Shown: positions 1 to 64,000 of the stretch, one piece after another | Position numbering within the stretch: position 1 is the first letter of the stretch | How the letters are laid out: every line of letters starts with the position of its first letter | Source: a bacterium UBP8_UBA817 | GTDB lineage: Bacteria > Margulisbacteria > Marinamargulisbacteria > SXXA01 > SICP01 | DNA length: 64,000 bases | Direction: 5' to 3' | Assembly: GCA_945898045.1 (NCBI GenBank) | Contig: CAMDGG010000002.1 | Location: 19,231 to 83,230, forward strand | Position numbers and translations under genes: made by a program | Notes under the pieces: generated by a model | Seen by the model: the letters and a program-made list of their open reading frames with translations, nothing else | Told to the model about the DNA's origin: nothing | Database searches by the model: none

Positions 1-2
1 TA

Positions 3-2309
3 GAACTAGGATATCAATTTGGAAAACTCGGCATTGCAATTGAAAAACGTTATCCAGAACCCAAAGAAACAGGCCGTATCCAATCTAGTTTTTACGGCAT
101 TATCAGCCCATGGAAAATCCCATTTAGACAAAATACACTTCCTCTCCAAGACTCTTTTCAACACTGTCAACTTTCTGGAGACAATTGGTTCGGAAGCACA
201 GCAATTCAACTCAAAATACTCCTCCTAATATTCGCGGGGAATCCTCTTCCTTCAATAGAAAAAGAATTTGAAAATCACAGAGAGCACATTTTAAACAACG
301 GATACTCGACGGCAAGCTTTTTAGCCTACGAAGAATTTATTTCTTTGCTAAAACATCCACAGCCCACTCCCTGGCAACAAATTTCTCGATACAAAGAAAA
401 CCTAAAAAAAAGTCTCACAGGATTAGGTGGCGTACTGACCTTTGAGTTAATGTTTAACTACCTACATCAGGATTTCAAAGCAGCTCAAAAAATTTCTGAT
501 TCTTCTAATGGCATCTTAAAGGAATCTGAAATAGTCATCATCTATCCAGAGTACTTACTATTTCAGGCATTAACCTATACACAAAAAACGTCCCTAACAA
601 TACTAGAGCGACACAGAATCAAAAAAACAATCAAGAAATTCGACATTTGGTCCCAAAGTTGCCCTGAAAATTTTCTATGCAAACACCTTCTCATCAAAGC
701 CGATTATCAGCGTATTAACAAACAACACAAAGAAGCGTTTGTAACGTACAATCAAGCCCTTTTAAAAGCCAAAGAATTCAGAAATCTTTATATTGAAGCC
801 ATCACCCATCAACGATTAGCAACATTCTATACAGAATTAAATTTACAACCGTACACGCTATACCACGCATCGCTTTCAAAAGAAAAATTCCAGAAATGGG
901 GTGCATCCACCATCGTCTTTTTACTCGAGACCCAATATCCAGAAATCAAATCCGAAATACAACACTACCCCTACACCTATACAGATACAAACGAAAACTC
1001 TCTCTTAAAACATATTGATATTGATGCATTTACAAAAGCCTCTCTAGCTTTATCACAAGAAATAGTCATAGAAATTCTTCTTGAAAAATTGGTCCCCATT
1101 CTCCTAGTCAATTCCGGAGCAGAAAAAACACACATCCTTCTTAAGAGCAATAACGAACTATTTTTAGAAGCGAGCGGCGATAGTACAACCAATATCCCGA
1201 CTACAAATTTACACATACCCCTCCAAGAAACTACTGATCTCCCACAAAAAATTATCAATTTTGTTTATAAAACAAAAAAACCTTTTATCACCGGCGATGT
1301 CATCGAAGAAGTAATGTTTTATACAGATTCCTACATCATAAACCATAATCCAAAATCTATTCTTTGCTTACCCATACTGAAACAGTCCCAAATTATAGGG
1401 GTACTTTACTTAGAAAATTCGCTTACTTTCAATGTCTTTACACAGGATCAAATTAAAACCCTCAACCTCCTAGCCTCCCAAGCCGCCATCTCCATCGAAA
1501 ACGCCATCCTATACAAAGAAAACCAAGACCTCATCCACAACCTAGAAACCCGCGTCGAAAAACAAGTAGAAGAAATCAAAACCGCCACAGAATTAGAACA
1601 AAAAAGCCGAGAAACCGCAGAAAAATTAGCCCAACAAACGGCCTTCTCTGATCTCACACGTGGTATCGCGCATGAAATCCGCAACCCCATGGGCATGATG
1701 CTCTCCAGCTCCGAACTCATCGTGGACAATCTCGACGACAAAACTGCCATGAGCCAGTACGCCTACATTATTAAAAGTAATATCATGCGCCTCACCAAAG
1801 TCACCAATACCATGCTCAGATACGGCGGAAAAATTAATGCCGACAAAACATCCGGTATCGTTACCGACATTATTAACGACATTTTGCTCGCGGCAAAAGC
1901 GGAGTGCAAAAACAAAGGTATCCATCTTACTAAACATCTTGAAAAAACCCCTGAGATCCCTATGGATCCCAATAGCATCAGCCAAGCCATTTTGAACATT
2001 TTGTTAAATGCCATCCAATCCATACCAACCGGAGGTGCGCTACACGTGGAAACATCCCTAGAAAACTTCACAAATCTTTTAGGCAAAGAAACCTCGGGTA
2101 TTAAAATTTATATTACGGATACCGGATGTGGCATACCCAAAGAAAACATGAGCAAGCTATTCGATCCTTTCTTCAGCACCAAATACGAAAACAGCGGACT
2201 AGGCCTGGCCATCGTTCAACGTACTATTTTCGAACACAACGGCACCATAGAAATCACTTCAGAACGAGACAAAGGCACACAAGTCACCGTCTATCTACCA
2301 ACACGCTAG
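3..2309 (+). CDS. C-terminal part of a large multi-domain sensor histidine kinase (GAF-like region, HisKA H-box, HATPase_c). The reading frame is open back to the left window edge, so the gene is 5'-truncated by the window.
   Basis: H-box motif FSDLTRGIAHEIRNPM. HATPase N/G boxes: NAIQSIPTGG, ITDTGCGIPKENMSKLFDPFFSTK and GLGLAIVQ. The ORF track starts at TTG 345, but I traced the same frame codon by codon from position 3 and found no stop. Confidence 0.8.
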   Translation, partial: ELGYQFGKLGIAIEKRYPEPKETGRIQSSFYGIISPWKIPFRQNTLPLQDSFQHCQLSGDNWFGSTAIQLKILLLIFAGNPLPSIEKEFENHREHILNNGYSTASFLAYEEFISLLKHPQPTPWQQISRYKENLKKSLTGLGGVLTFELMFNYLHQDFKAAQKISDSSNGILKESEIVIIYPEYLLFQALTYTQKTSLTILERHRIKKTIKKFDIWSQSCPENFLCKHLLIKADYQRINKQHKEAFVTYNQALLKAKEFRNLYIEAITHQRLATFYTELNLQPYTLYHASLSKEKFQKWGASTIVFLLETQYPEIKSEIQHYPYTYTDTNENSLLKHIDIDAFTKASLALSQEIVIEILLEKLVPILLVNSGAEKTHILLKSNNELFLEASGDSTTNIPTTNLHIPLQETTDLPQKIINFVYKTKKPFITGDVIEEVMFYTDSYIINHNPKSILCLPILKQSQIIGVLYLENSLTFNVFTQDQIKTLNLLASQAAISIENAILYKENQDLIHNLETRVEKQVEEIKTATELEQKSRETAEKLAQQTAFSDLTRGIAHEIRNPMGMMLSSSELIVDNLDDKTAMSQYAYIIKSNIMRLTKVTNTMLRYGGKINADKTSGIVTDIINDILLAAKAECKNKGIHLTKHLEKTPEIPMDPNSISQAILNILLNAIQSIPTGGALHVETSLENFTNLLGKETSGIKIYITDTGCGIPKENMSKLFDPFFSTKYENSGLGLAIVQRTIFEHNGTIEITSERDKGTQVTVYLPTR

Positions 2310-2317
2310 AAAAAAGA

Positions 2318-2333
2318 CTACCCCGTCTCACCT
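2318..2333. repeat. Partial copy (left arm, CTACCCCGTCTCACCT) of the ~120 bp structured repeat also present at 60874-60991 and 61418-61544
   Basis: Exact 16-mer shared with both full copies, positioned 9 nt after the stop of the kinase gene. Confidence 0.5.
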
Positions 2334-2421
2334 GCGCCAAAACCACAGATTTCACGCCTAGTGATATACCGCTTTAAATATAGTTTAAACATGTTTAAAA
2401 TGATGTAATATAGGCACATAT

Positions 2422-2439
2422 ATGATACATATGTATCAT
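2422..2439. promoter_or_regulatory. Perfect 18 bp palindrome ATGATACATATGTATCAT overlapping the brnT start codon. Likely the BrnA (RHH) operator for autoregulation.
   Basis: Perfect inverted repeat read directly from the sequence, immediately at the TA operon start, preceded by an AT-rich candidate -10 (TAATAT). Confidence 0.55.
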
Positions 2440-2701
2440 GGAATTCGAATACAACCCCCAAAAGAGCTTAAGCAATAAACAAAAACATGGGATTAATTTT
2501 GAAGAATCTTTAGGTCTTTGGAATGATCCGCTTGTAATTGAAGTTCCTATCAATGGATTTGATGAGGCTAGATATATGGTAATTGGAAAACTTAACCATA
2601 AAACATGGTCGGCCATTATTACGTATCGCGGAGATAAGATCAGATTAATTTCAGTAAGACGATCAAGAGAAAATGAGGCGAATCATTATGAAAAAAATTA
2701 A
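2438..2701 (+). CDS. brnT: BrnT-family toxin (DUF497 ribonuclease toxin)
   Basis: 87 aa. Matches the DUF497 pattern: KHGInFEE, W.DPLvI.V, RYmvIGkl and RGDKIRLISVRRSR. Confidence 0.7.
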   Translation: MEFEYNPQKSLSNKQKHGINFEESLGLWNDPLVIEVPINGFDEARYMVIGKLNHKTWSAIITYRGDKIRLISVRRSRENEANHYEKN

Positions 2702-2930
2702 AGCAACTGTTTTCGATAAAAAATTTGACGATAATGAAGACATTTCCGAGTATATCGATTGGTCTAAGGCAAAACGCATCAATGAAACCCCTATGAGAGT
2801 TGCTGTTGATTTTCCCAAATGGATGGTGGAATCAATGGATAGAGAGGCTAGTCACTTGGGACTCTCCCGTCAGGCTATTATTAAATTGTCTGTAGCGGAG
2901 CATATTAAAGAAAAAGTATCGCTAAGTTAG
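2673..2930 (+). CDS. brnA: BrnA-family antitoxin (RHH/CopG-like). The true start is probably ATG 2688 (MKKIKATVF...).
   Basis: Small ORF overlapping the end of brnT. Ribbon-helix-helix-like C-terminus: DFPKWMVESMDREASHLGLSRQAIIKLSVAEHI. Confidence 0.65.
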   Translation: MRRIIMKKIKATVFDKKFDDNEDISEYIDWSKAKRINETPMRVAVDFPKWMVESMDREASHLGLSRQAIIKLSVAEHIKEKVSLS

Positions 2931-3105
2931 TATGGTTTAACGTAGTTCATTTATAATAAACCACAACTCCCAAACGATACGCAGGGGCTATCTCCGCACG
3001 GCCAGGAAATTCGTTGACCCAAAATCAGGACGTCTTCCTTGGCACCTGTCGCTTCTCCCTGAAACACAATAAATCAGAGACATATCAACAGACGAGATAA
3101 ACACT

Positions 3106-3372
3106 TCATACCTTTGCACCTAAATAATTGCGAGATAAACCTCCCCCAACAAAATGAACAATTTCTAAACAATCCCCATCAAAAAGCATAACACCCTCAA
3201 ATGGAAACTGGCATATAACCCCGCCCTTCTCTACCACGACATGACGGCCATTAACCGATAACTGCGCCAAAACCGTTTCTACTGACACAGGCGCCTCAAA
3301 ATCAAACGTTTTAAGTTGACCATTCAAGGTCAGTGTCATCATCGTAAAACTTGCATCCTCGAAAGCGGCCAA
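3106..3372 (-). CDS. ThiS/MoaD-like small sulfur-carrier protein (possibly starting at MTLTLNGQ). Unusually, 10 residues follow the GG motif.
   Basis: MTLTLNGQ...VNGRHVV...FDGDCLEIVHFVGGG has the ThiS-like length and pattern. It overlaps the 3' end of lepB. Confidence 0.4.
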   Translation of the reverse strand: MAAFEDASFTMMTLTLNGQLKTFDFEAPVSVETVLAQLSVNGRHVVVEKGGVICQFPFEGVMLFDGDCLEIVHFVGGGLSRNYLGAKV

Positions 3373-3914
3373 AACGTAAACAAAGCCTTGCCTAACAAAT
3401 GATCTTCAGGAACAAATCCCCAATAACGAGAATCCGACGAATTAGGTCGATTGTCGCCCATCATAAAATATTCACCTTCAGGCACACGAACCGGACCAAA
3501 CTGACTATAATCCCGTTGCACATTCACCCCAGGAAACGTCACATGTACGCCATTAGCAAACACCAAGCCATCCCGAATCTCTATCTCGTCTCCAGGAAGC
3601 CCCACACAGCGTTTTACGAAATCTTTATTATCGCCCTCTTTAACCGAACGAAACACCACAATTTCACCGCGTTTTGGCAGTGTGAAACGATAAATAAATT
3701 TATTCACAAAAAGACGATCCCCAATCTGCATTGTAGGGATCATAGACCCGCTAGGAATCAGCGACGTTTGAATGATATAGGTCTTAATCAAAAGCGCCAT
3801 CGCAAGTGCAACAAGCAAAGTCTCTGTTAAATCTACAAAGCCATGAACAAAGCTATTGCGGCTGCGAAGTGACTCTTTGTAAGCTTTCCAACGATTCAAT
3901 GAAGATATGATCAT
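3339..3914 (-). CDS. lepB: Signal peptidase I
   Basis: Motifs SGSMIPT, GDRLFVNKF and GDNRPNSSDSRYWGFV; N-terminal transmembrane segment. Confidence 0.85.
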   Translation of the reverse strand: MIISSLNRWKAYKESLRSRNSFVHGFVDLTETLLVALAMALLIKTYIIQTSLIPSGSMIPTMQIGDRLFVNKFIYRFTLPKRGEIVVFRSVKEGDNKDFVKRCVGLPGDEIEIRDGLVFANGVHVTFPGVNVQRDYSQFGPVRVPEGEYFMMGDNRPNSSDSRYWGFVPEDHLLGKALFTFWPLSRMQVLR

Positions 3915-4028
3915 ATTAATTTCTAGAGTATCAAAAATAACACGGAACTGGCCAGTTCAGATTTACAAGTACATAAAAGTATAGTAAAAAAAGGGGACAT
4001 ATTTTTCACTGAACGGAGGAGTCTCAAC

Positions 4029-5033
4029 ATGGCAATAAAAGTAGCAATAAATGGTTTCGGTCGCATCGGACGCAATGTCTTTAAAATCATTCAAAACACA
4101 CCCGATATCGACGTCGTTGCAATCAACGATTTAACCGATCCCAAAACACTTGCACACCTCCTTAAATACGATTCAGTACACGGACGTTTTAACGGCACCG
4201 TAGAAGCCGGCGATAGCTGCCTCATCGTCAACGGAAAAACCATTCAAATTTCGGCCATCAGAGAACCCAAAAATTTACCGTGGGCAAAATACAACGTCGA
4301 TGTTGCAATCGAATCTACAGGTATCTTTACTGCAGCCACAAGTGACCGTGGCGGATATCTCGATCACATCGCAGCCGGTGCAAAAAAAGTCATTCTTACC
4401 GTCCCTGCAAAAGACGACATCACCACCATCGTTTTGGGCGTTAACCAACACAATATCGATAGCAAAATCAACGCCTACTCCAACGCCAGCTGTACCACAA
4501 ACTGCTTGGCTCCTATCGCCAAAGTATTGCAAGACAATTTCGGCATCGTCAAAGGCTTTATGAACACCATTCATGCTTACACAAATGACCAGAGCATTTT
4601 AGATCTTCCACACAGTGATTTGCGCCGAGCACGCGCAGCCGCACTTTCTATCATCCCAACCTCTACAGGTGCAGCGAAAGCAGTGTCACTGGTTATCCCA
4701 GAACTAAAAGGGAAACTAGACGGCATGTCTATGCGCGTCCCAACGCCAGACGGATCTGTTGTGGATCTGGTTTGCGAATTAAGCCAATCTGTTACTAAAG
4801 AACAAATCAATCAAGCGCTTAAAACCGCAGCAGAAGGTTCTATGAAAGGTATTCTTGCCTATACAGAAGACCCTATCGTTTCATGTGACATCATCGGAAA
4901 TCCACACTCTTCCATTATCGACGGATTATCCACCATGGTTATCGGAAATATGGTTAAAATTATCTCTTGGTATGACAACGAAATTGGTTATTCCAACCGC
5001 GTCGTAGACCTCATCAGTCACATCGCCAAATAA
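4029..5033 (+). CDS. gap: Glyceraldehyde-3-phosphate dehydrogenase
   Basis: [12 protein letters not shown], the SCTTNCLAP active-site Cys motif, and [15 protein letters not shown]. Confidence 0.95.
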
Positions 5034-6256
5034 TGACACCCATCGCAACTGTGCAGCGCAAGAAAACGCTTCATGACATCCCCAGCGCAGAACTAGCGGG
5101 AAAACGGGTGGTTGTACGTGTCGATTTCAACGTCCCTATGAACGGGGCAGAAATCACCGATGACACCCGTATCAGAGCCGCACTTAAAACTATTCAGTAT
5201 CTCATTAAAAATCATGCAAAAATTATTCTACTCAGTCACCTAGGCCGTCCAAAAGGAACCGTTCAAGAATCACTTCGACTCACCCCTATCGCACGCCATC
5301 TCAGCACACTATTAAATCAGCGGATTTTAAAAAATGACGACTGCATTGGTCCCGAAGTAGAAGCGCCCATATCCCAGCTACAAAACGGTGAGGTTATTTT
5401 GCTAGAAAATACACGTTTTCATGTCGAAGAAACCGACAACAACCCAGAATTCGCAAAAAAACTCGCCCAACTCGGAGACTTATTTGTTAACGATGCCTTT
5501 GGCGTTTCTCATCGTGCAGACGCATCCATCAGCGGCATCACAAACTACCTGCCTGCCGTAGCAGGCTTCCTAGTTGAAGAAGAACTCAGCATTCTTACCA
5601 AAGTACTCAACACACCAGAACGCCCCCTAATTAGCATCATCGGGGGCGCAAAAATTTCCAGCAAATTTGGTGTCCTACAAAATATTTTAGGTCGCGTCGA
5701 CACACTCATTATCGGTGGCGGCATGAGCTTCACCTTACTCAAAGCCCAAGGCTATGAAATTGGAAAATCACTCTACGAACCAGACCTACTAGAAGCGGCT
5801 AAAACTTTCCTAGAAAATGCAAAAAAAAGCACTACAAAACTCATCTTGCCCCTAGACCATATAGTAGTCGCAACATTCGACAACAACGCACCACAACAAA
5901 CCGTAGACACAGAAAACATTCCAAAAGACCAAATGGGTGTAGACGTTGGCCCCAAAACAATCGCAGCCATAGAAGCTGAAATACAAACAGCCAAAACCAT
6001 CGTATGGAACGGTCCACTCGGCGTTTTTGAAATGGACAACTTCGCTCATGGCACCTTAGAAGTAGCCCACATGCTCGCAAAAAGTGACGCATTTACCCTC
6101 ATTGGCGGGGGGGACTCTGCGGCGGCAATTGCAAAAGCAAACGTGACCAATCAAATGAGCTATATTTCAACCGGTGGTGGTGCTACGCTAGAATTCTTAG
6201 AAGGCAAGCAACTCCCAGGCATCACCAGCCTTCAAAATTTGGAGAACCCAGAATGA
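5033..6256 (+). CDS. pgk: Phosphoglycerate kinase
   Basis: RVDFNVP, HLGRPKG, GGGDSAAA and STGGGATLEFLEGK. The start overlaps the gap stop (ATGA). Confidence 0.95.
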   Translation: MTPIATVQRKKTLHDIPSAELAGKRVVVRVDFNVPMNGAEITDDTRIRAALKTIQYLIKNHAKIILLSHLGRPKGTVQESLRLTPIARHLSTLLNQRILKNDDCIGPEVEAPISQLQNGEVILLENTRFHVEETDNNPEFAKKLAQLGDLFVNDAFGVSHRADASISGITNYLPAVAGFLVEEELSILTKVLNTPERPLISIIGGAKISSKFGVLQNILGRVDTLIIGGGMSFTLLKAQGYEIGKSLYEPDLLEAAKTFLENAKKSTTKLILPLDHIVVATFDNNAPQQTVDTENIPKDQMGVDVGPKTIAAIEAEIQTAKTIVWNGPLGVFEMDNFAHGTLEVAHMLAKSDAFTLIGGGDSAAAIAKANVTNQMSYISTGGGATLEFLEGKQLPGITSLQNLENPE

Positions 6257-6636
6257 AGCAACCTGAAAACGCACACTCCCTCTCCGAAGCCATCGAAAAT
6301 CTATCCCGCAAAAGACATGTTCTAAACGAAGACGCCATGAAAGCAGGGCAAGATCGTCAGCTCTCCGAAGGATCTTCACTACCAAACAAAAAAATCTCCG
6401 TTGTCGAAGAATTCAACCACAGCGTCCACTTGCTCACCAGTATTTTTAAAGAGTCCAATTTTGATGAATTGGCCATGTTTGTAGCGCATCCCGGACGCGT
6501 TCTCATCATCAATTTCTTTATTGGCATTCTCAGAGGCATTGGCTTTATGGTCGGCGTACTACTCGTCATCGTAGGACTAGCCTATCTTTTCCAAAACAAT
6601 TTACCCACCACCCTACTCCACATCATTCCCCGCTAA
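6253..6636 (+). CDS. Hypothetical small protein with a C-terminal transmembrane segment
   Basis: 127 aa ORF translationally coupled to pgk (ATGA overlap). Hydrophobic C-terminus GIGFMVGVLLVIVGLAYLF. Confidence 0.45.
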   Translation: MKQPENAHSLSEAIENLSRKRHVLNEDAMKAGQDRQLSEGSSLPNKKISVVEEFNHSVHLLTSIFKESNFDELAMFVAHPGRVLIINFFIGILRGIGFMVGVLLVIVGLAYLFQNNLPTTLLHIIPR

Positions 6637-6639
6637 CCC

Positions 6640-7107
6640 ATGACAGCCCGACATCACCAAATCCTCATTGGAGTCCTCATCTTTTTGGACCAACTCTGCA
6701 AATTTATTGCCCAACGCACCCTCACGTTTTACACAGAAACCCCAGTACTCCCCGGCGTCTCTTTTATAAAAGTCTATAACTTTGGTGCAGCCTACGGAAT
6801 TCTGCAAAATTTCCAAGGCTTTTTAATTGGCATCAGCTTTATTGTCTTGCTCATGGGTTGGATATACCGACATCAATTGGTCAGTAGCCGCGTCGGTTAT
6901 ATAGGCCTTAGCATCATCGCATCCGGTGCCGTCGGAAACTTAATAGATCGTATCGTTAGAGGATACGTGGTAGATTTTATCGATATCCATATTATTCCAG
7001 TATTCAACCTTGCAGACCTTTTCATCAATATAGGAATTCTTTGTTTGGTTATCGATACCCTAAAGGCCTCTAAAAAAAATGACATACATACCCAGCCCCC
7101 CCAATAG
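6640..7107 (+). CDS. lspA: Lipoprotein signal peptidase II
   Basis: NxGAAYG-like FGAAYGIL, GNLIDRIVRGYVVDFID and FNLADLFI. Confidence 0.85.
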   Translation: MTARHHQILIGVLIFLDQLCKFIAQRTLTFYTETPVLPGVSFIKVYNFGAAYGILQNFQGFLIGISFIVLLMGWIYRHQLVSSRVGYIGLSIIASGAVGNLIDRIVRGYVVDFIDIHIIPVFNLADLFINIGILCLVIDTLKASKKNDIHTQPPQ

Positions 7108-7774
7108 CCTCCTAGATATTTTATATGAAGATGCGCACCTCCTCGTTCTCAACAAACCCGCAGGCGTACTAACCCATCCCACCCAATCCAAACACTGCAC
7201 CTCAGAGTCTCTCACCACACAGCTTCTGGCCTATACCACCACGCTGTCCACATTAAGTGGCGTAGATAGACCTGGCATTGTTCATAGACTGGACAAAGAC
7301 TCCGAGGGATTAATCCTAATCGCAAAAGATAATGAAACCCACGAAGCACTCAAAAAACAATTTCAAGACAAAGTCATTCAAAAACATTACTACGCCATGG
7401 TTCACGGCAGCCCCGCGGACGATGAATTCACCATTGACCTGCCCATTTCACGTCACCCCAGCAAACGCAGATCCCATGTTATTTCCAAAACAGACCCCAA
7501 ACGCCGCGAAGCCATTTCCCACATCCAAGTGCTCAAACGTTTCGGGACAAAAACACTCCTCGATGTCCAACCCGTAACCGGACGCACCCATCAAATACGC
7601 GTACACATGACCCATAAAGGCCACCCACTTATTGGCGATCCGGTCTATGGCAAAACAAAACAAGGCACAGGGCAATTATTACAATCTTACCAACTTTCAT
7701 TTACACATCCGCACACACACAAAACGTTACAATTTAAACTCCCCATGTCAGACCGGTTTTCTCGAAAAAAATAG
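7079..7774 (+). CDS. RluA-family pseudouridine synthase
   Basis: HRLDKDSEGLILIAKD catalytic-Asp motif and TGRTHQIRVHM. Confidence 0.85.
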   Translation: MTYIPSPPNSLLDILYEDAHLLVLNKPAGVLTHPTQSKHCTSESLTTQLLAYTTTLSTLSGVDRPGIVHRLDKDSEGLILIAKDNETHEALKKQFQDKVIQKHYYAMVHGSPADDEFTIDLPISRHPSKRRSHVISKTDPKRREAISHIQVLKRFGTKTLLDVQPVTGRTHQIRVHMTHKGHPLIGDPVYGKTKQGTGQLLQSYQLSFTHPHTHKTLQFKLPMSDRFSRKK

Positions 7775-7776
7775 TC

Positions 7777-8649
7777 ATGCCTGTTCTGAGACTTGTTCTT
7801 TTTCTTGTCTGTATAAGCTTTTCAAGTATCACGGCAGAACCCATCGTTTCTTTATCTAGCACAAACGTAAAGCCCGGCAGCACCATCAAAATACATCTTA
7901 AAAATCGCACGCCCCTACAAACCTGTATCCTCCAATTTGATCGCAAAAACCTCACCTTATTTCCAACAGATGCACGGAATGACCAATTCGATGGCTACAT
8001 CGGCATCCCTCGCTTTTTGACCCCAGGCACCTACACCCTCAGCGTCATCACACAAACACAGACATCGCTTCCTGAAAAAATAGAGATTCCAATCACCGTT
8101 CAGGATGGCAAATTTCCTTACAGCCATATCACGCTCATCGGAACCAAAAAAACACTGTTTGAAAAAGAAGACCTGCTTAGCAATGAAAGCAAACAAATTG
8201 AAAAAATCTTTAATACACTTACACCTAAACTCTATATTTCAGAGAGCTTTATAAAGCCCGCTCCCGGGAAAATAAGTACAGGATTTGGCGCTTATCGTAT
8301 CTATAACCAACAAAAAGAGACCCAACGTCATGCCGGAATTGACATTGTAAATAAAATAAACTGTCCCATAATGGCCAGCAATACCGGAAAAGTCGTCTTT
8401 GCCCAATCCCTTCAAACCCATGGAAATACCATCATTATCGATCACGGATGGGGAATACTCAGTATCTATAACCACCTCAACGCCATTCTTGTCAGTCCAA
8501 ACCAAACCGTAAAAGTAGGCGAAAGAATTGGTCTTATGGGATCCACAGGACTCTCAACCGGCACGCATGTACACTGGGGAATAAGTGTCCAAGGCACCCG
8601 CGTCGACCCTAGTCCATGGATAACTTCTACTGTACTCTATAACCCATGA
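7777..8649 (+). CDS. M23-family (LytM-type) peptidase, secreted
   Basis: Signal peptide. HAGIDI motif and the HxH motif GTHVHWGISVQGTRVDP. Confidence 0.8.
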   Translation: MPVLRLVLFLVCISFSSITAEPIVSLSSTNVKPGSTIKIHLKNRTPLQTCILQFDRKNLTLFPTDARNDQFDGYIGIPRFLTPGTYTLSVITQTQTSLPEKIEIPITVQDGKFPYSHITLIGTKKTLFEKEDLLSNESKQIEKIFNTLTPKLYISESFIKPAPGKISTGFGAYRIYNQQKETQRHAGIDIVNKINCPIMASNTGKVVFAQSLQTHGNTIIIDHGWGILSIYNHLNAILVSPNQTVKVGERIGLMGSTGLSTGTHVHWGISVQGTRVDPSPWITSTVLYNP

Positions 8650-9323
8650 GAACCCACGTCATAACCCTTCTGATTCTCTTACTAACGCCTCTAATCACAA
8701 CGGCAACACCCCTTACTTATACCGCTTTCGATAACAACCAACCCCAACACACTGTCATATTTACAATCACCAAAACAAACAACACTACTGAAATAAAAAC
8801 GCGTGTAACCGCAGAACATATCGAAGAAATCAACACGTGTATTCTGTCTTCTCAAAACGTCCTAATCAGTATTGATCAAAGCACACAGAATGATCCCGAT
8901 AAAGCCTATTTTTCTTGGAAGATCCTCCAGAAAAAAAATAATCTTTATGACGAAACCTACACCGAGGTAAAACGCCGCAGCGTCAAGGAAAGTACTGTAC
9001 AACTCCCTGCGAAAAGCTATCCCATTCAAGCACTACTCTATCTCTTTCAAGACATGCCCCTTGCAGAAAATTTCACCTACACATTCACCTTACTCAAACC
9101 CTACAAAGAAACCTACCCCATTATTTGCAAAGTCATCAGTAAAACAACCCTTAAAAAGGGGGAAGTGTTGATACCCTGCTACAAAATAGAGGCTACTATC
9201 AATAACTTCCTAAGCATATTTGTACCAAAATCTTATTTTTGGCTAACCGTTACAGAACCTCATATCCCCATTCAATACCAAGATAACCGGTTTGAATATA
9301 AACTACAGACCCCGATTTCTTAA
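8646..9323 (+). CDS. Hypothetical secreted protein
   Basis: Signal-peptide-like N-terminus MRTHVITLLILLLTPLITTATP. Translationally coupled to the M23 gene. Confidence 0.4.
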   Translation: MRTHVITLLILLLTPLITTATPLTYTAFDNNQPQHTVIFTITKTNNTTEIKTRVTAEHIEEINTCILSSQNVLISIDQSTQNDPDKAYFSWKILQKKNNLYDETYTEVKRRSVKESTVQLPAKSYPIQALLYLFQDMPLAENFTYTFTLLKPYKETYPIICKVISKTTLKKGEVLIPCYKIEATINNFLSIFVPKSYFWLTVTEPHIPIQYQDNRFEYKLQTPIS

Positions 9324-9914
9324 CCGATAACTTCGCAACAAATTATAAGGCGTCGATTCAAAATGCCGAAACAAATATTCAGACAAAGTCATCAAAGTAA
9401 GTAAGAATATAAAAAAGTTAATCGGCAAAGACAATAACGGCAACTCAAAATACCACAACACAAAAAACATCAAGATCACATGGCTAATCGTTGCCAACAA
9501 AAATGAATTAAGTCCTAATGCCAACAACCAAAACACAATCGGGCAAACCAAAAATAAAATAGGGAATAAAACCGAATAAATCCCCCAGATTAAAAACGTT
9601 AAATTAAATTTCCCTGGCCGCTCCAAAAAAGGTGACCACACATGCAACATGAGCATCACAATCAGGCCCGCTAAAACCCAATAAGATTCTCCAAAGAAAT
9701 AAAACCCAGCATACAAAACCCCCGCCCCTTTCAAAAAATCTAGCACATGACTCAAAACAAAAACCAACATGCGTGGCGAACAATACAACGTGTCCGATGC
9801 ATGATCCAACTTAGAAGACACCTGCCGACCCTGTGACCAAAGCCAAGGAAGCAACCTGCCAAATGGCATTAACCCAGCACAAGCAGTCCCCAGAAGATAC
9901 AAAAATTCTGTCAT
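9303..9914 (-). CDS. PlsY-like polytopic membrane protein that has lost the conserved HGSGNxGATN motif
   Basis: N-terminus MTEFLYLLGTACAGLMPFG and LDFLKGAGVLYAG resemble PlsY. The motif region instead reads LDHASDTLYCSPR. Confidence 0.4.
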   Translation of the reverse strand: MTEFLYLLGTACAGLMPFGRLLPWLWSQGRQVSSKLDHASDTLYCSPRMLVFVLSHVLDFLKGAGVLYAGFYFFGESYWVLAGLIVMLMLHVWSPFLERPGKFNLTFLIWGIYSVLFPILFLVCPIVFWLLALGLNSFLLATISHVILMFFVLWYFELPLLSLPINFFIFLLTLMTLSEYLFRHFESTPYNLLRSYRLRNRGL

Positions 9915-9917
9915 AGC

Positions 9918-11174
9918 CTAAAGACGATCTAGTTCAAAAACGGCGTGTAATAATTCCAAAGCCCTTGGGCCATCAGCCTTATCAATCACACAAGACACTT
10001 TGATCTCCGACGTCGAAATCATCCGAATATTAATACCATTATCACCCAATGTTTTGAAAAATTTGGCTGCAACACCTGGTTTAGACATCATGCCAACACC
10101 CACAATAGAAATTTTGGCAATCGCATCATCAAATTGAACCCCACTCGCTTTTAAACGAGCGCCCACGTTAGATGTTACTGTTTTTGCTTGCTGCAAATCA
10201 TCTACGCTTACTGTAAAACTAATTTTATTAAATCCGTTTTCCTGAACCGTCTGGATAATCATATCCACATTGACAGAAGCCTCGGCCAATTCAGAAAAAA
10301 TCTGTCCGGCAACTCCGGGGCTATCAGGGATATTTAAAATAGAAATTTGTGCCTCATCTTCATTCATTGTCACCCCTGTGACAGGACGATTTACTTCCAT
10401 AGCTGTAGCCTCCTTAACCAACGTACCGCTAACCCGATCAAACGAAGATCGCACATGAATCACAACCCCATTTTCTTTTGCACATTCAACCGCACGAGGA
10501 TGCAACACCTTGGCACCCAACGACGCCAATTCCAACATCTCTTCATAAGAAATTTCAGATAATTTAGACGCAGATTTTACTTTGCGAGGATCGGTCGTGT
10601 ACACGCCATCTACATCCGTAAAAATTTCGCAAACGCCAGCACCCAATGCCGCTGCCAAAACAACAGCAGACGTATCTGATCCGCCACGTCCAATCGTCGT
10701 CACATCCAGCGCATCGTTAATACCCTGAAATCCGGTAACAACCACCACATTTCCCAATTTCAATTCATGTAAAATACGTTTTGTATCTACATCCACAATT
10801 TTAGAACGTCCGTAGTGTCCACTCGTGGCAACCCCTGCTTGAGGACCTGTCAAAGAAATCGCTGAAACCCCAAGATTTTGCAACGCCATCGCCAAAAGCG
10901 CAGCAGAAATATTTTCACCAGTCGAAATCAATGCATCGTATTCACGCGGATTCGGCGTATCAGAAATACGATGCGAAAGCGCAATCAAATCATCCGTCGT
11001 ATCCCCCATCGCAGACACCACCACCACAATATGAGGTGTTGTTTTCTTCAACTCACTCACACGATCAGCAACCGCCTTAATACGCTCAGGCGTTCCAACC
11101 GATGTACCACCAAACTTTTGAACCGTAATATTCATTATAAGGCTAAAATTATCTAATTCATCCCCATATGTCAA
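9918..11174 (-). CDS. lysC: Aspartate kinase. The likely true start is MNITVQKFGGTSV.
   Basis: KFGGTSV, VVVVSAMGDTTD and C-terminal ACT domains. Confidence 0.9.
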   Translation of the reverse strand: MTYGDELDNFSLIMNITVQKFGGTSVGTPERIKAVADRVSELKKTTPHIVVVVSAMGDTTDDLIALSHRISDTPNPREYDALISTGENISAALLAMALQNLGVSAISLTGPQAGVATSGHYGRSKIVDVDTKRILHELKLGNVVVVTGFQGINDALDVTTIGRGGSDTSAVVLAAALGAGVCEIFTDVDGVYTTDPRKVKSASKLSEISYEEMLELASLGAKVLHPRAVECAKENGVVIHVRSSFDRVSGTLVKEATAMEVNRPVTGVTMNEDEAQISILNIPDSPGVAGQIFSELAEASVNVDMIIQTVQENGFNKISFTVSVDDLQQAKTVTSNVGARLKASGVQFDDAIAKISIVGVGMMSKPGVAAKFFKTLGDNGINIRMISTSEIKVSCVIDKADGPRALELLHAVFELDRL

Positions 11175-11246
11175 TCAAGGGTGACATGCCCCATAAATTC
11201 CGTTAAAATGACCGAACCTGTTCGAAAAATCCAAGGAGAGCTTTAA

Positions 11247-11792
11247 ATGAGCATCAAGCTAGGCCTCGTCGGTAAAAATGGCGCAGGGAAATCAGCAGTC
11301 TGTAACTACCTCCTGGAACACGACTTCACCTGTTTTTCACTCTCCAATATTGTCCGTGATGAAGCCCACAAAAAAGGCCTCCCTCTCACTAGAGACAATT
11401 TAGTAAGCACCGCAAATATACTCAAAGAAGAAAAAGGTGCTGCATTTTTGGCCATTCAAAGCAACGAAAAAGCGACGGGAAATAAAATTGTTTTTGACAG
11501 CATCCGAAATGTAGATGAGGTAGATTATCTCAGAAATAAAAACGTCATTCTGATCGGCATCGATGCACCTATTGAACTACGCTATCAACGTATACAACAA
11601 AGAGCCCACGGAACAGATCATGTTGATTTTGAAACCTTCAAAACACAAGACGAACGAGAAAATTCTGGAATCAGCAGCGGACAAAATATCAACGCCGCCC
11701 TCGAGCACTGCACCTATCACCTTGAAAATATCGGCGATCTTACTGCCCTTCAACACCAAGTACAGGAAATCCTAAATCAATGCCAAGATTAA
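11247..11792 (+). CDS. P-loop nucleotide/nucleoside kinase (dephospho-CoA-kinase or AAA_17-like)
   Basis: Walker A GLVGKNGAGKSAV. Small size, 181 aa. Confidence 0.5.
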   Translation: MSIKLGLVGKNGAGKSAVCNYLLEHDFTCFSLSNIVRDEAHKKGLPLTRDNLVSTANILKEEKGAAFLAIQSNEKATGNKIVFDSIRNVDEVDYLRNKNVILIGIDAPIELRYQRIQQRAHGTDHVDFETFKTQDERENSGISSGQNINAALEHCTYHLENIGDLTALQHQVQEILNQCQD

Positions 11793-13027
11793 GCCTAGAA
11801 GGCGGACACATTCTATCTGGAAACGTAAAAGCCTCCGGGGCTAAAAATGCAGCACTCCCTTTACTTGCGGCTACTATTTTGATGGACGGCGAATGTCTCC
11901 TAAGTAACGTCCCCGACCTACACGACATCAACACCATGATCAAAATGCTCAACGCCCTCAATGTACGCGCAGAGTACTGCCCAAACAATCAAATCAAAAT
12001 TACCAACACCAAAAAAGTACGCCATATCGCCCCTTACGATTTGGTCACTGCCATGCGCGCTTCATTTTTTGTAGCTGGCCCTCTGCTTGCCAAAACCGGC
12101 TTTGCAAAAGTACCGCTTCCAGGCGGATGCAGCATCGGCTCTCGCCCGATTGATCTTCACCTTAAAGGCTTCAAGGCCCTCGGCGCCAAAGTCAGTATCG
12201 AACACGGATTTGTCGAATTACAATGCAAACAACTCATCGGCACTCGATTTTACATGGACTTCCCCTCTGTAGGTGCCACCGAAAACATCATGATGGCGGC
12301 AACTCTTGCTCAAGGACAAACCATTATTGAAAACGTCGCCCAAGAACCAGAAATTACCGACCTCGGTAACTTCCTCATTGCCGCTGGTGCATCCATCACA
12401 GGACTCGGCACCAGCACCATCATTGTCAACGGAACAAAAACACTCACGGGAACTCACCATCGCGTTATCCCAGACAGAATCGAAGCCGGAACGCTACTCA
12501 TCGCGGGAGCCATCACAAAAGGAGACGTTACCGTCTTCGATGCCATCCCCGACCACAACGAACCCCTTCTACAAAAACTCAAAGAATGTGGTCTTGGCCT
12601 CGAAATTCATCCCGATAGAGTCCGTATTTTTTATCAAGATCAGCCTACTGCAGTCGATATCGAAACACTTCCGTTTCCGGGATTCCCCACAGACATGCAA
12701 GCCCAAATGATGGCACTCCTAACCGTCGCGAAAGGCACCAGCATTATCACCGAATCTATTTTCGAGAACCGTTTTATGCATGCAGATGAACTCATGCGAA
12801 TGGGCGCAAAAATCAAACTCAACAACAGAAGCGCACTCGTAACAGGCGTCCCCGCACTATCCGGAGCCGAAGTCAAAATAACCGATCTCAGAGCCGGCGC
12901 AGCACTCATACTCGCAGGACTAGCCGCAGAAGGTATCACCACCGTACACGGCCTCAAACACCTCCGAAGAGGCTACGACAATCTCCCCGAAAAACTACAA
13001 TCTCTTGGCGCAAAAATTTTAGGATGA
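11780..13027 (+). CDS. murA: UDP-N-acetylglucosamine 1-carboxyvinyltransferase
   Basis: Typical MurA N-terminus and length, GGCSIGSRPIDLH, and an active-site Cys region. Confidence 0.95.
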   Translation: MPRLSLEGGHILSGNVKASGAKNAALPLLAATILMDGECLLSNVPDLHDINTMIKMLNALNVRAEYCPNNQIKITNTKKVRHIAPYDLVTAMRASFFVAGPLLAKTGFAKVPLPGGCSIGSRPIDLHLKGFKALGAKVSIEHGFVELQCKQLIGTRFYMDFPSVGATENIMMAATLAQGQTIIENVAQEPEITDLGNFLIAAGASITGLGTSTIIVNGTKTLTGTHHRVIPDRIEAGTLLIAGAITKGDVTVFDAIPDHNEPLLQKLKECGLGLEIHPDRVRIFYQDQPTAVDIETLPFPGFPTDMQAQMMALLTVAKGTSIITESIFENRFMHADELMRMGAKIKLNNRSALVTGVPALSGAEVKITDLRAGAALILAGLAAEGITTVHGLKHLRRGYDNLPEKLQSLGAKILG

Positions 13028-13037
13028 GTTTAGGCTA

Positions 13038-13883
13038 ATGACACAGAAAATAACCTTCACAAAAATGCACGGACTCGGCAACGATTTTATTGTGATCGAT
13101 GCGCTTACTCACACACTTGATGTCGCATACTACACAGACCTAGCCCTCCAACTCTGCGACCGACACACAGGCATTGGGGGAGACGGAATCGTCTTTGTCT
13201 TACCCTCTGACAAAGCCCATTTCAAAATGCGCATAATCAATAGTGACGGCAGCGAACCCGAAATGTGCGGAAACGGACTCCGCTGTTTTGCACAATTCGT
13301 CTATCAAAATAAACTGATCAATACCCCCACGTTCCAAGTCGAAACCTTGGCGGGTATCAAAGAACCCAGCGTTTTAGAAAACGGCCTAATCAAAGTAGAC
13401 ATGGGAATTCCCATCCTAGAAAGAAGCCAAATTCCTATGTTAGGAACTCCCAAAAATACCCCCGTCATCAACATGCCCATCACAGCCCACCACAGCAATT
13501 TCCTCATGACCGGCGTCAATATGGGAAACCCCCATGCCGTCATTTTTGTAGACGATCTTAAGAAGATTGACCTCGACACTCTAGGCACAAAATTTGAGCA
13601 TCACCCCTTATTCCCAGAACGCATCAATACCGAATTCGTCAAAATCATCAACAAACAGGAAGCCCGCATGATCGTATGGGAACGCGGCGCAGGTAAAACC
13701 CTCGCGTGTGGAACAGGCGCTTGCGCCGTCCTCGTCGCAGGTGTTCTTACCGACAAACTAGAGAGAACTGCAACCATCCATCTCCCGGGAGGACCTTTAG
13801 AAATTAACTGGGACGCCAACACCAATCACGTCATCATGACGGGCCCCGCCACCCACGTTTTTGACGGAACAATTGACCTCTAA
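13038..13883 (+). CDS. dapF: Diaminopimelate epimerase
   Basis: FTKMHGLGNDF and the two Cys motifs MCGNG and ACGTGACA. Confidence 0.95.
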   Translation: MTQKITFTKMHGLGNDFIVIDALTHTLDVAYYTDLALQLCDRHTGIGGDGIVFVLPSDKAHFKMRIINSDGSEPEMCGNGLRCFAQFVYQNKLINTPTFQVETLAGIKEPSVLENGLIKVDMGIPILERSQIPMLGTPKNTPVINMPITAHHSNFLMTGVNMGNPHAVIFVDDLKKIDLDTLGTKFEHHPLFPERINTEFVKIINKQEARMIVWERGAGKTLACGTGACAVLVAGVLTDKLERTATIHLPGGPLEINWDANTNHVIMTGPATHVFDGTIDL

Positions 13884-14628
13884 AACTATCACACTCATTG
13901 GCTACTACGGCGCAGGCAACCCCGGCGACGATTGGCTAGAACGTCAAAGCGTTTCCCTCATAAAAGAATACGCCCCAAATGCAACCTGCCATCACCACCA
14001 GAGCAAACACAAAATACGCACGTTTTTCTCAATCTTAAAATGCGACACCGTTATTTTTGGTGGCGGCAGCCTTTTCCAAGATCATACGTCCCGAAAAAGT
14101 CTCTACTATTACCTTACGCTCCTAACATGTTCCCTTCTTCTACGCAAAAAAACGATACTTCTGGGCCACGGCTTTTCACCTTTTCAGTATCCCCTCTCCA
14201 AAATAATCGCCGCTTTCCTACTCAAAAAAATCCATAAAATAACCGTTCGAGACAAGGAAAGCTTCGCCTACTGCAAAACGCTAAACATACCCGAACACAA
14301 ACTCCATTTAGCAAGTGACCTCGCCTACTACAAAGCCACTATCACTTCGTGCTCAGATAAGCCTCTCGTCATTGCATCCCGATATCACGTCTGCGTCTGG
14401 GCAAGTCTCCACCAAATTCCATTTTTGGCACTCGCATATGACGATAAACTGATTAACCTAGCAACGGTACTCCAGCAACCCTACATAGATACCAGGAATC
14501 CATACACACAACACGACTTCCAAGAAAAAGTCTCTGATCTACAAAATAATTTCACTCAGTATCAAAATCAACTCAAACACCAAGTACCCCGCTTAATCCA
14601 ACGTTCAGAAAACAACAAACTTTCATGA
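13861..14628 (+). CDS. Polysaccharide pyruvyl transferase (CsaB-like)
   Basis: LIGYYGAGNPGDDWL, the pyruvyl-transferase family motif. Confidence 0.6.
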   Translation: MTEQLTSKTITLIGYYGAGNPGDDWLERQSVSLIKEYAPNATCHHHQSKHKIRTFFSILKCDTVIFGGGSLFQDHTSRKSLYYYLTLLTCSLLLRKKTILLGHGFSPFQYPLSKIIAAFLLKKIHKITVRDKESFAYCKTLNIPEHKLHLASDLAYYKATITSCSDKPLVIASRYHVCVWASLHQIPFLALAYDDKLINLATVLQQPYIDTRNPYTQHDFQEKVSDLQNNFTQYQNQLKHQVPRLIQRSENNKLS

Positions 14629-15302
14629 TCACAGTCCCCGTCTTAAACTACGCCGTTACCAACACCACCCTCTCCGAACTTCTCCGAACAGTCCCCAATA
14701 GTCTTGCCGAACCCAAATTCCATACGCTAATCACCCTCAACCCCCAAATCATCATGGCCGCAGAAAAAGACCCCTCCATCGCAAAATTACTTCACGCCAG
14801 CATCCTAATCCCAGACAGCATCGGAATTCTTTGGGCAGCCAAAGAAAAGCTTACCCAAATTCCAGGGGTCGAACTCACCGAAACCCTTCTTAAAAGTTCA
14901 TTAAACTGTTACCTCATCGGTAGCCAACCAACGGTACTCACAAAACTTCTAACCCAAATCCAAGCACCCGTTATTGGAAGTCACCACGGTTATTTCAACG
15001 ATGACGAACTCACAAAAATAATCCAAGACATCCAAACAAAAAAACCAGATATTATTCTCGTCGCACTCGGCGTTCCCAAACAAGAACACGTACTAATCCA
15101 ACTCTCAAAATCCCTCACCTATGGTATCGGAATCGGAGTCGGCGGCAGTTTCGATATTATCTCAGGAACCAAAAAACGTGCCCCTGCTTGGGTTATTACC
15201 TGCAACCTAGAATGGCTGTATCGAGGACTCTCTGAACCAAAGCGAATTAAGACCTGGGGTTATTTATTGCAATTCATTGGACGCGTCATAAAAAACGGTT
15301 GA
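14625..15302 (+). CDS. WecG/TagA/CpsF-family glycosyltransferase
   Basis: KKPDIILVALGVPKQE and GVGGSFDIISG...RAPAW...LEWLYRL. Confidence 0.75.
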   Translation: MITVPVLNYAVTNTTLSELLRTVPNSLAEPKFHTLITLNPQIIMAAEKDPSIAKLLHASILIPDSIGILWAAKEKLTQIPGVELTETLLKSSLNCYLIGSQPTVLTKLLTQIQAPVIGSHHGYFNDDELTKIIQDIQTKKPDIILVALGVPKQEHVLIQLSKSLTYGIGIGVGGSFDIISGTKKRAPAWVITCNLEWLYRGLSEPKRIKTWGYLLQFIGRVIKNG

Positions 15303-15551
15303 CACAGAAAAATAGCAACGTTAATATCATTTTAAATTAAACTAATTAATAACGTTATTGCGTGCGCTATTTTTCTACTGTGCATTCCCACAAATGCATC
15401 CATACGCATACAAAATGTAGGTACACACAGCGCATTCACTATACCATCCGTCCTACTCACCACACCCAACACCCTATCGCAAACCCAGAAAACCGAAACC
15501 CTCCACATCCCAACAAACATCTCCACGTCCTATCACGCAGACTACAAAAAA

Positions 15552-16451
15552 TTGACATATTCATTCAAAACAGATCTACCAAGAAAAATCCAACTTACAC
15601 TCAAAGACGCTACAGGAAAAGAATGGCAACAACCTCAAGCCACTCACATCACACCCTCAACCAATAGCATCGATATCCCCCTAACGAATACCTTTCCAGA
15701 CAAAATCTCCGAAATCATCCTCACGTCCGAACTAGACACCATCCCCATTCAAGCAACACCTTTCACCCTAACCTCTCTCATCCTATATGACGATCCACTT
15801 CTTTCAGCACAAAACATAACGATCAGCTCTGTTGGTACAATTTCAAGTTTCACCATCGATGGAAAAACGATTCTTGATAACGACTTCATCAAAAACACGC
15901 CTGAAATTACACTTCGCACTACCAGTGCCAACTTATCTGGCTACACCATTCGCATCATCAATACCGCAACACAAGAAATCGCAGCAGAAAAAAGCGACGT
16001 CTTAACAACACCTCAAGACACGGCCGTATTCACAATCACAAGCGCCCTCCCCGACGGCAAATACCAAGTCTTCGCCACTGCCAATTTTGGCTCAGAAGTA
16101 GCCACTGCCAACTCTAAAATCGCCATCGTCCAATCAAGCTTCGAACTTACAGACTGCCTAAACTCGCCTAACCCCTTCAACCCCAACACCCAATCAACGG
16201 CCATCACCTACAGCCTCAGCAAAAATGCAGACATCGACCTCTACATCTACACCATCAACGGTGAACTCCAAGAAAAAACGCACATTAATGCAGGGGAATC
16301 CGGTGGAACAGCTGGCTATAACAGCACCCTTTGGGACGGAAAAAATCAGTTCAACGAAACCGTATCAAACGGCATCTACATCGCCTATATTATCGCCAAA
16401 TCTGAAGGGAAAGTTAAAAAAGGGAAGGTTAAGATATGGGTAAGAAAATAA
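15552..16451 (+). CDS. Secreted or cell-surface protein with a T9SS-type (FlgD-Ig/Por) C-terminal sorting domain. The N-terminal start is uncertain.
   Basis: C-terminus NPFNPNTQSTAITYSL...DIDLYIYTINGELQ...WDGKN...VSNGIYIAYIIAKSEGKV matches the T9SS C-terminal-domain pattern. Confidence 0.55.
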   Translation: MTYSFKTDLPRKIQLTLKDATGKEWQQPQATHITPSTNSIDIPLTNTFPDKISEIILTSELDTIPIQATPFTLTSLILYDDPLLSAQNITISSVGTISSFTIDGKTILDNDFIKNTPEITLRTTSANLSGYTIRIINTATQEIAAEKSDVLTTPQDTAVFTITSALPDGKYQVFATANFGSEVATANSKIAIVQSSFELTDCLNSPNPFNPNTQSTAITYSLSKNADIDLYIYTINGELQEKTHINAGESGGTAGYNSTLWDGKNQFNETVSNGIYIAYIIAKSEGKVKKGKVKIWVRK

Positions 16452-17308
16452 TCCTTCTCTTGCTACTGGCTCTTTGCCCAGTCGTACACGCTGCCAGCAA
16501 CACAGCAGGAGCATTTACACGCTATAACACAGACGCCAGAATTGCAGGGCTCGGAGGAGCAGGCGTCGCACTATCCAAGGACGCCACCGGCGTCTACTGG
16601 AACCCCGCGAATCTATCTAGCCTAGACCGAAACAACTTCAATATCACCAGCTCCAAAGCCTTCGAAACCGATTATCTATCCGCTTTTCTTGCAATGCCAG
16701 GAAAGACCTTTTCGTGGGGTATTGGATACACAGGCGCACATATAGACGACATCCTGGGCACCCAACAAAATAGCGACAATAGAAGCGAAAAAACAGGCGC
16801 CAACTATACCTACAATGCAACCGCACTCTACCTTGCAACAAGCCTAGCCATCACACAACAACTCGCCATCGGAGTCACCGGAAAATACATCGAAGAAAAA
16901 ATTGGAACATCAAATCCACAGGGCACAGGCCTAGACGTTGGCATTACCTATCAACCTCTTTCGTGGCTACGTCTCGCTACGCATGCACAGAATCTTGCAG
17001 CCCCCTCACTAGCAGGAGAAATTCTCCCCACTACTTACAGTGGTGGCCTTAGCCTCTCTCTATTAGATAAAACACTAATACTAAGCTCCGAAGCAGAAAA
17101 ACAAACCGGCAGATCCACCAAATTTAATAGCGGCATCGAATACTGGCCCGTAAACTGCCTAGCCATTCGGGCCGGGCTCCACGATAGCCACCTCACCTTT
17201 GGCACAGGATTATGCCTCGACACGCTACACCTAAACGCATCCTGGGAAGCTCCTTATCAAGATAATCTAGACGCGCTCTACAGATTCTCAGCTAGCCTAA
17301 ACTTTTAA
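16436..17308 (+). CDS. Outer-membrane beta-barrel protein, PorQ/PorV/UPF0164-like
   Basis: Signal peptide, ARIAGLGGAGVA...NPANL motif, and an alternating beta-strand pattern ending in F. Confidence 0.45.
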   Translation: MGKKIILLLLLALCPVVHAASNTAGAFTRYNTDARIAGLGGAGVALSKDATGVYWNPANLSSLDRNNFNITSSKAFETDYLSAFLAMPGKTFSWGIGYTGAHIDDILGTQQNSDNRSEKTGANYTYNATALYLATSLAITQQLAIGVTGKYIEEKIGTSNPQGTGLDVGITYQPLSWLRLATHAQNLAAPSLAGEILPTTYSGGLSLSLLDKTLILSSEAEKQTGRSTKFNSGIEYWPVNCLAIRAGLHDSHLTFGTGLCLDTLHLNASWEAPYQDNLDALYRFSASLNF

Positions 17309-18831
17309 AGTCTCAGAATAGATAAATAGGCTTCTAAAATCTCCGGTGTAGGTCCATCAGCCAACACTTCATTTGCAAGCGCCTTACCCAATTCTACCCC
17401 AGGCTGATCAAACGCATTTAAGTTCCATAAAAAACCCTGAAACATCACGACATTTTCATAGAATGCAACAAGAGCCCCCACAACACTCGGCGTTAAATCT
17501 CGATAGAACACTAAAGAAGATGGACGATTTCCAGGGAATGCATCTTCTCTCCCAACAGCAAGCGCCACGGTTTGCGCCACCAAATTAGCCATCAACGCAT
17601 CCTCCGCATCTCGCCCAGCCTGGCCAAATTGATCTGACTTTTCGGATACCCCACCCATAAATTGAACCGGAATCACCCCCGCACCCTGATGAAATTTCTG
17701 GAAAAATGAATGTTGCGCATTACTACCCTGCATGCCAAAAACCAAAGGTCCAACAGCATATGAGAGCTTAGTACCGTCGACAGACACAGACTTTCCGTGA
17801 CTTTCACAAAACAACTGTTGCACATAATCGGGCCACAAGGCTAACGGCTCACCATAAGGAATAACCGCCCGTACAGGAAACCCCAAATAGGTACACTCCC
17901 ACACACCCAAAAGTGCCGAGAGCAAACTCATATTTTGCCTAATATCAGGAACCAAAGCAGCTTCATCTAATAAAAATGCGCCCTCTAAAAATGATTCGAA
18001 AATAGGTGAGCCAAAAACCAAAGACAGGATAACCCCGCCCACTGCACTCGTTACAGAAAACCGGCCGCCTATCGCTGCGTCCAAATAAAAAACATGTCCA
18101 AATCGAGAGACATCATCCAAGAAAGTGTCCTTCATCGTAATCGCGCAAAAATGAGCCCGCATACCGTCACTTGAAATTCCTCGCGCCTCAAACAAAGACC
18201 GAATGAGCCCCAAGTTAGACAACGTCTCTTGCGTCTCACCAGTTTTCGACACAATTAAAAAAAGTGTCGTTTCAATATCTACTTCAGACAAAACAAAGGA
18301 CGCATCAGCAGGATCAATATTGGCAATAAACTGAGGCTCCAAATATCGCTTACACCCAGAATGGGTCAATGCATGACTAACCGCCCTTGGCCCCAAATCA
18401 GACCCCCCAATACCAACTTGCACAACTGACGCAAACTTTTTCCCAGAATATCCACGCAACGATCCGTCATGAACACGTCGACTTAAGTCTGCAATTTTTT
18501 CCTGCTCTGCCCCATAGATTCCACGACTTTTAGACCGTGTCTTATGATGCTGAACTGAGCGCCCCTCACTAAAATTTACCGAAAAACCAGCCCTCAATTC
18601 CCCATACTTCTCCACTACCTGCTGTTCATCTGATAGCGTTTGAAAAACATCCAAAACCTGAGGCGACACCAACGACGCCGCATAGTTAAATCCCAATGGC
18701 CCATTCGACAACGTCAAAGTAGAAATACGCTCTGGCGTCAAAAGATCCCGAAGCACCAACGGAACGTCAGCCAATGTTTTTAATCGCGCGTGGGCAGAGG
18801 CTTCATTTAAGGGGCAGAAAGAAATAGTCAT
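17305..18831 (-). CDS. pgi: Glucose-6-phosphate isomerase
   Basis: VGIGGSDLGP, PGI-family motifs, 508 aa. Confidence 0.9.
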   Translation of the reverse strand: MTISFCPLNEASAHARLKTLADVPLVLRDLLTPERISTLTLSNGPLGFNYAASLVSPQVLDVFQTLSDEQQVVEKYGELRAGFSVNFSEGRSVQHHKTRSKSRGIYGAEQEKIADLSRRVHDGSLRGYSGKKFASVVQVGIGGSDLGPRAVSHALTHSGCKRYLEPQFIANIDPADASFVLSEVDIETTLFLIVSKTGETQETLSNLGLIRSLFEARGISSDGMRAHFCAITMKDTFLDDVSRFGHVFYLDAAIGGRFSVTSAVGGVILSLVFGSPIFESFLEGAFLLDEAALVPDIRQNMSLLSALLGVWECTYLGFPVRAVIPYGEPLALWPDYVQQLFCESHGKSVSVDGTKLSYAVGPLVFGMQGSNAQHSFFQKFHQGAGVIPVQFMGGVSEKSDQFGQAGRDAEDALMANLVAQTVALAVGREDAFPGNRPSSLVFYRDLTPSVVGALVAFYENVVMFQGFLWNLNAFDQPGVELGKALANEVLADGPTPEILEAYLSILRL

Positions 18832-20090
18832 TGCACATCATCCTGATAGATCTGACGAATCACCGCTTGAGCCGATGCTGTAAAAGGTTGAGAACGACGC
18901 TGCATCACACGAGACACAATAGGCAACCACCGATCCAGCTCCACCCTAGAATAAACCGCACTACCACCCCAACTAAACGGAGCAATATACTTATCTTGTA
19001 ATGCGCCGCCCCAGACAGTAGAACCAAAGCCCAAAACCGACCCCGTATTCAATAAAGTGCCAATCCCACACTTCACATGATCCCCAATCAGTGACCCCAA
19101 AAACTGTAAGCCTGTATCCAAAAGGCCCTCTGACGTCTGAACCCGAATCGGCCCATACGTATTTTTTAGATTTGATGTTGTCGTTCCCGCGCCCAAATTA
19201 ACCCATTCACCCACATAAGAGTGCCCCATAAATCCTTCATGCGCTTTATTCGATTGACCGTAAAAAATAGACTGTGAAATTTCGCCCGAAACTTTGCAAT
19301 TTGGGCCAATAGAAGAAGCCTTAATCTTAGCGCCCAAAACCTGGGTATTTTGTCCTACAAAAAGAGGCCCCTCCAAACGAGAGCCCGACTCCACAAAAAC
19401 ACCCGAGGCCAAATGAACAGGACCCTTCTTGGCATTAATCACCACAAAATCTTCAATCACAACATCTTGTCCAAGAAAAATATCGTCAGCATTTTGCAAA
19501 ACAACAGAAGGTGCCACATCCCCCAACACCCCATGACGACGCAAAATCTCTAAATCCTCTGCCAAAACCTGTGGGTTTAACGAAACCAAATCCCAAACAT
19601 CTTGAACCATGACAACATCATCTAAAACTATGCCCGAGCAAACACTCTCAAGCGTAGCCGCCAAAGCCTCTGCAGAAGGCACATCAAAAAATTGTGGCGC
19701 TACCAACGCCAACGCATCCCCAGCCAAGTAAGCCGCAACAACTTGACCTTGATACGTAAAAAAAACATTCGGTGTTAATGCTTGGCCTCGAATAAATTGT
19801 GATAATTTTTTTGTAAAAACAACACGTCCATTCAGCAACCAACAGACCCCATCCAGGCTAAGTTCATTAGACTGAAATTCAGGATGCCATTCTGCTAGTA
19901 ATGGCCGCAGAACCGGACGCACATGGAGACACACTTCATCAGATGGAAAATAACGCACCATCTTGTCAATCAACCGCTCCATTCCAAGCAGTAAATCAAA
20001 GGCTGGACGCATAAACGTTAAAGGAAACAAAGACGAAAACCGATCATCTTCAAAAATATAAGTTGAAACCATATCAAAAATGATAACCAA
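18828..20090 (-). CDS. Sugar-phosphate nucleotidyltransferase-like protein with a C-terminal left-handed beta-helix (GlmU/GCD1-like)
   Basis: Hexapeptide repeats VGEWVNLGAGTTTSNLKNTYG. Translationally coupled to pgi. Confidence 0.45.
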   Translation of the reverse strand: MVIIFDMVSTYIFEDDRFSSLFPLTFMRPAFDLLLGMERLIDKMVRYFPSDEVCLHVRPVLRPLLAEWHPEFQSNELSLDGVCWLLNGRVVFTKKLSQFIRGQALTPNVFFTYQGQVVAAYLAGDALALVAPQFFDVPSAEALAATLESVCSGIVLDDVVMVQDVWDLVSLNPQVLAEDLEILRRHGVLGDVAPSVVLQNADDIFLGQDVVIEDFVVINAKKGPVHLASGVFVESGSRLEGPLFVGQNTQVLGAKIKASSIGPNCKVSGEISQSIFYGQSNKAHEGFMGHSYVGEWVNLGAGTTTSNLKNTYGPIRVQTSEGLLDTGLQFLGSLIGDHVKCGIGTLLNTGSVLGFGSTVWGGALQDKYIAPFSWGGSAVYSRVELDRWLPIVSRVMQRRSQPFTASAQAVIRQIYQDDVQ

Positions 20091-20173
20091 CCCCCCCTAA
20101 TTATTCAACAAAAAAGTTCAAAAGCAAAAAAATAAACGTTATATTTATAATAAAATTATGATAAGATGACAAA

Positions 20174-20833
20174 ATGGATATAAGCATCACGATAATCAAG
20201 CTCATCATTTTCGCCACACCAGGAACCATTTCGCTATTTATCTATCAAAAACTAACAGGACAACATCCCAAGAACGATTTACAATCAATCATCTCACTCA
20301 CTGTACTATCTGTACCAAACTACATTTTGTCAGGATTAATACTTGATCAATCTCCTTTCAAACTCCTGGAATTATTTCTATCAAATCCCAAAGAAATTCC
20401 ATGGATAGGCTTAATCACAGCAACTTTAACCTCAGCAGCACTTCCTTTCTTATACGCCAGTATCAACAAATACAAAATCATCAATAAAATAGGGCAGAAA
20501 ATAAAAGCCACAAACAGATTCGGAGATGAAGATCTTTGGGAATTTTTCCAAAACGGAAAAGCAAAAACAGAACAGAACAAATGGCTTTTTATACGAGATC
20601 TCAGAGTCAACCTATGCTATTACGGATGGATCGAACATTTTTCAGAATCCAATCAAGATAGAGAATTAATTATCTCGGATGTAACGGTCTATGATAATAT
20701 AAACGGCACAGAATTATACGCCACAAAATCACTCTATATCTGCAGAAATAAATTTGAAATTACAATTGAAATCCCTATTATTCCCAACGAAAAAAATAAG
20801 GAGAATAAGAATGCCAAGACACACTCAAACTAA
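20174..20833 (+). CDS. Hypothetical membrane protein in an AT-rich, possibly acquired, segment
   Basis: Transmembrane segments at the N-terminus. The local AT content is much higher than in the neighbouring genes. Confidence 0.4.
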   Translation: MDISITIIKLIIFATPGTISLFIYQKLTGQHPKNDLQSIISLTVLSVPNYILSGLILDQSPFKLLELFLSNPKEIPWIGLITATLTSAALPFLYASINKYKIINKIGQKIKATNRFGDEDLWEFFQNGKAKTEQNKWLFIRDLRVNLCYYGWIEHFSESNQDRELIISDVTVYDNINGTELYATKSLYICRNKFEITIEIPIIPNEKNKENKNAKTHSN

Positions 20834-20963
20834 ACCTACCCCCTCAATATCAGAAGGTCCCTATAGAAAAGGAGGGACAAACTCCCCGCCAACAACAAGC
20901 AAACCCACCATTAGTCCAGCAGGCCAAGGGCCCAAACCACATTCCCACACAAGATAATCAACC

Positions 20964-21584
20964 ATGAAATTAACCATTGCAGACTACGGAGCGGGCAACA
21001 TTAGAAGCGTGCAAAAAGCGATCGAAGCCATTGGCTACACGGTAAATATTTCCTCTTCCCCCAAAGAAATCGCCGAAACAGACCTCCTCATTCTACCGGG
21101 ACAAGGCGCATTCGAAGACGCGATGACCAACCTCAAATCCTGTGGCCTTATCCCCATCATCAAAGACCACATTCAAGCAAAAAAACCCTACCTCGGCATT
21201 TGCTTAGGCCTCCAAATTCTTTTTGAAACCTCCGAAGAAAATGGCATCCACGAAGGGCTAGGAATTTTTAAAGGCAGCGTCAAAAAATTCCAAGATCCCG
21301 CCTTAAAAATCCCCCACATGGGATGGAATACACTCACCATCAAAAAAGATCCCAACAACGTTTTTGATACACTCACATCGCCCATACACGCTTACTTCGT
21401 ACACTCCTATTATATAGAAACCCCAGACACAGACATTATCTCGACAACAACCGATTATGGCATTCCGTTTACATCCAGCATTCAAACCCCACATCTACTC
21501 GCAACACAATTCCACCCCGAAAAAAGCAGCCAGATAGGCCTCACTGTTCTTGCCAACTACCTAGCCTCTCAGCTCAAAAAATAA
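20964..21584 (+). CDS. hisH: Imidazole glycerol phosphate synthase glutamine amidotransferase subunit (HisH-type GATase), standing alone
   Basis: [28 protein letters not shown] and HFHPEKS. Confidence 0.85.
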
Positions 21585-21587
21585 ACG

Positions 21588-24227
21588 ATGCAAACCGAAA
21601 TCAAAATCACTGGCGCCAAAGTCCATAACCTCAAAAACGTTTCTTTAACGATTCCAAGAAACGCACTCGTAGTGTTCACGGGCCTTTCTGGATCTGGCAA
21701 ATCTTCTCTTGCATTCGATACAATTTACGCTGAAGGCCAACGTCGTTACATGGAATCTCTCTCAGCATACGCCCGACAGTTTTTACACCAACTCGACAAA
21801 CCCGACGTCGACCATATTGAAGGCCTTTCTCCAGCTATTTCCATCGACCAAAAAGCAGCCTCTCACAACCCTCGGTCTACTGTCGCCACCATCACAGAAA
21901 TCTATGATTACTTCCGGCTGCTATTCGCCAACATCGGCAAACCGCACTGCCCCATCTGTGACGCAGAGATTAAAAGCCAATCCGTACAAGAAATCGTAGA
22001 CCAAATCACACACTGGCCCAAAGACACCCAGATTTTACTCCTCGCCCCCTGCATCAGCGAAAAAAAAGGAACCCACAAAGAACTCCTAGATCAACTCAAC
22101 AAAGACGGCTTCACCCGTGTCCGAATCAACGGAGAAATCAAACGACTTAGCGAACCCATTATCTTGGACAAAAACAATAAACACACGTTAGAAATTGTAG
22201 TAGACCGACTGAGCATCACAGATGAAAACCAAAGTCGTCTCAGTGAATCGATTGAAACCTGTCTGCGCTACACAGAAGGGACTATAAAAGTAGAAAATAC
22301 AGATACCGGCACACAACAACTTTTTTCCGAACACCTCGCCTGCCCCAACGGCCACATGAGTTACGCCGAAATTTCACACCGCCTTTTCTCATTTAATTCT
22401 CCTGTTGGAGCCTGTACAGAATGCAAAGGCCTCGGCGACTCTTTAGACTTCGATGTCGATCTCGTCAGAAAAAATGCGAGCAATCTCAAACGATTTCTCT
22501 TTGTCCGACATATTGGCGACAATTTAGACAGCTTAATCGCCGCACTCAGACGCCGCTACCATCAAACAGAATCCGAAAAAGTCCGCTTATTTTTCAGAAA
22601 TTACATGACCTCCAAACCCTGCGACACCTGCCAAGGCCAACGCTTAAAGCCAGAAGTCCTCGCTATCAGAATCGCCGACAAAAACATCGCGCAACTCACC
22701 CATCTTAGCGTGCGAGACCTCATCCCCTTTTTCCAAACCTTAAAGCTCACCGAAAAAGAACAACAAATATCCAATCAAATACTAAAAGAAATCACCGCCC
22801 GTCTCTCATTTTTAAATAACGTCGGCCTCAACTATCTCACCCTCAGCAGACGCTCAGGCTCCCTCTCAGGCGGAGAATATCAACGCATACGGCTCGCCAC
22901 ACAAATTGGCGCAGGACTCACTGGCGTTTTGTACGTCTTAGATGAACCCAGTATCGGTCTCCATCAACGAGATAATCTACGTCTCATCGAAACCCTCATT
23001 CGACTTCGCGATCTCGGCAACACCCTCATCGTCGTTGAGCACGACGAAGACACCATACAAAAAGCAGACTACGTCGTCGACATCGGCCCTGGCGCCGGAA
23101 AAGCAGGCGGAAACGTGGTCTTTGCAGGCACCGTCCCAGAACTTCTAACCGATCCCAATTCCATCACAGGCGCCTACCTCACTGGTAAAAAGAAAATAGA
23201 CATCCCCAAAAAACGCCGTCCCATCACCCCAGAAAAAGCCATAAAAATCACAGGTGCACGCGAAAATAATCTTAAAAATATCGACGTCACATTCCCGCTC
23301 AGTGTCCTCACCGCCATCACCGGCGTATCAGGTTCCGGAAAAAGCACCCTCATTCACGACATCCTCCACAAAAGCATCATGCGCCATTTCCATAACAGCA
23401 AAGAACGCCCCGGACTTCACGACGACATCCAAGGCCTAGACCATATCGACAAACTCATCACCATCGACCAATCTCCCATCGGACGCACCCCCCGATCCAA
23501 TCCCGTCACCTACACGGACGCTTTCACGCCCATCCGGGACTTATTCGCCCAAACCAACGAAGCCAAAATACGAGGCTTCAAACCAGGCCGATTTAGCTTC
23601 AACGTCAAAGGAGGCCGCTGCGAAGCCTGCGAAGGCGATGGCCTCATCAAAATCGAAATGCACTTCTTATCCGACGTCTACGTCACCTGCGACATCTGCA
23701 AAGGCAAACGCTACAACCCCGAAACCCTCACCGTCAAATTCAAAGGCCACACCATTGCAGACGTCCTCAACATGACCGTCACAGAAGCCCTAGACCTCTT
23801 CACCAACATCCCGCAAATTAAAAACAAACTCAAAACCATACAAGAAGTAGGCCTCGGCTACATCCAACTCGGCCAAAATGCCACCACCCTCTCCGGCGGC
23901 GAAGCCCAACGCATCAAACTCGCCAAAGAACTCAGCAAACGCAGCACCGGAAAAACCCTCTACCTCCTAGACGAACCCACCACCGGCCTCCACTTCGAAG
24001 ACATCCGCAAACTGCTCGAAGTCCTCAACAAACTCGTCGACACCGGCAACACCATCATCGTCATCGAACACAACCTAGACGTCATCAAAACAGCAGACCA
24101 CATCATTGACCTAGGCCCAGACGGCGGCGACGCAGGCGGCCAACTCATCGCCCAAGGCACCCCCGAACAAATCGCCAAAGTAAAAACATCTTACACAGGA
24201 CAATTTCTTAAAAATTCCCTCAAATAA
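21588..24227 (+). CDS. uvrA: Excinuclease ABC subunit A
   Basis: Two ABC modules ([10 protein letters not shown] and [10 protein letters not shown]), LSGGE signature motifs, zinc-finger cysteines. Confidence 0.95.
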
Positions 24228-24253
24228 AAAGTGTCAACCTCAAATAAAAAGTT

Positions 24254-24287
24254 GACCATTTTTTCGAGTGTCGATAAAATAGTCGAA
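24254..24287. repeat. Left copy of a ~34 bp imperfect direct repeat (GACCATTTTTTCGAGTGTCGATAAAATAGTCGAA) flanking the COG1373 ATPase gene
   Basis: The right copy at 25544-25577 shares about 30 of 34 positions, with an identical core GTCGATAAAATAGTCGAA. Confidence 0.7.
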
Positions 24288-24289
24288 TA

Positions 24290-25528
24290 ATGAAACAGCA
24301 AAAAAGATATTTAGAAGACGTCATAAAATCACTTTGCTTCAACACTAAAAATCCAAAAATGGCCTTTATTGCTGGGCCTCGACAAGCAGGAAAGACAACG
24401 TGTGCAAAACATCTTTTAGCAGAAAGAAAAAATAGCTACTACCACAATTGGGACGACAAAACCGTCCGAAAAATTTGGGCCAAAGATCCTAAAGAACTAC
24501 TAACCAAAAAAAAGGCGCCTAAACCGCTCATTATTTTTGACGAAATACATAAAGCCAAAGGCTGGAAAAGAACCCTAAAAGGACTCTACGACACCCTCAC
24601 GTTTCCACAAGATATTGTGGTAACAGGCAGCACAAAACTCAACACATACCGCAAAAGTTCCGACAGCCTAATGGGCCGCTATTATTACTTCCGACTACAT
24701 CCATTTTCACTCAGTGAATTAACAAACCTCAACCATATATTACTCCCTGAACAACTCACAAAAAAACTTTTGCAAACCCAAGCCATTCCATCTACACCAA
24801 AAGAAATAAAAACGCTTGAAGACCTCATGACTTTTGGCCCATTCCCAGAACCGTATCTAGCAAAATCCAAACAAATTTTGCAACTGTGGCAAATGGGCCG
24901 AGTCGACAAGGTCGTCAATGAAGAACTGCGAGATCTAAGTAAACTCCCCGAACTTAATCAAATCAGCCTGCTCGTAAGCTTGCTACCAGAACGTGTCGGA
25001 AATCCAATCAGCATCACAACACTCAGACAGGATCTAGAGGTAGCGTATACCACTATCAAACGATGGCTCACTTATCTTGAAGCCCTTTATTACCATTACG
25101 AAATCAAACCCTATACACACAAAATAAATCGAAGCCTTAAAAAAGAAGGCAAACTCTATCTTTGGGACTGGAGTGAGGTTGAAAATGAAGGCAGTCGATT
25201 TGAAAATTTGATCGCATCCCATCTATTTAAATATTGTGATTACCTCGTTGATACTGGCCAATCCAGAGCAGAGCTAAGATACGTAAAAACCAAAGAAAAA
25301 AAAGAACTCGATTTCGTCGTCCTCAATCACAAAAAACCCTTTCTCGCCATCGAGGTTAAATTACACGATGAAAGCCCCTCTTCAAACTGGAAAACATTAC
25401 TTCCAAAATTAAATCTTGACTTCGGAATACAAGTCGTCAAAACACCCCATATTTACCAAAGACATATATTCCCATGGGGAACCATTTATGTAATGAGTGC
25501 TGAAAAACTACTCAAGTTTCTTGCCTAA
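24290..25528 (+). CDS. COG1373-type AAA+ ATPase (AAA_14 plus a DUF4143 PD-(D/E)xK-like C-terminal domain)
   Basis: Walker A AGPRQAGKTT and Walker B LIIFDEIH. The overall architecture is shared with the paralog at 41524-42687. Confidence 0.7.
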   Translation: MKQQKRYLEDVIKSLCFNTKNPKMAFIAGPRQAGKTTCAKHLLAERKNSYYHNWDDKTVRKIWAKDPKELLTKKKAPKPLIIFDEIHKAKGWKRTLKGLYDTLTFPQDIVVTGSTKLNTYRKSSDSLMGRYYYFRLHPFSLSELTNLNHILLPEQLTKKLLQTQAIPSTPKEIKTLEDLMTFGPFPEPYLAKSKQILQLWQMGRVDKVVNEELRDLSKLPELNQISLLVSLLPERVGNPISITTLRQDLEVAYTTIKRWLTYLEALYYHYEIKPYTHKINRSLKKEGKLYLWDWSEVENEGSRFENLIASHLFKYCDYLVDTGQSRAELRYVKTKEKKELDFVVLNHKKPFLAIEVKLHDESPSSNWKTLLPKLNLDFGIQVVKTPHIYQRHIFPWGTIYVMSAEKLLKFLA

Positions 25529-25543
25529 GCCCTTCAAAATTCC

Positions 25544-25577
25544 GACCATATTTTCGTCAGTCGATAAAATAGTCGAA
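25544..25577. repeat. Right copy of the direct repeat flanking the COG1373 ATPase gene, sitting in the dnaB upstream region
   Basis: See the left copy. Confidence 0.7.
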
Positions 25578-25628
25578 AAACAACCCGCTTTCACCAAAGC
25601 AAAGAATCCATTACAATAACCAGTTCAA

Positions 25629-26990
25629 ATGCAAGATAAAATACCACCGCAGGATCTCGACGCCGAACAAGCTGTTCTAGGCGCCATGATGATTTCGAAA
25701 GATGCTACAGCAATTGTTGTTGGCAAACTACGCACCGATCATTTTTATCGTCCGGCGCATGTCCATATCTTCCAAGCACTTTTAGATCTCTATCGCAAAA
25801 ACGAACCTGTTGATCTTGTTACTGTTGCAAGTGAGCTCAAAAAACAAAACAAACTAGAAGATGCTGGCGGAAGAACCTATCTGGCCGAAATCATCAACTC
25901 CGTACCAACAGCGGCCAACGCCGAACGCTATAGCCAAATCGTTCTCGAAAAAGCCATGGCCCGAAAACTTATCGATGCCGGCTCCACCATGATCAGCGAT
26001 GCCTTTGATGACGGACAAGAAATTGACGGCGCCCTCGAAGCAGCCCAACGCGCGCTCATCGATATTTCCAAAGACCACGTCCAAGACCAATTCGTCAAAA
26101 TAGACAGTGTACTCAAAACCGTTTTCGACGACATACAAAGCATCTACGACAGCAAAGGCGAAAAATTATTGGGTGTTCCTAGTGGCTTCAAAGACTACGA
26201 CACCATCACCTCAGGATTTCAAAAATCCGATCTTATTATCCTCGCCGCCAGACCCGCCATGGGAAAAACAACTTTGGCCCTCAACTTCGCTACAAATGCC
26301 GCGATTTTACACAAAATACCCGTTGCCATTTTCAGCCTGGAAATGCCCAAAGAACAACTCGCGCTTCGTCTACTTTCATCAGAATCCAAACTAGATTCTA
26401 AACGCCTCCGAACCGCCAACCTCCACGAACATGAATATAAAAATCTCATGCACGGACTCGGCACACTCTCAGAAGCACCTATTTATATTGACGACTCCCC
26501 CGGAATATCCCCGTTAGATTTACGTGCTAAAACCCGACGTCTTCAAATGGAAGCAGATATCCAACTGATTATCATCGATTACTTACAACTCATGCGCGGC
26601 GGTAAAAAACGCATCGAAAACCGCTTCCAAGAAGTCTCCGAAATCGTCCGAGAAGTCAAAGCATTCGCCAAAGAATCCAAGATTCCCATCATCGCCCTCT
26701 CCCAGCTCAGTCGTGCCGTCGAACAACGCACCGACAAACGCCCCATGCTAAGTGACCTTAGAGAATCTGGAGAAATCGAGCAAACCGCTGACCTCGTACT
26801 CTTTATCAATAGAAATGACTATTACGAACAAAATGAAACCGCTCCCAACCAAGCCAGCATCACCGATCTTATTATTGCAAAACACAGAAACGGCCCAACA
26901 GGGGACGTAAAACTCATGTTCAGAAAAGATATTTCCAAATTTATATCCGCAGATAAGCAACCTCCGCCAAGCCCCAAAAACGAGTTCTAA
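25629..26990 (+). CDS. dnaB: Replicative DNA helicase
   Basis: GFKDYD, ARPAMGKT, FSLEMPKEQL and IIIDYLQLM. Confidence 0.95.
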   Translation: MQDKIPPQDLDAEQAVLGAMMISKDATAIVVGKLRTDHFYRPAHVHIFQALLDLYRKNEPVDLVTVASELKKQNKLEDAGGRTYLAEIINSVPTAANAERYSQIVLEKAMARKLIDAGSTMISDAFDDGQEIDGALEAAQRALIDISKDHVQDQFVKIDSVLKTVFDDIQSIYDSKGEKLLGVPSGFKDYDTITSGFQKSDLIILAARPAMGKTTLALNFATNAAILHKIPVAIFSLEMPKEQLALRLLSSESKLDSKRLRTANLHEHEYKNLMHGLGTLSEAPIYIDDSPGISPLDLRAKTRRLQMEADIQLIIIDYLQLMRGGKKRIENRFQEVSEIVREVKAFAKESKIPIIALSQLSRAVEQRTDKRPMLSDLRESGEIEQTADLVLFINRNDYYEQNETAPNQASITDLIIAKHRNGPTGDVKLMFRKDISKFISADKQPPPSPKNEF

Positions 26991-26993
26991 CCA

Positions 26994-28505
26994 ATGCGCA
27001 AGATCTGTCATCTATGCTTACTTATTTGCCTCGTCACACGCCTCCAGACCCACGCTATCGACAAACCTCAAATAACTCTAGAGGGGAATATTATAGACTA
27101 CGATCACGTCTCCAAAAATATTCTAGCGTCGGGCAATATTGTCCTTACCTATAAAAACTACACCATTCATGCAGAAAATTTAGACTATCGCATGCTCGAA
27201 AAAACAATAAAATTCCCAGGAATCTCCACCGTCAACAGAGGGAATACAGAACTTAAAACAGAAAATTTTAACTACAACTTCAAAACCTACACAGGGCAAG
27301 CCGAAAACATTGACGGCCACGTCAGTAAACTCAACATCAGGGGTAAAAAAGCAATTTTCACACCAGAAAATATTCAGCTCCTCAACACCACTGTCAGCAC
27401 ATGTGGGTGTAATGCCACACCCAGATACGATCTAACTGCGCATCGCTTATATATCTACCCGCAAATCGGACTTTTCGCAGCCTTTGATAACTGGTTAACA
27501 ACCACCATCCTTCCTTTCCCACTTTGGATCCCAACCTACGTCTACGGATCAAGCCAAGCATCCTTAGTCGCCATTCCCAATATCGGCAGCAATAGACAAG
27601 AAGGCCTCTATATCAAAGAGCAATTTGGATATTTCATTAATCCGCTCTCCAACGGCAGCACAGGCATTGGCGCCTCCCAAAAACTAGGTTTTCATATTGG
27701 CGTAAACCACAACCAAACTCTAGATGCAGAAAATAGCTTCACAACAAGCCTTCAATATACCCAAGGAAATAATTTTGATGGCAGACTCACCTATCGCCGA
27801 AATTTCCTCAAAACCAAAACCGTCATTCCCACAGAAAATGAAGACTTTTTAAACAATTTCACACAAAACACATTGAGTTCATCAGGCCATTTCACCGCAC
27901 AAGCCACTTTCAAAGAAATCATCGCCAATTCCTTCGTCACTAAAGCACCTTACTTCAGTTTAGAAATCGACAAATTCAAACTCCATAAGTCTAATATAAA
28001 TTTTTTCTACAGTATCCATGCAGGTCATATCCGAGAAATGACCCTCACAAGAAATATCATAGAAGACGCACAATACAACATCAATTTTGGCTTCAGCCAT
28101 ATACAAAACCTTTCTACAGACTGGACATTCGCAAAAACACTCGACTACTACGGCTATTGGTATAATCAATATAAACCCTGGCAGCGATTCGCCTCCGAAT
28201 TCAAGCTAAGCAATCAAAATCTGTTTCTAAACCCTGTCTTGATTTACCGAAAACTTCTTGCCGGACAAGGAGAAAGCCCCTTCAGTTTTCAAGGCAATTT
28301 CCAATTCTTAAGCGATGAATTGGGATTCAACCTTTCTCATAGAATAGGCTTCACCGAATTCAGCATACACGAAGATTACGTCCTCAAAACCAAGCGCCCC
28401 CGCACATTAGACTACACCGTCCTATTTCACCTAAACTGCTTCAAACTCTCCCTAAGCTGGAGATCCGTCCTAGAACAAGCACAGCTAGGTGTCGAACTCC
28501 TCTAA
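26994..28505 (+). CDS. LptD/OstA-like outer membrane protein (short form)
   Basis: Signal peptide. OstA-N-like region NIIDYDHVSKNILASGNIVLTYKNYTIHAENLDY. Beta-rich C-terminus. Confidence 0.5.
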   Translation: MRKICHLCLLICLVTRLQTHAIDKPQITLEGNIIDYDHVSKNILASGNIVLTYKNYTIHAENLDYRMLEKTIKFPGISTVNRGNTELKTENFNYNFKTYTGQAENIDGHVSKLNIRGKKAIFTPENIQLLNTTVSTCGCNATPRYDLTAHRLYIYPQIGLFAAFDNWLTTTILPFPLWIPTYVYGSSQASLVAIPNIGSNRQEGLYIKEQFGYFINPLSNGSTGIGASQKLGFHIGVNHNQTLDAENSFTTSLQYTQGNNFDGRLTYRRNFLKTKTVIPTENEDFLNNFTQNTLSSSGHFTAQATFKEIIANSFVTKAPYFSLEIDKFKLHKSNINFFYSIHAGHIREMTLTRNIIEDAQYNINFGFSHIQNLSTDWTFAKTLDYYGYWYNQYKPWQRFASEFKLSNQNLFLNPVLIYRKLLAGQGESPFSFQGNFQFLSDELGFNLSHRIGFTEFSIHEDYVLKTKRPRTLDYTVLFHLNCFKLSLSWRSVLEQAQLGVELL

Positions 28506-28548
28506 ATTTTGACTTATTAAAAAAAAAGACTACAATGAATCTCCCTCG

Positions 28549-28953
28549 TGGGGGTGTATTTGGCTTCGACGGGATAGATCTAAGATATGAGACGCGAGCC
28601 GAGGAGATGCCAGGCCTCGTAAAAAGGCATAAAAAAAATAGTTAACACAACTAAATTAGGTAAAACTCTAGCTTTTGATTTCGCACCAGCGAGGTTGGCA
28701 GCCTAGAAACCAAGCCACAGCCGCTTAATTAAGCAGCTGCGCCGTCCTCAAAGTCGTTGACGCTTTGAAAGACGCAACCAGTCAACTAGCCACTAGGTTT
28801 TGATCTCGGCCTAAGTAGCGAAATCAAGAAATCTCGCGATTAAACGCCTCGTTTTCAAGACGCTTAATCGTTAAATCAACTGAAAACTACGCTCGTAGTT
28901 GCCTCTTATCAAAGCTATTTCGGACACCGGTTCGATTCCGGTCACCTCCACCA
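28549..28953 (+). ncRNA. ssrA: tmRNA (SsrA)
   Basis: 5' end GGGGGTGTATTTGGCTTCGACGGG. 3' tRNA-like end GGACACCGGTTCGATTCCGGTCACCTCCACCA with a G3:U70 wobble pair in the acceptor stem. Internal tag reading frame GCT TTT GAT TTC GCA CCA GCG AGG TTG GCA GCC TAG, which would encode AFDFAPARLAA*. Confidence 0.9.
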
Positions 28954-28962
28954 TAATCCAAA

Positions 28963-29814
28963 CTAGCCCAAGATATTTTCTTGTTGATTTTGCAATTTCA
29001 AAATAGCTTTCGCATTTAATGCCGTAACCACTTTTTTACCGGTCTTAGCCTCCAATTCCTTCCGGGCCACCTTCGCAACATTTCCACCTTGTTTCGCCAC
29101 GATTTTACTCTCTTCAAAATCCTTTGGATTGACTACCGCCGAAATATCTTTGGTGGATGCTTCTGCAAGCATATTTAAAATCAGTTCGGTGTTCGTCATG
29201 TTATCCCGGAGATTTTCCTTCTTCAAACCTTTCAGTGCCCTATAGTCTTTAGTAGTTTTATCGGCCCATGCTTTGGTTATAATATCGGTGAGCGTTGCAA
29301 ACTGAACACCCTCCTTCAGACCTCGTTTTTTCCATTCATTTGTAAGTTCTTTACGTATCTCAATACTTTTCAGCCGTTGATTAATCCAGCTTTCAGAATA
29401 CCCCAATTGCAAATACTGCTCTAAAGCACGATCGATACTCAGTTCTGGATCTTGCATCTCATCTAGTCTTTCAGACGCTACTTGTGCAAGCCATAGTTTA
29501 AAGGGCTCAGCTTTGGGCGATGGGATAGATTGTATAAGGCGGAAAAGTTGTTCTGTGTCGGCAACATCGGTCATCCGCATTTTGCCATCAGGGGCCTTCA
29601 TTTTCAAACCGTTACAATTTGTAACGGTTTCATTCCCCTCATCCTTTAATCGCTTTTTTAACACCCGCCAATACACCTGAGGATTTGGGCTTTCTGTTAA
29701 TACGAAAATCACATCCACAACGGACAAATACCATTTTTCCTGATCAGCATCCCATAGCGTTCTTACTTTTTTGTCTTCAAATATTTTTATATCGTTTTCT
29801 TTTTTCATATTCAA
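28963..29814 (-). CDS. DinD-like (DNA-damage-inducible protein D family) protein with an N-terminal Bro-N-type domain
   Basis: IKIFEDKKVRTLWDADQEKWYLSVVDVIFVLT (Bro-N-like). KGLKKENLRDNMTNTELILNMLAEAST parallels E. coli DinD RKGLKKNQKILDHMGSTELAANLF. Size 283 aa versus 274 aa for DinD. Confidence 0.7.
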   Translation of the reverse strand: MNMKKENDIKIFEDKKVRTLWDADQEKWYLSVVDVIFVLTESPNPQVYWRVLKKRLKDEGNETVTNCNGLKMKAPDGKMRMTDVADTEQLFRLIQSIPSPKAEPFKLWLAQVASERLDEMQDPELSIDRALEQYLQLGYSESWINQRLKSIEIRKELTNEWKKRGLKEGVQFATLTDIITKAWADKTTKDYRALKGLKKENLRDNMTNTELILNMLAEASTKDISAVVNPKDFEESKIVAKQGGNVAKVARKELEAKTGKKVVTALNAKAILKLQNQQENILG

Positions 29815-30828
29815 TTACAAATTCCTTAACAGTTCATCAAAATCACTACTACTATTTTGAATTTGCTCCAAATGAAATAAATCATATTCTTTCTCCGCCA
29901 ACGCAATAGCTACATCATGAGAAACCTTTCCGCTATCTTGTAATATATCCTGCTCATTAAATTTCAAAAAAGAATCCATCTTTTCTGCCCAATCATTCAT
30001 CGTCATCACCTGACGATTTTGAGCCTGAAATTCTGCAAAATCCAGATACATCGTCACAATGCGATTAAGCTGATCTAATTCACTAGCCGTCAAATAATTT
30101 TTAGCGATGCCCACATCCGCTTTTCGTATCATACCCTTCGGCGAATTTTTCCAATTCGTGAGCCCCATATTTTCTTTTTCACGATCTACACGATCATAAA
30201 TTAGCTCAGCAGCCGTTTGCCCCGTAATAGCAAAATGCAATTTATTTTGAACCGTCGCAAAAAACTGCTGCGTTATTTCATGGTTCGGGTCATAGTCGGA
30301 ACTACACTTGGCATAAATATCCGTAATCTTCTGATAAAACCGCCGTTCACTAGACCGAACATCACGTATTCTCGCCAACTGCTCGTCAAAATAGTCTTTT
30401 CCAAAAGGTTGATTAGGATTTTTAAGGCGCTCATCATCCATCGTAAATCCTTTGATAATATATTCCTTGAGCCGCTCCGTTGCCCATATACGAAACAAAG
30501 TAGCATTCCGAGAATTTACCCGATACCCAACCGAAATAATGGCATCGAGATTGTAGCATTCTATTTGCCTAGTAACAGTTCTCAAGCCCTCTTGTTGAAC
30601 TTGTGCAAAATTTGCACAAGTTGAATCCCTAGCCAATTCTTCGGCTAAATAAATATTTTTTAGATGCTTGGTCACCACACTTCTGTCTACAGCAAACAAA
30701 GTTGCAATCTGAGACTGAGTTAGCCATAAAGTTTCATTATAAAGATGAATTTCTACATTCACCTTTCCATTCGGAGTTGTATAAAATAAAAAATTTTTGA
30801 TCACACCATAAGAACTAATATTTGTCAT
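29815..30828 (-). CDS. RhuM-family protein (virulence protein RhuM / PF13310-like)
   Basis: YNLDAIISVGYRVNS...FRIWATERLKEYIIKGFTMDDERLK is the hallmark RhuM block. 337 aa, as in Salmonella RhuM. Confidence 0.75.
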   Translation of the reverse strand: MTNISSYGVIKNFLFYTTPNGKVNVEIHLYNETLWLTQSQIATLFAVDRSVVTKHLKNIYLAEELARDSTCANFAQVQQEGLRTVTRQIECYNLDAIISVGYRVNSRNATLFRIWATERLKEYIIKGFTMDDERLKNPNQPFGKDYFDEQLARIRDVRSSERRFYQKITDIYAKCSSDYDPNHEITQQFFATVQNKLHFAITGQTAAELIYDRVDREKENMGLTNWKNSPKGMIRKADVGIAKNYLTASELDQLNRIVTMYLDFAEFQAQNRQVMTMNDWAEKMDSFLKFNEQDILQDSGKVSHDVAIALAEKEYDLFHLEQIQNSSSDFDELLRNL

Positions 30829-31940
30829 AAAATCATCAAGCCACGATGAATTTTATTACCAGTCAGCGTTTCAGAAATATCACTTAATCCGGTCTTAAAA
30901 TCCATTTCTAAATACTCAAATACACTAATCGCACCTGGGCCCAACAAAGATTCAAAACGTTTCTTCACCTGACCAGAATTATCGGGATTATAAACCAAAA
31001 ATTTTCTCAAGAGCCTATCCCCAGCTGTACCTAATCCAAACAAATGTTTAAAAAATGAATCTGTTTCTGGGAGCGAAAATCCAATAACAACTATATATTC
31101 AGCTTTCCCCAATTCATCTGCAGCTTTTTTCCAAATAGTAGACAAAGAATTGTGATAACCCGACTTATTCCATGTAGGCGGAACAATAAAAGACGTAGGG
31201 CTTTGCTTCACAGAACGTTCACTAAAATTATTGGTTAATTTTTCACTAAGAATCAAAGGTCCGTTTCGTCCGATATTATCCCAACTATTAAAATCTTTTT
31301 TGGCATCACTTAAAAAATCTGCCACCTGATATACCTTCACCTCAGATTTTTGACTTACCCAATTCAAAGAACCATGAAGTTTAAATAAATTACAAAATTT
31401 AGACTTTTTAATATTTGAATCAAACCCATAATAAGGAGTTAAATCTGAATTCTGTAAAGCAATATCAAGAGCAACATCATAATTAAAAGTCAATATGGAT
31501 GATTCAAAGTTATACTTATTAAGGTTCTTTAATAATTCCACAAATCCACCGTAACTCCCAGAAGAGGAAAATACACCCGAATTATCTATAGAAAATAAAA
31601 TTGATTGTTCAAGAGTTGAGACTATAACTCTCACAAGAGAGGCTATCAGCTTCTTAATATCTTTCTGTGGATAATCTGGCAACTTGTTGATTAATTGAGA
31701 AAACTCAAAAAGAGTATAAATAGACTCAATATTATTCAAATCCAGTAGTGATTTAGAATGAATTTTTTGAAGCTTTTGGATAGCAAAAAAAACTTGTTCA
31801 AATTCTATCCTGTACTTTTCCACTTTTCCTTCTAACAATAAATCTCTAGATACATTCAAAAAATCTTTCATGAGAGGCGCACCACAATCTTGAGATGCTC
31901 CCGCACCTAAAATAAAAACTATTTTCTTAGTTGCTGACAT
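30825..31940 (-). CDS. SIR2-like (SIR2_2/DUF4020-type) domain protein with a ~170 aa uncharacterised C-terminal region. Candidate NAD+-depleting defence effector.
   Basis: KKIVFILGAGASQDCGAPLMKDF (GAGxS motif), LTFNYDVALDIAL, FKLHGSLNW. Overlaps both neighbours (ATGA at 30825-30828; 14 nt overlap at 31927-31940). Confidence 0.7.
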   Translation of the reverse strand: MSATKKIVFILGAGASQDCGAPLMKDFLNVSRDLLLEGKVEKYRIEFEQVFFAIQKLQKIHSKSLLDLNNIESIYTLFEFSQLINKLPDYPQKDIKKLIASLVRVIVSTLEQSILFSIDNSGVFSSSGSYGGFVELLKNLNKYNFESSILTFNYDVALDIALQNSDLTPYYGFDSNIKKSKFCNLFKLHGSLNWVSQKSEVKVYQVADFLSDAKKDFNSWDNIGRNGPLILSEKLTNNFSERSVKQSPTSFIVPPTWNKSGYHNSLSTIWKKAADELGKAEYIVVIGFSLPETDSFFKHLFGLGTAGDRLLRKFLVYNPDNSGQVKKRFESLLGPGAISVFEYLEMDFKTGLSDISETLTGNKIHRGLMIL

Positions 31941-32307
31941 TTTTAATCCCCCCTAGCAAAAAATACGGCGAAATGAATCTGAGTAATTGTATAGCCTCAT
32001 AAGAATTAACCCGATAGCCAACGGCAATGATGGCATCAAGATTATAGAAATTGGTTTGGTAGGTTTTTCCGTCTTCGGCAGTATGCGCAAAAATTGCACT
32101 AACTGAATCTCCGCTTAATTCTTCCTCTGAAAAGATGTTTTTAAGGTGCTTTGTGATAACAGTACGATCAACGCCAAACAACTCGGCCATCTTTTTCTGA
32201 GACAACCAAATCGTTTCATCCTGAAAAACTACCTCAACCTTAACCTCTCCCTTTGGAGAGGTATACATCAAAAACTGAGATTCAACAGGCAGTAAATCTT
32301 TATCCAA
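31927..32307 (-). pseudogene. Truncated RhuM-family N-terminal domain paralog (126 aa). It either reads into or was replaced by the SIR2-like gene.
   Basis: About 60% identical to the N-terminus of the 29815-30828 protein (FLMYTSPKGEVKVEV...YNLDAIIAVGYRVNS) and lacks the C-terminal two-thirds. Confidence 0.6.
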
Positions 32308-32395
32308 AAAAAATTCCTTTTAACCCTTATAAATTAAATAACAGCAGAAATTATAAAGTATTAAAAGAAATTAATCTTGTCTACAAAAAACAGCC

Positions 32396-33178
32396 TTACT
32401 CTTCCTCATGAGACCCAGCTGGCACAAGCCCCGTCCCCAAAACATACGTTCCGGTTAAATAGGGATACACCAACGGGGCAAAATAGAGCGCTTTTGCTAT
32501 GCCTTCTTGATTAAATGCTTTGGGCTTACTCCCAAATCCAAACCCCACATGAAACGCTATATCAGGCACATCCGCATATTCACGTCGGTTGTGTGAAACA
32601 GGCGATCGTATATAAGACAATGTTAATTTAGTATCCAAGGTAACAAAATAAATATCGTTATCCCAAACCAGGCGCTCATAATTAAACTGTATCGTTGGCC
32701 CCCCCAAATAAAACCCCGTCAAGCCCTTTTGAAAGAAAAGGGGACGCCCTGCTATTTGTACATCGGGATGTGCATAGGCAACCCCAAGTCCAAACCTAAA
32801 CCGATCATCCCCATACCGCTTCCCAAAATTGTAATACAACAAATTATATCCATCACTAATACTTAAATAAGTCACAATATCATTGGTATTAGCCAAATAA
32901 ACTTTATGGTGAATTAATTCAAATCCCTGCCCATTTTCTCCATGCCAATCTTCTAGTCGAAAAATCCACCAGTGAGAATCTGAAAATGATTTATTTTGAT
33001 AAACTGCATTAATAGATTGATCCGGTAAATCTTCTAATTTTATTGTTAAGCGATTAGGAAGACTCATCGATCCGCCCATAAACGTAGACAAGTGCCAACC
33101 ATCTTGGTTCTCAGAAAAAACACTTCCAGAAATCAAGAAAAATAACGCCAAAATAATCCCTCGCAATTGCAACCTCAT
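32396..33178 (-). CDS. Hypothetical outer-membrane or secreted beta-rich protein
   Basis: Signal peptide MRLQLRGIILALFFLISGSVFS; aromatic- and Gly-rich beta-strand pattern. Confidence 0.4.
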   Translation of the reverse strand: MRLQLRGIILALFFLISGSVFSENQDGWHLSTFMGGSMSLPNRLTIKLEDLPDQSINAVYQNKSFSDSHWWIFRLEDWHGENGQGFELIHHKVYLANTNDIVTYLSISDGYNLLYYNFGKRYGDDRFRFGLGVAYAHPDVQIAGRPLFFQKGLTGFYLGGPTIQFNYERLVWDNDIYFVTLDTKLTLSYIRSPVSHNRREYADVPDIAFHVGFGFGSKPKAFNQEGIAKALYFAPLVYPYLTGTYVLGTGLVPAGSHEEE

Positions 33179-33191
33179 ACATTACTCCTTA

Positions 33192-34055
33192 TCAAATTTT
33201 ATTAAGTTCCAGCCAACGGTCTACTTTATGTAAATACCGCGTCATTAAAAGTGAAATCCCCCGAGGTTCATTACCATTTCCATGAACCAAAACCACGCTG
33301 CCATTCTTAGGAACTTCACCCTTCGCAAGCCAGGCATCACTACCCAACGCAATTAAGTGCAAGTCACGCAACTTTACCTTTAAAATATCAGAGGAAATCA
33401 GTCCTGGAAATCGAAAAAAAACAGACGGCACAATACCTACCGCCAACATCTGCTGCTCATTTTTCAAAACCTCGTCTTCCAAGACAATACCCGAACTTCG
33501 CATAAAATCAGGCTTCACCGGATGGCTCAAAGAATGATTCACCCACGTCACACGCACTCTTCCCTCCGACGCCTGACGCTTAAGCCACACCAAATCTTCC
33601 GCATGTTGAGACAACCACACCCCAGTCACAGCTATCGCCATAGGAATAGGCGCTTCAGAACTCGGCAACTGCGTAATCACCTCCCGCACAAAAGGTTTCT
33701 TACTCGGACACAAATCCACAGTCAAAAATAATCCATTCACCGAAGACCCCGAATGCCGAACTTCACCAGAAGAAACCAATCGCATAAAACGGGACTGCGA
33801 AACACGTTTCTCAGACACTTTTTTAGACAAAAACAGATCAATCTCTGTCGCCATTTTCACCTCTGTCTCGAGAGTATCTGGCGAGACAATTAAATATTCA
33901 GGATGTCCATCTTGCTCGAACGATCTCAGCGCAATGTGAAGCTGACCATTGGCATCGTTAAATGGAATGAAGATAGGTTTATAGCTAGAAATCTGAGAAG
34001 CAAAAGAAATCCCGCAAAAGAATATAGAAATTACACAGACGCTTCTAAAAATCAT
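33192..34055 (-). CDS. Secreted CE4/NodB-type polysaccharide deacetylase-like protein with a degenerate motif 1
   Basis: NodB motifs: TVDLC (where TFDDG is expected), HSLSHP, FRFPG, LGSDAWL and VVLVHGN. Signal peptide. Confidence 0.5.
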   Translation of the reverse strand: MIFRSVCVISIFFCGISFASQISSYKPIFIPFNDANGQLHIALRSFEQDGHPEYLIVSPDTLETEVKMATEIDLFLSKKVSEKRVSQSRFMRLVSSGEVRHSGSSVNGLFLTVDLCPSKKPFVREVITQLPSSEAPIPMAIAVTGVWLSQHAEDLVWLKRQASEGRVRVTWVNHSLSHPVKPDFMRSSGIVLEDEVLKNEQQMLAVGIVPSVFFRFPGLISSDILKVKLRDLHLIALGSDAWLAKGEVPKNGSVVLVHGNGNEPRGISLLMTRYLHKVDRWLELNKI

Positions 34056-34059
34056 CGAA

Positions 34060-35439
34060 TTACAACCGCATCATAAGCGCATCATATTCGATATGTGCTT
34101 TTTTTAATTCCAATGTGTACTTTAAGTTATCAATTTTGGCTTTTGTTAGATTCTGCTCACGAATATTCAAGATAAACATGTCGCTATCCCCATGTAGGAA
34201 TTTCTTTTGTTCTGCTACAACCATTTTTTGCGCAACTTCTATTTCTAAGTTGCTATTTTTGACGGTTTTTTCTGCCGTTAAAATACGTTCATGCACTATA
34301 GCCAAGTCTTGCTTGAGCTGATCAATAATCAGAGACGTTTTGAGCGACAGCTGTCGTTTCTTACTGTCTAGCGCATCTCGCTTTGCACCTTTTTCTCTAC
34401 GTTCGATGGGCGTTGAAATACTCAGCTTAACTTTGCCCTCATCCTGCAAACTACCACTTCCATTACCAGAATCCGAAGAATACTCATAACTTAAATCAAC
34501 CGCTGGCAAATTCTGATTTTCATACAACGCGATCTCATTTTGAAGTTGCTTTATCTGTGTGTCTAAATCAAAAAGAAAGGGATGGATATCAAGCAACTGG
34601 ACAATATCTTGCGTAGGTTGAATCGGGTAACGCAGTGCGTAATCTTGTGTATCAGGGATGGTGTAATGATTACACGACGTAACAAGTCCCTCTGGATCTC
34701 GCACATAAAGCGCTAACATGCGCTTCTGAATTTCTAAATCTCGATCTGCTTCCATTAATTGATTTTGACGTTGTAACAAATATTGCAAATTTTCAATGAG
34801 ATAAATGTCCGGCAAGTCCCCTTTTTTGACCCGCGCCTTAATGATCTCTTGGCGTTTATTGGCCAGCTCGTACAATCCAACATATTCCATTTTCAACTGA
34901 TACGCATAGATCCAAGTCCAATACTCTTTTGATGCTTTTTGCAGAACAGATTGCACAACAAAGCGCTGTTGTTGGTATTGGTTCACTAGATCTAGCTCTG
35001 CATTAGTCAAAGTGGTTCGCTTGGCATCTATCCAGCTATCACGTAGCACAGAGAGAGAAATGCCCAATCCAGTTTCTCCACGGCTTCGGGTGTTGAATTG
35101 GTCTTCATATGTCGGGAATGTCCCGCTTGATTGCCTATAGTGTCCATATACTTTTGCATTAGCAAAATAAAGTGGTTTTTCTATTGAGGCTTTGCCATAT
35201 TGACCCGTGTAATATCCTTCGGTTCGGCTGGCATTTTCGTATTTTATTTTTGTATCAAATTGTCCTGCAGCACTTTGTTGTTCGAAACGTCGTTGTTCAA
35301 TGGCTTCTGTAGCCGACAAAACGCTTGGAAAGTGTCTCATTACCGAGTCTTTCACATCCTTTTCGTATAATACAGTTTGTGCAGAAAGTGTTGAAATGCA
35401 TAGACAAACGATGATTAAAACAAAAAAAAGTGACTTCAT
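34060..35439 (-). CDS. TolC-family outer membrane efflux protein
   Basis: Signal peptide, two repeated coiled-coil/beta-barrel halves, 459 aa. Confidence 0.75.
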   Translation of the reverse strand: MKSLFFVLIIVCLCISTLSAQTVLYEKDVKDSVMRHFPSVLSATEAIEQRRFEQQSAAGQFDTKIKYENASRTEGYYTGQYGKASIEKPLYFANAKVYGHYRQSSGTFPTYEDQFNTRSRGETGLGISLSVLRDSWIDAKRTTLTNAELDLVNQYQQQRFVVQSVLQKASKEYWTWIYAYQLKMEYVGLYELANKRQEIIKARVKKGDLPDIYLIENLQYLLQRQNQLMEADRDLEIQKRMLALYVRDPEGLVTSCNHYTIPDTQDYALRYPIQPTQDIVQLLDIHPFLFDLDTQIKQLQNEIALYENQNLPAVDLSYEYSSDSGNGSGSLQDEGKVKLSISTPIERREKGAKRDALDSKKRQLSLKTSLIIDQLKQDLAIVHERILTAEKTVKNSNLEIEVAQKMVVAEQKKFLHGDSDMFILNIREQNLTKAKIDNLKYTLELKKAHIEYDALMMRL

Positions 35440-36539
35440 TTAAATTTTATCTTTTTTTTCACAACTTCTTTGTCGTCTGAATGGTGAGAAACCTCAGGCA
35501 AGGGTGGGAAATTATTAAGTTTTCGCCAGATTTCGTATCCCGTACTAACCTGATTAAGCAATACCCAACCAGACGCCTGTGCGCCTACACGCAAATATTG
35601 GGAATCTGGCCAAGCGTTATCTTCCTTATCCGGGATAACAATAATGCGTAATTTACCGTTTTCAGAAATAAATTGATCAACAATTTTTACGACGCCTCCG
35701 AATGTATTAATAGCAGTAGACGGCCAACCGCTAAATTGAATAGCGGGCCATCCTTCAAATTGCAACCGCACTTTTCTACCAGGGTAAACCAGACGCATAT
35801 CATTTGGATCAATATACATTTCTACAGCTGGCCGAACTAAAATAGGTACAAAAGTTGCAATAGACTGCCCCTCTTTAATGCGTGCAGACAAACTACTAAA
35901 TTGAGCAATATAAATAAATCCATCTTGTGGCGCCGTAATAATCTGTGTGTTTTGCCGAGACAATTTGACTTCGGCTTGCGCTAATTTAGCCGCAGATTCG
36001 GATTGTTTTGCGCGCACTTCTTCTAATTTTATTCTGGATTCTTCGAACGTTTTTCTTGAGCTAATTCCCTCTTCAAATAATTTCTTTTGCCGATTGAAAT
36101 TGAGTTGCGCCGTTTGTGTCACAATTGCCAGCGATTCATACTGTTCACGAAAAGAATCTCTTTCCTGAAGAATACGCTCTATTAATTCCGGGTCATTATC
36201 TAGAATCTCAACAAGTTTTTGGCCTTTTTTTACAGCTTGCCCATCTATGACGTACCACTCTTTTATGCGGCCACTCACCAGAGCCGTGATTTGTGTCTGC
36301 CGCTCATTGGGACTAAAAGCAATTAAACGACCTTTCCCATAGGAAGTTTGAAACCACGGGGTTAATACCGTAAATAAGCTAAGCAACAAAAAAATGATGA
36401 GCAAATACTTAATAGATTTCATATATGGCGGGCGTTCTGTATAGTCGTTTAACAATGAGAAATAACGCAGAGTGCTCGGCTCGAATTCGATATCATGGAT
36501 ATCTGGGAATTCTGACTTATGATTGGATGTATGCATCAT
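35436..36539 (-). CDS. HlyD-family membrane fusion (periplasmic adaptor) protein
   Basis: N-terminal transmembrane segment, long coiled-coil, HlyD-like lipoyl and beta-barrel regions. Translationally coupled to the tolC-like gene. Confidence 0.75.
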   Translation of the reverse strand: MMHTSNHKSEFPDIHDIEFEPSTLRYFSLLNDYTERPPYMKSIKYLLIIFLLLSLFTVLTPWFQTSYGKGRLIAFSPNERQTQITALVSGRIKEWYVIDGQAVKKGQKLVEILDNDPELIERILQERDSFREQYESLAIVTQTAQLNFNRQKKLFEEGISSRKTFEESRIKLEEVRAKQSESAAKLAQAEVKLSRQNTQIITAPQDGFIYIAQFSSLSARIKEGQSIATFVPILVRPAVEMYIDPNDMRLVYPGRKVRLQFEGWPAIQFSGWPSTAINTFGGVVKIVDQFISENGKLRIIVIPDKEDNAWPDSQYLRVGAQASGWVLLNQVSTGYEIWRKLNNFPPLPEVSHHSDDKEVVKKKIKFK

Positions 36540-38205
36540 AGGACTTCCTGTCTTCCAAGAGTTTTAATCCGGCTTGATCACATGCCATATAATGGTCAAA
36601 TAAGTAGGCATCATGATAGGTATTACTAAAGTAAATCAGGGTAATATCAGGGTTAGAGTCTAAGTGCGCAAAGAGTGCTTTGTTGTGAAGCGCCGCAAAG
36701 CTAATATGATGGTTCATCATAATGTATTTGGACTTATTGAGTATGGCTCGGCCTAACTTTAAGAGAACCAATTCTCGGTGGGTAAGAGGAGATCCATTAG
36801 AATCCAGCACCGTATCAACCCCATCTTCTAGTTGGGTAATCGTATCCATAATTCCCACTCGGGTCAGTATTTCTGTGATTTTAATCGTATCCGGATCTTC
36901 TAATCCATAAGATAGATATTCTTTGATACTCAGATTTAGAATCTCTGACTCGTCGATAATAGAAATACCTTGCCTATAATAATGGATATCGATGTCATCA
37001 AGCAGTTCATTATTAACACTAACCACACCTTTTTCCGGAGCATAGAATCCCATTAAGCTACCAATAAGAAGATTTTTATATTCTCTTTGGACTGTTGCAA
37101 TCAGTGTTCGAGATCCTTTTTTAAACGTGTGATTTATTTCTATCTCTTCATTAAAGAGAGCGAATTTAGCACCTTTATACGCTATCGTTTCTGGAACCAA
37201 AATCATGCGTCCCGTCATGTCTTGTTCTATATCAAATCGATAAAACGAGATCAATTTTTCACAAGACGCCTGTAAGTCATAAAAACTTCCCAGATAGGAA
37301 CCTGATTTTGCAAGATTTGCAAAGATAGATGAAAAAATAATTTCAGTGGCAACAAGTTGTCCCAACGACAATTGCCCATTGAGCACAAAATATCCAGAAA
37401 TAAACAATAAAATAGAGTTTCCTAAAACATATAACCCAAGAAGATAACAAATTTGTGAAAAGAGATGTTTAAAATGATTCTTTCGTGCATCGATATAATA
37501 ACCAGTAAGGGTATTCGACCGTTTGGTTGCGTAGTTTTTCATTTGTTTTGATTTAAATAAGAGATGATTTCTGCCCATATCCAACAACCAATCTGCGGTT
37601 TGATACTTTTGATCAGATTCGTCAATAGCATAGGCAATCGCTTGCTTCGAATGTCCTTTCCAGATTGCGTACAAAATGAGCAAAACAATACAATTGAAAA
37701 GTAAAAATACAGGATGATAAAACGAGGTCAGTATCACACCGGCTAAAATCTGAAGTGCCAGTGAATATCCACCGATCAGTACATAAGGAAGCGATTTATC
37801 AATTGAGATAATTTCAAAAAATTTCTGCATCAGAGTCGTTCTGTTGATGCCCTGCAATGCAGCATATTTGGCATAAACCACTCGGGTCGTCATCAACGCC
37901 ACAATGCGTGCAAAGAACCGTCTACGAAATACTTCCGCGATATATTCTTGAATGCCATACGACACCGCAGACAACGTTAAGATCACCAACAAAACAACCG
38001 ATACAGTAATAAGCCGCTGCAAGACCCCAACGTTGGCAATCGAGTTGATTAACGCCTGTATCGATAAAGGCAGTATAAGACTAAGTACCGTAACCACTGC
38101 ACCGTACACAAAAAGGAGAAAGTAATAGTTTTTTTCTGGGCCAAGAATAATACCCAGAACACTTTTATAGTTAATGAGAGATAATTTCTTCATTTTCAAA
38201 AGCAC
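36517..38205 (-). CDS. ABC-exporter-like protein (type I secretion HlyB-like transmembrane domain) with a fully degenerate, presumably non-catalytic nucleotide-binding domain
   Basis: Six-TM exporter transmembrane domain. NBD-like C-terminus in which Walker A, the signature motif (LTHRE where LSGGQ is expected), Walker B (IMMNHH where ILLDE is expected) and the H-loop are all lost. Confidence 0.6.
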   Translation of the reverse strand: MLLKMKKLSLINYKSVLGIILGPEKNYYFLLFVYGAVVTVLSLILPLSIQALINSIANVGVLQRLITVSVVLLVILTLSAVSYGIQEYIAEVFRRRFFARIVALMTTRVVYAKYAALQGINRTTLMQKFFEIISIDKSLPYVLIGGYSLALQILAGVILTSFYHPVFLLFNCIVLLILYAIWKGHSKQAIAYAIDESDQKYQTADWLLDMGRNHLLFKSKQMKNYATKRSNTLTGYYIDARKNHFKHLFSQICYLLGLYVLGNSILLFISGYFVLNGQLSLGQLVATEIIFSSIFANLAKSGSYLGSFYDLQASCEKLISFYRFDIEQDMTGRMILVPETIAYKGAKFALFNEEIEINHTFKKGSRTLIATVQREYKNLLIGSLMGFYAPEKGVVSVNNELLDDIDIHYYRQGISIIDESEILNLSIKEYLSYGLEDPDTIKITEILTRVGIMDTITQLEDGVDTVLDSNGSPLTHRELVLLKLGRAILNKSKYIMMNHHISFAALHNKALFAHLDSNPDITLIYFSNTYHDAYLFDHYMACDQAGLKLLEDRKSYDAYIQS

Positions 38206-38263
38206 ATTCTAACAAATTCCTTTCATCTTGTGGATTCTAATTACAATTACGATATTAAAGTGT

Positions 38264-38535
38264 ATTAAGTCCCTAGTAGTGGTCTACTGTATGTGAATAC
38301 CGTGTCATTAAAAGTGAAATCACACTACCCTTCTTAGGCACTTCCCCCTTCGCAAGCCAGGCATCGCTACCCAACGCAATTACTCAGCATGACCATCTTG
38401 CTCGAACGATCTTAGTGCGATGTGAAGTTGGCCATGAACATCATTAAATGAAAGAAAGATAGGTTTATAGTTAAAAATCTGATCAGAAAAAGAATATAGA
38501 AATTACACAGAAGATTCTAAAAATCATCGAATTAC
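38264..38535 (-). pseudogene. Internally deleted copy (3' end joined to 5' end) of the CE4 deacetylase-like gene at 33192-34055
   Basis: 38264-38400 aligns to 33203-33355, and 38395-38535 aligns to 33899-34058, at roughly 85-90% identity. About 540 bp of the interior is missing. Confidence 0.75.
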
Positions 38536-38764
38536 TATATTAGATTCCTACAAAAAGTCATATTTTATTAATGCAAATTGAGCATTACATTAACACTCAC
38601 CCTCCAAACCTCCCTCTTTGTTTATAGAGAGGAGGATTTAGGTGGTGAGTATTAAATACACAACTCATCGCAAAAGATCTAAAAAGAAATCAATTCTACA
38701 CAGAAACTCATACAGAAATCCAAAAAGCCCCCGAATGGTTGGCGGATTTTTCGTTGGATTAAAC

Positions 38765-39421
38765 TTACCTAACCCCAATAAACTTATGCGTCTGTGCAAT
38801 CACCCTTACATCTGTCAAATATTTCGAGCACAAATCAAACGCGCGATACACATCATCCACCGTCGCTTTTTCATGGACGTTCGCAAACGGCGTCACAGGC
38901 TGCAAAACCAACGGCACTTTGCCATCAAATGAACTCAAAAACTGGGCTACAAATTCCAAATCTTTTTTGGGAAAATCTTTCATTAAAATATATTTCACAT
39001 ACACATTCGGGCGACCCCGCAAGACTTCCATAAACGCCGAAAACTCTTTCTCAAACCCTGGCTTATAATCCACCGAAAAATACGTAAATAAATCGATTAC
39101 TTCCAATAATTTATCAGGCAAGAGTCCATTGGTTTCTAAATAAAGAGGGAACGGTAAAATAGGCGCCAATTCTTTAATTGCAGAGGTGTGCAAAAGAGGT
39201 TCTCCACCCGTGATTGAAATCGAATGAATCGGCTTATCTAAAAACGGCCGAATTTGCTCCTGAACCCAAGCCAGCGACACGTTTTTGCGATCTTTGGCGA
39301 AGTCCGGTTCATCACAATAAGAACAGTGAATATTACAGCCATAAAACCGAATAAAAATTTGAGGATATCCGATCCACGGACCTTCGCCCTGAAACGAATA
39401 GAAAAGTTCTTTAACGTACAT
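38765..39421 (-). CDS. queE: 7-carboxy-7-deazaguanine synthase (radical SAM)
   Basis: FQGEGPWIGYPQIFIRFYGCNIHCSYCDEP. Confidence 0.85.
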   Translation of the reverse strand: MYVKELFYSFQGEGPWIGYPQIFIRFYGCNIHCSYCDEPDFAKDRKNVSLAWVQEQIRPFLDKPIHSISITGGEPLLHTSAIKELAPILPFPLYLETNGLLPDKLLEVIDLFTYFSVDYKPGFEKEFSAFMEVLRGRPNVYVKYILMKDFPKKDLEFVAQFLSSFDGKVPLVLQPVTPFANVHEKATVDDVYRAFDLCSKYLTDVRVIAQTHKFIGVR

Positions 39422-39589
39422 AGTCTGGCATCATATCGAAAGATGCTGCTTAATCCAAGCGCGCCATGTCTCAAGCACAAGAGGCCCCCCATCATTCCCT
39501 CGACAAATAAAAAAATCCAAATCATACTAAAGTAGGTTTGAATTAAATATAAATTTATATAACTGATAAATAAGCGACAGGGACTTCAC

Positions 39590-40603
39590 ATGATCAAAAA
39601 AAGTTTTTCAGTACAACGTCAATCTTTGCTTTCAATTTTCTATCAACAAGGGTTCGAACCTCGAAAACGATTTTACACACTCATCGGTCTTCCTTTTAGG
39701 GTCTTATTTCAGATTTGCCGAAAAATACCTTTTTTTCCCACATCCTCAACAGCCCTATTTTATAGAGGGGATAAGTCATACCCATTTAAATTTGACATTG
39801 CCAAAAACACCCAATTTGAATCCATTTTTATGAAGGCTTATGAAAATGGATACGAACCAGAAATAGGTGCTGCCATTGATTTACTTTTACCTAAAGAGGG
39901 CATTTTATATGACATTGGTGCGAACTGGGGTCATCATAGTTTTTACACAGCAGCCAACAAAAATTTTACTGGAAAGATTTATTCTTTTGAACCCTTCCCT
40001 TCTTCTTTCAATAACCTCTCCAAACTAGTTAAACAATTTAACTTGCAAGACACCATATACCCCGTCAATATCGCACTCTCCAATAAAACCAGCTTCGTAA
40101 ACATGGAAATACCCAGAGGATTGAGCGGTCGTGCAAAAATTACTTCATTAGCCTCATCCCAGGGAAAAATAAGCGCACAGCCATTAGATACTCTCACGCT
40201 TTCAAAACCAGATGTAATGAAAATAGACGTCGAAGGCTTTGAACATGAAGTCTTAATAGGAAGCATCCAAACTATAAAAAAACATCAGCCCCTAATCATC
40301 ATTGAAAACTGGAAAAGCACTACTTACGGAGAAACGCTTAAACCACTAGAACTATTAGAAAGTTTAGATTACAACTGCCACATTTTAGGATGGGAATTAC
40401 AAGACAAAGAAACAAATGAACCGATCATTCTGCATTCTCTCTACGATATCAACACGAATAAATTCAAAATCAATCTAATACTCATTCCATTCCATTCGGA
40501 ACTAAGATTTTTGTTTGATAATTTACTTAATATACTGGCCCTTCCGAAAGGATTCATAATACCCGAATCAATTTCAGTGTACAAAAAAAGTCCTGCGCTA
40601 TAA
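39590..40603 (+). CDS. FkbM-family methyltransferase
   Basis: YDIGANWGHHSF and MKIDVEGFEHEVL. Confidence 0.7.
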   Translation: MIKKSFSVQRQSLLSIFYQQGFEPRKRFYTLIGLPFRVLFQICRKIPFFPTSSTALFYRGDKSYPFKFDIAKNTQFESIFMKAYENGYEPEIGAAIDLLLPKEGILYDIGANWGHHSFYTAANKNFTGKIYSFEPFPSSFNNLSKLVKQFNLQDTIYPVNIALSNKTSFVNMEIPRGLSGRAKITSLASSQGKISAQPLDTLTLSKPDVMKIDVEGFEHEVLIGSIQTIKKHQPLIIIENWKSTTYGETLKPLELLESLDYNCHILGWELQDKETNEPIILHSLYDINTNKFKINLILIPFHSELRFLFDNLLNILALPKGFIIPESISVYKKSPAL

Positions 40604-41527
40604 CGAAAGATGCTGCTTAATCCAAGCTTGCCCTTCCTCAATAGTATGAAATTCACCCGCAATCTGAGCCGCATAAATCTGTTTCAAAAGCGTCCCCATT
40701 TCTGAACCCGCCTTCACACCTAAGGCCTGCAAATCTCTCCCTAAAATAATCGGCTTAGGTTTCTTAGACGCTTCTACTTTTCTAGCAATCGAAGACGGCA
40801 TACCAAAATGAGCTACCATCATACCCAGCACATCATTCGGATAATCAGCCAATCGCACGATGCCCAATTTTTCTGCCGCAAAAAGCCCCAAAACGGGCTT
40901 CTTGGAAAGCAAAATCATCTTCCGAGTCTCCGCCCATTTGCGATCATTTGAAATATCTTCTAATGAAAGGGAGCTGCACAACGCGACTGTCTCGGGTGCA
41001 ATATCCAGTTCAAATCGGGCCGAAAATTGCATTGCCCGAAACACCCTCAGGGGGTCTTCTGAAAATCGAGGCCCCACATGCCGAAAGAACCGTCTCTCCA
41101 AGTCATTCCGGCCCCCAAACGGATCCAAAAACTCACCCGTTTCCATCACAAATCCCATGGCATTCATCGTAAAATCCCGACGCGACGCCGCCTCTTCAAA
41201 AGACATATCCCCATCTGCTTCAACTTCAAAATCCACATGCTTCTTGCCAGTTTTACGTTCTCTGCGTGGCAATGAAAAATCAATCTCCAGACCATCCACT
41301 TTCATTTTCACAACAGAAAAAAAGGCCCCCACCAAATTCACCTTTCCAAAAGCAGCCAAAATCCGAACCAGTTCGTCATAAGAAGCAATCCCAAAAACTT
41401 CTACATCAAAATCAGTAACAGGTATTCCCAACAACGAATCTCGAACACACCCGCCCACTAAAACAGCACGCCCCCCTAATTTATGAATTGCTTGTGAGAT
41501 TTTGGCTAAGCTTTCAGGAAAAATCAC
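40598..41527 (-). CDS. cca: CCA-adding tRNA nucleotidyltransferase (minimal class II head and neck)
   Basis: GGCVRDSLLGIPVTDFDVEVFG and the RRDFTMNAM motif. Confidence 0.8.
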   Translation of the reverse strand: MIFPESLAKISQAIHKLGGRAVLVGGCVRDSLLGIPVTDFDVEVFGIASYDELVRILAAFGKVNLVGAFFSVVKMKVDGLEIDFSLPRRERKTGKKHVDFEVEADGDMSFEEAASRRDFTMNAMGFVMETGEFLDPFGGRNDLERRFFRHVGPRFSEDPLRVFRAMQFSARFELDIAPETVALCSSLSLEDISNDRKWAETRKMILLSKKPVLGLFAAEKLGIVRLADYPNDVLGMMVAHFGMPSSIARKVEASKKPKPIILGRDLQALGVKAGSEMGTLLKQIYAAQIAGEFHTIEEGQAWIKQHLSL

Positions 41528-42687
41528 AATAACCCTTCATGCAACCAAGAGACGAGCGACCGAATTTTGACTCCATTAGGATATGATTTTTCTCGATTAC
41601 ACTCCAAAACCAACTGCACTCGATTAGGAACCTCAATTTTATTCTCAAAATAAGAAAACTGGGAACTCAAATTCATATCAGCATATTTTACTTCAAATAA
41701 TGAATGAGGCACTTGATTCATAACTACTAGAAAATCGATTTCCTTGCCCTCTTTAGTACGAAGAAAATGTAAACTCCCCTTTATGCCTTTCGTATCTCTC
41801 AAAAAAGAAAGATCTCGATAGAGAGATAAAGCAACCAAATTTTCAAGTTTAGCCCCTTCAGAATTAGGAAAATCAACACGGCAATAGTCATAAAAATAAT
41901 ATTTAGAATCTTTTAAAATGGCCCTCGCAACATTCTTAGAATAAGGAGTCACACGAAAAATAATATACAAATTCTCCAAAAGCTGAAGCCATCTCTTCAC
42001 TGTATTGGCATCACATTCCAAATCACGAGCCAAATTGCTATAAGAAACCGTTGAACCTACCCTGCGAGACAACAACTCAATCAATAACTCAATTTTTTTA
42101 ATATCTCGAATCGTCGCCAAATCAATCAAATCTTCTCGCAAAATCACATCCAGATGACTCTGCTTCCACCGATCATAAAAAACTTTATCTCCATTCAAAA
42201 AAGGTTCTGGAAATCCACTACACTCCCACAATCGACGAAACGCTTCTTTAGGTTCAAACAAAACCAAGGCTTCTTTAAAATCAACAGGAAATAAACTGTA
42301 CTGAAAAAAACGACCCGCCAAAGAATCCCCTACTTTTTTGTACGTATCTAATTTGGCGCTTCCAGTCACAAGCCATCGAGGAGGAATACCCTGCACATCA
42401 TAAATACCTTTTAGCCATCTCTTCCAAGAATCCATTTTATGAACTTCATCCAATATGACCAAAGAACTATCACGACGCCAAGATGCTTCCTTGAGGGCTA
42501 TACGATCAGGCGCATAATCATAGTTAAAATAATCCGCATTAGGATAAAGACCCCGAGCCAACGTCGTTTTACCTGATTGCCTTGGACCAGAAAGCAAAAC
42601 AATTTTTGTTTCTAAGTCAGTCAAAATATACGAAACTAGGGATCGATTCATTAACGACCATTCTGACATAAATTCCGTTTTAGTCAA
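41524..42687 (-). CDS. COG1373-type AAA+ ATPase (AAA_14 plus DUF4143), paralog of 24290-25528
   Basis: Walker A SGPRQSGKTT and Walker B LVILDEVH. Translationally coupled (ATGA) to cca. Confidence 0.7.
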   Translation of the reverse strand: MTKTEFMSEWSLMNRSLVSYILTDLETKIVLLSGPRQSGKTTLARGLYPNADYFNYDYAPDRIALKEASWRRDSSLVILDEVHKMDSWKRWLKGIYDVQGIPPRWLVTGSAKLDTYKKVGDSLAGRFFQYSLFPVDFKEALVLFEPKEAFRRLWECSGFPEPFLNGDKVFYDRWKQSHLDVILREDLIDLATIRDIKKIELLIELLSRRVGSTVSYSNLARDLECDANTVKRWLQLLENLYIIFRVTPYSKNVARAILKDSKYYFYDYCRVDFPNSEGAKLENLVALSLYRDLSFLRDTKGIKGSLHFLRTKEGKEIDFLVVMNQVPHSLFEVKYADMNLSSQFSYFENKIEVPNRVQLVLECNREKSYPNGVKIRSLVSWLHEGLL

Positions 42688-42761
42688 GACTATTTCGGAA
42701 TTGATATCTAAATAGACAGAAAAACGTTGACACTCACGCCCACCTAAGCTAGGTTACCAAT

Positions 42762-44165
42762 ATGTCCAAAAATACACTCTATGATAAAGTCTGGGACCTC
42801 CATAAAGTGGCCACATTACCCACCGGACAAGACCAACTTTTTATCGGCCTACATTTAATCCACGAAGTCACTACGCCACAGGCATTCGCCTCTCTTAAAG
42901 AAGCCGGTGTACCCGTTTTGTTACCTAAAAGAACGTTCGCAACCATAGATCACATCATTCCTACACAAAACCAACAACGTCCATACCAAGACAATCAAGC
43001 CGAATTAATGGCCACCACATTAGAAGACAATGTCAAAAAATTTGGCATTCAATTCTTCGACACCAACACGCAAAAACAAGGCATTGTCCACGTTATCGGC
43101 CCAGAACTCGGTATTACGCGTCCCGGCATGACCATTGCCTGCGGAGACAGCCACACCAGTACACATGGTGCATTTGGATCACTTGCATTTGGTATTGGCA
43201 CCACCGAAGTGGGCCTTATCTTAGAAACCCAAACACTTCCTTTATCACGACTTAAAGTACGCCGCATCACTGTCAACGGCACCCTCCAAAAAGGTGTGTA
43301 TGCCAAAGACGTCATCTTAAAAATTATCCAAGTCCTAGGCGTCAAAGGCGGCATCGGTTATGCCTATGAATTCGCCGGTTCTGTTTTTGATAACATGACC
43401 ATGGAAGAACGCATGACCGTCTGTAACATGAGTATCGAAGGCGGCGCCAGAATCGGCTACGTCAATCCAGACGAAACCACTTTCACCTATTTAAAAGACA
43501 GAGAATTCACGCCAAAAGGTCAAGCCTTCGAAGACGCCAAAACCTATTGGAAATCCATCGCCTCAGACAGCGATGCCGTTTACGATGACGTTGTCACTAT
43601 CGATGGGAATACAATTCAACCTATGGTCACCTGGGGCGTCACCCCCGGCCAATCCGCCAGCGTAACAGACACCATTCCCTCTCCAGAAAGCCTTCCCGAA
43701 GACGCCCGGAAAAACGCCGAAGAAGCCTACACCTACATGAAATTAAAACCCGGCATGTCCATGCAAGATATTCCTATCAACGTTGCATTCGTCGGTTCGT
43801 GCACCAACTCCAGAATCTCAGATTTAAGAGAAGCGGCCAAAATTTTAAAAAATCACAAAGTACATCCCAACGTCAAAATGCTCGTTGTACCTGGATCACA
43901 ACCCATCAAAAAACAAGCCGAAGCAGAAGGCCTTGATCAAATTTTCAAAGCTGCCGGAGCCGAGTGGCGAGACGCTGGCTGCTCGATGTGCCTTGCCATG
44001 AATCCAGATAAACTCATTGGCGACGAAATCTGTGCCTCCTCTAGCAACCGAAACTTCATGGGACGCCAAGGCAGCCCCACCGGACGCACACTCTTAATGA
44101 GTCCCGCCATGGCCGCTGCAGCTGCAATCGCTGGACACGTCACCGACGTAAGGACTTACTTATGA
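42762..44165 (+). CDS. leuC: 3-isopropylmalate dehydratase large subunit
   Basis: Aconitase-family Cys ligand motifs ([15 protein letters not shown]), 467 aa. Confidence 0.9.
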
Positions 44166-44764
44166 GCACGTCTGCAAACAGAGTCACTATCAAAGGCACC
44201 GCCGTTGTCATCGAAGGCAACGACATCGACACCGACCGCATTGTTCCCGCACGTTTCTTAAAAGAAATTACGTTTGAAAATATGGGCGACTATCTCTTCT
44301 ACGATGTTCGATTTAATGAAGATGACACACAAAAATCACACCCACTAAACGAACCACAAAATCAAAAAGCAGCCATCATGATCGTCGGAAAAAACTTCGG
44401 TTGCGGCTCATCAAGAGAACACGCAGCCCAAGCGATTTTGCGATTCGGTATTCAAGCCATCATAGGTGAATCATTCGGCGAAATTTTTGCAGGAAATTGC
44501 AAATCTGTCGGTATTCCAGTACTCACCTCTACACCAGAAACGTTAGCGTCTCTTAAAAAAATTCTAGAAGAAAAACCAAGCACGTCAGTCACCATCGACC
44601 TCGTCGATAAAACCGCCGTCCTAGAAAATCACTCATTCCCCATCTCCATCGTCGAAGCCTGGAGACAAGCGTTCTTAAATGGCTCCTGGAACGCACTCGC
44701 TATACTAAAAGCTAACACAGATAAAATCAAAGCACTCGACGCATCGCTTTCGTATAAATTTTAA
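44162..44764 (+). CDS. leuD: 3-isopropylmalate dehydratase small subunit
   Basis: [13 protein letters not shown]. Coupled to leuC. Confidence 0.9.
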
Positions 44765-44823
44765 GATCCAGAACAAAACACAACCAAGTTGCACCCACAC
44801 TAGAATAAGAAACTATTTCTTAA

Positions 44824-44906
44824 GGCCCCCTAAACCCCCCTAAAGGGGGACTTTGAAAATACGAATATGTACCCCTTCCCTTTTAGGGGAAGGCTGGTAT
44901 GGGGCC
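44824..44906. other. GC-rich structured element. An outer inverted repeat GGCCCC/GGGGCC encloses two hairpins (CCCCCCTAAAGGGGG and CCTTCCCTTTTAGGGGAAGG), located between the convergent genes leuD and rsuA-like.
   Basis: Inverted repeats read directly from the sequence. The GC-rich island is embedded in AT-rich DNA, and there is no canonical U-run after either hairpin. Confidence 0.45.
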
Positions 44907-45067
44907 TAGTCTGAAACAGTGAACAACAGTTTTTATAAACATATTATTCTAGTGCCATTAAGACCTCTGGGGGTATCCTAAATCAGAAAGAATAGCCTGG
45001 CTATTTGATAGTCCATTATCATTTGGACATGTCTTTTTGATAGTTGACTGTAAAATAGCCATCCAAT

Positions 45068-45793
45068 TTATTCACTCGCTTGGTATTTTGGCTTCCCAAA
45101 TTCCCTAAGCAACACCAACTCATCCGGATGCAATTCGCGAAATTTATCGGGCGTTAATGTATCAATCGATACTTTCCCAAACCGAACGCGCTTCAACTCC
45201 AAGACTTTCGCACCCAACATTTCCATCATGCGCCGAATCTGACGATTTTTCCCCTCAATCATGGTCAATCCATACTGTTTCGGCGTTATCATTTTCACTT
45301 TTATGGGCTTGGTCATTTCACCAAACAACAACATTCCAGTCTCTAGTTTTTCTTGCATAATCGGCGTCAAAATACGGTCAATCGTGACGTGATAAATCCG
45401 CTCATGAGCCTTGCCAGCATTTAATAAACTATTCGCAAATACACCATCATTCGTGAGTAAAATAAGCCCTTCGGATTCTTTATCCAAACGACCAATCGCA
45501 TGTAGATTTTTATATTTAGGTGGCAACAAATCTTTAATTTCTCTCTCACCCCGTTGCGGCAAGTTGGTCACAATGCCACGAGGCTTGTAGTAGGCCAAAT
45601 ATTTGTGTTGTTTTTGAATCGCCCGAACGTGCGGAGACAACTCAATCTTATCTCGAAATGGATCAACCATCGTGCCCAGCGTCGTCACCACTTCGCCATT
45701 TACTTTAATCCAGCCCTTCAATAAATACTCTTCCGCTTTACGGCGTGACAAAATCCCTTCTTGTGACAAATGTTTCTGAATACGTAATTTCAT
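45068..45793 (-). CDS. RsuA/RluB-type pseudouridine synthase with an S4 domain
   Basis: S4 domain LSQEGILSRRKAEEYLLKGWIKVNG and catalytic GRLDKESEGLILLTNDG. Confidence 0.85.
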   Translation of the reverse strand: MKLRIQKHLSQEGILSRRKAEEYLLKGWIKVNGEVVTTLGTMVDPFRDKIELSPHVRAIQKQHKYLAYYKPRGIVTNLPQRGEREIKDLLPPKYKNLHAIGRLDKESEGLILLTNDGVFANSLLNAGKAHERIYHVTIDRILTPIMQEKLETGMLLFGEMTKPIKVKMITPKQYGLTMIEGKNRQIRRMMEMLGAKVLELKRVRFGKVSIDTLTPDKFRELHPDELVLLREFGKPKYQASE

Positions 45794-46728
45794 GCGCCCG
45801 CTTGCTCCTTAATATCTACCAATAAAGTCTTTAAAGTAGGCAAGGCCGAAACATAACCAAAATCTTCTGGGCGCACCACATCATATTCAAAGTGAGGATT
45901 TTCAATCAAATATCTTTCCCATGTTCCGAGCTTAATTCTGAACCATTTACACAGCACAAAAACAAACTGAGATGTAATCCTAATATGAAACGGAATAGAC
46001 ACCCCAAAGACCTGCCCTAAAGTCCGAAACACTTCACGCGCAGTCACTACAGGATGTCCTAAAACATACGCTTTTTTATCCAAAGGCTTAAATAACATCG
46101 CCTCCACCATAGTCGCCAAATCTACTGCATGCATAAAGTGAAACGACACATCCACATCAAAAAAACGAAGCCATTTTAAGTACCGCAAATTAGGCACAAC
46201 CCCTTCGCTAATATGCGAATACGGATGCGTTTTATCCCCACCAAAAACCATCGTCGGAAATACCGTTACAATACGCTCACAAGCAGGTGATTCTGGAAGC
46301 AACGAATAGGCTTTGTATTTAGAGCGTACATACCCTGATCCAAATTCACCCGCAGCCGCAATAGGCAAATTCCCTGGCCCTAAAATACTGGCCGTCGAAA
46401 AATAAACAATGCGTTTTGCACGTGTACACAATGCAAAAAGCGCGAGGGTCTTATCAACATTTGAAATCCAAACCTGCTCAGAATCGCCCCAAGAGGTCGC
46501 GATATGCACCACATAATCCATCTCAGACAACACATCAGCCAACGTCTCAATATCCGACATATCACACCGATGAATAATAATATTGGAATATAGTTTTGCA
46601 TCAAACTTCAGGCGACTCTTTTCACGCAAAAGCAAATGCAATTCGTAAGCCGGATTGCCTACAAATCGATCCAAAAGATAGTGACCAATACATCCCGCTG
46701 ATCCAGTAATAAAGAGTTTTTCTGCCAT
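45790..46728 (-). CDS. NAD-dependent epimerase/dehydratase (SDR) family protein. The true start is MAEKLFITG; the ORF-track extension to 46998 is probably not translated.
   Basis: Rossmann motif ITGSAGCIGHYL and catalytic YVRSK (YxxxK). Confidence 0.7.
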   Translation of the reverse strand: MAEKLFITGSAGCIGHYLLDRFVGNPAYELHLLLREKSRLKFDAKLYSNIIIHRCDMSDIETLADVLSEMDYVVHIATSWGDSEQVWISNVDKTLALFALCTRAKRIVYFSTASILGPGNLPIAAAGEFGSGYVRSKYKAYSLLPESPACERIVTVFPTMVFGGDKTHPYSHISEGVVPNLRYLKWLRFFDVDVSFHFMHAVDLATMVEAMLFKPLDKKAYVLGHPVVTAREVFRTLGQVFGVSIPFHIRITSQFVFVLCKWFRIKLGTWERYLIENPHFEYDVVRPEDFGYVSALPTLKTLLVDIKEQAGA

Positions 46729-46792
46729 CGCGCTATGATAAGTGCAAAGTGCCCAATACACAAGAAATGCCCTAAATGATAGAATCAACTTT

Positions 46793-48034
46793 ATGCAGAA
46801 TTTATTAATTACAGATTTTATCCCACACCGATATCCCTTTTTACTCATCGACGCACTGATCGAATGGGAAAACCGCAAACGCGCCGTAGGCATCAAAAAT
46901 ATTTCCCTCATGGACCCTTGGATGCAAGGACATTTCCCACAACATCCCATCATGCCAGCAAGTATGATCATTGAAGCTATGGCCCAAACAGCCGCCACAA
47001 TCTTCTCAAAAGACCCAGAATTTTCTACCCAACTTCCACTCTACGACGAACTCAAAAATGTACACTTCAAAAAATCAGCCTACGCCGGCGATCAGCTCAG
47101 ACTTGAAACAGACGTCATTAAGCTCAAACCCAATGAAATTAGCGTAGAAGCCAAGGCATTGGTAGACGGAAAAGTCATCGCAGAATGTACATTCATCTAC
47201 GCTATGACCAGCAAAGCATCTCGCCCACACATTCATCCCACCGCCTCTGTTCACGCGTCTGCCAGCCTCGGAAAAGACGTCGTCGTCGGCCCGTACACCA
47301 TGATCGGCGAAAACGTGATCATTGGAGACCGAACCGTTTTGGAAGCCAATATTTTGATCGAACGCGATACGCAAATTGGCGAAGATTGTCACGTCCATTT
47401 TGGCACGGTGATTGGCTCCAACGCACAAGATTTAAAATACAAAGGCGAACGCACCGCCGTTATTATTGGTGATCGAAACGACATTCGAGAATACGTCACC
47501 ATTAACCGATCTACAGGCAAAGACACGTCCACGGTTATAGGCTCAGACAATATTTTCATGACCAGTGTCCACATCGGACATAATTGCGTCCTTGGAAATA
47601 ACATTATTATTGCAAACACCTGCAACCTTGCTGGCCACTGTTTTGTAGAAGATCGGGCCATTATTGGCGGCATGACCGGCATCCATCAATTTACCCGCAT
47701 TGGCAAAGGGGCCATGGTCGGCGGATACTCACGCATTACACAAGATATAGCGCCCTTTACATTGTGCGAAGGCAATCCGGCTGTAATCCGAAATATCAAC
47801 GCAATCGGGCTCAAACGTAGCGGATCTTCTGCTAGCGAAATCACCGAAATCAAACACATCTTCCGAACTATTTTCAGGTCCAACAAAGTATTTTCAGAAG
47901 CAAAAAAAGATGTGCAAGCACTCACACCAATATCTGAAAACGCCAAACATTTAATCGATTTTTGCTTAGCCGATTCGCCTCGAGGCCTAACCCTCAAAAA
48001 AGAAGCATCCGACACAGAAACCATAACCGATTAA
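46793..48034 (+). CDS. Apparent FabZ-LpxA fusion (3-hydroxyacyl-ACP dehydratase fused to UDP-GlcNAc O-acyltransferase)
   Basis: N-terminal FabZ hot-dog region (ITDFIPHRYPFLLID, GHFPQHPIMPASMIIEAMAQ) runs without a stop into an LpxA hexapeptide-repeat region with an LpxA-like C-terminal helical domain. Confidence 0.75.
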   Translation: MQNLLITDFIPHRYPFLLIDALIEWENRKRAVGIKNISLMDPWMQGHFPQHPIMPASMIIEAMAQTAATIFSKDPEFSTQLPLYDELKNVHFKKSAYAGDQLRLETDVIKLKPNEISVEAKALVDGKVIAECTFIYAMTSKASRPHIHPTASVHASASLGKDVVVGPYTMIGENVIIGDRTVLEANILIERDTQIGEDCHVHFGTVIGSNAQDLKYKGERTAVIIGDRNDIREYVTINRSTGKDTSTVIGSDNIFMTSVHIGHNCVLGNNIIIANTCNLAGHCFVEDRAIIGGMTGIHQFTRIGKGAMVGGYSRITQDIAPFTLCEGNPAVIRNINAIGLKRSGSSASEITEIKHIFRTIFRSNKVFSEAKKDVQALTPISENAKHLIDFCLADSPRGLTLKKEASDTETITD

Positions 48035-48035
48035 G

Positions 48036-49139
48036 ATGCAAAACCTACTAATTATCGCCGGAGAAGTATCGGGCGACCAATACGCCAGCAAGCTTGCCGA
48101 AACCCTAAAAAAACGAGATCCTCAACTAAATCTCCACGGCATCGGAGGCACACAACTTAAAGCCCAAACAGACCACTTCGTCTACGAAAGCGCTTACTCC
48201 CATGCCATGGGAAATTGGGAACATTGGAAAAAAAGACATCAAACCAAAATTCTGTTAGAAGCCCTCGAAACCTATCTCAAAACCACCCCTATCGACAAAG
48301 CCATTCTCATTGATTTTCAACATGCCAATTTCCAAATTGCTACTATTCTCCAAAAATATAACATTCCGATCTACACGTTTATCAGCCCCAACTTTTGGAT
48401 CTGGAATGACACCCGGAGCGCCAAAAAAATTGCCAAATACAGCCACACCATTTTCACCATTTTTGAACAAGAATATCAGCTCTATCACCCACTCCATCCC
48501 AGAGTCTATTATTTCGGACATCCGCTTCTATCACTTCGTCCACCCATGACAGATCCTACGCAAACTAAAAATCGCCACACCCTCACACTATTTCCTGGCT
48601 CCAGAGACCAAGAAATTCACTACCACTTTCCAGCCATGCTTAAAACCATACAAATCCTACAAAAAAATCAGGCTACTCATCCCATCCAAATAGCCGTCAT
48701 GAATCCCACCATACGAAAATTGATCAATCACTATCTCAAAAAATATCCCATTCAAAACGTACAATTTAAAGACGCTACATCACCCGATCTCCTGACAGAC
48801 ACAATGCTACTTCTCTGCGTCGCGGGAACTGTCACGCTCGAAGCGTTACTTACCTACACCCCCATGATCGTTTTAGGCGCTGTCTCCCCTATCACATTCT
48901 GGCTTGGAACCCATATCCTTAGAGTCAAACTCCCCCGAATTGCGCTCCCGAACATCGTCATGGAACAAACCATCATTCCAGAATTTATACAAAATTTTGA
49001 TCCCGAAAAAATTGCAGAAACCATAACAAAACTAGACACTAAAATGCTGGATCGCTATCCAGAAATCCTCAAAAAATTCACCAAAGATCCCAACCCGTTT
49101 GAAAGTATCGCCACAGTACTCTTAAAGGAGAAATCATGA
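48036..49139 (+). CDS. lpxB: Lipid-A-disaccharide synthase
   Basis: N-terminus MQNLLIIAGEVSGDQYASKL and the GT19 pattern. Confidence 0.85.
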   Translation: MQNLLIIAGEVSGDQYASKLAETLKKRDPQLNLHGIGGTQLKAQTDHFVYESAYSHAMGNWEHWKKRHQTKILLEALETYLKTTPIDKAILIDFQHANFQIATILQKYNIPIYTFISPNFWIWNDTRSAKKIAKYSHTIFTIFEQEYQLYHPLHPRVYYFGHPLLSLRPPMTDPTQTKNRHTLTLFPGSRDQEIHYHFPAMLKTIQILQKNQATHPIQIAVMNPTIRKLINHYLKKYPIQNVQFKDATSPDLLTDTMLLLCVAGTVTLEALLTYTPMIVLGAVSPITFWLGTHILRVKLPRIALPNIVMEQTIIPEFIQNFDPEKIAETITKLDTKMLDRYPEILKKFTKDPNPFESIATVLLKEKS

Positions 49140-49483
49140 ACCTTAAAACATTTACCCTTGTTGAACTCTGCATTGTACTCAGCGTCATAGGCATATTGGC
49201 CATTATTATCGTCCCGAAAGTCGCTTCAACCACAAAAGAAACCAATCAAAAAGCACATAAATTTCAACGACAATTTATTAATACACAGCTCGAACTCTAT
49301 CACTTTCAAAACAATACATTCCCGATTCCAAGCGGAAATTTATCCGCATGGACCGACAATTTTAAGGATTATTTTCCGCAAGGGGTTCCCACAAAAGATG
49401 TCTACGGATATGATTGGGAAATCAATGCCCATGGCCAAGTAAACCTAGACGCCATGGAAGCCAAACACGGCAAACTCGAATAA
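49136..49483 (+). CDS. Prepilin-type (type IV pilin or pseudopilin-like) protein
   Basis: N-terminal FTLVELCIVLSVIGILAIIIVP matches the prepilin cleavage and methylation motif, with Glu at +5. Coupled to lpxB (ATGA). Confidence 0.6.
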   Translation: MNLKTFTLVELCIVLSVIGILAIIIVPKVASTTKETNQKAHKFQRQFINTQLELYHFQNNTFPIPSGNLSAWTDNFKDYFPQGVPTKDVYGYDWEINAHGQVNLDAMEAKHGKLE

Positions 49484-49511
49484 ATTACCAGACAAGACCA
49501 AGGAGATTATT

Positions 49512-50156
49512 ATGCAATTTTTCATCGATACAGCAGACATCAGCGCCATTAAAAAAGCCAACGACATGGGCCTAGTTGACGGCGTTACGACCAACCCCAC
49601 CCTCATCAAAAAAGCAGGCCGCGATCACGAAGCCACTATCAGAGAAATAAGCGACCTCATCTCAGGCCCAGTCTCTGTAGAAACCATCAGCGAAGATGCT
49701 GCAGGCATGCTAAAAGAAGCCAAAACCTACCTCAAATGGGGCAAAAATATCGTCATCAAAGTCATTATGTCCCCAGAAGGCATGAAAGCCGTCCGCGAAC
49801 TCTCCAGCCAAGGCCACAAAACCAACGTCACCCTCTGCTTCTCCCCACTCCAAGCCCTCATCGCAGCCAAAGCCGGCGCCACCTACATCTCTCCCTTCGT
49901 CGGCAGACTCGACGACATCAGCCACTACGGCATGGAACTCATTTCTCAAATCCGCGACATCTACGACAACTACGAATTCGACACCCAAATCCTAGTCGCC
50001 AGCGTCAGAAGCCCCATCCACCTACTAGACGCTGCAACCATCGGAGCAGACGTGGCCACAGTTCCACCCGCAACCCTCATGCAAATCTTTAATCATCCGC
50101 TAACAGAAAGTGGGATTAAAGCATTTTTGGAAGATGCGAAGGCTTGGCAGAAATAG
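49512..50156 (+). CDS. Transaldolase-family fructose-6-phosphate aldolase/transaldolase (Fsa/TalC type)
   Basis: MQFFIDTADISAIKKANDMGLVDGVTTNPTLI; 214 aa. Confidence 0.85.
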   Translation: MQFFIDTADISAIKKANDMGLVDGVTTNPTLIKKAGRDHEATIREISDLISGPVSVETISEDAAGMLKEAKTYLKWGKNIVIKVIMSPEGMKAVRELSSQGHKTNVTLCFSPLQALIAAKAGATYISPFVGRLDDISHYGMELISQIRDIYDNYEFDTQILVASVRSPIHLLDAATIGADVATVPPATLMQIFNHPLTESGIKAFLEDAKAWQK

Positions 50157-50235
50157 GATTGCAATCCTAATAAATAGACGTTTTAATAGGATCGCACTAC
50201 GTTAATACACGAAAAAGAAAACCTCAAGAAAGAAT

Positions 50236-51198
50236 CTAAAATGTTAACCCAGGCATATACTTACTTGGATGGAGAGTTCTTTCAATTTCATCCAAGTACT
50301 TTTTTAAAATAAATTGAGCCAAGTTTTGTGAAGTAAATTCCCTATTATTTTTAGAGTCTGATTGCCAAACATATTGCTCTGAATCACTTAAAAAAAAGTC
50401 GAATTCAAAACTTTCATCCACAACAGGATCACCATAGCGGCCCTGTCTTATACCGCCCTTCCAAAACTCTATTTTCAATTTTGATTTCTCAAGAGTGTTA
50501 AGATAGTTATGCATCCAAGTGACGCCTAAAGAGCAATAATTCAAACAAATTATTTGCAAATTATTTTCAGCGTGTTTGCTGTTTATTGTAACATCAACAC
50601 TAAGTGAAACGTCAGACTGCCATTGGGTAATAAATTCATTTTTTAACTTTTGAAATTCTGCATTTGCAGCGTTTACTCCATCTATTGAATTTCGCAATCT
50701 CTCTCTTATAAATTTGAGATTCATTGCACGATCCAAACGTTTTGATCGATCCTCCAGAGATTCTTCCCTAACCTCTCCCCCAAGCCTCTGGATATTCGCC
50801 TCAATAACCCCCACAGCTCTTTCAAGACCAAACCTCTTTAAATTAACCCATAGTTTATTGTTTGGGACCCACTTAGGAACAGAAGACAACTCATCCAAGG
50901 GCATAAAAATCACAAAATCAAACCCGTGATCATGGGCTCGATTACGAATAGCCGTTTCTTCGATACGAGTCCAAGACGTTTGTCCCCATTCCTTTCTATA
51001 CAAAACTATTACTAAGCGAGATTCCTCTCCAAAAACCGCATTAAAAAGCTTCTCTCCATCACCGCCAGCAAGATCTTCTTGTCGTTTCGAATAATGAAAA
51101 ACCATATACCTATCTTGCAAAAGATCCGCAAGTTTAGTGGCTAAAGATTCATCCTCAGCTAAAAAGGAAAATGCAATATCATACTTATATTCCGTCAC
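50236..51198 (-). CDS. TIR-domain protein with a ~180 aa uncharacterised C-terminal domain
   Basis: N-terminus KYDIAFSFLAEDESLATKLADLL...VF matches the bacterial TIR start (YDVFISY..ED). A candidate catalytic Glu lies in EESRLVIVLYRKEW. Confidence 0.6.
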   Translation of the reverse strand: MTEYKYDIAFSFLAEDESLATKLADLLQDRYMVFHYSKRQEDLAGGDGEKLFNAVFGEESRLVIVLYRKEWGQTSWTRIEETAIRNRAHDHGFDFVIFMPLDELSSVPKWVPNNKLWVNLKRFGLERAVGVIEANIQRLGGEVREESLEDRSKRLDRAMNLKFIRERLRNSIDGVNAANAEFQKLKNEFITQWQSDVSLSVDVTINSKHAENNLQIICLNYCSLGVTWMHNYLNTLEKSKLKIEFWKGGIRQGRYGDPVVDESFEFDFFLSDSEQYVWQSDSKNNREFTSQNLAQFILKKYLDEIERTLHPSKYMPGLTF

Positions 51199-51830
51199 TA
51201 CTTCACCTCAGGCCGCAACCACAAACTAATCGATAACAACCGAGGCAAAAACGAAACAGTCGCTTTCTCTGGTGCCAGAAAAACCTGTTTCGTTTTACCA
51301 TCGGGCATCGGCACCAAGACGGCAGATTTCATCAACTGAGGCCCTGCAAAAATCAAAGGCTTTTTGTAAAACGTCGCCATATCCAAACGCGCAAAATTAA
51401 TCCGTTGTCCCAACACATCAAAATACAAATCTACAAACGCATTCTTCGGCGAAAGTTGTATCAAATTCTGAGCCACATTATACGTCACGACCAAAGACCC
51501 TTTCGCTTCACTATTAGTTCCCAATAATCCCATATTTACCGCAACATTCGCCGTAAAAAAAGCGTCGTTATTCAAAAACTGAATCTTAGGATTTTTAACC
51601 GTCCAATGCGCCTTACCAGACAACATCGGAACATTCACAGTCGTCGATCCAGAAATCGGCCCCATCGCAGATAACAGGGCATTCACTAGCGTTTCATCCA
51701 CCGAAAACACAACCGATGGAGGTCTTGAAATGGGTTGCACAACCAAACTATTGGCAGTTGGCATAATAATTTGGCCATAGGTACCAACCGAAAAAATAGT
51801 CAGACTTAGGATAAGTAAAAGTTTTCTCAC
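51198..51830 (-). CDS. Hypothetical secreted protein or lipoprotein
   Basis: Signal peptide MRKLLLILSLTIFSVGTYGQ. Abuts the valS stop and shares a start/stop overlap with the TIR gene. Confidence 0.45.
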   Translation of the reverse strand: MRKLLLILSLTIFSVGTYGQIIMPTANSLVVQPISRPPSVVFSVDETLVNALLSAMGPISGSTTVNVPMLSGKAHWTVKNPKIQFLNNDAFFTANVAVNMGLLGTNSEAKGSLVVTYNVAQNLIQLSPKNAFVDLYFDVLGQRINFARLDMATFYKKPLIFAGPQLMKSAVLVPMPDGKTKQVFLAPEKATVSFLPRLLSISLWLRPEVK

Positions 51831-54391
51831 AACTCTACAATCACATCCAATTCAGAAGTAGAAACAACCATCTCATACACTTCAACCACACCCGCCAAAA
51901 CAACATCTCCCATCGCAAGAAACACCCTATCTAACGCATCCTGCGAGCCAGAAATAGTCAATTTTTTCACGGGATATTTCAAACTTTGTTTGTTTTCAGA
52001 TTTAGCACCGCGAATTTCACCCATCACGAAAGCCGCAGAGTCCATAACAAGCGACAACACATCCGACGAAACCCCAGACCATTCCGATACACTTGGCCAA
52101 CTCGCCCGATGTATCGACCCGCCATCCGAAAACCGCCAAGACCAAATCTCTTCAGTCACATACGGTAAAAACGGAGCAAATAATCGCAAAAATAATCGCA
52201 ACGCTTCCTGCAACGTCGCAAGAGCAGACAACCGTTTTGCTTCGTCCGTCTCACGATATGCCCGCACTTTTACTAACTCAATATACTGATCACAAAAATA
52301 CCAAAATCCAGACTCCGACAACTCCAAACACGCCGCATAATCCAGCGTCTCAAAAGCCCGCGTTGCCTTAATAACCAATTCCCGTAATTTTTGCAAATAC
52401 GCCACATCCACCGGCTGCGTAATCTGATCCGCAGTCGGCTTTTCATCCCCCAACTGCAACATCACAAACTTACTCGCATTAAACAATTTCGTCGCAAGCT
52501 TCTGACCCATCTGAAAAATCGTTTCTTCAAACGCTGTATCCACGCCCAACCGCGCCCGTGTCGCCCAATACCGCACAGCATCCGACGAATACTGATCCAA
52601 CAACGCATTCGGCGTGACAACATTCCCTTTTGACTTACTCATTTTTTTACGATCTGGATCCAACACCCAGCCACTAATCACCACATGTTTCCAAGGAATT
52701 TCCTGATGATGCATCCACGCTTTCGTAATCGTATAAAACGCCCACGTCCGAATAATCTCATGCGACTGCGGACGAATATCCATCGGGAAAATTTTGGCGT
52801 GTCGATCGTTATTCGGCCACTGACTCGCTATCTGAGGGGTCAACGACGACGTCGCCCATGTATCCATTACATCCGGATCACCCATAAACCCATTAGGCTT
52901 CCCACGTTGGTCTTCTGTAAACCCATCTGGCACATCCGACATTGGATCAACCGGAAGCTGCTCTTCACGCGCAAAAATCGGCTTTGCATAATCCGGATTT
53001 CCCAACGCATCCATCGGATACCAAACCGGAAACGACACCCCAAAAAACCGCTGACGACTAATACACCAATCTTGATTCAATCCCTCTACCCAATTCTGAT
53101 ATCGGGCCTTCATAAAACTAGGATGCCATTCAATCTTATCGCCCTGTTTCACAAGCGCTTCTTTATGCTCCAAAATCCGCACAAACCATTGGCGCGTCTT
53201 CATAAACTCAAGCGGAGAATCTCCCTTTTCATAAAACTTTACGGGGTGCTCAATGATCTCCAAAGGCTGCATCATTGCACCAGATTCCGCCAACAACTCA
53301 GCAATTTTCGTCTGTGCTTGCTTCACCCGAAGACCTTCTAAAGGCGCATACCACTTGGCAGCTGTTTCTGCGTCTACACTTTCAAACGGTGCCTGCGTAA
53401 AATCAACGGGCAACATGCGACCATTCGCACCAATCACCTGCTTAATCGGCAAAGACTGTTGCTTCCACCACGCAACGTCCGCGGCATCTCCAAACGTACA
53501 TACCATCAAAATCCCACTACCCTTTTCAGGATCAGCATGAGTCGATGCCAAAATAGGAACACGCGCACCAAATAACGGCGTAACCGCAAACTTTCCAAAT
53601 AAGTCTTTATATCGGACATCATCCGGATGCGCCACAACCGCAATACAAGCGGGCAACAATTCTGGACGCGTCGTCGCAATCATAAAATCACCACCGTGTT
53701 CCACGTGAAACTGCACATGATGATACGCCCCAGGACGTGGCCGATCTTCTACTTCAGCCTGGGCAACCGCCGTCCGAAAATCCACATCCCACATCGTCGG
53801 AGATTCCACCTGATATACAAACCCTTTCTTAGCCATTTCCAAAAACGAATACTGGCTCACACGCTGACAATGCCGATCAATCGTCGCATATTGCAACGAC
53901 CAATCCACCGACAATCCCAACTGTCGCCACATCGACTCAAACGCCTGCTCATCTTCGGCAGTTAAAATCCGACACGCATCAATAAAATTACGACGAGACA
54001 CCGGCACTAGCGGCCCATCTTTCACACGTTTTTCAGGCATCCAAGCCGGCTCATAAGCCAACGTCGGATCGCACGTAATCCCAAAAACATTCTGCACCCG
54101 ACGCTCTGTCGGCAATCCATTATCATCCCAACCCATCGGATAAAAAACCGACTTTCCACACATACGCTGATACCGCGCCAACACGTCCGTCTGCGTATAA
54201 CTAAATACATGTCCCACATGCAACGATCCCGAAACAGTAGGCGGCGGTGTATCTACCGAAAACGTATTCTCACGATCCGCACTAGAATCCCATTTATATA
54301 CATCAGACTCATCCCAAACTTGTTGCCATTTTTTTTCAATCGAACCATGTTCATAACGCGCAGGTAATTCAGTCATAATAATCCTCTTCAA
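51827..54391 (-). CDS. valS: Valine--tRNA ligase (archaeal or short type)
   Basis: Class I HIGH motif SGSLHVGH, KMSKS motif, YPMGWDDNGLPTE, 854 aa. Confidence 0.75.
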   Translation of the reverse strand: MKRIIMTELPARYEHGSIEKKWQQVWDESDVYKWDSSADRENTFSVDTPPPTVSGSLHVGHVFSYTQTDVLARYQRMCGKSVFYPMGWDDNGLPTERRVQNVFGITCDPTLAYEPAWMPEKRVKDGPLVPVSRRNFIDACRILTAEDEQAFESMWRQLGLSVDWSLQYATIDRHCQRVSQYSFLEMAKKGFVYQVESPTMWDVDFRTAVAQAEVEDRPRPGAYHHVQFHVEHGGDFMIATTRPELLPACIAVVAHPDDVRYKDLFGKFAVTPLFGARVPILASTHADPEKGSGILMVCTFGDAADVAWWKQQSLPIKQVIGANGRMLPVDFTQAPFESVDAETAAKWYAPLEGLRVKQAQTKIAELLAESGAMMQPLEIIEHPVKFYEKGDSPLEFMKTRQWFVRILEHKEALVKQGDKIEWHPSFMKARYQNWVEGLNQDWCISRQRFFGVSFPVWYPMDALGNPDYAKPIFAREEQLPVDPMSDVPDGFTEDQRGKPNGFMGDPDVMDTWATSSLTPQIASQWPNNDRHAKIFPMDIRPQSHEIIRTWAFYTITKAWMHHQEIPWKHVVISGWVLDPDRKKMSKSKGNVVTPNALLDQYSSDAVRYWATRARLGVDTAFEETIFQMGQKLATKLFNASKFVMLQLGDEKPTADQITQPVDVAYLQKLRELVIKATRAFETLDYAACLELSESGFWYFCDQYIELVKVRAYRETDEAKRLSALATLQEALRLFLRLFAPFLPYVTEEIWSWRFSDGGSIHRASWPSVSEWSGVSSDVLSLVMDSAAFVMGEIRGAKSENKQSLKYPVKKLTISGSQDALDRVFLAMGDVVLAGVVEVYEMVVSTSELDVIVEL

Positions 54392-54465
54392 CTCAAAAAT
54401 TGATACGTCATCTTATTGTGACTGAGTAATTTCTTCAAATAAAAAGCACTTTCAGAATATGGAAT

Positions 54466-55833
54466 TTGCCAGAACACATATGGACAAAACATATTAAAAT
54501 GCCATTTTATGAGAAAAAAATTCATTTTTATAAATTTAGTGATATAATCCAGCCCATGTTAGTAGAATTCTCAGCGAAAAACTTTAGATCCATCAACGAA
54601 AAACAAACTATATCCTTTTTACCGGTTAAGGCCAAAAGCTCTGGGATAGAAAAAGGTGAGCTCCCAAATAATATCACTTCAGAAAGTATCCCACTTCTTA
54701 AAACTATCATTCTTTTCGGAAAAAATGCTTCCGGAAAAAGCAACCTACTAAAAGCCATCCGGCGACTACAAATATTAGTTATACAATCTGGGTCAATTTC
54801 ACCAGAAACAAAAATACCTTACGACCCATTTAAACTTGATAAAAACAAAACAAATGAATCTACAACTTTCGAAATTAAATTTCTCATTAAAGAAACTGTT
54901 TTTAGATATAAAATTGTCTTCAATCAAACGCAATTTTTACTAGAAGAACTATACAGCAACAAAGCCAAATTATTTGTGCGTCACCATGGAAAAACCATCA
55001 ATTTTGGACCGTCTCTACATGGACCAAAAAAAGCCATTGAAAAATTAACTGGGGAAAACCAACTATTTTTGTCAAAAGCCGGAACAAACAATTTTGAGGA
55101 ATTTAAAGAAATTTATCATTTTCTAACCTCTATCAATATCCGAATAAATATTTCAGACGAGATCCATAAAAGCTGGGATTACTACCTCGATAACTTAGCT
55201 AAAGCAATACCACAAAAAACGGCAGAACAATTTATTATCAATATATTAAAAGCTGCCGACGTAGGCATTGAATCTTTCGGTTATAAAAAAAGAGAAGAAA
55301 AAGAGTTTAAATTCCCAGAAGGAATGCCTGAAGATATAAAAGAGACCATCCTTTCTCAAAACAGACTAGCCTTAAAAACAATTCACAAAAGATTCGCAAA
55401 CGGGGACGAAGAAGACACGACGGATTTTGCAATAGAAGAAGAATCTGACGGAACACTCATGTTCCTAAAAACTACCATAAGAACTCTAATTAGTATTTCT
55501 ACAGGCTCCCCATTAATAATCGATGAACTTGACATCAATTTACATCCAAAGTTAGTTGAAGTTATTCTCGATCTATTTCATAGCCAAAACAACAAAAATG
55601 GCCAGTTAATATTTACAACACACAACACATTGTTTTTATCAAAAAAATATTTTCGTAGAGATCAAATATATTTCGCAGACAAAGAAGAAAATGGTTCCAG
55701 TGAATTCTATTCTTTAGCAGCAATTGAAGGCATTCGCCCAGACGCCCCTTACGACAAATGGTATATGAGCGGGAAGTTTGGTGCAGTACCTCTGACAAGC
55801 ATAGAAGAAATAACAAATAACTTCATTACATGA
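54466..55833 (+). CDS. AAA_21/AAA_15-type ATPase (AbiLi-like, OLD-family ATPase module). The likely true start is MLVEFSAKNFRSI at ~54556.
   Basis: Walker A FGKNASGKSNLL; C-terminal Walker B LIIDELDINLHP; conserved N-terminal NFRS motif. Confidence 0.7.
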   Translation: MPEHIWTKHIKMPFYEKKIHFYKFSDIIQPMLVEFSAKNFRSINEKQTISFLPVKAKSSGIEKGELPNNITSESIPLLKTIILFGKNASGKSNLLKAIRRLQILVIQSGSISPETKIPYDPFKLDKNKTNESTTFEIKFLIKETVFRYKIVFNQTQFLLEELYSNKAKLFVRHHGKTINFGPSLHGPKKAIEKLTGENQLFLSKAGTNNFEEFKEIYHFLTSINIRINISDEIHKSWDYYLDNLAKAIPQKTAEQFIINILKAADVGIESFGYKKREEKEFKFPEGMPEDIKETILSQNRLALKTIHKRFANGDEEDTTDFAIEEESDGTLMFLKTTIRTLISISTGSPLIIDELDINLHPKLVEVILDLFHSQNNKNGQLIFTTHNTLFLSKKYFRRDQIYFADKEENGSSEFYSLAAIEGIRPDAPYDKWYMSGKFGAVPLTSIEEITNNFIT

Positions 55834-56405
55834 CCCAATATCGAAAAGAAAAAAAACGCCCCCTCAAGAAACAATTCCTAATATTATGCGAAGGCGAAAC
55901 AGAAGTTTTGTATTTTAAAACATTCAGAAAAGAAAACAGAGTTAAATTATCTGCAGTTGACGTTATTCCATACAAACCTATTAACCATGACCCAAATGGC
56001 CTTGTAGAACAAGCTATCAAAGAGAAAAAAAAAGGTGAGTACGAAAAAATCTGGGTTGTTTTTGATAGAGATTGCCATCACAAAATAGATACCGCTCAGA
56101 AAAAAGCGCAAGTAAATAAGATCAATATTGCATACTCAAACATATGCTTTGAATTTTGGATCTTGCTCCACTTTGAGGAAACTTCAAGAGCATTCAGAAG
56201 TAAAGACGAATTAGTCAAATACTTAAAAAAAGAACATAATCATGCAAAAGACATTAACCATTACGATAAATTAAAACCAAATATGAAATTGGCTATAGAA
56301 CGAGCTAAGAAACTAAAAAAAGAAAATCAAAAAACAACACTCACTTTCGAAACAAACCCACAAACTAATATTCACGAAATCATTACTGACCTTCTCGATT
56401 GTTAA
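55830..56405 (+). CDS. RloB-like protein (AbiLii-like, Toprim-related)
   Basis: N-terminal FLILCEGETEVLYF (the RloB ILIVCEGEKTEpnYF motif) and VVFDRD. Coupled to the ATPase gene (ATGA). Confidence 0.65.
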   Translation: MTQYRKEKKRPLKKQFLILCEGETEVLYFKTFRKENRVKLSAVDVIPYKPINHDPNGLVEQAIKEKKKGEYEKIWVVFDRDCHHKIDTAQKKAQVNKINIAYSNICFEFWILLHFEETSRAFRSKDELVKYLKKEHNHAKDINHYDKLKPNMKLAIERAKKLKKENQKTTLTFETNPQTNIHEIITDLLDC

Positions 56406-56408
56406 AAA

Positions 56409-57554
56409 ATGACTCTACAAAACCCCGCACATCTCCTACAAAATCTCGCCTACCAAAAAGGCATTAACTACGACCTATCCAACTTTCAAAAAACGCTCGC
56501 CTCTTTCAACAACCCACACCACGCACTCAAAAACATCATCCACATCGCCGGCACCAACGGCAAAGGCTCCACGCTCACCTTCATCTCCTCCGCGCTACAA
56601 GATCTAGGCTACACCGTCGGCACCTACACCTCCCCCCACATTCACTCGTATTGCGAGCGCATCCAAATTAATAACACGCCTATCTCCGAAAAAGACTTTT
56701 CTCGATTTTTCGAAAAAGCCAGAGAATCTAACGCCCTCCAAACAGAATTTGAAGTATTAACCTTAATGGCATTTCTCTATTTCCAAGAAAAAAATCCGGA
56801 CTACTGCATCATCGAAACCGGCCTCGGCGGTAGACTCGACGCAACCAACATCGTCACCCCCATCCTCTCCATTATCACCAAAATCGGCCTAGACCACGAA
56901 GCCATACTCGGCAACACCATCGAAAAAATCGCCACAGAAAAAGCAGGCATCCTCAAGCCCCCAATCCCCGCCATCACCATCCAACAAAATCCATCTGTAC
57001 TCGCTATTTTTAAAAAATCGCACCCCAACATCCAAATAATTCCGGCGCTTACAACCCTCCCAAAAAACCTCCACATGCAAGGCCTCTATCAAAAAGAAAA
57101 CCTAGCACTCGCCCAAGCCGCCCTAAATCACTTGCACCCAGACGCCAAACCGAACTTCCAAAAAGCTCACATCTGGGGACGATTCGAACGCAAAGAAATT
57201 AACGGTCAAAACTGGATCATCGACGCTGCCCACAACCCCGACGGCATCGACGCCCTCATCCAAACGCTAACCCACCACTACCCCAACCAAAAATTCACCT
57301 TCATCACCAGCATCCTAAAAACAAAAAATGCAGGCGAAATTCTCTCCCGTCTCGCACCCCACGCCCTATCTATCCACTACTGCTGTTTCGACCCCCAACT
57401 CGCCCACCATTACAAAGACATTCAATCTCTTGTCCCTCATCTAAAAATCAAAGAAATCGATCTCCAAAAAATCCCAAAAATCCCAATTAAAAATCCAGTG
57501 CTAACAGGCTCGATCTACTTCATTAGCCATGTTACTCTATACCTACTACCATGA
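56409..57554 (+). CDS. folC: Folylpolyglutamate synthase/dihydrofolate synthase
   Basis: P-loop IAGTNGKGST and Mur-ligase-family motifs. Confidence 0.85.
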   Translation: MTLQNPAHLLQNLAYQKGINYDLSNFQKTLASFNNPHHALKNIIHIAGTNGKGSTLTFISSALQDLGYTVGTYTSPHIHSYCERIQINNTPISEKDFSRFFEKARESNALQTEFEVLTLMAFLYFQEKNPDYCIIETGLGGRLDATNIVTPILSIITKIGLDHEAILGNTIEKIATEKAGILKPPIPAITIQQNPSVLAIFKKSHPNIQIIPALTTLPKNLHMQGLYQKENLALAQAALNHLHPDAKPNFQKAHIWGRFERKEINGQNWIIDAAHNPDGIDALIQTLTHHYPNQKFTFITSILKTKNAGEILSRLAPHALSIHYCCFDPQLAHHYKDIQSLVPHLKIKEIDLQKIPKIPIKNPVLTGSIYFISHVTLYLLP

Positions 57555-57847
57555 ACAAAAAGTCCAAACATATACGACGCTTTATTCTGACCTATGTTGT
57601 CATTGCTTTACTAGCCATTTTGGGTTTAAACGTCACGATAAAAACACTCGCAATCAATAAAAAGATGCTCGACACTCAAAAGCAAATCACGCTGATTAGA
57701 GACGAAAATAAAACGGCCCTTTTGCAGATTCTTGCAGAGACTTCATTAGATAAAATTGAAAGTGTAGCCACCGAAAAACTCCACATGGAACTACCTAAAA
57801 AAATCGACTACCTCTACATACTACCCAAAAAAAATGACCCCAAATAA
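57551..57847 (+). CDS. ftsL: FtsL-like cell-division protein
   Basis: Small bitopic protein with a single transmembrane segment and a coiled-coil, immediately upstream of ftsI. Confidence 0.55.
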   Translation: MNKKSKHIRRFILTYVVIALLAILGLNVTIKTLAINKKMLDTQKQITLIRDENKTALLQILAETSLDKIESVATEKLHMELPKKIDYLYILPKKNDPK

Positions 57848-59555
57848 AAACAGAGTTCAAGTCTACAAACTCGGCTTCGCGCTGATCATCTGCATCCTCA
57901 TCACACGCCTCGCTTTTCTACAAATTTTCAACCACGATTTTTATAAAAAAAAATCAGAAAGCGAACTCAATAAAATTGTTCAGATCTACCCCAATCGCGG
58001 CAATATTTACGATCAAAATAAAGTCCCGCTCGCCATTACGCGTACCGCCTATTCTGTCTATATGAATCGCAAAGAAATAGACGGCCCCGAAAAAACAGCC
58101 CAAACCCTCAGCACCTATCTCAAAATCCCCTATAGCGAACTCTATGCCAAAATAAATAGCAGAGGAAATTTCGTCTGGATTAAACGTAAAATTACTAAAG
58201 AAATCTATCAAGCACTCAGAAAAGAAGACTTAGAGGGCATCTATTTTGTCAAAGACGAAGAGCGCATCTACCCTTTCCAAAACATAGCCAGTGACATCCT
58301 CGGATATGTAGGAAACGACAACCAAGGCCTAGGCGGACTCGAACACTACTACGACAAAATCCTCAAAGGCACCCCCGGGAAAATTGCTTTCGAAGGCGAC
58401 GCCAGACGCAATAGACTCATCACCGGAAAACTAGAAACCCTCCAACATCCTTACGATGGTAGCCACATCATCACCACCCTCGACTACTACGTCCAATACG
58501 TCACACAGAAATACCTCAAAGAAAACGTCGTTAAAAACAGAGCCGATAAAGGCTCAGCCATCGTCATAGACATCAAAACCGGCGACATCCTAGCCATGTC
58601 CGACTACCCAGATTTCAACGCCAATAGCTGGAAAGAAAATGCCATCGGCACAAGAAAAAACAGCAGCGTCAGCGATGTTTATGAACCAGGCTCTATTTTC
58701 AAGCTCATCACGGTCTCAGCCGCCTTAAATGAAGGCCTCGTCAAACCAGACACCGTCATCACCGTTCCAGAAACACTCACGCTCTATAACCACACCATCA
58801 AAGAAGCACACCGTCGCCCTGCAGGACAAACTAATCAAAAAACTGTCTCGCAAATTATCGAAGAATCCCTCAATGTCGGCACGGCATTATTAGGTCAAAA
58901 ACTTGGCAAAGAAAAATTATATGCCTACATCAAAGCATTCGGCATTGGCAATAAAACCGGCGTAGAACTTCCGGGAGAATCCCAAGGCATGTTTAGACAA
59001 CTTAAAAACTGGAGCGGGCTTGACCTCTCCATTATGTCATTCGGACAAGGCGTCGCCGTCACCCCCATTCAAATCGCACGCGCCGTCGCCACCATCGCAA
59101 ACGACGGCATCTTAGTTGAGCCCCATATCGTGAAATACATCACCGATAGCGAAGAAAAAACCTTGCGGAGCCCCATAAAAGATCGTCCACAACGTATCAT
59201 CAGCAGCCAAACGGCCAAAGTCGTCACCAAAATCATGACCCAAACCGTTGATCAAGGCACCGGAATGATCACCAAAATAGACGGCTACAAAATTGCAGGT
59301 AAAACCGGAACCGCTCAAAAATCAGGCGGCCATGGCTATGAAATGGGCCGATACGTCGCCTCATTCATCGGCTTCTTCCCAGCAGAAAAACCCCGATTCC
59401 TCATACTCGTCTCCATCGACTCCCCCCGAGCCAGCATCTACGGCTCCAGCGTCGCGGGCCCAGCGTTTAGAGACATCGCAAAATCGCTCATCGACCACTA
59501 CAACATTCCGCCAAGCTATACACCGTCACCCAATCTAACCGCGAAAAAGCCCTAA
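57834..59555 (+). CDS. ftsI: Peptidoglycan D,D-transpeptidase (PBP3-type)
   Basis: Active-site SIFK (SxxK) and KTGTAQ (KTG) motifs; N-terminal transmembrane segment. Confidence 0.85.
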   Translation: MTPNKNRVQVYKLGFALIICILITRLAFLQIFNHDFYKKKSESELNKIVQIYPNRGNIYDQNKVPLAITRTAYSVYMNRKEIDGPEKTAQTLSTYLKIPYSELYAKINSRGNFVWIKRKITKEIYQALRKEDLEGIYFVKDEERIYPFQNIASDILGYVGNDNQGLGGLEHYYDKILKGTPGKIAFEGDARRNRLITGKLETLQHPYDGSHIITTLDYYVQYVTQKYLKENVVKNRADKGSAIVIDIKTGDILAMSDYPDFNANSWKENAIGTRKNSSVSDVYEPGSIFKLITVSAALNEGLVKPDTVITVPETLTLYNHTIKEAHRRPAGQTNQKTVSQIIEESLNVGTALLGQKLGKEKLYAYIKAFGIGNKTGVELPGESQGMFRQLKNWSGLDLSIMSFGQGVAVTPIQIARAVATIANDGILVEPHIVKYITDSEEKTLRSPIKDRPQRIISSQTAKVVTKIMTQTVDQGTGMITKIDGYKIAGKTGTAQKSGGHGYEMGRYVASFIGFFPAEKPRFLILVSIDSPRASIYGSSVAGPAFRDIAKSLIDHYNIPPSYTPSPNLTAKKP

Positions 59556-59559
59556 ACCA

Positions 59560-60849
59560 ATGACAACCCTAGAATGGACACCCGAACTACTCCAGATTTT
59601 AGAAATCATGGAAAAAACAAAAGAGTCTCTCTTTCTAACCGGCCGAGCAGGCACCGGAAAATCTACCCTACTCACACACTTTAGATCGCGAACCCAAAAA
59701 AAAGCAGTCGTCCTCGCTCCCACCGGTGTCGCCGCTTTAAATGTCAGAGGCGAAACCATCCATTCTTTTTTTAGATTTGGTACCACAGTGACTCCCGAAA
59801 GCGCATTAAAAGCCGCCTCAAAAATAAAAAAAACAGACCTCTACGAAGCCATAGAAACTCTCATCATCGATGAGATCTCAATGGTCCGCGCCGACCTCTT
59901 CGACTGCGTAGATATTTTTCTAAGAACCGTCTGCAAAACCTCAGAACCCTTTGGTGGCAAACAAGTTATCCTCATTGGCGATCTGATGCAACTCCCGCCC
60001 ATCATCACCCGAGACGAAAAAGATTATTTTGACGACTTATACGATACCCCCTACTTCTTCTCTTCTCACGTCATGAACAACCCCCTCTTTGACTGTAAAA
60101 AGATAGAAATGGAACGCGTATTTCGACAACAAGATCCCCTGTTTATCGAATGTCTCAATCATATTCGCAACAACACCCTCTCTCCACATAATCTGAAAGT
60201 CTTGAATCAAAAATGTTACAACCCCACCTTCAAATGGCAAGAAGGCTTCGTCTTCCTCACCACAACCAACCAAAAAGCAGAAACGTTTAATCAAAAAAAA
60301 CTAGATACTTTAGACGGACAAGCCTTCTCCCAACAAGCCAAACTATCCAAAGAATTTGAATCAAAATACGCCCCCGCAGAACTAGAAGTTCAGTTTAAAA
60401 TAGGCGCCCAAGTCATGTTTCTAAACAACGACAGCGGCTCACGCTGGGTAAACGGAAGCATCGGCACCATCTGCGCAATCGATCAGGACTCCGAAGTTTC
60501 CGTCATCGAAGTAGAACTCAAAACCGGCGCACATGTCTACGTCACACCACACACCTGGGAGCTCTATAAATATAAATTTGATACCGAGAAAAAAACCGTC
60601 GCACAAGAAAAAATCGGCGAATTCACCCAATATCCCCTCAAGCTCGCCTGGGCCATGACCATACACAAAAGCCAAGGGAAAACATTCGATAAAGTCATGA
60701 TCGACCTCTCCGCAGGCGCCTTCGCATCCGGGCAAACCTACGTCGCACTCAGTCGCTGCCGTAGCATAGAAGGACTCGTACTCACCTACCCATTAAAAGG
60801 GTCCCATATTTTTGTGGATGAACGGGTTAAGCAGTTTATAAACAGTTAA
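59560..60849 (+). CDS. Pif1/RecD-family SF1B helicase
   Basis: Walker A GRAGTGKSTLL, VLAPTGVAALNV, IIDEISMV, and C-terminal IHKSQGKTFDKV...ALSRCRS. Confidence 0.8.
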   Translation: MTTLEWTPELLQILEIMEKTKESLFLTGRAGTGKSTLLTHFRSRTQKKAVVLAPTGVAALNVRGETIHSFFRFGTTVTPESALKAASKIKKTDLYEAIETLIIDEISMVRADLFDCVDIFLRTVCKTSEPFGGKQVILIGDLMQLPPIITRDEKDYFDDLYDTPYFFSSHVMNNPLFDCKKIEMERVFRQQDPLFIECLNHIRNNTLSPHNLKVLNQKCYNPTFKWQEGFVFLTTTNQKAETFNQKKLDTLDGQAFSQQAKLSKEFESKYAPAELEVQFKIGAQVMFLNNDSGSRWVNGSIGTICAIDQDSEVSVIEVELKTGAHVYVTPHTWELYKYKFDTEKKTVAQEKIGEFTQYPLKLAWAMTIHKSQGKTFDKVMIDLSAGAFASGQTYVALSRCRSIEGLVLTYPLKGSHIFVDERVKQFINS

Positions 60850-60873
60850 AGCTAGGTCCAGCCAGGAACTAAA

Positions 60874-60991
60874 ACTACCCCGTCTCACCTTTGGTGATCC
60901 ACCCCTTCACAGAAGGGGAATTCAACAAACACGTATCTCCAAAAATTCCCCTCTAGTAGAGGGGTGGCACGAAGTGACGGGGTGTTATCTA
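60874..60991. repeat. Structured ~118 bp MITE-like repeat, copy A. Terminal inverted repeat CCCCGTCTCAC...GTGACGGGG with two internal hairpins (CCCCTTCACAGAAGGGG and CCCCTCTAGTAGAGGGG).
   Basis: About 90% identical to copy B at 61418-61544. On the minus strand the second hairpin is followed by AATTTTT, so it could act as an intrinsic terminator. Confidence 0.75.
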
Positions 60992-60996
60992 AATCT

Positions 60997-61413
60997 CTAA
61001 CCAATCAACTCACTCTCCAAACGCTCCAAAACCCCAACTAAATTATTTTTCACATCCCTATCCAGCACATGAACAACTCTTAACCCCAACCCCTCCAAAT
61101 AAGCATCCCTTTCAGCATCATACTCTTGCTTATCATCATGACTCCCGCCATCAATTTCAATAATAACCCCCAAATTTTTACAATAAAAATCCACAATATA
61201 ATGACCAATTATTTTCTGCCTATCAAAATCTAGATTTAAAAACTGTTTGCTCTTAAGTTTGTTCCAAAGAATCACCTCGGATAAATTACCCACTTTCCGT
61301 AATTCTTTAGCCCTATCTCTCAAATTTGGATTAAATGGTAATTTATACCAAGCATTTACGCCTTCAGATTTGCTGTCCATATTTTGATTCGAAGAATTAA
61401 AACTTTCACGCAC
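60997..61413 (-). CDS. DUF559 (Vsr-like, PD-(D/E)xK endonuclease-fold) protein
   Basis: IVDFYCKNLGVIIEIDGGSHDD...RDAYLEGLGLRVV is the DUF559 pattern. Confidence 0.7.
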   Translation of the reverse strand: MRESFNSSNQNMDSKSEGVNAWYKLPFNPNLRDRAKELRKVGNLSEVILWNKLKSKQFLNLDFDRQKIIGHYIVDFYCKNLGVIIEIDGGSHDDKQEYDAERDAYLEGLGLRVVHVLDRDVKNNLVGVLERLESELIG

Positions 61414-61417
61414 TTAA

Positions 61418-61544
61418 CCACCCCGTCTCACCTAGGCTAAAGCTACGGCGATCCACCCCTTCACAGAAGGGGAATTTAACAAACCCGAATCTCCAAAATT
61501 CCCCTCTAATAGAGGGGTGTCACAAAGTGACGGGGCGTTATCTA
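61418..61544. repeat. Structured MITE-like repeat, copy B
   Basis: See copy A. It ends exactly at the thyA stop codon. Confidence 0.75.
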
Positions 61545-62357
61545 TCAAATCGCAATCGGAAATCGAATAAACGGATGCGGATCATACCCTTCCAAAGTAA
61601 AATCCTCGAATTCCAACTCAAAAAACGGCTTATTTGTAATTTTGACACTAGGCAAAGTTTTCTCTTCCCGCGTCAATTGTTCTTCCAATCCACCCAAATG
61701 CGTCTGATAAATATGAGCATCTCCCAGCGTATGAACAAAAAATCTTGGGATTAATCCACACTCCTGCGCCACCATCATGAGCAACAACGAATAACTCGCA
61801 ATATTAAACGGCACGCCCACCGCCACATCCGCCGAACGTTGATACAACTGCAAATCCAAATGACCATCCATCGTCACATAAAATTGAAAAAACGCATGAC
61901 ACGGAGGCAACGCCATCTGGTCAATATCCGCCACATTCCACGCACTCACAATAATCCGGCGCGAATGGGGATTGGTTTTAATCGTTTCAATGGCCTGTGC
62001 CAACTGATCAACATGCGTTTTGTGATAAGCCTGAGCCGACTCATCCCAAGTAAATTTATCCCATTTCCGCCACTGATAGCCATAGACCGGACCCAACTCG
62101 CCATCCGGACCAGCCCATGCGTCCCAAATGCCAGAATTAAGCCCGTCTTGCGTATTCGTAGCGCCCTTAATAAACCAAAGCAACTCGTACAACATACTCT
62201 TAAAATAAACTTTTTTTGTAGTTAAAAGAGGAAAGCCCGTCCGCAAATCATGACGCAGCTGGTACCCAAAAACAGACCGCGTTCCCGTCCCCGTCCGATC
62301 CACTTTATTTTCGCCATTTACCAAAATATGCCGAACCAAATCCATGTATGATTTCAT
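61545..62357 (-). CDS. thyA: Thymidylate synthase (likely start MKSYMDL)
   Basis: Motifs RTGTGT and PPCH, C-terminus ...PIAI. Confidence 0.9.
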
Positions 62358-62380
62358 AGAGAAAAACTCTAACATACCGC

Positions 62381-63757
62381 TTGACCTCATACCATAGCTT
62401 CTTTATCCTGGAACCAATGAAACCAGCAAACCCCTACGCACAAATCTTTATAGATGACGGACTTGGATCCAAAGCAAAAGCCCGTTACAAAGCCAGACGC
62501 GATCATCTCGCAACACTCATAGGTCACCCCATTGTACTCACCGGAATCGAAAACGGTCCCGGACATCCCCATCACTGGGCCATGCTTTCCAGCTTCATCT
62601 TTCAAGAACCCCTCATGCTCTATCTCACCGGCATCAATCAAACCGGCATTGCGCTCGTCCTAGATCCACATACCAACGAAGAATTTTTATTCATCGACAA
62701 AAAAGATCCCAAAAAAGAATTTTGGGAAGGCCTTCGATTTGGTGTTGGCTCCGAAGAGAATGCCCTCGAAATAGAAACCCAAACCGGTTTTAAAAATAGC
62801 CTGCCGAGACGACAACTCTCTACCTTCCTAAAGCGTTATTTTCAAAATCCCCTCTTCACCTTTTGGAACGAATCTTCAGACGGCGAAACACTCAAAGACC
62901 ACCATTGGGATTTCAAAAAAAAGCTACGTCCATTCCATCCCTATAACATTGCCCCCATCTATCAACCCGATCGCATTTTACTAGACAACCAAGACGAAAA
63001 TAACCTCACGGTCGCCAATCAAAAAACAACCGAAAGCTTCTTAAATAGTCTACAAAACATGCACACTTTTAAAACAGAATCCGACGTCGCAGCCCACCTA
63101 CACTACCAACTCCTCAAACACAGCCACTTCGGACTCAGCTTCCCAAGCATCGTCGCATCAGGCAAAAACGCCACCGTCTTACATTACACCCGCAACACAG
63201 ACCCCCTCGACAAAACCCAGCTTCTCCTCCTTGATTTTGGTGCACGCTGGCAACAAATGCATGCAGACATCAGCCGAACTATCCCTCTATCCGGCACCTT
63301 CAATCCCCTCCAAAAAATACTCTATCAAATCGTTTTAGACGCCCAAGACGTCGTCGAGAAACTAGCTAAGCCCGGCATCACCATCAAGTCACTCAACGAA
63401 GCGTGCTGGACATTTATCAACCAAGAACTCAAAAAACTAATCACCCAAAAAGGTGGCAAAATCTCCCTCGCTTACAAAAAAGCGCCGCATAATGTCAGTC
63501 ATCTACTCGGCACCCAAGTCCACGACGGAGACCCCTTCCGAGAATACAGAGACACGCCCCTAGTCGCAGGAAATTGCATCACAAACGAACCCGGAATCTA
63601 CGGCCATTTCGCTATCACGCTCAACAAAAAATCCTACAACGAATACATCGGCATTCGCATCGAAGACAATCTCCTGATTACAAAAAACGGCTGCAAAAAC
63701 CTAAGTAAAGACTGTCCAAAAACAATCTCAGAAATCGAATCTCTTCTAAAGGGATAA
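62381..63757 (+). CDS. Xaa-Pro aminopeptidase (M24B)
   Basis: HYTRN...LLLDFGA...HADISRT...NEPGIY...IRIEDN metal-ligand pattern. Confidence 0.8.
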
Positions 63758-63758
63758 G

Positions 63759-64000
63759 CTATAGCGCAGTCTGCTTACCGTCGAATTTTTTCAATAATTC
63801 TTTAGGCACCATACGAACTATGGGTTTTGGTACAGGTGACGTCATCAAAGGATCTCCCAGTGCACTTTCAGCTGTTATTCTTCTGGAAACATCTTCAACC
63901 AACATATTTTCTATAAAGCCTTTAAATATAATCTCACTTGCCAGAAAGTCCTTACGCCTACCTTCCGTCAAAGATTTTATCAAGATCAAATGATCAGAGT
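63759..64000 (-). CDS. Partial CDS cut by the right window edge. The C-terminal end resembles the end of a Ser/Thr protein-kinase domain.
   Basis: ...RRITAESALGDPLM resembles the kinase subdomain XI region R.TA.EAL.HP. The ORF is open to the window end. Confidence 0.35.
   Translation of the reverse strand, partial: SDHLILIKSLTEGRRKDFLASEIIFKGFIENMLVEDVSRRITAESALGDPLMTSPVPKPIVRMVPKELLKKFDGKQTAL

Follow-up and report, generated by a model that had tools for sequence, protein, structure and literature searches.

A small defence-gene cluster, probably built piecemeal, beside an active tmRNA integration site in a member of the Margulisbacteria

Four minus-strand genes lie directly beside ssrA in the 64,000-nt stretch of DNA that we analysed (the window). 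We conclude, with a probability of roughly 70%, that they form a small defence-gene cluster built piecemeal, in which three functionally independent single-gene modules (a DinD-family Bro-N protein, a RhuM protein and a SIR2 protein) and one scar sit beside a live tmRNA hotspot. The scar would be what is left of a second RhuM paralogue, cut by a horizontally transferred, GC-poor SIR2 gene that probably brought along its own ribosome-binding site within a leader of about 50 nt. Co-transcription driven by the old RhuM promoter, rather than a common mechanism, would then account for the overlap of starts and stops. On our best reading, the only novel part of the locus is the family to which the SIR2 protein belongs, which has neither a partner nor a sensor domain.

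Layout of the locus and the ssrA integration site

The tmRNA gene was called by ARAGORN and by Rfam (RF00023, full-length model match at 158.4 bits, where the gathering score is 47), in agreement with the first-pass annotation, which had placed the cassette next to tmRNA. The four packed minus-strand genes, with overlapping stops and starts, also have the coordinates given there. The features of the locus are as follows.

28550..28953, plus strand: tmRNA gene (ssrA)
28947..28953, plus strand: TCCACCA, the 3′ end of ssrA, crossover point (attB core) for elements inserted in other strains of the same organism
28963-29814, minus strand: DinD-family Bro-N ORF, 283 aa
29815-30828, minus strand: full RhuM ORF, 337 aa
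30825-31940, minus strand: SIR2-fold ORF, 371 aa
31927-32307, minus strand: RhuM N-terminal remnant ORF, 126 aa (RhuM-homologous part 31993..32307)
31941..31992, minus strand: junction/leader of 52 nt, from the end of RhuM homology to the SIR2 ATG (sequence read directly, tblastn and alignment)
32308..32395, minus strand: AT-rich intergenic region 5′ of the remnant, putative promoter site for the four co-oriented genes

The DinD-like and RhuM ORFs abut directly at 29814/29815, the RhuM and SIR2 ORFs overlap by 4 nt (30825-30828), and the SIR2 and remnant ORFs overlap by 14 nt (31927-31940). Terminator-like sites were absent from the minus strand between the four genes, and a consensus scan of 32308..32395 gave no strong sigma-70 match. 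The four-gene block is 100% conserved in all contigs of the same species (five to seven). Tight junctions and identity of the block across strains would equally fit a functional interplay that had evolved locally.

The idea that tmRNA serves here as an integration hotspot gained direct support from strain variation. Three contigs of the same species (L002, L004 and L093) match the window at 99-100% identity until 28947/28948/28954 and diverge beyond, so that the variants part exactly at the CCA end of ssrA. A large serine recombinase lies immediately downstream of ssrA in L093, and at the far junctions of L002 and L004 a degenerate T-arm-like sequence is followed by CCACCA. Because recombinase-bearing elements of other strains sit exactly at this CCA end, we consider the tmRNA site a live hotspot; the 3′ end of tmRNA is therefore an active integration site in the Margulisbacteria, a poorly studied phylum. 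The polymorphism among strains is located on the ssrA-proximal side of the cassette.

How the cassette itself arrived is a separate matter. It had been proposed to be the decayed remainder of one island integrated at ssrA, and its position immediately beyond an attB shown to be active, the mobile types of all its genes, and the PHROG match and viral-contig homologues (62-66% identity) of the DinD-like gene are consistent with this. However, no integrase was found within the window, nor from ssrA to 38 kb, and the ssrA 3′ end does not recur in the window even with up to 3 mismatches allowed, as the first-pass annotation had already remarked of both. Moreover, GC3 spans 25% to 40% among the four cassette genes, the junctions of the SIR2 gene lie within a RhuM gene rather than at an att site, and a strain without the cassette was not found, the cassette being present in every same-species contig that we found. 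A single-island origin thus seems rather unlikely to us. Piecemeal acquisition is the better account because GC content differs gene by gene.

The RhuM and DinD-like genes

The full-length RhuM protein matches Pfam PF13310 at 3.3e-115 (384 bits against a threshold of 33.7) and, over its full length (residues 11-336), the PADLOC family PDC-S05 (PDLC04851) at 5.5e-147. Homologues number more than 8000 and are about 70% identical across phyla. Its N-terminal HTH-containing region, which is equivalent to the remnant, was modelled by AlphaFold (AF2) with a pLDDT of 70-93, and the model of the C-terminal domain was poor. The protein would combine an HTH-containing DNA-binding domain with an all-helical putative toxin domain; RhuM-like proteins have been put forward as toxins (PMC3710099). 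PDC-S05 has been validated as an anti-phage protein encoded by a single gene, lowering the efficiency of plating about 1000-fold for T7 and T5 (PMC12881386), and the RhuM of the window may likewise protect against phage alone. While PDC-S05 genes usually lie inside type I restriction-modification (R-M) operons, there are no R-M genes near the RhuM gene of the window.

The DinD-like protein carries an N-terminal Bro-N domain (Pfam, 1.2e-10, 42.3 bits against a gathering score of 25.6) and matches PADLOC PDC-S13 (PDLC04920) over its full length (2.6e-137, residues 3-278), which upholds its earlier assignment to the Bro-N/DinD group. It also matches phrog_15286 at 5e-124, and an ATG at 29808 is the likelier start of its ORF. 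Six IMG/VR viral contigs encode the homologues mentioned above, mostly near the contig end and with no RhuM gene nearby. DinD of E. coli is itself a PDC-S13 member (PDLC04919, 2.4e-121; PDLC04920, 2.2e-16) and resembles the window protein in having a Bro-N domain, a helical C-terminal region and a similar length (274 vs 283 aa), although the two sequences show little pairwise similarity (26% over 74 residues, E 0.002). E. coli DinD is said to be an SOS-induced inhibitor of RecA filaments. A search of the accessible literature did not find PDC-S13 as a tested system. Both families are already known, in that they are catalogued as single-gene defence candidates, one of them validated.

DinD-like and RhuM genes are known to be repeated companions in type I R-M loci. 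A PDC-S13-like gene lies directly beside RhuM, in either order, in three of the 80 RhuM loci that we inspected; a 468-aa PDC-S05 model of PADLOC is fused, its N-terminal extension matching the N-terminus of E. coli DinD; and a fused dinD and RhuM coding sequence has been described within a type I R-M system (PMC9881135). With the stop-to-start abutment of the two genes in the window, this could mean that they work as a pair, the fused Bro-N/DinD-RhuM protein being split in two here, and that the SIR2 gene is an unrelated later insertion upstream. We consider such a pair unlikely, as the adjacency is rare and its order variable, PADLOC treats both as single-gene candidates, RhuM was protective on its own in the study cited above, and the DinD-like gene occurs in viral contigs that lack a nearby RhuM. 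In the piecemeal cluster that we prefer, the DinD-like protein would be an independent module from a family that often accompanies RhuM, or is fused to it, in R-M loci.

The RhuM remnant, the SIR2 gene and its family

The fourth ORF matches PF13310 at model positions 2-45 only (1.4e-09), in keeping with its description as the N-terminal domain of a truncated second RhuM. It represents the HTH-containing domain of a second RhuM paralogue (residues 1-~107), and by tblastn its homology to RhuM stops at 31993. It keeps the native start and shows 50-56% identity to two other RhuM N-termini, that of the full-length protein and that of a third RhuM found in strain L004. Beyond this point the ORF reads through the leader of the SIR2 gene, so that its last 19 residues are unrelated to RhuM, and within the leader a Shine-Dalgarno-like run, AGGGGGGA, lies 6-7 nt 5′ of the SIR2 ATG. 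A C-terminal remnant of this RhuM was not found elsewhere in the window. Since we found no allele in which the second RhuM is intact and the SIR2 gene missing, the insertion scenario rests on the anatomy of the junction and on base composition. Six of the 80 RhuM loci hold additional RhuM copies, not all of them complete; one of the loci, of the type I R-M kind, has a RhuM fragment followed by a Fic gene. The junction illustrates clearly how one defence gene can be inserted in another and, apparently, be expressed from it.

The SIR2 protein has the motifs GAGAS (12-16), FNYD (152-155) and KLHGS (187-191), all invariant across 26 diverse homologues. PADLOC SIR2 models matched it at 3e-12, and a profile search of the PDB matched it to the SIR2 of Nezha at 4e-8. 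In the AF2 model (pLDDT 84, pTM 0.87) the whole 371 aa form a SIR2 fold with a helical insert; the model matched 80 PDB entries at E<=1e-3, and the best 50 of these are all SIR2-family proteins or SIR2-containing complexes. The SIR2_2-type assignment made from the letters alone is consequently upheld by motifs, profiles and fold, although Pfam PF13289 itself scored marginally under the gathering score (23.3 bits against 24.5); several homologues bear precomputed PF13289 matches. No PADLOC or NCBIfam defence model reached its threshold for this protein (SIR2_antiphage, 29 bits against a cut-off of 500). With its catalytic motifs intact, the protein is predicted to consume NAD+. Because its N-terminus aligns to homologues from their residue 1, it does not contain a hidden fusion.

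The family is large, comprising at least 1238 clusters at 50% identity (E<=1e-30), and was present in more than 20 phyla, archaea and CPR included, among the 80 genome loci retrieved. The best 150 representatives are 240-411 aa long, typically about 362 aa, and match end to end with zero fusions. With 32.4% GC and a GC3 of 25%, against 42.7% GC for the window, the SIR2 gene appears to be a horizontally acquired compositional outlier, and in 53 of 60 loci its homologues have a lower GC content than the flanking DNA (median difference -7 points). Median intergenic gaps around the homologues are 146 and 78 nt. No neighbouring family is shared by more than 5 of about 75 loci, and Pfam and PADLOC searches of 150 flanking proteins gave no recurrent partner, only scattered integrases and defence genes.

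We analysed whether the genes of the cassette keep company elsewhere. Searching by tblastn, we found no RhuM, RhuM N-domain or close DinD-like homologue within +-10 kb of any of 83 SIR2 loci (remote Bro-N/DinD relatives would escape this search), and no SIR2 gene in the 80 RhuM loci. The first-pass annotation had recognised no defined system in this combination, and rightly so. PADLOC places RhuM and the DinD-like protein in single-gene candidate families. The new SIR2, RhuM and DinD system that the annotation implied, however, is not supported by these searches, and a failure of the genes to co-occur in other genomes had been set beforehand as grounds for refutation. We rejected a four-gene system on this lack of co-occurrence, on the missing recurrent neighbour of SIR2, and on the ability of the RhuM family to work alone (PMC12881386). 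Tight packing beside a tRNA-like hotspot is not sufficient on its own to define a system.

A wider form of the same idea is that all four genes, or just SIR2 with the RhuM N-terminal ORF, are one integrated system in which a RhuM-type DNA-binding domain senses or regulates and SIR2 is the effector. The overlapping starts and stops would suit it, as would the identity of the block in every strain sampled and the retention by the remnant of its start, its HTH-containing domain and a plausible ribosome-binding site. We judge it highly improbable: the combination is absent from the other genomes searched, the final residues of the remnant are leader read-through, an N-terminal extension was never found on SIR2 homologues, and GC content shows a separate origin.

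Within the piecemeal cluster, the SIR2 protein most likely needs no partner and would deplete NAD+, probably as an oligomer, when triggered by infection. Alternatively, it may be a non-immune protein, either a selfish toxin or a horizontally mobile sirtuin-like enzyme that, for example, deacylates or ADP-ribosylates proteins. Housekeeping genes make up most of the surroundings of its homologues, with defence genes only occasional, and the protein has no sensor domain, no partner and no defence model at threshold. Yet it has a SIR2_2-type fold, its nearest relatives of solved structure come from defence SIR2s and not from the CobB-like deacetylases, and the family is patchy across phyla and consistently GC-poor. 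One homologue lies within a prophage, one adjoins an OLD-family ATPase, the family also occurs beside toxin-antitoxin genes, and here the neighbours are defence candidates; sole-Sir2 moreover provides a precedent for single-gene SIR2 defence (bioRxiv 10.1101/2024.12.27.630466). A non-immune role accordingly strikes us as distinctly unlikely. DSR1 and DSR2 are reportedly further precedents of this kind.

More tentatively, and less likely than not, the ~362-aa family could be an unrecognised, very widespread immune module of bacteria, CPR and archaea, a single-protein NADase with neither sensor nor partner, and the cassette would then show how one of its genes came under the control of a RhuM promoter already in place. 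If so, the lack of a sensor domain and partner would mean that infection is sensed by the SIR2 body or by way of oligomerisation. The SIR2 gene of the window is a concrete representative of this large minimal family.

Comparison with known SIR2 systems

The closest known relative is the SIR2 of SIR2-HerA (Nezha; PDB 8sub, 8j4u and 8w9l), which gave both the best profile match and the best fold match (E 2e-10, TM 0.57). It shares with the window protein a length of 360-415 aa, an N-terminal GAGxS and a catalytic His in a KLHGS context, but the two are only 16-17% identical. We rejected SIR2-HerA because the window has no HerA gene, HerA/DUF87 is absent from the called genes around the locus, and it does not recur in about 75 homologous loci. 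Sole-Sir2 resembles the window gene in being a single SIR2 gene without a partner; NADase activity was demonstrated for it, and one of its homologues gives protection from T2 and T4 (bioRxiv 10.1101/2024.12.27.630466). It is set apart by its description as a ~440-aa protein with a non-SIR2 N-terminal substructure and a DSR2-like C-terminal SIR2, against 362-371 aa, GAGAS at residue 12 and Nezha as nearest fold here.

A SIR2 NADase effector domain is also common to DSR1/DSR2, ThsA of Thoeris and SIR2-APAZ of SPARSA, and DSR2 is among the fold matches (E ~1e-4). DSR1/DSR2 are single proteins of about 1000 aa in which a SIR2 N-domain is joined to a large sensor region, whereas the best 150 representatives of the window family reach only 240-411 aa, and DSR1/DSR2 were rejected on this basis. 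ThsA adds a C-terminal SLOG domain to its SIR2 protein and has the TIR-domain protein ThsB as partner; here the whole 371 aa are modelled as SIR2 fold, no ThsA model matched, and a ThsB-like neighbour was seen once among the 150 flanking proteins, so Thoeris was rejected too. SPARSA has an APAZ domain and an adjacent short pAgo as partner. It was rejected as the PADLOC pAgo-associated models (Aga_SIR2) gave weak, partial matches (1.7e-11) confined to the SIR2 part, with no pAgo among the neighbours. Against this background, the SIR2 protein of the window could reveal how a SIR2 NADase is silenced and triggered without HerA, SLOG, APAZ or a DSR-type sensor.

The cassette and variation at the tmRNA gene

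Overall, the locus is an ordinary small defence cluster that starts nine bases downstream of ssrA. The four minus-strand ORFs, including one abutment and overlaps of 4 nt and 14 nt, lie exactly where the first-pass annotation had placed them, and its domain calls were backed by HMM searches for all four; the SIR2_2 match was marginally sub-threshold, and this call was settled by profile, fold and motifs.

Features of the locus and the adjoining gene run
28550-28953, plus strand: tmRNA gene (ssrA), ARAGORN; Rfam RF00023, 158 bits against a gathering score of 47
28963-29814, minus strand: ORF 1, DinD-like protein, 283 aa; Bro-N above the Pfam threshold
29815-30828, minus strand: ORF 2, RhuM, 337 aa; PF13310, 3e-115
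30825-31940, minus strand: ORF 3, SIR2, 371 aa; SIR2_2 at 23.3 bits, just below 24.5
31927-32307, minus strand: ORF 4, RhuM remnant, 126 aa; RhuM match only in the first 45 model positions
32396-38205, minus strand: co-oriented five-gene run upstream of the cassette, most members without a Pfam match (ABC-type 562-aa, HlyD/RND-adaptor-like 367-aa, 459-aa, 287-aa and 260-aa proteins)

The five-gene run may be an export system; the 287-aa protein had a weak polysaccharide-deacetylase match and the 260-aa protein a weak Imm33-like match. Two AAA_14 + DUF4143 ATPases are encoded at 24290-25528 (plus strand) and ~41524-42687 (minus strand). The former, located between uvrA and dnaB and 3 kb upstream of ssrA, matched the PADLOC candidate PDC-S01 (5.7e-51), one of two PDC-S01 matches among the window ORFs. 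A 455-aa ORF (54466-55833, plus strand) matched AbiLi in PADLOC (4.7e-79), and an AbiLii match among the window ORFs (3.4e-28) most likely belongs to the overlapping downstream 191-aa ORF (55830-56405, plus strand); together the two ORFs would constitute an AbiL abortive-infection system of two genes ~22 kb from the cassette. Tag peptides of tmRNAs usually have a hydrophobic end, ...LAA or ...VAA, whereas the tag predicted here by ARAGORN (APSSKSLTL*, 28739-28768) lacks such an ending, which points to an unusual tag or to a mis-assigned resume codon.

The window's UvrA shares a 90%-identity cluster with MSR89027.1, a protein whose annotated source is Candidatus Margulisbacteria bacterium. Near-identical contigs to the window are present in several metagenomes, and the cassette was present in every strain found. 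Strains are polymorphic at ssrA: same-species contigs matched the window at 99-100% identity as far as the ssrA end (TCCACCA, 28947-28953) and diverged thereafter. In sample ERZ27280309, one contig (L093, 11962-14888) carries a 519-aa large serine recombinase directly 3′ of ssrA together with a DUF7222 protein, and another (L002, 12995-16658) joins the cassette to a 496-aa Phage_integrase + AAA/STAND-like ATPase (tyrosine recombinase) and a 454-aa YdjM-domain protein. The mobile element of this strain sits exactly at the CCA end of ssrA, and the assembly breaks within the element. In a contig from the GROS21 metagenome (L004, 9346-10616), the cassette is joined to a third RhuM, which is cut at residue ~199 and followed by a partial ORF without annotation; the N-terminus and NLDAIIAVGYRVNSYEA segment of this third copy closely resemble those of the window remnant. 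At the far junctions, CCACCA follows a degenerate sequence resembling a T-arm, which is what attP-derived ends should look like. The divergence of strains at the ssrA end and the CCACCA at the far junctions indicate that the tmRNA end is a live attB, with the cassette lying just outside it.

The cassette itself contains neither an integrase nor a far-side ssrA-like repeat, as the first-pass annotation had stated. Searches for a second ssrA 3′ end using its last 25 or 16 nt with mismatches, T-loop-like patterns and TCCACCA returned only the gene itself or chance-level matches, and scans of 28.4-33.3 kb for repeats, promoters and terminators did not rise above chance level. An empty-site allele was sought by looking up the exact proteins of the genes on either flank, which gave only cassette-bearing contigs or contig ends. 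In a related MAG (GCA_009691415.1), gene order differs after uvrA, where a ShlB/TpsA two-partner secretion pair is found, and the contig stops before ssrA. Divergence between the window and L004 over 28948-38239 is mosaic, with 0-1 differences over 28948-33447 (the cassette and the 260-aa gene) and as many as 18 per 500 nt between 35.4 and 38.2 kb, a pattern suggesting tracts of recombination or that the cassette region has recently swept.

RhuM and the DinD-like protein

In PADLOC-DB, RhuM and the DinD-like protein match over their full lengths the candidate families PDC-S05 (5.5e-147) and PDC-S13 (2.6e-137), respectively, both of which are defined as single-gene candidates. A PDC-S05 (RhuM) gene tested alone lowered T7 and T5 plating ~1000-fold (PMC12881386), and an earlier comparative study proposed that RhuM-like proteins, which occur in R-M loci and frequently as fusions to DOC, are toxins (PMC3710099). 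The name PDC-S13 occurred in no paper found in our literature search. E. coli DinD has the identical architecture of Bro-N and a C-terminal region and is itself a PDC-S13 member (HMM PDLC04919, 2.4e-121; 2.2e-16 to the sub-model matched by the window protein). Given this shared membership and architecture together with weak pairwise similarity (26% over 74 residues), the designation DinD-family is valid at the family level. The DinD-like protein also matches phage orthologous group phrog_15286 over its full length, and homologues (62-66%) occur in six IMG/VR contigs.

The AF2 model of RhuM had a pLDDT of 57 and was confident only at residues ~30-115. Foldseek returned no significant match for it, the best being DdrC (PDB 7qvb, E 0.047), and neither the RhuM nor the DinD-like sequence had a match in the PDB. 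We dropped the derivation of a RhuM mechanism from structure in view of the low-confidence model and the lack of a significant Foldseek match. DdrC of Deinococcus thus appeared weakly twice, in the RhuM fold search and in the C-terminal half of the DinD-like protein, whose residues 141-225 matched NCBIfam DdrC far under the cut-off (2.4e-4). The DinD, RhuM and DdrC families may share a DNA-binding helical module, at which these matches may hint.

That the DinD-like protein and RhuM form a functional pair is a live but minority reading. Unlike SIR2, the pair does recur: PDC-S13-like genes directly adjoin RhuM in three metagenomic RhuM loci (L107, L112 and L142). Furthermore, two models match the N-terminus of DinD: a 468-aa PDC-S05 model, in its N-terminal extension, and a type I S-subunit model, over part of its length. 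A coding sequence that fuses dinD and RhuM has been recorded within a type I R-M system (PMC9881135). However, such adjacency is rare and is seen in both orders, and RhuM is effective alone (PMC12881386).

Genomic context and proposed arrival of the SIR2 gene

The first-pass annotation had presented the four genes as a combination, and by the criterion set there, conservation of that combination as a system is refuted: it occurred in 0 of 83 SIR2 loci and 0 of 80 RhuM loci. Within ±10 kb of the 83 SIR2 loci (80 from a scan with one genome per species, three from exact look-ups), RhuM, the RhuM fragment and the DinD-like protein gave no tblastn match, a single-query search that would overlook remote Bro-N or DinD relatives since the DinD-like protein matches E. 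coli DinD so weakly. Conversely, SIR2 was absent from the 80 metagenomic RhuM loci. All-against-all clustering of ORFs within 4 kb of SIR2 yielded no family in >5 loci, the commonest neighbour family being one that resembles integrase. Among 150 immediate neighbours in 38 loci, scans with Pfam and PADLOC revealed no recurrent partner; three neighbours were integrases and two were HEPN proteins, single matches were to PD-Lambda-1, NsnA, SspH, ThsB, LmuA, Old and others, and the rest were mostly housekeeping background. SIR2 homologues are usually monocistronic (median gaps 146 and 78 nt); a prophage carries one of them, and two others adjoin an OLD-family ATPase and a ParE/RHH pair, respectively. 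In other genomes, SIR2 is autonomous.

The GC content of the SIR2 gene is 32.4% (GC3 25%), compared with 42.7% for the window, 37.5% for RhuM, 40.4% for the DinD-like gene and 38.8% for the remnant. Low GC is a trait of the whole SIR2 family, as homologues were >3 points GC-poorer than their flanks in 53 of 60 loci (median -7 points). The gene-by-gene differences favour piecemeal assembly of the cassette; it may also once have been a single island.

The anatomy of the truncation is visible in the remnant. Its alignment with RhuM runs from residue 1 to ~107 and takes in the conserved ...NLDAIIAVGYRVNSYEA segment, after which the remnant diverges completely. The 52 nt from the end of RhuM homology (31993) to the SIR2 ATG include an AGGGGGGA ribosome-binding site, and the last 19 residues of the remnant are the SIR2 leader translated in frame. 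At its far end, SIR2 has ~9 low-confidence residues that its homologues lack, and the start of RhuM overlaps the SIR2 stop; no RhuM C-terminal debris was found elsewhere in the window. In the simplest reading, a second RhuM paralogue would once have lain upstream of the present RhuM, and a ~1.17-kb SIR2 gene cassette would have taken the place of its 3′ two-thirds. The old RhuM promoter may now drive SIR2; a consensus scan gave no clear promoter or terminator. The four genes would be co-transcribed, the remnant probably having no role beyond supplying expression signals. In 6 of 80 RhuM loci there were additional copies of RhuM, which included partial and apparently truncated ones. One of these metagenomic loci (L152, 247-8745 of contig Ga0194052_1000618) is a type I R-M operon holding many embedded genes; its gene order is KilA-N protein, RhuM N-fragment, Fic/DOC, GNAT, HsdM, full RhuM, a 184-aa protein of no assigned family, and HsdS. 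The window is therefore not alone in having a foreign toxin-type gene after a RhuM 5′ fragment.

The SIR2 family and known SIR2 systems

As far as could be determined, this minimal, partner-less SIR2 family is the one element of the locus so far undescribed. An exhaustive profile search gave 1238 50%-identity clusters at E<=1e-30, and the >1200 homologues are of near-constant length (~362 aa) and 42-48% identical. The best 150 representatives are all 240-411 aa and match end to end, indicating that there are no domain fusions among them. A frameshift or hidden fusion linking SIR2 to the RhuM remnant was considered and rejected, as SIR2 lines up with its homologues from the first residue and 0 of 150 representatives had an N-terminal extension. 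Hosts include Chlorobium, Gamma-, Beta-, Alpha- and Deltaproteobacteria, Acidobacteria, Planctomycetes, Chloroflexi, Nitrospirae, CPR and archaea. GAGAS (12-16), FNYD (152-155) and KLHGS (187-191) are invariant across the family. A profile of 26 homologues matched the SIR2 of the E. coli SIR2-HerA (Nezha) complex (4e-8), and the AlphaFold model (pLDDT 84, pTM 0.87) matched Nezha SIR2 structures (E 2e-10, TM 0.57), followed by classical sirtuins, KomC and DSR2.

Defence SIR2 domains work via NAD+ depletion, according to an S. thermophilus defence paper concerned only with SIR2-HerA. The window SIR2 would hydrolyse NAD+ upon infection, alone and probably as an oligomer like its nearest structural relative. 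The probability that the family constitutes a genuine new defence module made of a single protein is, in our estimate, roughly one in three. Nezha has HerA, Thoeris a SLOG domain and ThsB, DSR a large sensor region, and SPARSA an APAZ domain and pAgo, whereas the window SIR2 has none of these. Sole-Sir2 is likewise a single-gene SIR2 with NADase activity, of which one homologue is protective (bioRxiv 10.1101/2024.12.27.630466), but it is set apart by architecture, having an extra N-terminal domain that is absent from the window protein. The likeness of the window SIR2 to all five, Nezha, Thoeris, DSR, SPARSA and sole-Sir2, lies only in the shared catalytic domain.

Follow-up and report, generated by a model that had tools for sequence, protein, structure and literature searches.

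The stand-alone SIR2-like gene described here lies in a window (the whole stretch of DNA that was analysed) of 64,000 nucleotides, and probably encodes a complete, self-contained, single-domain SIR2 enzyme, an NAD+-cleaving accessory protein likely to serve in defence, whose chemistry, role and activation we infer from the evidence below. All 371 residues would form one catalytic domain of a complete SIR2-superfamily enzyme. The C-terminal half, which an earlier note had proposed to be a new sensor domain, is, as judged from the predicted model and the alignments, no separate domain but the other half of the SIR2 catalytic fold. The ORF is intact and full length, starts with ATG and, as that note had placed them, carries FILGAGAS, NYD and KLHGSLNW. 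Its features are:

30825..31940, minus strand: stand-alone SIR2-like gene, 371 aa, defined by the ORF, full-length family matches, the AF2 model and Foldseek.
31893..31916, minus strand: FILGAGAS (aa 9-16), glycine-rich NAD-binding loop following strand 1, from the translation.
31515..31871, minus strand: helical subdomain (aa 24-142), made up of five helices and containing the family motif HSK..LDLNNIES, from DSSP of the model.
31476..31484, minus strand: NYD (aa 153-155), the SIR2 N-x-D motif, from the translation.
31359..31382, minus strand: KLHGSLNW (aa 187-194), with the catalytic His189, from the translation.
31191..31358, minus strand: variable insert (aa 195-250) at the sirtuin zinc-ribbon position, from the alignment and with the lowest pLDDT of the model.
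31164..31187, minus strand: IVPPTWNK (aa 252-259), conserved strand and loop within the SIR2 domain, from the translation.
31059..31082, minus strand: GFSLPETD (aa 287-294), G-x-S motif after a Rossmann strand, corresponding to sirtuin GTS/GSS, from the translation.
30981..30995, minus strand: VYNPD (aa 316-320), the next Rossmann strand and loop, from the translation.

Conservation was scored in two alignments, one of 43 close homologues and one of 71 broad homologues from many phyla. FILGAGAS, NYD and KLHGSLNW are invariant or nearly so in both, far above chance, and the Foldseek matches are SIR2 chains, which bears out the earlier assignment of the protein as SIR2-like. Among the close homologues, G12, A13, G14, A15 and S16 are invariant, N318, P319 and D320 are nearly invariant, and PPTWNK and LGPGA, two motifs specific to the family, are strongly conserved in the C-terminal half. 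Among the broad homologues, the GAGxS loop is nearly invariant, as are P254, W257 and K259, while N153, D155, K187, H189, G190, S191, W194, P255, G287, S289 and D294 are invariant; these include N153, D155 and H189, the catalytic residues that the earlier note had singled out. The motifs can also be placed on known structures. The HSK..LDLNNIES motif aligns with the equivalent region of the HerA-associated SIR2 chains 8w9l, 8yhx and 8j4u, IVPPTWNK is collinear with VIYPTMLK of 8yhx_G, and GFSLPETD is aligned with LGSSL of Sir2Tm and IIGYGFPD of 8yhx_G. The VYNPD strand corresponds to residues 313-317 of the predicted model.

AlphaFold (AF2) predicted the whole protein as one compact fold (pLDDT 88, pTM 0.89), with strands and helices alternating to the C-terminal end. 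The N-terminal half would supply three Rossmann strands (strand 1 with GAGAS, the NYD strand and the KLHGS strand) and the C-terminal half three more (those of GFSLPETD and VYNPD, and a last one at aa 341-344), and the helical subdomain together with the variable insert would round off the catalytic domain. In a Foldseek search of the PDB, the top 32 matches were all SIR2 subunits of SIR2-HerA/Nezha, with ~400 columns aligned, a best E of 1.7e-10 and a TM of ~0.55; Avs5 SIR2, KomBC, sirtuins, SPARSA and DSR2 followed further down, and every match with E<=1e-3 among the top 50 was a SIR2 or sirtuin chain. The family profile matched 8w9l (1.8e-14), 8yhx (2.8e-11) and 8j4u (1e-8). Pfam SIR2_2 (PF13289) matches the 371-aa protein only at aa 148-209 and with 23.3 bits against a cut-off of 24.5, a cut-off that is passed by the family members L084 (36.4), L038 (27.8), L087 (26.9) and P0004 (25.8). 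In family members with shorter inserts, the SIR2_2 matches extend to profile position 93-124 of 141. Those of distant members, when transferred through the 71-homologue alignment, run from aa 148 to 290-322 and span IVPPTWNK, GFSLPETD and VYNPD, that of L084 reaching residue 322. SIR2_2 domains are about 300-350 aa long and contain long inserts, so that a protein matched by Pfam only over its first half need not have a further domain at its C-terminus.

According to the earlier note, a SIR2 NADase of ~200 aa would carry at its C-terminus a new sensor domain of ~170 aa that matches nothing recognised. It is true that the C-terminal half is unassigned in the sequence libraries (the C-terminal piece alone has no match in Pfam) and that the conserved family-specific PPTWNK and LGPGA lie in it, but this half appears to be part of the SIR2 fold. 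The note had the domain begin at IVPPTWNK; counting from SFIVPP (aa 249), 123 aa remain, and not the ~170 of the note. We consider such a fusion extremely unlikely: the protein is predicted as one compact fold, it aligns over its full length to single-domain SIR2 chains of roughly 400 aa, the transferred SIR2_2 matches cover aa 148-322, and a 200-aa N-terminal piece would have just three of the six Rossmann strands and no G-x-S motif. The C-terminal region lines up with the SIR2 core, an outcome of the kind that the earlier note itself had named as telling against its proposal. When folded separately, the C-terminal 168 aa gave an alpha-beta-alpha-beta-alpha-beta-alpha half-sheet of three strands with a pTM of 0.56 and no significant structural neighbour; its PDB matches were generic Rossmann-like fragments only, the best at E 0.049 and none appreciably below E 0.05. 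This rules out a known autonomous C-terminal domain, albeit without thereby proving SIR2 identity. Six C-terminal pieces searched against PADLOC gave weak matches only (E 0.007-0.05), all to SIR2 models, those to the full-length models falling at positions about 211-261 of 343-345. A homologue search with the C-terminal half returned 8 short fragments only, and no other architecture was seen in it, the C-terminal piece never being found on another N-terminus.

Among known systems, the SIR2 subunit of SIR2-HerA/Nezha (8sub, 8j4u, 8uae, 8w9l, 8yhx) is the best structural and sequence-profile match. It is of similar size (roughly 380-430 aa), likewise consists of one SIR2 domain that includes a helical subdomain, and has in common with the 371-aa protein the N-I-E helix motif, NYD, KLHGS-NW, the P-T-x-x-K strand and the G-Y-S/G-x-P-D strand. 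However, the TM is only about 0.55 and the identity 15-18%, and the NCBIfam model NF042942 SIR2_antiphage gives 29.1 bits against a cut-off of 500. Furthermore, SIR2-HerA has an adjacent HerA, whereas none is present in the window or among the commonest families of the 150 neighbours of 75 homologues, and the Cys-rich insert of many ~360-aa family members is absent from the aligned stretches of the HerA-associated chains. DSR1/DSR2 resemble the present protein as single-gene SIR2 proteins without a partner and have a related core (DSR2 8xfe, Foldseek E 3.6e-4), but they are about 1000 aa long with a large C-terminal sensor region, whereas the 371 aa described here appear to be all catalytic domain. 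ThsA of Thoeris belongs to the same SIR2_2-type NAD-processing group, and a ThsB-like TIR lies beside two homologues; however, neither a SLOG/Macro domain in the protein nor ThsB in the window was found, and ThsA is outside the top 50 Foldseek matches. SPARSA (short pAgo SIR2) is represented by weak PADLOC Aga_SIR2 matches only, in the N-terminal half (1.7e-11), with no APAZ fusion and no pAgo neighbour, and the STAND NTPase and sensor repeats of Avs5 (SIR2-STAND) are not found in the 371-aa protein. The vertebrate FAM118A/B proteins (SIRanc/SIRal) are also partnerless, SIR2_2-type and about 350 aa long, but they are no close relatives, being outside the top 50 PDB structural matches, and lack the zinc module that the ~360-aa family often has. 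FAM118A/B are stand-alone SIR2_2 proteins which act as filaments, so that control through self-assembly has a precedent (PMC12700824; bioRxiv 10.1101/2024.09.18.613514). The SIR2_2/SIRim clade has been reported to be enriched near defence systems (bioRxiv 10.1101/2024.09.18.613514).

The protein belongs to a family of ~360-aa proteins conserved end to end, with 1282 matches in 90% clusters. At the level of 50%-identity representatives, 4513 match at E<=1e-3 and 780 at E<=1e-30, and the best 150 are 335-411 aa long and match end to end. These hundreds of 50%-identity clusters are not covered by a dedicated model in Pfam, NCBIfam or PADLOC 2.0; a member in a RefSeq plasmid is annotated as hypothetical, and our literature search found no description of a partnerless ~360-aa SIR2 family. 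Its distribution is very sparse and scattered over many bacterial phyla and some archaea, and the nearest relatives of the 371-aa protein, whose host is probably related to Margulisbacteria, are in Gammaproteobacteria. Phage records gave no match (0 of 50,697), plasmids only 2 in 72,556 and IMG/VR only distant relatives, so the family is not obviously borne by mobile elements. The earlier observation that no SLOG, HerA, TIR or STAND partner lies next to the gene holds, and the gene is also stand-alone in a wider sense, as neither the window nor the 75 homologous loci have a partner gene, none being shared among the 150 immediate neighbours. The largest neighbour cluster across the 75 loci is that of integrases (5 loci), and the commonest Pfam family among the 150 immediate neighbours occurs 3 times. 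Most immediate neighbours of homologues are unremarkable (PolA, Hsp70 and MreB, for example), and synteny with polA is common to three homologous loci. Some, as individual occurrences, are ThsB-like TIR (the two homologues mentioned above), SspH, PD-Lambda-1, IetA and methyltransferases; one homologue lies within a prophage-like region, another adjoins ParE/RHH, and the plasmid copy adjoins NUDIX and RelE/ParE genes.

The insert between KLHGSLNW and IVPPTWNK occupies the position of the sirtuin zinc ribbon. A CxxC is present in it in 33 of 71 and in 65 of 147 homologues (~44% of family representatives). The 371-aa protein has no Cys within aa 195-250, and the zinc ligands are absent both from it and from 117 of 120 close relatives. 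On these alignments, the ligands have been lost in the branch of this protein, and its insert is a degenerate zinc ribbon. When compared by hhalign with Sir2Tm (using a sequence identical to 1yc5_A), the family profile is collinear motif by motif, but with only 2% probability, and the family Cys pairs are put on the Sir2Tm zinc ligands with a weak score. The canonical Pfam SIR2 profile (PF02146) gives weak, sub-threshold matches in three distant members at profile positions 89-176, and none in the 371-aa protein. Canonical sirtuins (Sir2Tm, Sir2Af2, SIRT5; PF02146) are found by Foldseek at E 5e-5 to 4e-4 and have the same motif order, namely GAGxS, N-x-D, H-G, the zinc-ribbon position, a strand, G-x-S and strand-N. 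The 371-aa protein differs from them in lacking a PF02146 match and zinc ligands, in its larger helical subdomain, and in having PPTWNK in place of the FGE loop.

These likenesses raise the possibility of a regulatory sirtuin-like enzyme, an NAD-dependent protein deacylase or ADP-ribosyltransferase that would serve in housekeeping or under stress and would not be an immune NADase. The CxxC...C/H pair at the zinc-ribbon position in about 44% of family representatives, the PF02146 matches of the three distant members, the motifs collinear with Sir2Tm, the many ordinary neighbours and the polA synteny would all fit such an enzyme, and in canonical sirtuins the zinc module is tied to deacetylation (PMC12700824). 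We nevertheless regard it as rather unlikely here. By sequence as well as by structure, antiphage SIR2s and not sirtuins match best, the zinc ligands are missing from this protein and from nearly all its close relatives, PPTWNK stands where sirtuins have their FGE substrate loop, and the sparse, scattered distribution with nearest relatives in Gammaproteobacteria, as well as the low GC and island setting described below, also speak against it.

In the reading that we favour, a complete single-domain NAD+-cleaving enzyme, NAD+ would be bound via the GAGAS, N-x-D, H-G-S and G-x-S motifs and then cleaved, and the protein would act as an accessory effector, most likely in anti-phage abortive infection. 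As neither a sensor domain nor a partner is present, control would have to be intrinsic. One option is self-assembly, as in the SIR2-HerA dodecamers or the filaments of ThsA, Avs5 and FAM118B; for the latter three, activation driven by assembly has been reported (PMC12700824). Alternatively, a trigger may bind the helical subdomain or the insert directly. If the protein is an active NADase, it would represent the smallest architecture among SIR2 defence proteins, and, given its lack of a sensor domain, of a HerA, TIR or pAgo partner and of a STAND module, one would have to ask how a catalytic domain on its own is held silent and then triggered. More speculatively, and with a chance that we put well below even, the family as a whole might represent a minimal immune system, widespread and made of one protein, in which a bare SIR2 senses infection by itself, through the helical subdomain, the zinc-ribbon-derived insert or triggered self-assembly, and depletes NAD+. 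Because its scores are SIR2_2/SIRim-like while a sirtuin-type zinc ribbon is often kept, the family could also be a bridge between immune SIR2s and canonical sirtuins; finding a remnant of the zinc ribbon in SIR2_2-like proteins is relevant to the division that has been proposed between immune SIRim proteins and canonical sirtuins.

The GC of the SIR2 gene is 0.32, as compared to about 0.43 for the window. Its surroundings are:

31927..32307, minus strand: truncated RhuM-family ORF, 126 aa, overlapping the SIR2 start by 14 nt.
29815..30828, minus strand: intact RhuM-family gene, 337 aa (PF13310, 384 bits; PADLOC PDC-S05, E 5e-147).
28963..29814, minus strand: Bro-N domain gene, 283 aa, PADLOC candidate PDC-S13, last of the four-gene block.
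28550..28953, plus strand: tmRNA gene (ssrA), from ARAGORN and Rfam RF00023 (158 bits).

The four co-oriented genes are tightly packed, with the 14-nt overlap, a 4-nt overlap between the SIR2 stop and the intact RhuM start, and a 0-nt gap before the Bro-N gene, and the block is identical in at least 4 metagenome contigs. It directly adjoins the tmRNA gene, whose 3' CCACCA end is a strain-variable junction: L001, L002 and L004 diverge exactly past CCACCA, with an integrase at this point in L002. Such tmRNA 3' ends are classic sites of island integration. A second copy of this end (attR) was not found in the window with up to 3 mismatches allowed, and scans for repeats and for promoters and terminators around the block gave nothing above chance. 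The 126-aa ORF covers only Pfam Virulence_RhuM profile positions 2-45 of 252, matches PADLOC PDC-S05 and is 56% identical to the N-terminus of the intact RhuM, with the homology stopping near aa 105; its last 21 aa are unrelated to RhuM and are read from sequence upstream of the SIR2 gene. The SIR2 gene is probably low-GC cargo which removed the 3' part of a RhuM gene and now sits inside a RhuM/Bro-N block against the tmRNA 3' end. Taken with the low GC, the flanking PDC-S05/PDC-S13 candidates, the variable tmRNA junction and the mobile or defence-like neighbours of some homologues, an accessory or defence flavour of the gene is most likely.

The packing of the four genes, their identity across contigs and the two PADLOC candidate defence genes could also point to a multi-gene module, in which, for example, the RhuM N-terminal fragment or Bro-N would be a DNA-binding sensor or regulator of the SIR2 protein. 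We find this quite improbable, since a RhuM or Bro-N neighbour occurs in 0 of 75 homologous loci and the 126-aa ORF, with 21 unrelated residues after aa 105, looks like a truncation product. Still less probable is that the gene is a decaying or inactive passenger, a SIR2 remnant without its zinc ribbon and functionless in this genome, as the loss of zinc ligands and the adjoining truncated gene in a rearranging island might suggest. The ORF is intact and full length and keeps all family-invariant residues, the entire Cys-less branch is conserved over its full length at 42-48% identity, and the identical protein is found in at least 5 samples. A fusion or frameshift product of the 126-aa ORF and the SIR2 gene was also considered but does not hold up: the two are in different frames, the final 21 aa of the ORF are not RhuM, and the N-terminus of the SIR2 protein is the native N-terminus of its family.

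The gene at 30825-31940 on the minus strand, which the earlier note had read as encoding a SIR2-like protein, is an ORF with an ATG start and a G-rich ribosome-binding stretch ahead of it, and encodes 371 aa. Translation places its three SIR2 motifs where they had been reported.

aa 9-16, minus strand, FILGAGAS
aa 153-155, minus strand, NYD
aa 187-194, minus strand, KLHGSLNW

Invariant residues among 43 close relatives include G12-S16, N153-Y154-D155, K187-W194, P254, P255, W257, K259, G287, S289, P291 and D294. In a broad alignment of 71 sequences from many phyla, N153, D155, K187, H189, G190, S191, W194, P255, G287, S289 and D294 are still invariant. Thus, the catalytic residues N153, D155 and H189 are present throughout both alignments.

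The signal from profile libraries is weak and confined to the first half of the protein. Pfam SIR2_2 scored 23.3 bits at aa 148-209 (cut-off, 24.5 bits), the PADLOC SIR2 and Aga_SIR2 models gave a best E value of 3e-12, mainly at aa 3-207, and NCBIfam SIR2_antiphage scored 29 bits against a cut-off of 500 bits. As far as library searches go, the C-terminal half is therefore without a recognisable match, as the earlier note had stated, although only 123 aa, not about 170 aa, remain from SFIVPP (aa 249) onward. The further proposal, that this half is a separate and possibly new sensor domain behind a SIR2 NADase of about 200 aa, was not borne out, and the second half aligns to the SIR2 core. AlphaFold2 with the family alignment returned a single compact model (pLDDT 88, pTM 0.89), with strands at residues 5-11, 145-151 and 182-188 in the first half and 282-286, 313-317 and 341-344 in the second, each flanked by helices, which in the predicted model is the pattern of one six-stranded Rossmann sheet with inserted subdomains. 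In Foldseek searches of the PDB, the whole protein aligned to single-domain SIR2 subunits: the first 32 matches were the ~400-aa SIR2 subunits of SIR2-HerA/Nezha complexes (alignments of ~400 columns, E down to 1.7e-10, TM ~0.55), followed by Avs5 SIR2, KomBC, sirtuins, SPARSA and DSR2. When predicted alone, the C-terminal 168 aa formed an alpha-beta-alpha-beta-alpha-beta-alpha unit (pTM 0.56) with no PDB neighbour better than E 0.049, and by this model is half a sheet and not an autonomous domain.

Sequence profiles lead to the same place. Where the insert is shorter, family members clear the Pfam SIR2_2 cut-off, and their matches reach profile position 93-124 of 141, which corresponds through the broad alignment to window residues 148 to 290-322; IVPPTWNK, GFSLPETD and VYNPD all lie inside these matches. 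Three of the members passing SIR2_2 also match canonical Pfam SIR2 weakly, with profile positions 89-176 of 180 falling on window residues 173-290. The family profile gave a weak collinear alignment to 8yhx_G, pairing VIYPTMLK...LIIIGYGFPD with viVPPtwnK...IfviGYSlPetD, and a motif-for-motif alignment by hhalign, of weak score, to the verified sequence of Sir2Tm. Homologue searches with the full-length protein and with the C-terminal half found no protein joining this half to another N-terminus. A new C-terminal sensor domain is rejected given the one compact fold and the SIR2_2 matches extending into the second half, and a complete SIR2 catalytic domain very probably spans the 371 aa.

Between KLHGSLNW and IVPPTWNK, the family carries a variable insert of 46-99 aa, which occupies the following stretch in the window protein.

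31191-31358, minus strand, insert, aa 195-250

The insert opens with a CxxC immediately following the His motif in 33 of the 71 aligned sequences (homologue loci L019, L020, L021, L024, L025, L028, L029, L040, L052, L053, L085, L086 and others), and a second Cys/His pair closes it in 28. Among 147 representatives at 50% identity, the first pair is found in 65 (about 44%) and both pairs in 45, whereas the cysteines are lost in the window protein and in 117 of 120 close relatives. Sirtuins have their zinc ribbon at this position, and in the hhalign alignment, again with a weak score, the Cys pairs fall on the Sir2Tm ligands; an insert with paired Cys would thus be a putative zinc ribbon at the sirtuin position. 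Considering that SIR2_2 proteins have been stated in a recent structural study to be without a zinc module (PMC12700824), the frequent Cys pairs in this SIR2_2-scoring family are noteworthy.

Within the SIR2 superfamily, the protein most resembles the SIR2 of SIR2-HerA but is without HerA. It also lacks the SLOG or Macro domain and the ThsB of Thoeris, the 1000-aa sensor region of DSR, the pAgo and APAZ of SPARSA, the STAND module of Avs5, and the zinc ligands and PF02146 match of canonical sirtuins. It is thus a member of the superfamily that, by these criteria, fits none of the named systems, and our literature search found no description of a partnerless SIR2 family of ~360 aa. Once the sensor domain is set aside, what remains is an uncharacterised, minimal and widespread SIR2 family. 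At E<=1e-3, the 90%-identity clusters contain 1282 relatives, and phmmer, run exhaustively against 1.84 billion representatives, gave 4513 matches, of which 780 reach E<=1e-30. Among the best 150, lengths range over 335-411 aa, and almost all align in one continuous match from about residue 6 to about 355, so length and both halves are conserved jointly.

The earlier note saw no SLOG, HerA, TIR or STAND partner, and indeed neither these nor the other known SIR2 partners occur in the 64-kb window. The family as a whole is genuinely partnerless. We took 80 homologue loci from species-representative genomes of Pseudomonadota, Acidobacteriota, Chloroflexota, Planctomycetota, Nitrospirota, CPR bacteria, two archaea and others. 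With three genes considered on each side, the largest neighbour cluster was integrases, at five loci, and a gene in the same orientation lies within 50 nt, on one side or the other, at only about one locus in four. Among 150 immediate neighbours, the commonest Pfam family was PolA, found three times in syntenic loci (polA directly downstream in L048, L051 and L061), and PADLOC found no recurrent defence gene, only scattered ThsB-like TIR (twice), SspH, PD-Lambda-1, IetA and methyltransferases. The two TIR neighbours are reminiscent of Thoeris pairs.

In the window, the SIR2 gene is one of four tightly packed genes in the same orientation, next to a tmRNA gene.

31927-32307, minus strand, RhuM fragment, 126 aa, overlapping the SIR2 start by 14 nt
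30825-31940, minus strand, SIR2 gene
29815-30828, minus strand, intact RhuM, 337 aa, overlapping the SIR2 stop by 4 nt
28963-29814, minus strand, Bro-N protein, 283 aa
28550-28953, plus strand, tmRNA gene (ARAGORN; Rfam 158 bits)

RhuM and Bro-N match PADLOC candidate single-gene systems (PDC-S05 and PDC-S13), and GC content falls to its lowest value in the window over the SIR2 kilobase (0.32 vs ~0.43). The fragment is a truncated RhuM paralogue: over roughly its first 105 aa it shares 56% identity with the N-terminal part of the intact RhuM, then come 21 unrelated residues, and the homology stops at the start of the region upstream of SIR2; therefore, the arrival of SIR2 cut off the rest of this RhuM gene. 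As another RhuM fragment (195 aa) follows the Bro-N gene in metagenome contig L004, recombination at this locus seems to target RhuM genes. The tmRNA, with an unusual predicted tag peptide (APSSKSLTL), has its 3' end 9 nt past the Bro-N stop. Metagenome contigs from other samples with an identical SIR2 protein share the sequence as far as the terminal CCACCA, beyond which their tRNA-like 3' fragments differ (tmRNA at 12988-13391 in L001; junctions at ~12990 in L002 and ~9342 in L004), and at its junction L002 encodes a 496-aa tyrosine integrase fused to an AAA-type region. This divergence, together with the integrase in one variant, is the signature of an island hotspot, and the site looks like a strain-variable one at ssrA; a search of the 64-kb window gave no further copy of the ssrA end. 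The closest SIR2 relatives are gammaproteobacterial (~45% identity), whereas the nearest named DnaB relatives belong to Candidatus Margulisiibacteriota (61-68% identity), which points to horizontal transfer of the SIR2 gene. The DnaB matches suggest that the host is uncultured and Candidatus Margulisiibacteriota-like. Upstream of the block, in the same orientation, a gene run at 32396-38205 (minus strand) is present in all contigs carrying the SIR2 gene and could be a secretion or export operon.

32396-38205, minus strand, ABC transporter-like, 562 aa; HlyD-like, 367 aa; 459 aa without recorded Pfam match; polysaccharide-deacetylase-like, 287 aa (weak); 260 aa with weak Imm33-like match

Across the whole window (1-64000), GC skew is strong and steadily negative (~-0.25) and AT skew is ~+0.2.

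With all NAD-site motifs present, antiphage SIR2s as closest matches, a patchy distribution and a variable island among candidate defence genes, the protein may be a defence NADase, a reading we hold tentatively, at slightly under even chances. It would cleave NAD+ and act as an accessory effector, probably in abortive infection. Since there is no sensor domain, control must lie in the SIR2 domain itself, and the obvious candidates for trigger binding would be two parts of it, the helical subdomain at aa 24-142 and the insert at aa 195-250; control of this kind has precedents in SIR2-HerA, with its SIR2 dodecamer, and in ThsA, Avs5 and FAM118B, which form activating filaments (PMC12700824). 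The chief competing reading is a role as a sirtuin-like deacylase or ADP-ribosyltransferase, for which the zinc-ribbon remnants in the family and the many ordinary neighbour genes speak, but which fits poorly with the order of best matches, the sparse distribution and the island setting.

The family is rare in cultured mobile elements: 50,697 phage records gave no match and 72,556 plasmids gave two, one of which has no annotation beyond hypothetical protein, while IMG/VR holds only distant relatives. The Cohnella herbarum plasmid NZ_CP051681.1 (L089, 5376-7080) carries a homologue of 40% identity whose annotation is hypothetical protein. The gene immediately upstream of it is a NUDIX gene, two RelE/ParE toxin genes are close by, and a NUDIX enzyme beside an NAD-cleaving one could reflect a functional link. 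In homologue locus L041 (5989-7995), a family member stops at about aa 308 and continues in-frame into a B12-binding/radical SAM enzyme (669 aa in total), probably an assembly chimera or a rearrangement.

Follow-up and report, generated by a model that had tools for sequence, protein, structure and literature searches.

A tripartite exporter cassette with an ABC subunit that has lost the catalytic motifs of its nucleotide-binding domain

Among the closest described systems to the cassette reported here are the HlyB-HlyD-TolC exporters and their kin (LssB, PrtD and PCAT-type), with which it shares three components and their gene order. As in type I secretion, its adaptor carries an N-terminal TM anchor and its duct belongs to the OEP family. 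In ABC proteins a composite ATP site is built from the Walker A, Walker B and H-loop of one nucleotide-binding domain (NBD) and the signature of the other. In TM287/288, TmrAB, BmrCD and Rv1273c/72c, one chain departs from consensus at the Walker B Glu, the H-loop His and the signature, departures that the ABC component of our cassette shares; in these heterodimers Walker A is kept, ATP is bound at both sites and one site is fully competent. In known heterodimers neither chain lacks Walker A, and the two genes form an adjacent pair (PMC12038006). SbmA/BacA (SLiPT) has an ABC-exporter-like membrane domain that works without an NBD and is driven by the proton gradient, and since NBD-containing relatives exist, primary transport has there given way to secondary transport, as would be the case in our cassette (PMC8442886, PMC13316013). 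CFTR and SUR likewise have the ABC exporter fold, their degenerate NBD sites serving gating or regulation and not transport energy. Finally, the RND pump AcrAB-TolC and the MFS pump EmrAB-TolC join a PMF-driven secondary transporter to an adaptor and a TolC-family duct, the arrangement that we propose for the present cassette, whose inner-membrane component differs from theirs in having the ABC fold.

Layout of the cassette and its surroundings

The cassette occupies positions 34060-38205 of the window, the whole 64-kb stretch of DNA that was analysed, and lies on the minus strand, as do all features given below. It comprises an ABC-exporter-like gene (ABC*), an HlyD-type periplasmic adaptor (MFP) and a TolC-family outer-membrane factor (OMF), as the preliminary description had recognized, and the three reading frames overlap or abut. 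ABC* (36517..38205) encodes 562 aa from a GTG at 38205; its true start is likely the ATG at 38193, for a protein of 558 aa, which is the start called in a 99%-identical contig and matched by an ortholog of 72% identity. MFP (35436..36539; 367 aa), identified from Pfam, NCBIfam and hydropathy, overlaps the 3' end of ABC* by 23 nt at its start. Its matches to HlyD_3 (37.6 bits, cut-off 22.2) and Biotin_lipoyl_2 (34.7 bits, cut-off 29.8), along with a single N-terminal TM anchor predicted by hydropathy at aa 45-63, place it among the HlyD/MFP adaptors, and its C-terminus carries a conserved motif, FEGWPxxQFSGWPS. This short protein reaches no NCBIfam subfamily cut-off, the RND_mfp model scoring better than type_I_hlyD. 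OMF (34060..35439; 459 aa), which has a signal peptide and a 4-nt overlap (ATGA) with the MFP stop, matches Pfam OEP (PF02321) in two stretches at 68.8 bits (cut-off 22) and is thus a TolC/OEP protein. Hence an ABC gene, an adaptor gene and a duct gene stand in one operon, the layout of a tripartite ABC or type I secretion system.

The NCBIfam models nearest to the family are those of LssB, HlyB and NHLP bacteriocin exporters. Nevertheless, ABC* falls far under the cut-offs for HlyB (TIGR01846; 32.7 bits against 725.55), PrtD (TIGR01842; 30.9 against 510.15) and LssB (TIGR03375; 42.5 against 693.1), and is by this measure a member of none of these subfamilies. Unlike exporters of the HlyB kind, it lacks the ATPase motifs and has no N-terminal C39 or CLD domain. 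No gene for an RTX-like or leader-peptide substrate is evident adjoining the cassette, and no fourth gene is conserved in the 80 best loci that emerged when GTDB species genomes were scanned.

Two co-oriented, tightly packed genes follow the cassette, as previously reported. The nearer (33192..34055; 287 aa) encodes a CE4-like secreted protein and would, judging by position, be co-transcribed; its assignment is weak (Pfam Polysacc_deac_1 at 16.3 bits, below the cut-off of 23.1) and it has no PDB sequence match. HSLSH and LVH-like motifs can be picked out in it by eye. The farther (32396..33178; 260 aa) encodes a secreted OMP-like protein of unassigned family. Both are absent from the locus of the 72% ortholog and from all 80 best loci, a comparison that marks them as lineage-specific neighbours outside the conserved cassette. 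A second CE4-like copy, broken and internally deleted, was read from the sequence and its repeats immediately 5' of ABC* (38253..38535); four repeat families here have 81-96% identity to 33190-34063, so that direct repeats of the CE4-like gene bracket the cassette. It seems that recombination brought the cassette into this genome beside the CE4-like gene.

Fold and motifs of the ABC subunit

The AF2 model of ABC* (pLDDT 83, pTM 0.70) bears out the six-TM exporter domain proposed in the preliminary description. The transmembrane domain (TMD; 37240..38169, aa 13-322) consists of six long helices (aa 13-58, 62-110, 122-161, 165-212, 220-275 and 281-322) with two short coupling helices (aa 114-118 and 214-217). 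Foldseek aligns the model over some 550-570 columns to TmrB, HlyB, TM287/288 and PCAT1 with TMq of 0.82-0.87, the values for HlyB (8dck_A) and TmrB being 0.87 and 0.85; PCAT1 is among the top matches. ABC* therefore has the type IV (type I exporter) fold of the ABC transporter superfamily. Family-invariant residues of the TMD are P46/Q50, Y163-H164-P165, S197, K200, Q251, G282-Q-L-V-A-x-E288 and Y309.

The C-terminal region (36520..37215, aa 331-562) is still folded as an NBD but none of the catalytic motifs is left, a reading based on AF2, PDB alignments, Pfam and substitution rates; we refer to it as the pseudo-NBD. The fold is confident, with block pLDDT of 79-94 over most of aa 331-562 and a dip to 61 at about aa 501-510. 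In the AF2 model the would-be P-loop is cut to two residues between a strand (aa 366-371) and a helix (aa 374-384).

The motif register was set by three independent alignments, namely full-length ABC* to TM287 (3qf4_A), the C-terminal domain to P-gp and BSEP, and a 121-sequence MSA that included Walker-A-positive relatives; coordinates were confirmed by translation. Opposite Walker A (GxxGxGK[ST]) stands TVQREYKN (37072..37095, aa 371-378), in which the lysine is retained and every glycine of the glycine-rich loop, together with the Ser/Thr, is gone. The Q-loop Gln is replaced by Asp (D418; 36952..36954), LTHRE (36772..36786, L474 to E478) occupies the position of LSGGQ, YIMMNH (36709..36726, aa 494-499) that of Walker B, with N498 for the Asp and H499 for the catalytic Glu, and the H-loop His is replaced by Asn (N528; 36622..36624). 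The replacements read in the preliminary description are thus upheld by the alignments; its reservation that motifs might be shifted, or domain boundaries misplaced, is answered by AF2, Foldseek and the alignments, according to which the motifs are lost, not shifted, and the boundaries are sound. Consistent with this, ABC* scores 18.4 bits against Pfam ABC_tran, under the cut-off of 25, and matches profile positions 26-131 only, the Walker A part lying outside. With none of the five catalytic motifs of ABC ATPases in place, ABC* would be unable to hydrolyse ATP by itself, as had been proposed. A Pfam search found no known ligand-binding motif or domain in the pseudo-NBD.

Distribution of the family, selection and NBD-free forms

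Cassettes of the same kind occur in hundreds of bacterial species, and the best 80 loci belong mostly to Alpha- and Gammaproteobacteria plus Myxococcota. An MFP gene follows ABC* in all 80 and an OMF gene in 78, one of the exceptions being a contig end, so that the order ABC*-adaptor-duct is kept in 78 of 80. Beyond these three genes no neighbour is conserved across the 80 loci; in about 20 of them a LysR-type regulator gene lies directly upstream. We found no published literature on this exporter family.

Motif loss, too, runs through the family. Throughout the best 80 loci the Walker A columns are non-Gly; the Q-loop-equivalent position is Asp in 69, the Walker B Asp is present in two and the H-loop His in five, and the signature equivalent, with the family consensus L-[ST]-x-x-E, ends in Glu in 69. 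At the position that corresponds to the D-loop, an Asp is conserved in most of the family (pattern ...F/Y-D). Of 119 relatives from the databases whose TMD is near-complete, 71 lack Walker A, and a tree built on the TMD alone puts all but six of these 71 in a single clade. In a search of 1.84 billion proteins, the best 146 matches included 78 short representatives, of which 66 are without G-x4-GK[ST]. The clade that shows the motif loss is large and takes in all of the best 80 loci, and the loss is ancestral to it as a whole.

The nearest P-loop-positive relatives occupy the same ABC-MFP-OMF cassette. Among 47 of them, the catalytic Glu is found in 15, the H-loop His in 16, the Q-loop Gln in one and LSGGQ in none, so that erosion of the catalytic motifs is already visible in them. 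The TMD is nearly unchanged between the dead clade and these cousins. W182 and Y259 alone set the dead-NBD clade apart, and comparison of the TMD columns revealed no new acidic or proton-relay residue that distinguishes it. The invariant polar residues H164, K200, Q251 and E288 are found in the cousins too; most are placed at the periplasmic face, and they might act in docking of the adaptor or in the exit of substrate, and not in proton coupling.

Among members of less than 50% overall identity, the TMD is 32-49% identical against 16-28% for the NBD-like domain, the reverse of conservation in normal ABC proteins. The pseudo-NBD compared with that of the 72% ortholog gives a dN of 0.25 against saturated synonymous sites (pS 0.79), and the dead domain is thus under purifying selection. 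A 99%-identical strain copy of ABC* has six synonymous and five non-synonymous differences and no frameshift.

Natural variants free of the NBD nest inside the dead clade in the TMD-only tree, either as a TMD-adaptor fusion or as a stand-alone TMD, the pseudo-NBD having been deleted in at least two sub-lineages. In the fusion protein P0108, aa 23-323 align to the TMD (38% identity) and aa 361-664 to MFP (51%), the halves being joined via some 20 linker residues and the adaptor TM anchor; only an OMF gene follows. The Azomonas protein P0119 is a stand-alone TMD whose gene is followed by MFP and OMF genes.

Energisation of the complex

We give about an even chance to the reading that the locus is a working member of a family of ATPase-dead tripartite exporters, probably secondary ones driven by PMF or a gradient. 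An ABC-type inner-membrane dimer, presumably a homodimer with two dead sites, would be joined to the HlyD-type adaptor and the TolC-type duct, its NBD having turned into a non-catalytic pseudo-NBD. The functional core would be the membrane domain with adaptor and duct, and ATP hydrolysis by the own subunit would go unused. Energy would, by analogy, most likely come from PMF or a substrate gradient, with the membrane domain alternating between inward- and outward-facing states in the manner of SbmA and passing substrate to the adaptor and the TolC duct. Since the 230-aa pseudo-NBD is folded and has been retained under selection in most members, it should do something, possibly binding a partner or ligand; it may persist in the cytoplasm as a module for dimerisation or gating that docks on the coupling helices. 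Against PMF coupling stands that the dead clade has no new acidic or proton-relay residue relative to its cousins, and that both have the invariant polar residues. The likeness to SbmA has its bounds. SbmA is an importer that acts alone, whereas ABC* has an adaptor and a duct; unlike SbmA, most of the family keep a folded pseudo-NBD, and PMF coupling is something that we infer for them. ABC* has no match to the SbmA_BacA Pfam model at E<=0.01 and lies outside that group.

Alternatively, ABC* may be the silent half of a heterodimeric exporter, or may recruit a separate NBD protein, ATPase activity coming from a partner encoded elsewhere in the genome; it would then be an extreme case of TM287/288 or TmrAB. 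We regard this as unlikely. Its best PDB sequence match, TM287, does belong to a heterodimeric exporter in which one site is degenerate, and with its NBD fold and the D-loop-equivalent Asp of most members the pseudo-NBD could still pair. However, since two NBDs contribute to each composite site, the signature on one side and Walker A, Walker B and H-loop on the other, a dead NBD would cripple both, and ABC*, having neither Walker A nor signature, would leave both defective. Known heterodimers differ in keeping Walker A and in their paired genes; ABC* lacks all of the motifs and has no adjacent partner in the window, which sets it outside this class. A Walker-A-positive ABC-like ORF lies within 10 kb in six of the 80 loci, directly adjacent in one (L073) and 1 kb upstream in another (L080), but 74 have no such ORF, the six are not homologous in position, and the neighbours at L073 and L080 have no more than a remote relation to the family (20 bits, or no match, against the query). 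No such partner ORF occurs in the 64-kb window, and the partner ATPase envisaged in the preliminary description thus finds no support. Moreover, the fusion and stand-alone forms that lack an NBD still keep adaptor and duct.

An ATPase-dead exporter is also to be weighed against a complex that is not energised at all, that is, a gated passive conduit or scaffold across the envelope, or a sensor whose pseudo-NBD binds another ligand or protein to gate the TMD, as in CFTR or SUR. Purifying selection on the dead domain suggests a non-catalytic job, the upstream LysR-type gene in about 20 loci suggests conditional use, and the near-constancy of the TMD between the dead clade and its P-loop-positive cousins would also suit such a complex. 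We nevertheless consider it doubtful: several lineages dispense with the pseudo-NBD, so ligand gating is not essential to the core function, the domain is devoid of recognizable ligand-binding motifs, and a cell would presumably pay dearly for an open passage between its cytoplasm and the exterior. CFTR and SUR, moreover, are eukaryotic proteins in which ATP is still bound and one nucleotide site remains competent or regulatory, and nothing suggests a channel or regulator function of their type for ABC*. Nor is there evidence for the regulatory decoy once suggested; fixed operon linkage to its own adaptor and duct argues that ABC* is the working inner-membrane component.

Another earlier suggestion, that of decay, with ABC* a pseudogene and its operon dying, is for practical purposes refuted: every catalytic motif is lost and the adjoining broken gene copy tells of rearrangement in the region, but the 562-codon frame is intact and translationally coupled by overlaps to the MFP and OMF genes, dN is far under the saturated dS, the strain copy has no frameshift, gene order holds in 78 of 80 loci, the motif-less state is shared clade-wide and across phyla, and the AF2 fold is confident.

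Taken together, our findings are best explained by a family of tripartite envelope exporters that is large and conserved yet has so far gone uncharacterised, and the pumps of which probably run without ATP hydrolysis of their own.

A tripartite cassette with a motif-less ABC component

In our ORF calls the window's minus strand carries a tight group of five genes. The gene for the ABC-exporter-like protein (ABC*; 36517..38205, minus strand) overlaps by 23 nt that of a HlyD-type adaptor (35436..36539, minus strand), which in turn shares an ATGA overlap with the gene for a TolC-family outer-membrane factor, the duct (34060..35439, minus strand). They are accompanied by a weakly assigned CE4-like gene (33192..34055, minus strand) and by the gene for OMP260, a secreted protein of a family without a name (32396..33178, minus strand). 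The real start of ABC* is probably the ATG at 38193, because a 99%-identical strain contig (L081) has its start called there and a 72%-identical ortholog opens with the same MKKLSL. Promoter and terminator scans between 32000 and 39600 returned sites not above shuffled-sequence level, and the sole Rfam match was a tmRNA, with no riboswitch upstream of the cassette operon.

Pfam recognises the duct (OEP, 68.8 bits against a cut-off of 22) as well as the adaptor (HlyD_3, 37.6 bits; Biotin_lipoyl_2, 34.7 bits), while ABC* matches ABC_tran at 18.4 bits, under the cut-off of 25 and over profile positions 26-131 only. No NCBIfam model reached its curated cut-off for ABC*, for one of its Walker-A-less relatives (the dead clade) or for three of its nearest P-loop-positive relatives (the cousins), and for ABC* itself no curated model came near its cut-off.

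The motif register of the nucleotide-binding domain (NBD) was set by a full-length HMMER alignment of ABC* to TM287, by aligning its last 232 aa with P-gp and BSEP, and by a 121-sequence MAFFT alignment that included relatives with intact Walker A; all three gave the same result. Walker A (GxxGxGK[ST]) is replaced by T371-VQREYK-N378, the Q-loop Gln by D418, the LSGGQ signature by L474-THR-E478, Walker B (hhhhDE) by YIMM-N498-H499 and the H-loop His by N528. Modelling of ABC* with AF2 from a family alignment of 35 sequences gave a confident structure (mean pLDDT 83, pTM 0.70) with six long transmembrane helices, a pair of coupling helices and an alpha/beta domain of NBD type, the last with block pLDDT values of 79-94 over most of its length and one dip to 61 near residues 501-510. 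In this model just two residues of P-loop remain, connecting strand 366-371 with helix 374-384. Foldseek comparison with the PDB gave TMq values of 0.87 for HlyB (8dck_A), 0.85 for TmrB and 0.82-0.83 for TM287/288 and PCAT1. ABC* therefore combines an intact exporter-fold membrane domain with a cytoplasmic domain that is folded yet motif-less. The preliminary description, of an exporter membrane domain followed by an NBD-like region with its motifs lost, is right in every particular, since three independent alignments and the predicted fold agree: the motifs are replaced rather than shifted and the domain boundaries are sound, which rules out a misplaced register.

By architecture and fold, the nearest known systems are the tripartite ABC exporters of the HlyB-HlyD-TolC type I secretion kind. 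Unlike these, ABC* lacks the ATPase motifs, falls below every curated sequence cut-off and has neither a C39 nor a CLD domain, and nearby there is no evident gene for a substrate. The system also differs from the heterodimeric degenerate-site exporters, which retain Walker A and one competent site and are encoded as pairs.

Conservation and selection across the family

Motif loss is not confined to the window. A search of 5.8 billion proteins yielded 166 relatives of ABC*, the best 120 of which were aligned with the query. Walker A is absent from 71 of the 119 aligned sequences with a near-complete membrane domain; these include the close relatives (30-72% identity, 550-600 aa), which also lack the remaining motifs and have in common a degenerate consensus consisting of a Q-loop Asp, L-[ST]-x-x-E, hhhh-[NST] and F-[ST]-N. 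A scan of GTDB, with one genome per species, recovered at least 554 relatives. The best 80 of these loci, from Alphaproteobacteria, Gammaproteobacteria, Myxococcota and assorted MAGs, have non-glycine residues at the Walker-A-equivalent columns; the Walker-B Asp is present in 2/80 and the H-loop His in 5/80, and the final Glu of the degenerate signature in 69/80. Linkage to the export partners is obligate: the adaptor gene lies 3' of the ABC* gene in all 80 loci and the duct gene is found in 78, one of the exceptions being a contig end. Beyond adaptor and duct, no conserved neighbour, such as might point to a substrate, occurs among these 80 loci, where only shadow ORFs and lineage-specific synteny appear; some 20 of them have the gene for a LysR-type regulator upstream.

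The conservation pattern is the reverse of that in ordinary ABC proteins. Among members less than 50% identical to the query overall, the transmembrane domain (TMD) is 32-49% identical and the NBD-like domain 16-28%. Comparison of the NBD-like domain with the 72% ortholog gave a dN of 0.25 against saturated synonymous sites (pS 0.79), and the 99%-identical strain variant differs by six synonymous and five non-synonymous changes with no frameshift. The domain is thus relaxed, yet clearly selected, and the earlier proposal of a decaying system, or of a pseudogene, is refuted by this constraint together with the absence of frameshifts and the family-wide nature of the motif loss. We consider it very probable that the locus is a functional member of a conserved ATPase-dead family. 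The window's own clade (P0001-P0004) is only 30-40% identical to proteobacterial members, and its divergence goes further at the position equivalent to the D-loop, with HHIS where the family has ...FD.

Members of this family have been deposited under generic names, either 'ABC transporter ATP-binding protein' or 'ABC transporter transmembrane domain-containing protein', as at SARO_RS19820-19810 on plasmid pNL2 of Novosphingobium aromaticivorans DSM 12444. Such annotations call for caution, as genes labelled ATP-binding lack every canonical motif for binding ATP. Full-text searching, with most subscription journals outside its coverage, found no literature on a tripartite ABC family with dead NBDs, and the accessible portions of a 2021 Chem Rev review of tripartite systems make no mention of one.

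Flanks, neighbours and possible cassette mobility

The conserved cassette does not include the CE4-like and OMP260 genes, which are lacking both at the best 80 loci and at that of the 72% ortholog (L082) and were rejected as working parts on that ground; no structural or sequence relatives of either were found in the PDB. A second CE4-like copy, broken and internally deleted, lies just 5' of the ABC* gene at 38253-38535, consisting of four pieces with 81-96% identity to parts of 33190-34063 and with the middle ~540 nt gone. The window cassette is therefore bracketed by CE4-like direct repeats, which look like a scar left by a tandem duplication or by single-crossover recombination that inserted the cassette. 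A comparable arrangement occurs in Azomonas macrocytogenes (GCA_014191985.1, L087), where a cassette whose ABC component has no NBD (6001-9514) sits between duplicated acetyl-CoA hydrolase and ETF-QO genes. This direct duplication of ~2 kb (3443-5490 and 9649-12070) has 73-90% identity, and the upstream ETF-QO copy is broken. The same bracketing in both organisms suggests a common way of cassette movement; single-crossover (Campbell-type) integration of a circular donor with a homologous flank would yield exactly such an arrangement.

In L082 (8284-11683) the cassette begins 30 nt past co-oriented znuA-like and ABC-3 permease genes, beside which no ATPase gene was called, with MerC and NikR_C genes upstream; a 366-aa neighbour has no annotation and no Pfam match. 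These neighbours could reflect a metal-related role or coincidence, and examination of the idea brought no further support.

Several other features of the window deserve record. LeuC is 67-74% identical to MAG proteins of Candidatus Margulisiibacteriota and Marinamargulisbacteria and has an identical copy in an NCBI assembly. A diderm envelope is plausible given lpxB and other LPS genes nearby. Directly upstream of lpxB, an apparent FabZ-LpxA fusion is encoded on the plus strand (~46742-48034, a position inferred from ORF order; 1661-2902 in L081), its ~413-aa product having Pfam matches to a FabA/FabZ-type dehydratase and a hexapeptide/LpxA-type acyltransferase. An AAA_14/DUF4143 ATPase gene (41524-42687), between a PolyA_pol-family gene and leuC, is missing from the 99%-identical contig and so represents a strain-level insertion or deletion. 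Within 28550-32307, the tmRNA gene (28550-28953, plus strand; Rfam 158 bits) precedes a small island of genes for Bro-N (28963-29814), RhuM (29815-30828), a weak SIR2-like protein (30825-31940) and a truncated N-terminal piece of RhuM (31927-32307), whereas L081 has other genes at ssrA (Bro-N, RhuM and a Schlafen/AlbA_2-HATPase protein); the island is variable and possibly defence-related. The tag called by ARAGORN, APSSKSLTL*, lacks the usual hydrophobic Ala-Ala-type tail, so its frame may be mis-called or the lineage unusual.

The proposed energy source and loss of the nucleotide-binding domain

In a neighbour-joining tree built on TMD columns only, the Walker-A-less proteins of 550-600 aa form one clade and relatives that keep the P-loop another. 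The genes of these cousins lie in the same ABC-adaptor-duct cassette, and their motifs are themselves eroded: among 47, the P-loop and the Walker-B Asp are each kept in 41, the catalytic Glu in 15, the H-loop His in 16, the Q-loop Gln in one and LSGGQ in none. P-loop-positive relatives (P0057-P0120, P0294-P0386) are mostly without Q-loop Gln, catalytic Glu and H-loop His and often carry an N-terminal extension of ~170-220 extra aa, a domain with no Pfam match in the long cousins although some deposited names read 'peptidase domain-containing'. When the best 146 representatives of the 5,878 clusters found at E<=1e-30 in a profile search of 1.84 billion proteins were typed, G-x4-GK[ST] was absent from 66 of the 78 short and 17 of the 68 long proteins.

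Proteins without any NBD nest inside the dead clade. In P0108 a TMD matching that of the query (residues 23-323, 38% identity) is fused to a counterpart of the window adaptor (361-664, 51% identity) through a ~20-residue linker and the adaptor's own transmembrane anchor, and at its locus the fusion gene is accompanied by nothing but an OMF-sized gene. The predicted topology is self-consistent, with six transmembrane helices and then a seventh taking the adaptor to the periplasm. P0119, from A. macrocytogenes, is a stand-alone 367-aa TMD, its gene followed by those of adaptor and duct. Evolution has therefore deleted the NBD at least twice while keeping the cassette, and the cytoplasmic domain is dispensable in some lineages.

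It is possible that the pseudo-NBD has been re-purposed for sensing or gating; the NBD-less forms imply that such a role cannot be essential to core function. It is also possible that a partner ATPase, encoded elsewhere in the genome, acts in trans. In ABC heterodimers one NBD contributes Walker A, Walker B and H-loop to each composite site and the opposite NBD the signature; a companion such as ABC*, lacking both kinds of element, would leave both sites crippled. The existence of NBD-less forms likewise argues against a partner. Within the window no partner ABC was found: the only other ORF with two Walker A motifs (21588..24227, 879 aa) matches an exporter-NBD profile in four weak separate stretches and is taken to be UvrA-like by its size and two P-loops. 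No neighbouring ATPase is conserved across the 64-kb window and the best 80 loci. The preliminary reading stands as regards a dead ATPase, its motifs replaced; of the partner that it listed as one possibility no sign was seen there, and the system is not decaying. The locus belongs to a conserved family of tripartite ABC-type exporters in which the ATPase does not work and is sometimes missing altogether.

We propose that the functional core would be a TMD dimer with adaptor and duct, to which ABC* would supply no ATP hydrolysis. The ABC-type TMD would alternate access, with the energy taken from the proton-motive force or from the gradient of the substrate itself, and the pseudo-NBD may hold the coupling helices as a clamp for dimerisation or gating; an X-loop-equivalent stretch and structural Gly/Pro residues (G364, G393, G471, P473, L474) are conserved in it. 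SbmA offers a precedent, as a proton-driven transporter that alternates access without an NBD (PMC8442886, PMC13316013). The working mode proposed for ABC* is alike, but ABC* lies outside the SbmA family and exports through a duct. The invariant polar residues (P46/Q50, Y163-H164-P165, G282-QLVA-x-E288), which the cousins have too, are concentrated at the periplasmic face and may have their role in adaptor docking or an exit gate rather than in proton coupling. New charged transmembrane residues specific to the clade were sought as a proton relay and none was found, W182 and Y259 being the only dead-clade-specific residues; no newly evolved relay was seen in the dead clade relative to the cousins. 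A secondary-transport mechanism specifically is put forward with reserve, at somewhat under an even chance.

The relatives can be read as a transition series, from eroded P-loop-positive cousins, through the folded pseudo-NBD of the window locus, to proteins in which the NBD is deleted and the TMD either stands alone or is joined to the adaptor. A new energetic class of tripartite exporter, in which an ABC-derived TMD has switched from ATP to a proton or substrate gradient while keeping adaptor and TolC duct, with the intermediates of the transition preserved, is a tentative proposal that we think rather doubtful than probable. If true, it would be the exporter counterpart of SbmA. Tripartite pumps are classed by energy source, ABC systems using ATP and RND and MFS systems the proton-motive force; a widespread ABC-type cassette lacking an ATPase, in places by outright deletion, breaks this classification. 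Carriers include the cultivable and genetically tractable Novosphingobium aromaticivorans DSM 12444 (pNL2), Xanthomonas pisi, Alteromonas and Erythrobacter, and the NBD-less form is carried by the cultivable A. macrocytogenes, so the question of ATPase-free export is directly testable. The family provides a natural series in which to ask what roles NBDs play beyond hydrolysis, and how an ABC TMD may cycle without one.

Follow-up and report, generated by a model that had tools for sequence, protein, structure and literature searches.

A probable one-protein antiphage system with a TIR head and an unannotated C-terminal domain in a defence hotspot beside valS of Ca. Margulisbacteria

The gene studied here, TIR-CTD, lies on the minus strand of a 64,000-nt stretch of Ca. 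Margulisbacteria DNA (the window, analysed as a whole) and encodes a 320-aa protein of two domains, a TIR enzyme head and an unannotated C-terminal domain. It stands alone, with no partner gene, and occupies a variable slot in a hotspot among housekeeping genes, a slot that a sister genome fills with SoFic. A role in defence is the best reading of these observations. TIR-CTD is probably a self-contained, one-protein antiphage system of the abortive-infection type, in which a NADase TIR would provide the output and the C-terminal domain the input. It would be a new system of a kind already known from other single-protein TIR systems.

The gene and its TIR head

The following features define the gene and its product.

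50236..51198, minus strand: TIR-CTD gene, 320 aa, GTG start, TAG stop (ORF list and sequence)
51204..51209, minus strand: GAGGTG, a Shine-Dalgarno-like hexamer 5 nt upstream of the GTG start, within the last codons of the upstream ORF
50764..51198, minus strand: N-terminal TIR domain, aa 1-145 (Pfam TIR_2, Foldseek)
50959..50961, minus strand: codon of Glu80, the candidate catalytic Glu (W76-T-R-I-E80, motif WTRIEE), invariant in 66 sequences
50236..50763, minus strand: C-terminal domain (C-domain), aa 146-320 (AF2 pLDDT 90.1)

Judged from its relatives, the 320-aa ORF is a genuine gene and no chance reading frame, since 394 relatives were detected, mostly full-length and at 42-50% identity, and dN/dS against the 77%-identical orthologue (L001) is 0.41. 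The full-length relatives form several hundred clusters. The family is absent from PADLOC, NCBIfam and PHROG-independent libraries, and a PDB sequence search with the family profile returned only coiled-coil noise (E > 3). The AF2 model of the full-length protein has a pLDDT of 89.4.

The bacterial TIR signature that an initial annotation had seen at the N-terminus is present (YDIAFSFLAEDE, aa 6-17), and the model places the N-terminal domain in the TIR fold of the flavodoxin-like beta-alpha type. Foldseek gave a probability of 1.00 to MyD88, AbTir, MAL, TLR10, SPARTA and plant TIRs, and its top PDB matches were TIR domains (SPARTA TIR-APAZ, E 2e-4; AbTir, TM 0.72 and rmsd 3.3 A over 142 columns). 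The profile comparison gave a divided answer. Pfam TIR_2 (PF13676) aligns with aa 9-121 at 19.5 bits (E 0.0014), under the gathering cut-off of 28, so that part of the check failed for this protein; across the family, TIR_2 matches 60 of 66 members (E <= 0.05), with a best E of 4.8e-7. Because of the fold, the family-wide matches and the invariant Glu, the TIR call stands despite the sub-threshold score.

The conserved Glu that the annotation had expected an alignment to reveal is E80, one of six residues (S11, F12, D16, E17, W76 and E80) invariant in the 66 sequences. In a ThsB-type TIR of a Bacillus cereus Thoeris locus, its counterpart by alignment is the Glu of WTRHE, and we take E80, on motif knowledge, to be the equivalent of the catalytic Glu of characterised NADases. 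Glu80 would then be catalytic, and by analogy with such enzymes the TIR head is probably a NADase. Animal TIR and SEFIR domains serve as adaptors, and the weak TIR_2 score might likewise suit a non-enzymatic scaffold or adaptor TIR, or one that acts on nucleic acids rather than NAD+. Millman et al. (10.1101/2022.05.11.491447) tied bSEFIR defence to a residue of the SEFIR-SEFIR contact, which also favours such a role. However, neither the Glu at the catalytic position nor the loop residues SF..DE vary over more than 12 phyla, which is typical of catalytic TIRs, and there is no partner protein to recruit, making a non-enzymatic or nucleic-acid-directed TIR very unlikely.

A C-terminal module behind several heads

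The remaining ~175 aa, in which the annotation had recognised no motif, indeed have no Pfam, NCBIfam or PADLOC match. The structure prediction it had suggested yielded a confident model of a helical hairpin, a six-stranded antiparallel sheet and a C-terminal helix, and fold searches with it found no match in the PDB (best E 0.28) and none in BFVD. The domain can be recognised by a signature of its own: SxxGVxAA (S171-A178), NxLxxSxL (N234-L241), F268 and W278.

The C-domain occurs in 1104 representative clusters (50% identity) and follows at least six output domains other than TIR, including PIN_8 (1.5e-65), GGDEF (1.9e-33), a bSEFIR-type SEFIR (1.5e-62), a PDC-S60-type head and two unknown heads, and the signature motifs are retained behind 7 different N-terminal domains. 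Since it is found after PIN_8, GGDEF, SEFIR and other heads, the C-domain behaves, as far as sequence comparison can tell, as a shared module beneath swappable N-terminal domains. A GGDEF head generates signals rather than acting as a killing effector, and therefore the N-terminal domain is not uniformly a terminal effector.

Two other accounts of the C-domain's distribution were set aside. Bacteroidota relatives that seemed to carry a different C-domain have the same one (hhalign probability 98.4%). The idea that it is a generic bSEFIR C-terminus found no support: 119 SEFIR relatives of P0168, the C-domain relative with the bSEFIR-type head, lack it.

Tentatively, the C-domain may be a new sensor fold, and its carriers, which number at least 1,100 clusters, a family of one-protein immune switches that have interchangeable heads and read one conserved cue. 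Such a single cue could be a small molecule rather than a variable phage protein. The C-domain keeps identical invariant polar motifs behind every effector, and a conserved ligand-binding or structural role fits this at least as well as a diversifying sensor of phage proteins.

A variable slot in a defence hotspot around valS

The neighbourhood of the gene comprises backbone genes and variable slots, as follows.

51827..54391, minus strand: valS, backbone gene at the head of the overlapping row (Pfam tRNA-synt_1; NCBIfam alt_ValS, 1191 bits)
51198..51830, minus strand: gene for a 210-aa signal-peptide protein, backbone gene between valS and TIR-CTD (ORF list)
49512..50156, plus strand: tal (transaldolase/FSA), convergent, its stop codon the right border of slot C (Pfam TAL_FSA, 1e-57; synteny)
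50157..51196: variable slot C, a cassette bounded by the stop codon of the 210-aa gene and that of tal and comprising the TIR-CTD gene and 79 nt more (blastn)
54460..56401, plus strand: variable slot A, between valS and folC, with AbiLi and AbiLii/RloB (PADLOC)
54466-55833: AbiLi in slot A (PADLOC, 4.7e-79)
55830-56405: AbiLii/RloB in slot A (PADLOC, 3.4e-28)

The tight minus-strand row of valS, the 210-aa gene and TIR-CTD is as the initial annotation had described it. The 210-aa ORF overlaps the valS stop by 4 nt, and at 51198 the junction reads ...GAG GTG AAG TAG|TG ACG..., where a single G ends the TAG stop of the upstream ORF and begins the GTG start. Where the window has the GAGGTG hexamer, the genome without the TIR-CTD cassette (L076) has GAAGTG. 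The middle gene had been called a lipoprotein gene, a label that has to be withdrawn because its product has no cysteine and hence no lipobox; its 92%-identical homologue has none either. The 210-aa protein has a hydrophobic, signal-peptide-like N-terminus and no family match (Pfam, PADLOC, NCBIfam). Its gene has only 3 homologues, each directly after valS, and a dN/dS of 0.13. The overlap of the ORFs makes co-transcription of the three genes plausible, as does the finding that terminator-like sites are no commoner than in shuffled sequence; counts of promoter- and terminator-like sites equal the shuffled expectation, so the scan itself is uninformative.

Around valS lies a phage-defence hotspot, in which the TIR-CTD gene is a swappable cassette. 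By blastn against L076, homology ends at 51197 and restarts at 50156. In this sister Ca. Margulisbacteria genome (L076/L077, 86-89% nt identity), slot C holds SoFic in a 1154-nt cassette (PADLOC, 9.7e-116), and valS and the 210-aa gene are kept. The cargo of slot A (GC 0.32-0.33) is missing from L076, where 38 nt take its place, and strains at 97-99% nt identity hold an nSTAND1/AAA_16 NTPase there instead. A third slot carries an ORF6N/PDC-S05 gene in the sister genome. Core-gene-flanked defence hotspots, such as those of P2/P4 and others, show the same precise swapping of unrelated cassettes; here the flanks are the housekeeping genes folC, valS and tal, the slot C junctions have no integrase, and no att-like repeats were noticed at the two junctions, which were read by eye.

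Given its place as a swappable cassette in a defence hotspot, TIR-CTD most likely constitutes a one-gene antiphage system without a functional link to valS. The initial annotation had remarked on the unusual valS context, and a functional tie could be imagined in which a housekeeping or regulatory TIR acts on translation or the envelope together with valS and the secreted 210-aa protein. The overlapping stop and start codons of the row would suit this, as would the retention of the arrangement in the 77%-identical orthologous locus, but the linkage to valS is confined to one lineage (the window, L001 and same-species contigs), with unrelated neighbours at 60 other loci. Moreover, valS and the 210-aa gene are followed by SoFic rather than the TIR gene in the sister genome and by cysS in a more distant relative, and the GC content and evolutionary rate of TIR-CTD are unlike those of the backbone genes. 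Synteny thus largely refutes a functional tie to valS, which is extremely improbable.

The gene has a GC content of 0.37 against a median of 0.43 (0.337 in the part coding for the C-domain), and its dN/dS of 0.41 compares with 0.03-0.13 for the flanking genes. Mean pairwise identity within the family is 70% for the TIR and 38% for the C-domain. On these measures, TIR-CTD seems to evolve like an accessory or defence gene, with a conserved TIR and a fast C-domain.

Beyond this lineage, the family occurs patchily over more than 12 phyla, and its hosts are uncultured lineages, one Bradyrhizobium genome and one Terrimonas genome only. No conserved partner was found beside 62 non-redundant homologous loci, neither the ThsA-like gene or other partner for which the annotation had proposed a search nor a cyclase or Argonaute. 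Neighbour families that are shared occur in at most 4 of the 62 loci each and are generic (ABC ATPases, integrases, T9SS cargo), and most copies of the gene have an upstream intergenic region of their own. Many copies lie between housekeeping genes. Some homologues have defence-related or mobile surroundings: they are found in the context of SIR2-STAND, as ICE cargo with Mrr and IS200, or near caspase/EACC1, HmaC, PARIS AriA, RmrA or type I R-M. In an uncontrolled count over the four nearest neighbours at 57 loci, roughly 10-14 of 201 proteins gave strong PADLOC matches, which leaves only a minority of the loci with a recognised defence gene close by.

There were no family members in the phage collection. 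A plasmid collection of 72,556 records held no copy with the C-domain; its only two matches were ~23%-identical Bacillus TIR domains, one of which matches ThsB1 at 8e-12 and adjoins ThsA at 2e-182. These results bear on whether the gene is aimed at phages at all. As a conflict or addiction module, the protein would be a toxin with an autoinhibitory, antitoxin-like C-domain that stabilises mobile DNA or acts against plasmids or competitors. The gene does behave as a mobile cassette: one genome carries it on an F-type conjugative element, in another it adjoins an antitoxin-like gene, and in 3 loci it has integrases nearby. On the other hand, slots in this lineage alternate with SoFic, AbiL and a STAND NTPase, which are antiphage-type systems, the protein has neither a secretion signal nor an immunity gene, and C-domain copies are absent from the plasmid records. 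An addiction module is therefore unlikely, and we continue to favour an antiphage system.

Relation to known TIR systems and proposed mode of action

Several single-protein TIR or TIR-like NADase systems are triggered by phage proteins, including SpbK (PMC12847820) and E. coli TIR systems (PMC11350192), and Swarozyc/Evangelion provide further precedent (10.64898/2026.05.01.722283; 10.64898/2026.06.25.731849). SpbK of Bacillus subtilis ICEBs1 is, as TIR-CTD would be, one polypeptide with a TIR NADase and a non-TIR recognition domain; it likewise has no partner and resides on mobile or variable DNA, and it becomes active when it clusters on a phage protein (PMC12847820). The order of its parts is reversed, with an N-terminal sensor and a C-terminal TIR, whereas in TIR-CTD the TIR comes first. 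The E. coli systems TIR-II, -V, -VI and -IX (Wang et al. 2024, PMC11350192) are single TIR genes that protect against phages and need a conserved residue of the TIR active site. Compared by description, their accessory domains are TPR or none, while the C-domain of TIR-CTD has no Pfam match.

Both bSEFIR and Evangelion/Swarozyc are single-gene systems in which an N-terminal head of the TIR superfamily is joined to an auxiliary C-terminal region that defence requires. P0168 belongs with bSEFIR by that system's criterion; the 320-aa protein itself has no SEFIR (Pfam) or bSEFIR (PADLOC) match, and DUF4062 (PF13271) matched none of the 66 members at E <= 0.05. SPARTA TIR-APAZ, which gave the best Foldseek E-values, also has a TIR followed by a helical linker. 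Only the TIR part of our protein resembles it, because full-length superpositions have an rmsd above 20 A; TIR-CTD is also ~130 aa shorter, and no pAgo gene was seen in Pfam-annotated neighbourhoods or among recurrent neighbour families. The Metis system (10.1101/2025.11.05.686725) was considered as a match for a sensor with a variable effector and rejected, being a two-gene system with a different enzyme.

The initial annotation had named Thoeris and CBASS as possible homes for the TIR, and the neighbourhoods do not bear this out, with no ThsA-like gene, cyclase or other partner in the 62 loci. Marks of TIR effectors of CBASS, Pycsar or type III CRISPR were absent (no SAVED, STING or CARF match in Pfam or PADLOC, and no recurrent cyclase). 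Thoeris is the closer case, in that the TIR head is nearest in sequence to its ThsB TIRs (23% identity, with the WTRxE Glu aligned). TIRs can produce signalling nucleotides rather than deplete NAD+. TIR-CTD might accordingly be a ThsB-like sensor and signal generator, whose messenger of the cyclic-ADPR type activates an effector encoded elsewhere, for example one of the SIR2 type, so that its own NAD+ depletion would not be the killing step.

In keeping with such signalling, among cultured organisms similar sequences came only from a Bacillus cereus plasmid, as TIRs of its type I Thoeris locus (similar over aa 3-145), and one C-domain relative carries a GGDEF nucleotide cyclase head. SIR2_2 genes lie within 5 kb in two homologous loci, and tblastn and phmmer searches of the window with ThsA/SIR2 queries found only a distant, low-GC SIR2-like gene (30825-31940), which is 19 kb away and only weakly similar to anything (PDB E 0.012). 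However, the gene has no conserved neighbour from a ThsA, SLOG, Macro or SIR2 family in the 62 loci, and the PADLOC ThsB models fail to match at E <= 0.1. ThsB consists of a TIR only, whereas here there is an additional 175-aa domain, which is also fused to a PIN_8 nuclease head, a terminal effector. We consider a ThsB-like signal generator rather unlikely.

As a self-contained system, TIR-CTD would work as follows. The TIR head would be the output and, by analogy with other bacterial TIRs, would cleave NAD+ only upon self-association. The C-domain would be the input and may hold the TIR inactive until it meets a cue of infection, which would be a phage protein or a small molecule. Recognition of the cue would lead the C-domain to drive clustering of the TIR heads, NAD+ would be consumed, and phage replication would stop. 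The gene was presumably acquired horizontally, as a promoter-less cassette that entered the valS operon at its 3' end, in a variable defence slot, and its expression probably relies on read-through and on translational coupling.

Bacterial immunity through single-protein TIR NADases is an emerging field that directly parallels TIR signalling in plants and animals, and to our knowledge the sensing part of most of these proteins has not been identified. The family described here is numerous, spans phyla, is missing from current defence catalogues and is found almost only in uncultured bacteria. If the C-domain were validated as a sensor, this would provide an annotation for about a thousand clusters and possibly a new infection cue. 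We know of almost no defence biology described for the phylum Ca. Margulisbacteria, and the locus documents a defence hotspot on its housekeeping genes.

The TIR-CTD gene and its TIR head

The TIR-CTD ORF is a real gene encoding a TIR head (aa 1-145) and a C-terminal domain (the C-domain, aa 146-320). It closes a tightly packed row:

50236..51198, minus strand: TIR-CTD ORF, 320 aa, with a GTG start
51198..51830, minus strand: 210-aa ORF, whose TAG stop shares one base with the GTG start of the TIR-CTD ORF
51827..54391, minus strand: valS, its end overlapped 4 nt by the 210-aa ORF
51204-51209: Shine-Dalgarno-like hexamer GAGGTG, 5 nt upstream of the TIR GTG, within the final codons of the 210-aa gene

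The two-domain ORF and its overlap with the 210-aa gene in the valS row were thus as the initial annotation had described them, and valS is securely identified by NCBIfam alt_ValS (1191 bits). Because sequences resembling terminators or promoters are no commoner here than in shuffled sequence, co-transcription is only plausible. In genomes with the TIR cassette the hexamer is GAGGTG; in L076, the sister genome carrying SoFic, it is GAAGTG, a difference of one base in the coding end of the 210-aa gene. The 210-aa protein had been labeled a lipoprotein; it has a signal-peptide-like N-terminus but zero cysteines, as does its closest homologue (92% identity, from L076, a Candidatus Margulisbacteria MAG), and therefore it is not one. 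Only three homologues were found among 5.8 billion proteins, every one encoded directly downstream of valS, making this an orphan confined to the lineage.

The same 5.8 billion proteins contained 394 relatives of the TIR-CTD protein, most of them full-length (306-337 aa) with 42-50% identity, and one orthologue at 77%. Measured against this orthologue, the dN/dS of the gene is 0.41, compared with 0.03 for tal, 0.07 for lpxB, and 0.13 for the 210-aa gene, which indicates purifying selection far more relaxed than on the flanking genes, the 210-aa orphan included.

The motif that first drew attention to the protein, YDIAFSFLAEDE, corresponds to aa 6-17. Pfam TIR_2 matches the window protein at aa 9-121 (E 0.0014), where its 19.5 bits fall short of the gathering score of 28; PADLOC and NCBIfam profiles gave no match to this protein, and a PDB sequence search with the family profile matched no chain. 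Across the aligned relatives, however, TIR_2 is matched in 60 of 66 (best E 4.8e-7). A full-length AlphaFold2 model with the family alignment as input reached pLDDT 89.4, and its best Foldseek matches in the PDB were all TIR domains at probability 1.00, including SPARTA TIR-APAZ, MyD88, AbTir (TM 0.72, rmsd 3.3 A on superposition), MAL, TLR10, and plant TIRs. Residues S11, F12, D16, E17, W76, and E80 are invariant in the 66 sequences. E80 lies four residues past W76, at the start of helix alpha-C, the same spacing as for the catalytic Glu of the SxWCxxE motif found in TIR NADases from plants and bacteria. It aligns with the Glu of WTRHE in a TIR protein encoded by a Bacillus cereus plasmid within a type I Thoeris locus, the sole relative from annotated collections. 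The N-terminal domain is thus a TIR despite the sub-threshold score; with TIR_2 matched across most of the family and the Glu invariant, neither a profile match nor a conserved Glu is missing.

A variable hotspot around valS

Along ftsI-ftsL-folC, valS-210aa, and tal-lpxB-fabZ/lpxA, the window and L076 share 86-89% nucleotide identity. Their alignment has three clean breaks:

Slot A, window 56429-54461: AbiLii and AbiLi; in L076, 38 nt
Slot B, window 152 nt at the valS/210-aa junction; in L076, 749 nt with an ORF6N gene
Slot C, window 51196-50157: the TIR gene plus 79 nt; in L076, 1154 nt with SoFic
AbiL pair of slot A, 54466-56405, plus strand: AbiLi (AAA_21, PADLOC 4.7e-79) and AbiLii/RloB (3.4e-28)

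SoFic in L076 is full length (PADLOC 9.7e-116), and slot C runs exactly from the stop codon of the 210-aa gene to that of the convergent tal. The insertion between valS and the 210-aa gene is the third variable slot; in L076 it spans 6321-7069 (window 51813-51964) and holds a 178-aa ORF6N-domain gene (PADLOC PDC-S05, 1e-56). The AbiL pair, missing from L076, is inserted in the short divergent folC-valS intergenic region. Contigs with an identical TIR protein fall into two types, one arranged as in the window with AbiL in slot A (100% nucleotide identity), the other (97-99%; L084 and L086) with a 398-aa nSTAND1/AAA_16 NTPase in its place. The locus of the 77%-identical orthologue (L001) retains the TIR cassette in slot C, and in a more distant relative cysS follows the valS-210aa pair. 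GC content is 0.37 for the TIR gene (0.34 in its C-domain half) and 0.32-0.33 for AbiL, among the lowest of the window, whose ORF median is 0.43.

The TIR gene is thus probably a promoter-less defense cassette attached to the 3' end of a housekeeping operon, within a defense hotspot of three slots. Since slot contents are swapped between related genomes, with SoFic in the place of the TIR gene in L076, a meaningful functional link between the TIR gene and valS is not supported.

Several other features were seen here. The sequence AGGATTGCAATCCT at 50155-50168 is a perfect palindrome of 14 nt that overlaps the tal stop codon; TIR-carrying genomes have it, and the SoFic-carrying one does not. 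From 44000 to 60000, GC skew of the plus strand was 0.00 to -0.52 in every 500-nt window, whatever the gene strand, indicating strong strand-compositional asymmetry in this genome. Two further genes adjoin lpxB:

46742-48034, plus strand: FabZ-LpxA fusion ORF, directly upstream of lpxB (FabA, Hexapep, and Acetyltransf_11 domains in orthologous genes)
49136-49483, plus strand: 115-aa protein after lpxB, whose N-terminal segment is hydrophobic and whose sole Pfam match, to T2SSG, is sub-threshold (E 0.099, far below the cut-off)

Neighborhoods across the family

The comparison covered a non-redundant set of 62 loci, taken from metagenomes and species-representative genomes and spanning Proteobacteria, Acidimicrobiia, Chloroflexota, Verrucomicrobiota, Planctomycetota, Nitrospirota, Bacteroidota, Ignavibacteria, Gemmatimonadota, Acidobacteriota, Zixibacteria, Dadabacteria, and Spirochaetes. 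When four genes on each side of every TIR-CTD copy were clustered, no neighbor family was common to more than 4 of the 62 loci; those that recur (ABC ATPases, tyrosine integrases, T9SS cargo) vary in position. The majority are preceded by a separate intergenic region; just 5 or 6 overlap an upstream same-strand gene. With no widely shared neighbor family in these loci, membership in a Thoeris, CBASS, Pycsar, or SPARTA operon is rejected. The TIR and defense reading of the initial annotation is partly supported, by the TIR head and the hotspot cassette; its Thoeris/CBASS framing is not, as neither a ThsA-like gene nor any other conserved partner accompanies the homologues in the 62 loci.

Among six Pfam-annotated contexts, one has a SIR2-STAND gene two genes from the TIR-CTD copy, a second lies in the cargo of an F-type conjugative element together with Mrr, IS200, and SIR2_2, a third has an antitoxin-like gene and caspase/EACC1 nearby, and two are plain housekeeping. 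PADLOC run on the 201 nearest neighbors (two each side) in 57 loci gave strong matches only in a minority: HmaC, PDC-M04A/B, a type I S subunit, AriA, mad2/3/5, RmrA, PDC-S01, CapP, BrxH, and WYL. The association with known defense genes is suggestive, not overwhelming. No family member was found in 50,697 phage records; among 72,556 plasmid records none had the C-domain, and the only two matches were distant Bacillus TIR domains. Essentially all members come from uncultured bacteria, and this is the probable reason why defense catalogs lack the family.

The main rival explanation is a ThsB-like signal generator acting on an unlinked effector. The TIR head is related in sequence to Thoeris TIRs, and a low-GC SIR2-like gene lies 19 kb away beside the tmRNA gene, but no effector family is linked to the TIR-CTD gene in the 62 loci, and we regard this explanation as improbable. 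The tmRNA-side genes and a pair of ATPases are as follows:

28550-28953, plus strand: tmRNA
28963-32307, minus strand: small low-GC island with Bro-N, RhuM-like, SIR2-like, and RhuM-like fragment genes
24290-25528, plus strand, and 41524-42687, minus strand: paralogous P-loop ATPase genes, 34% identical

The SIR2-like protein (371 aa, GC 0.32, PDB SIR2-like E 0.012) is 20% identical to a SIR2_2 protein of locus L011. Because the 126-aa RhuM-like fragment matches part of the 337-aa RhuM-like protein at 56% identity, the SIR2-like gene looks inserted into or between RhuM copies; in one strain contig, an integrase/AAA gene adjoins the island. The island may be another defense locus, and a role as distant partner for a TIR signal is speculative. 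The ATPase at 41524-42687 is AAA_14/DUF4143 by precomputed Pfam in an identical contig. Two window proteins, most likely these paralogues, match PADLOC PDC-S05, PDC-S23, and PDC-S01 very strongly (to 5.5e-147).

The C-domain and its possible role

No Pfam match to the C-domain was found in any of the 66 members, in keeping with the initial impression of a C-terminal part lacking recognized motifs. Modeled alone (pLDDT 90.1, pTM 0.84), it is predicted to fold as a two-helix hairpin, a six-stranded antiparallel sheet, and a C-terminal helix. The same domain is present in Bacteroidota relatives whose BLAST alignment ended at residue 185 (hhalign probability 98.4%, E 9e-15). It evolves much faster than the TIR head: mean pairwise identity is 38% versus 70%, and against the 77% orthologue 62% versus 91%, with dN of 0.29 versus 0.05. 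Between the window gene and L001 (2273-3238), dS rises from 0.16 for the TIR half to 0.76 for the C-domain half, an almost five-fold difference that suggests a mosaic gene whose C-domain was swapped by recombination with a divergent allele. In the window, moreover, ~69 nt at the gene's 3' end (region 50155-50259) have no counterpart in L001, so that the C-terminal tail differs and the stop comes earlier than in L001.

Searching 1.84 billion cluster representatives with a C-domain-only profile returned 1104 proteins at E <= 1e-3, of which 581 reach E <= 1e-10. The best 150 matches comprised:

73: complete TIR and C-domain
28: partial TIR and C-domain, likely fragments
37: C-domain only, likely fragments
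12: other N-terminal region and C-domain

These other heads include a PIN_8 nuclease-like domain (P0239, 1.5e-65), GGDEF (P0256, 1.9e-33), SEFIR/TIR_2 (P0168, 1e-18; PADLOC bSEFIR 1.5e-62), a region in common with PADLOC candidate PDC-S60 (P0150, 2e-29), and an unannotated 'FxSWQSD' head (P0196 and P0202). The SEFIR variant is likewise a lone gene; 119 relatives of P0168 are without the C-domain, which is thus not a general feature of SEFIR proteins. In all seven architectures, S171, G174, V175, and A177 (SxxGVxAA), L185, N234, L236, S239, and L241 (NxLxxSxL), F268, and W278 are (nearly) invariant. The C-domain is thus a conserved module beneath exchangeable enzymatic heads, a plan that one-protein conflict systems usually follow.

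The best-supported reading is a self-contained sensor-effector, each biochemical step of which is inferred. The C-domain would keep the protein inactive and recognize an infection cue; the TIR heads would then self-associate into composite active sites, which would cleave NAD+ and abort the infection. This reading follows a logic established by experiment for SpbK, which is activated by clustering on a phage portal (PMC12847820), for single-protein TIR systems of E. coli (PMC11350192), and for Swarozyc and Evangelion, two TIR-like DUF4062 systems (10.64898/2026.05.01.722283; 10.64898/2026.06.25.731849). Two observations complicate the sensor-effector model: the invariant polar motifs are the same under every head, as would be expected of a conserved ligand or an intramolecular switch more than of a hypervariable protein sensor, and the GGDEF head is a signal maker. 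The TIR-CTD gene represents a large, uncatalogued, stand-alone TIR family; single-protein TIR immunity is of an already known kind, and what is new is the C-terminal module.
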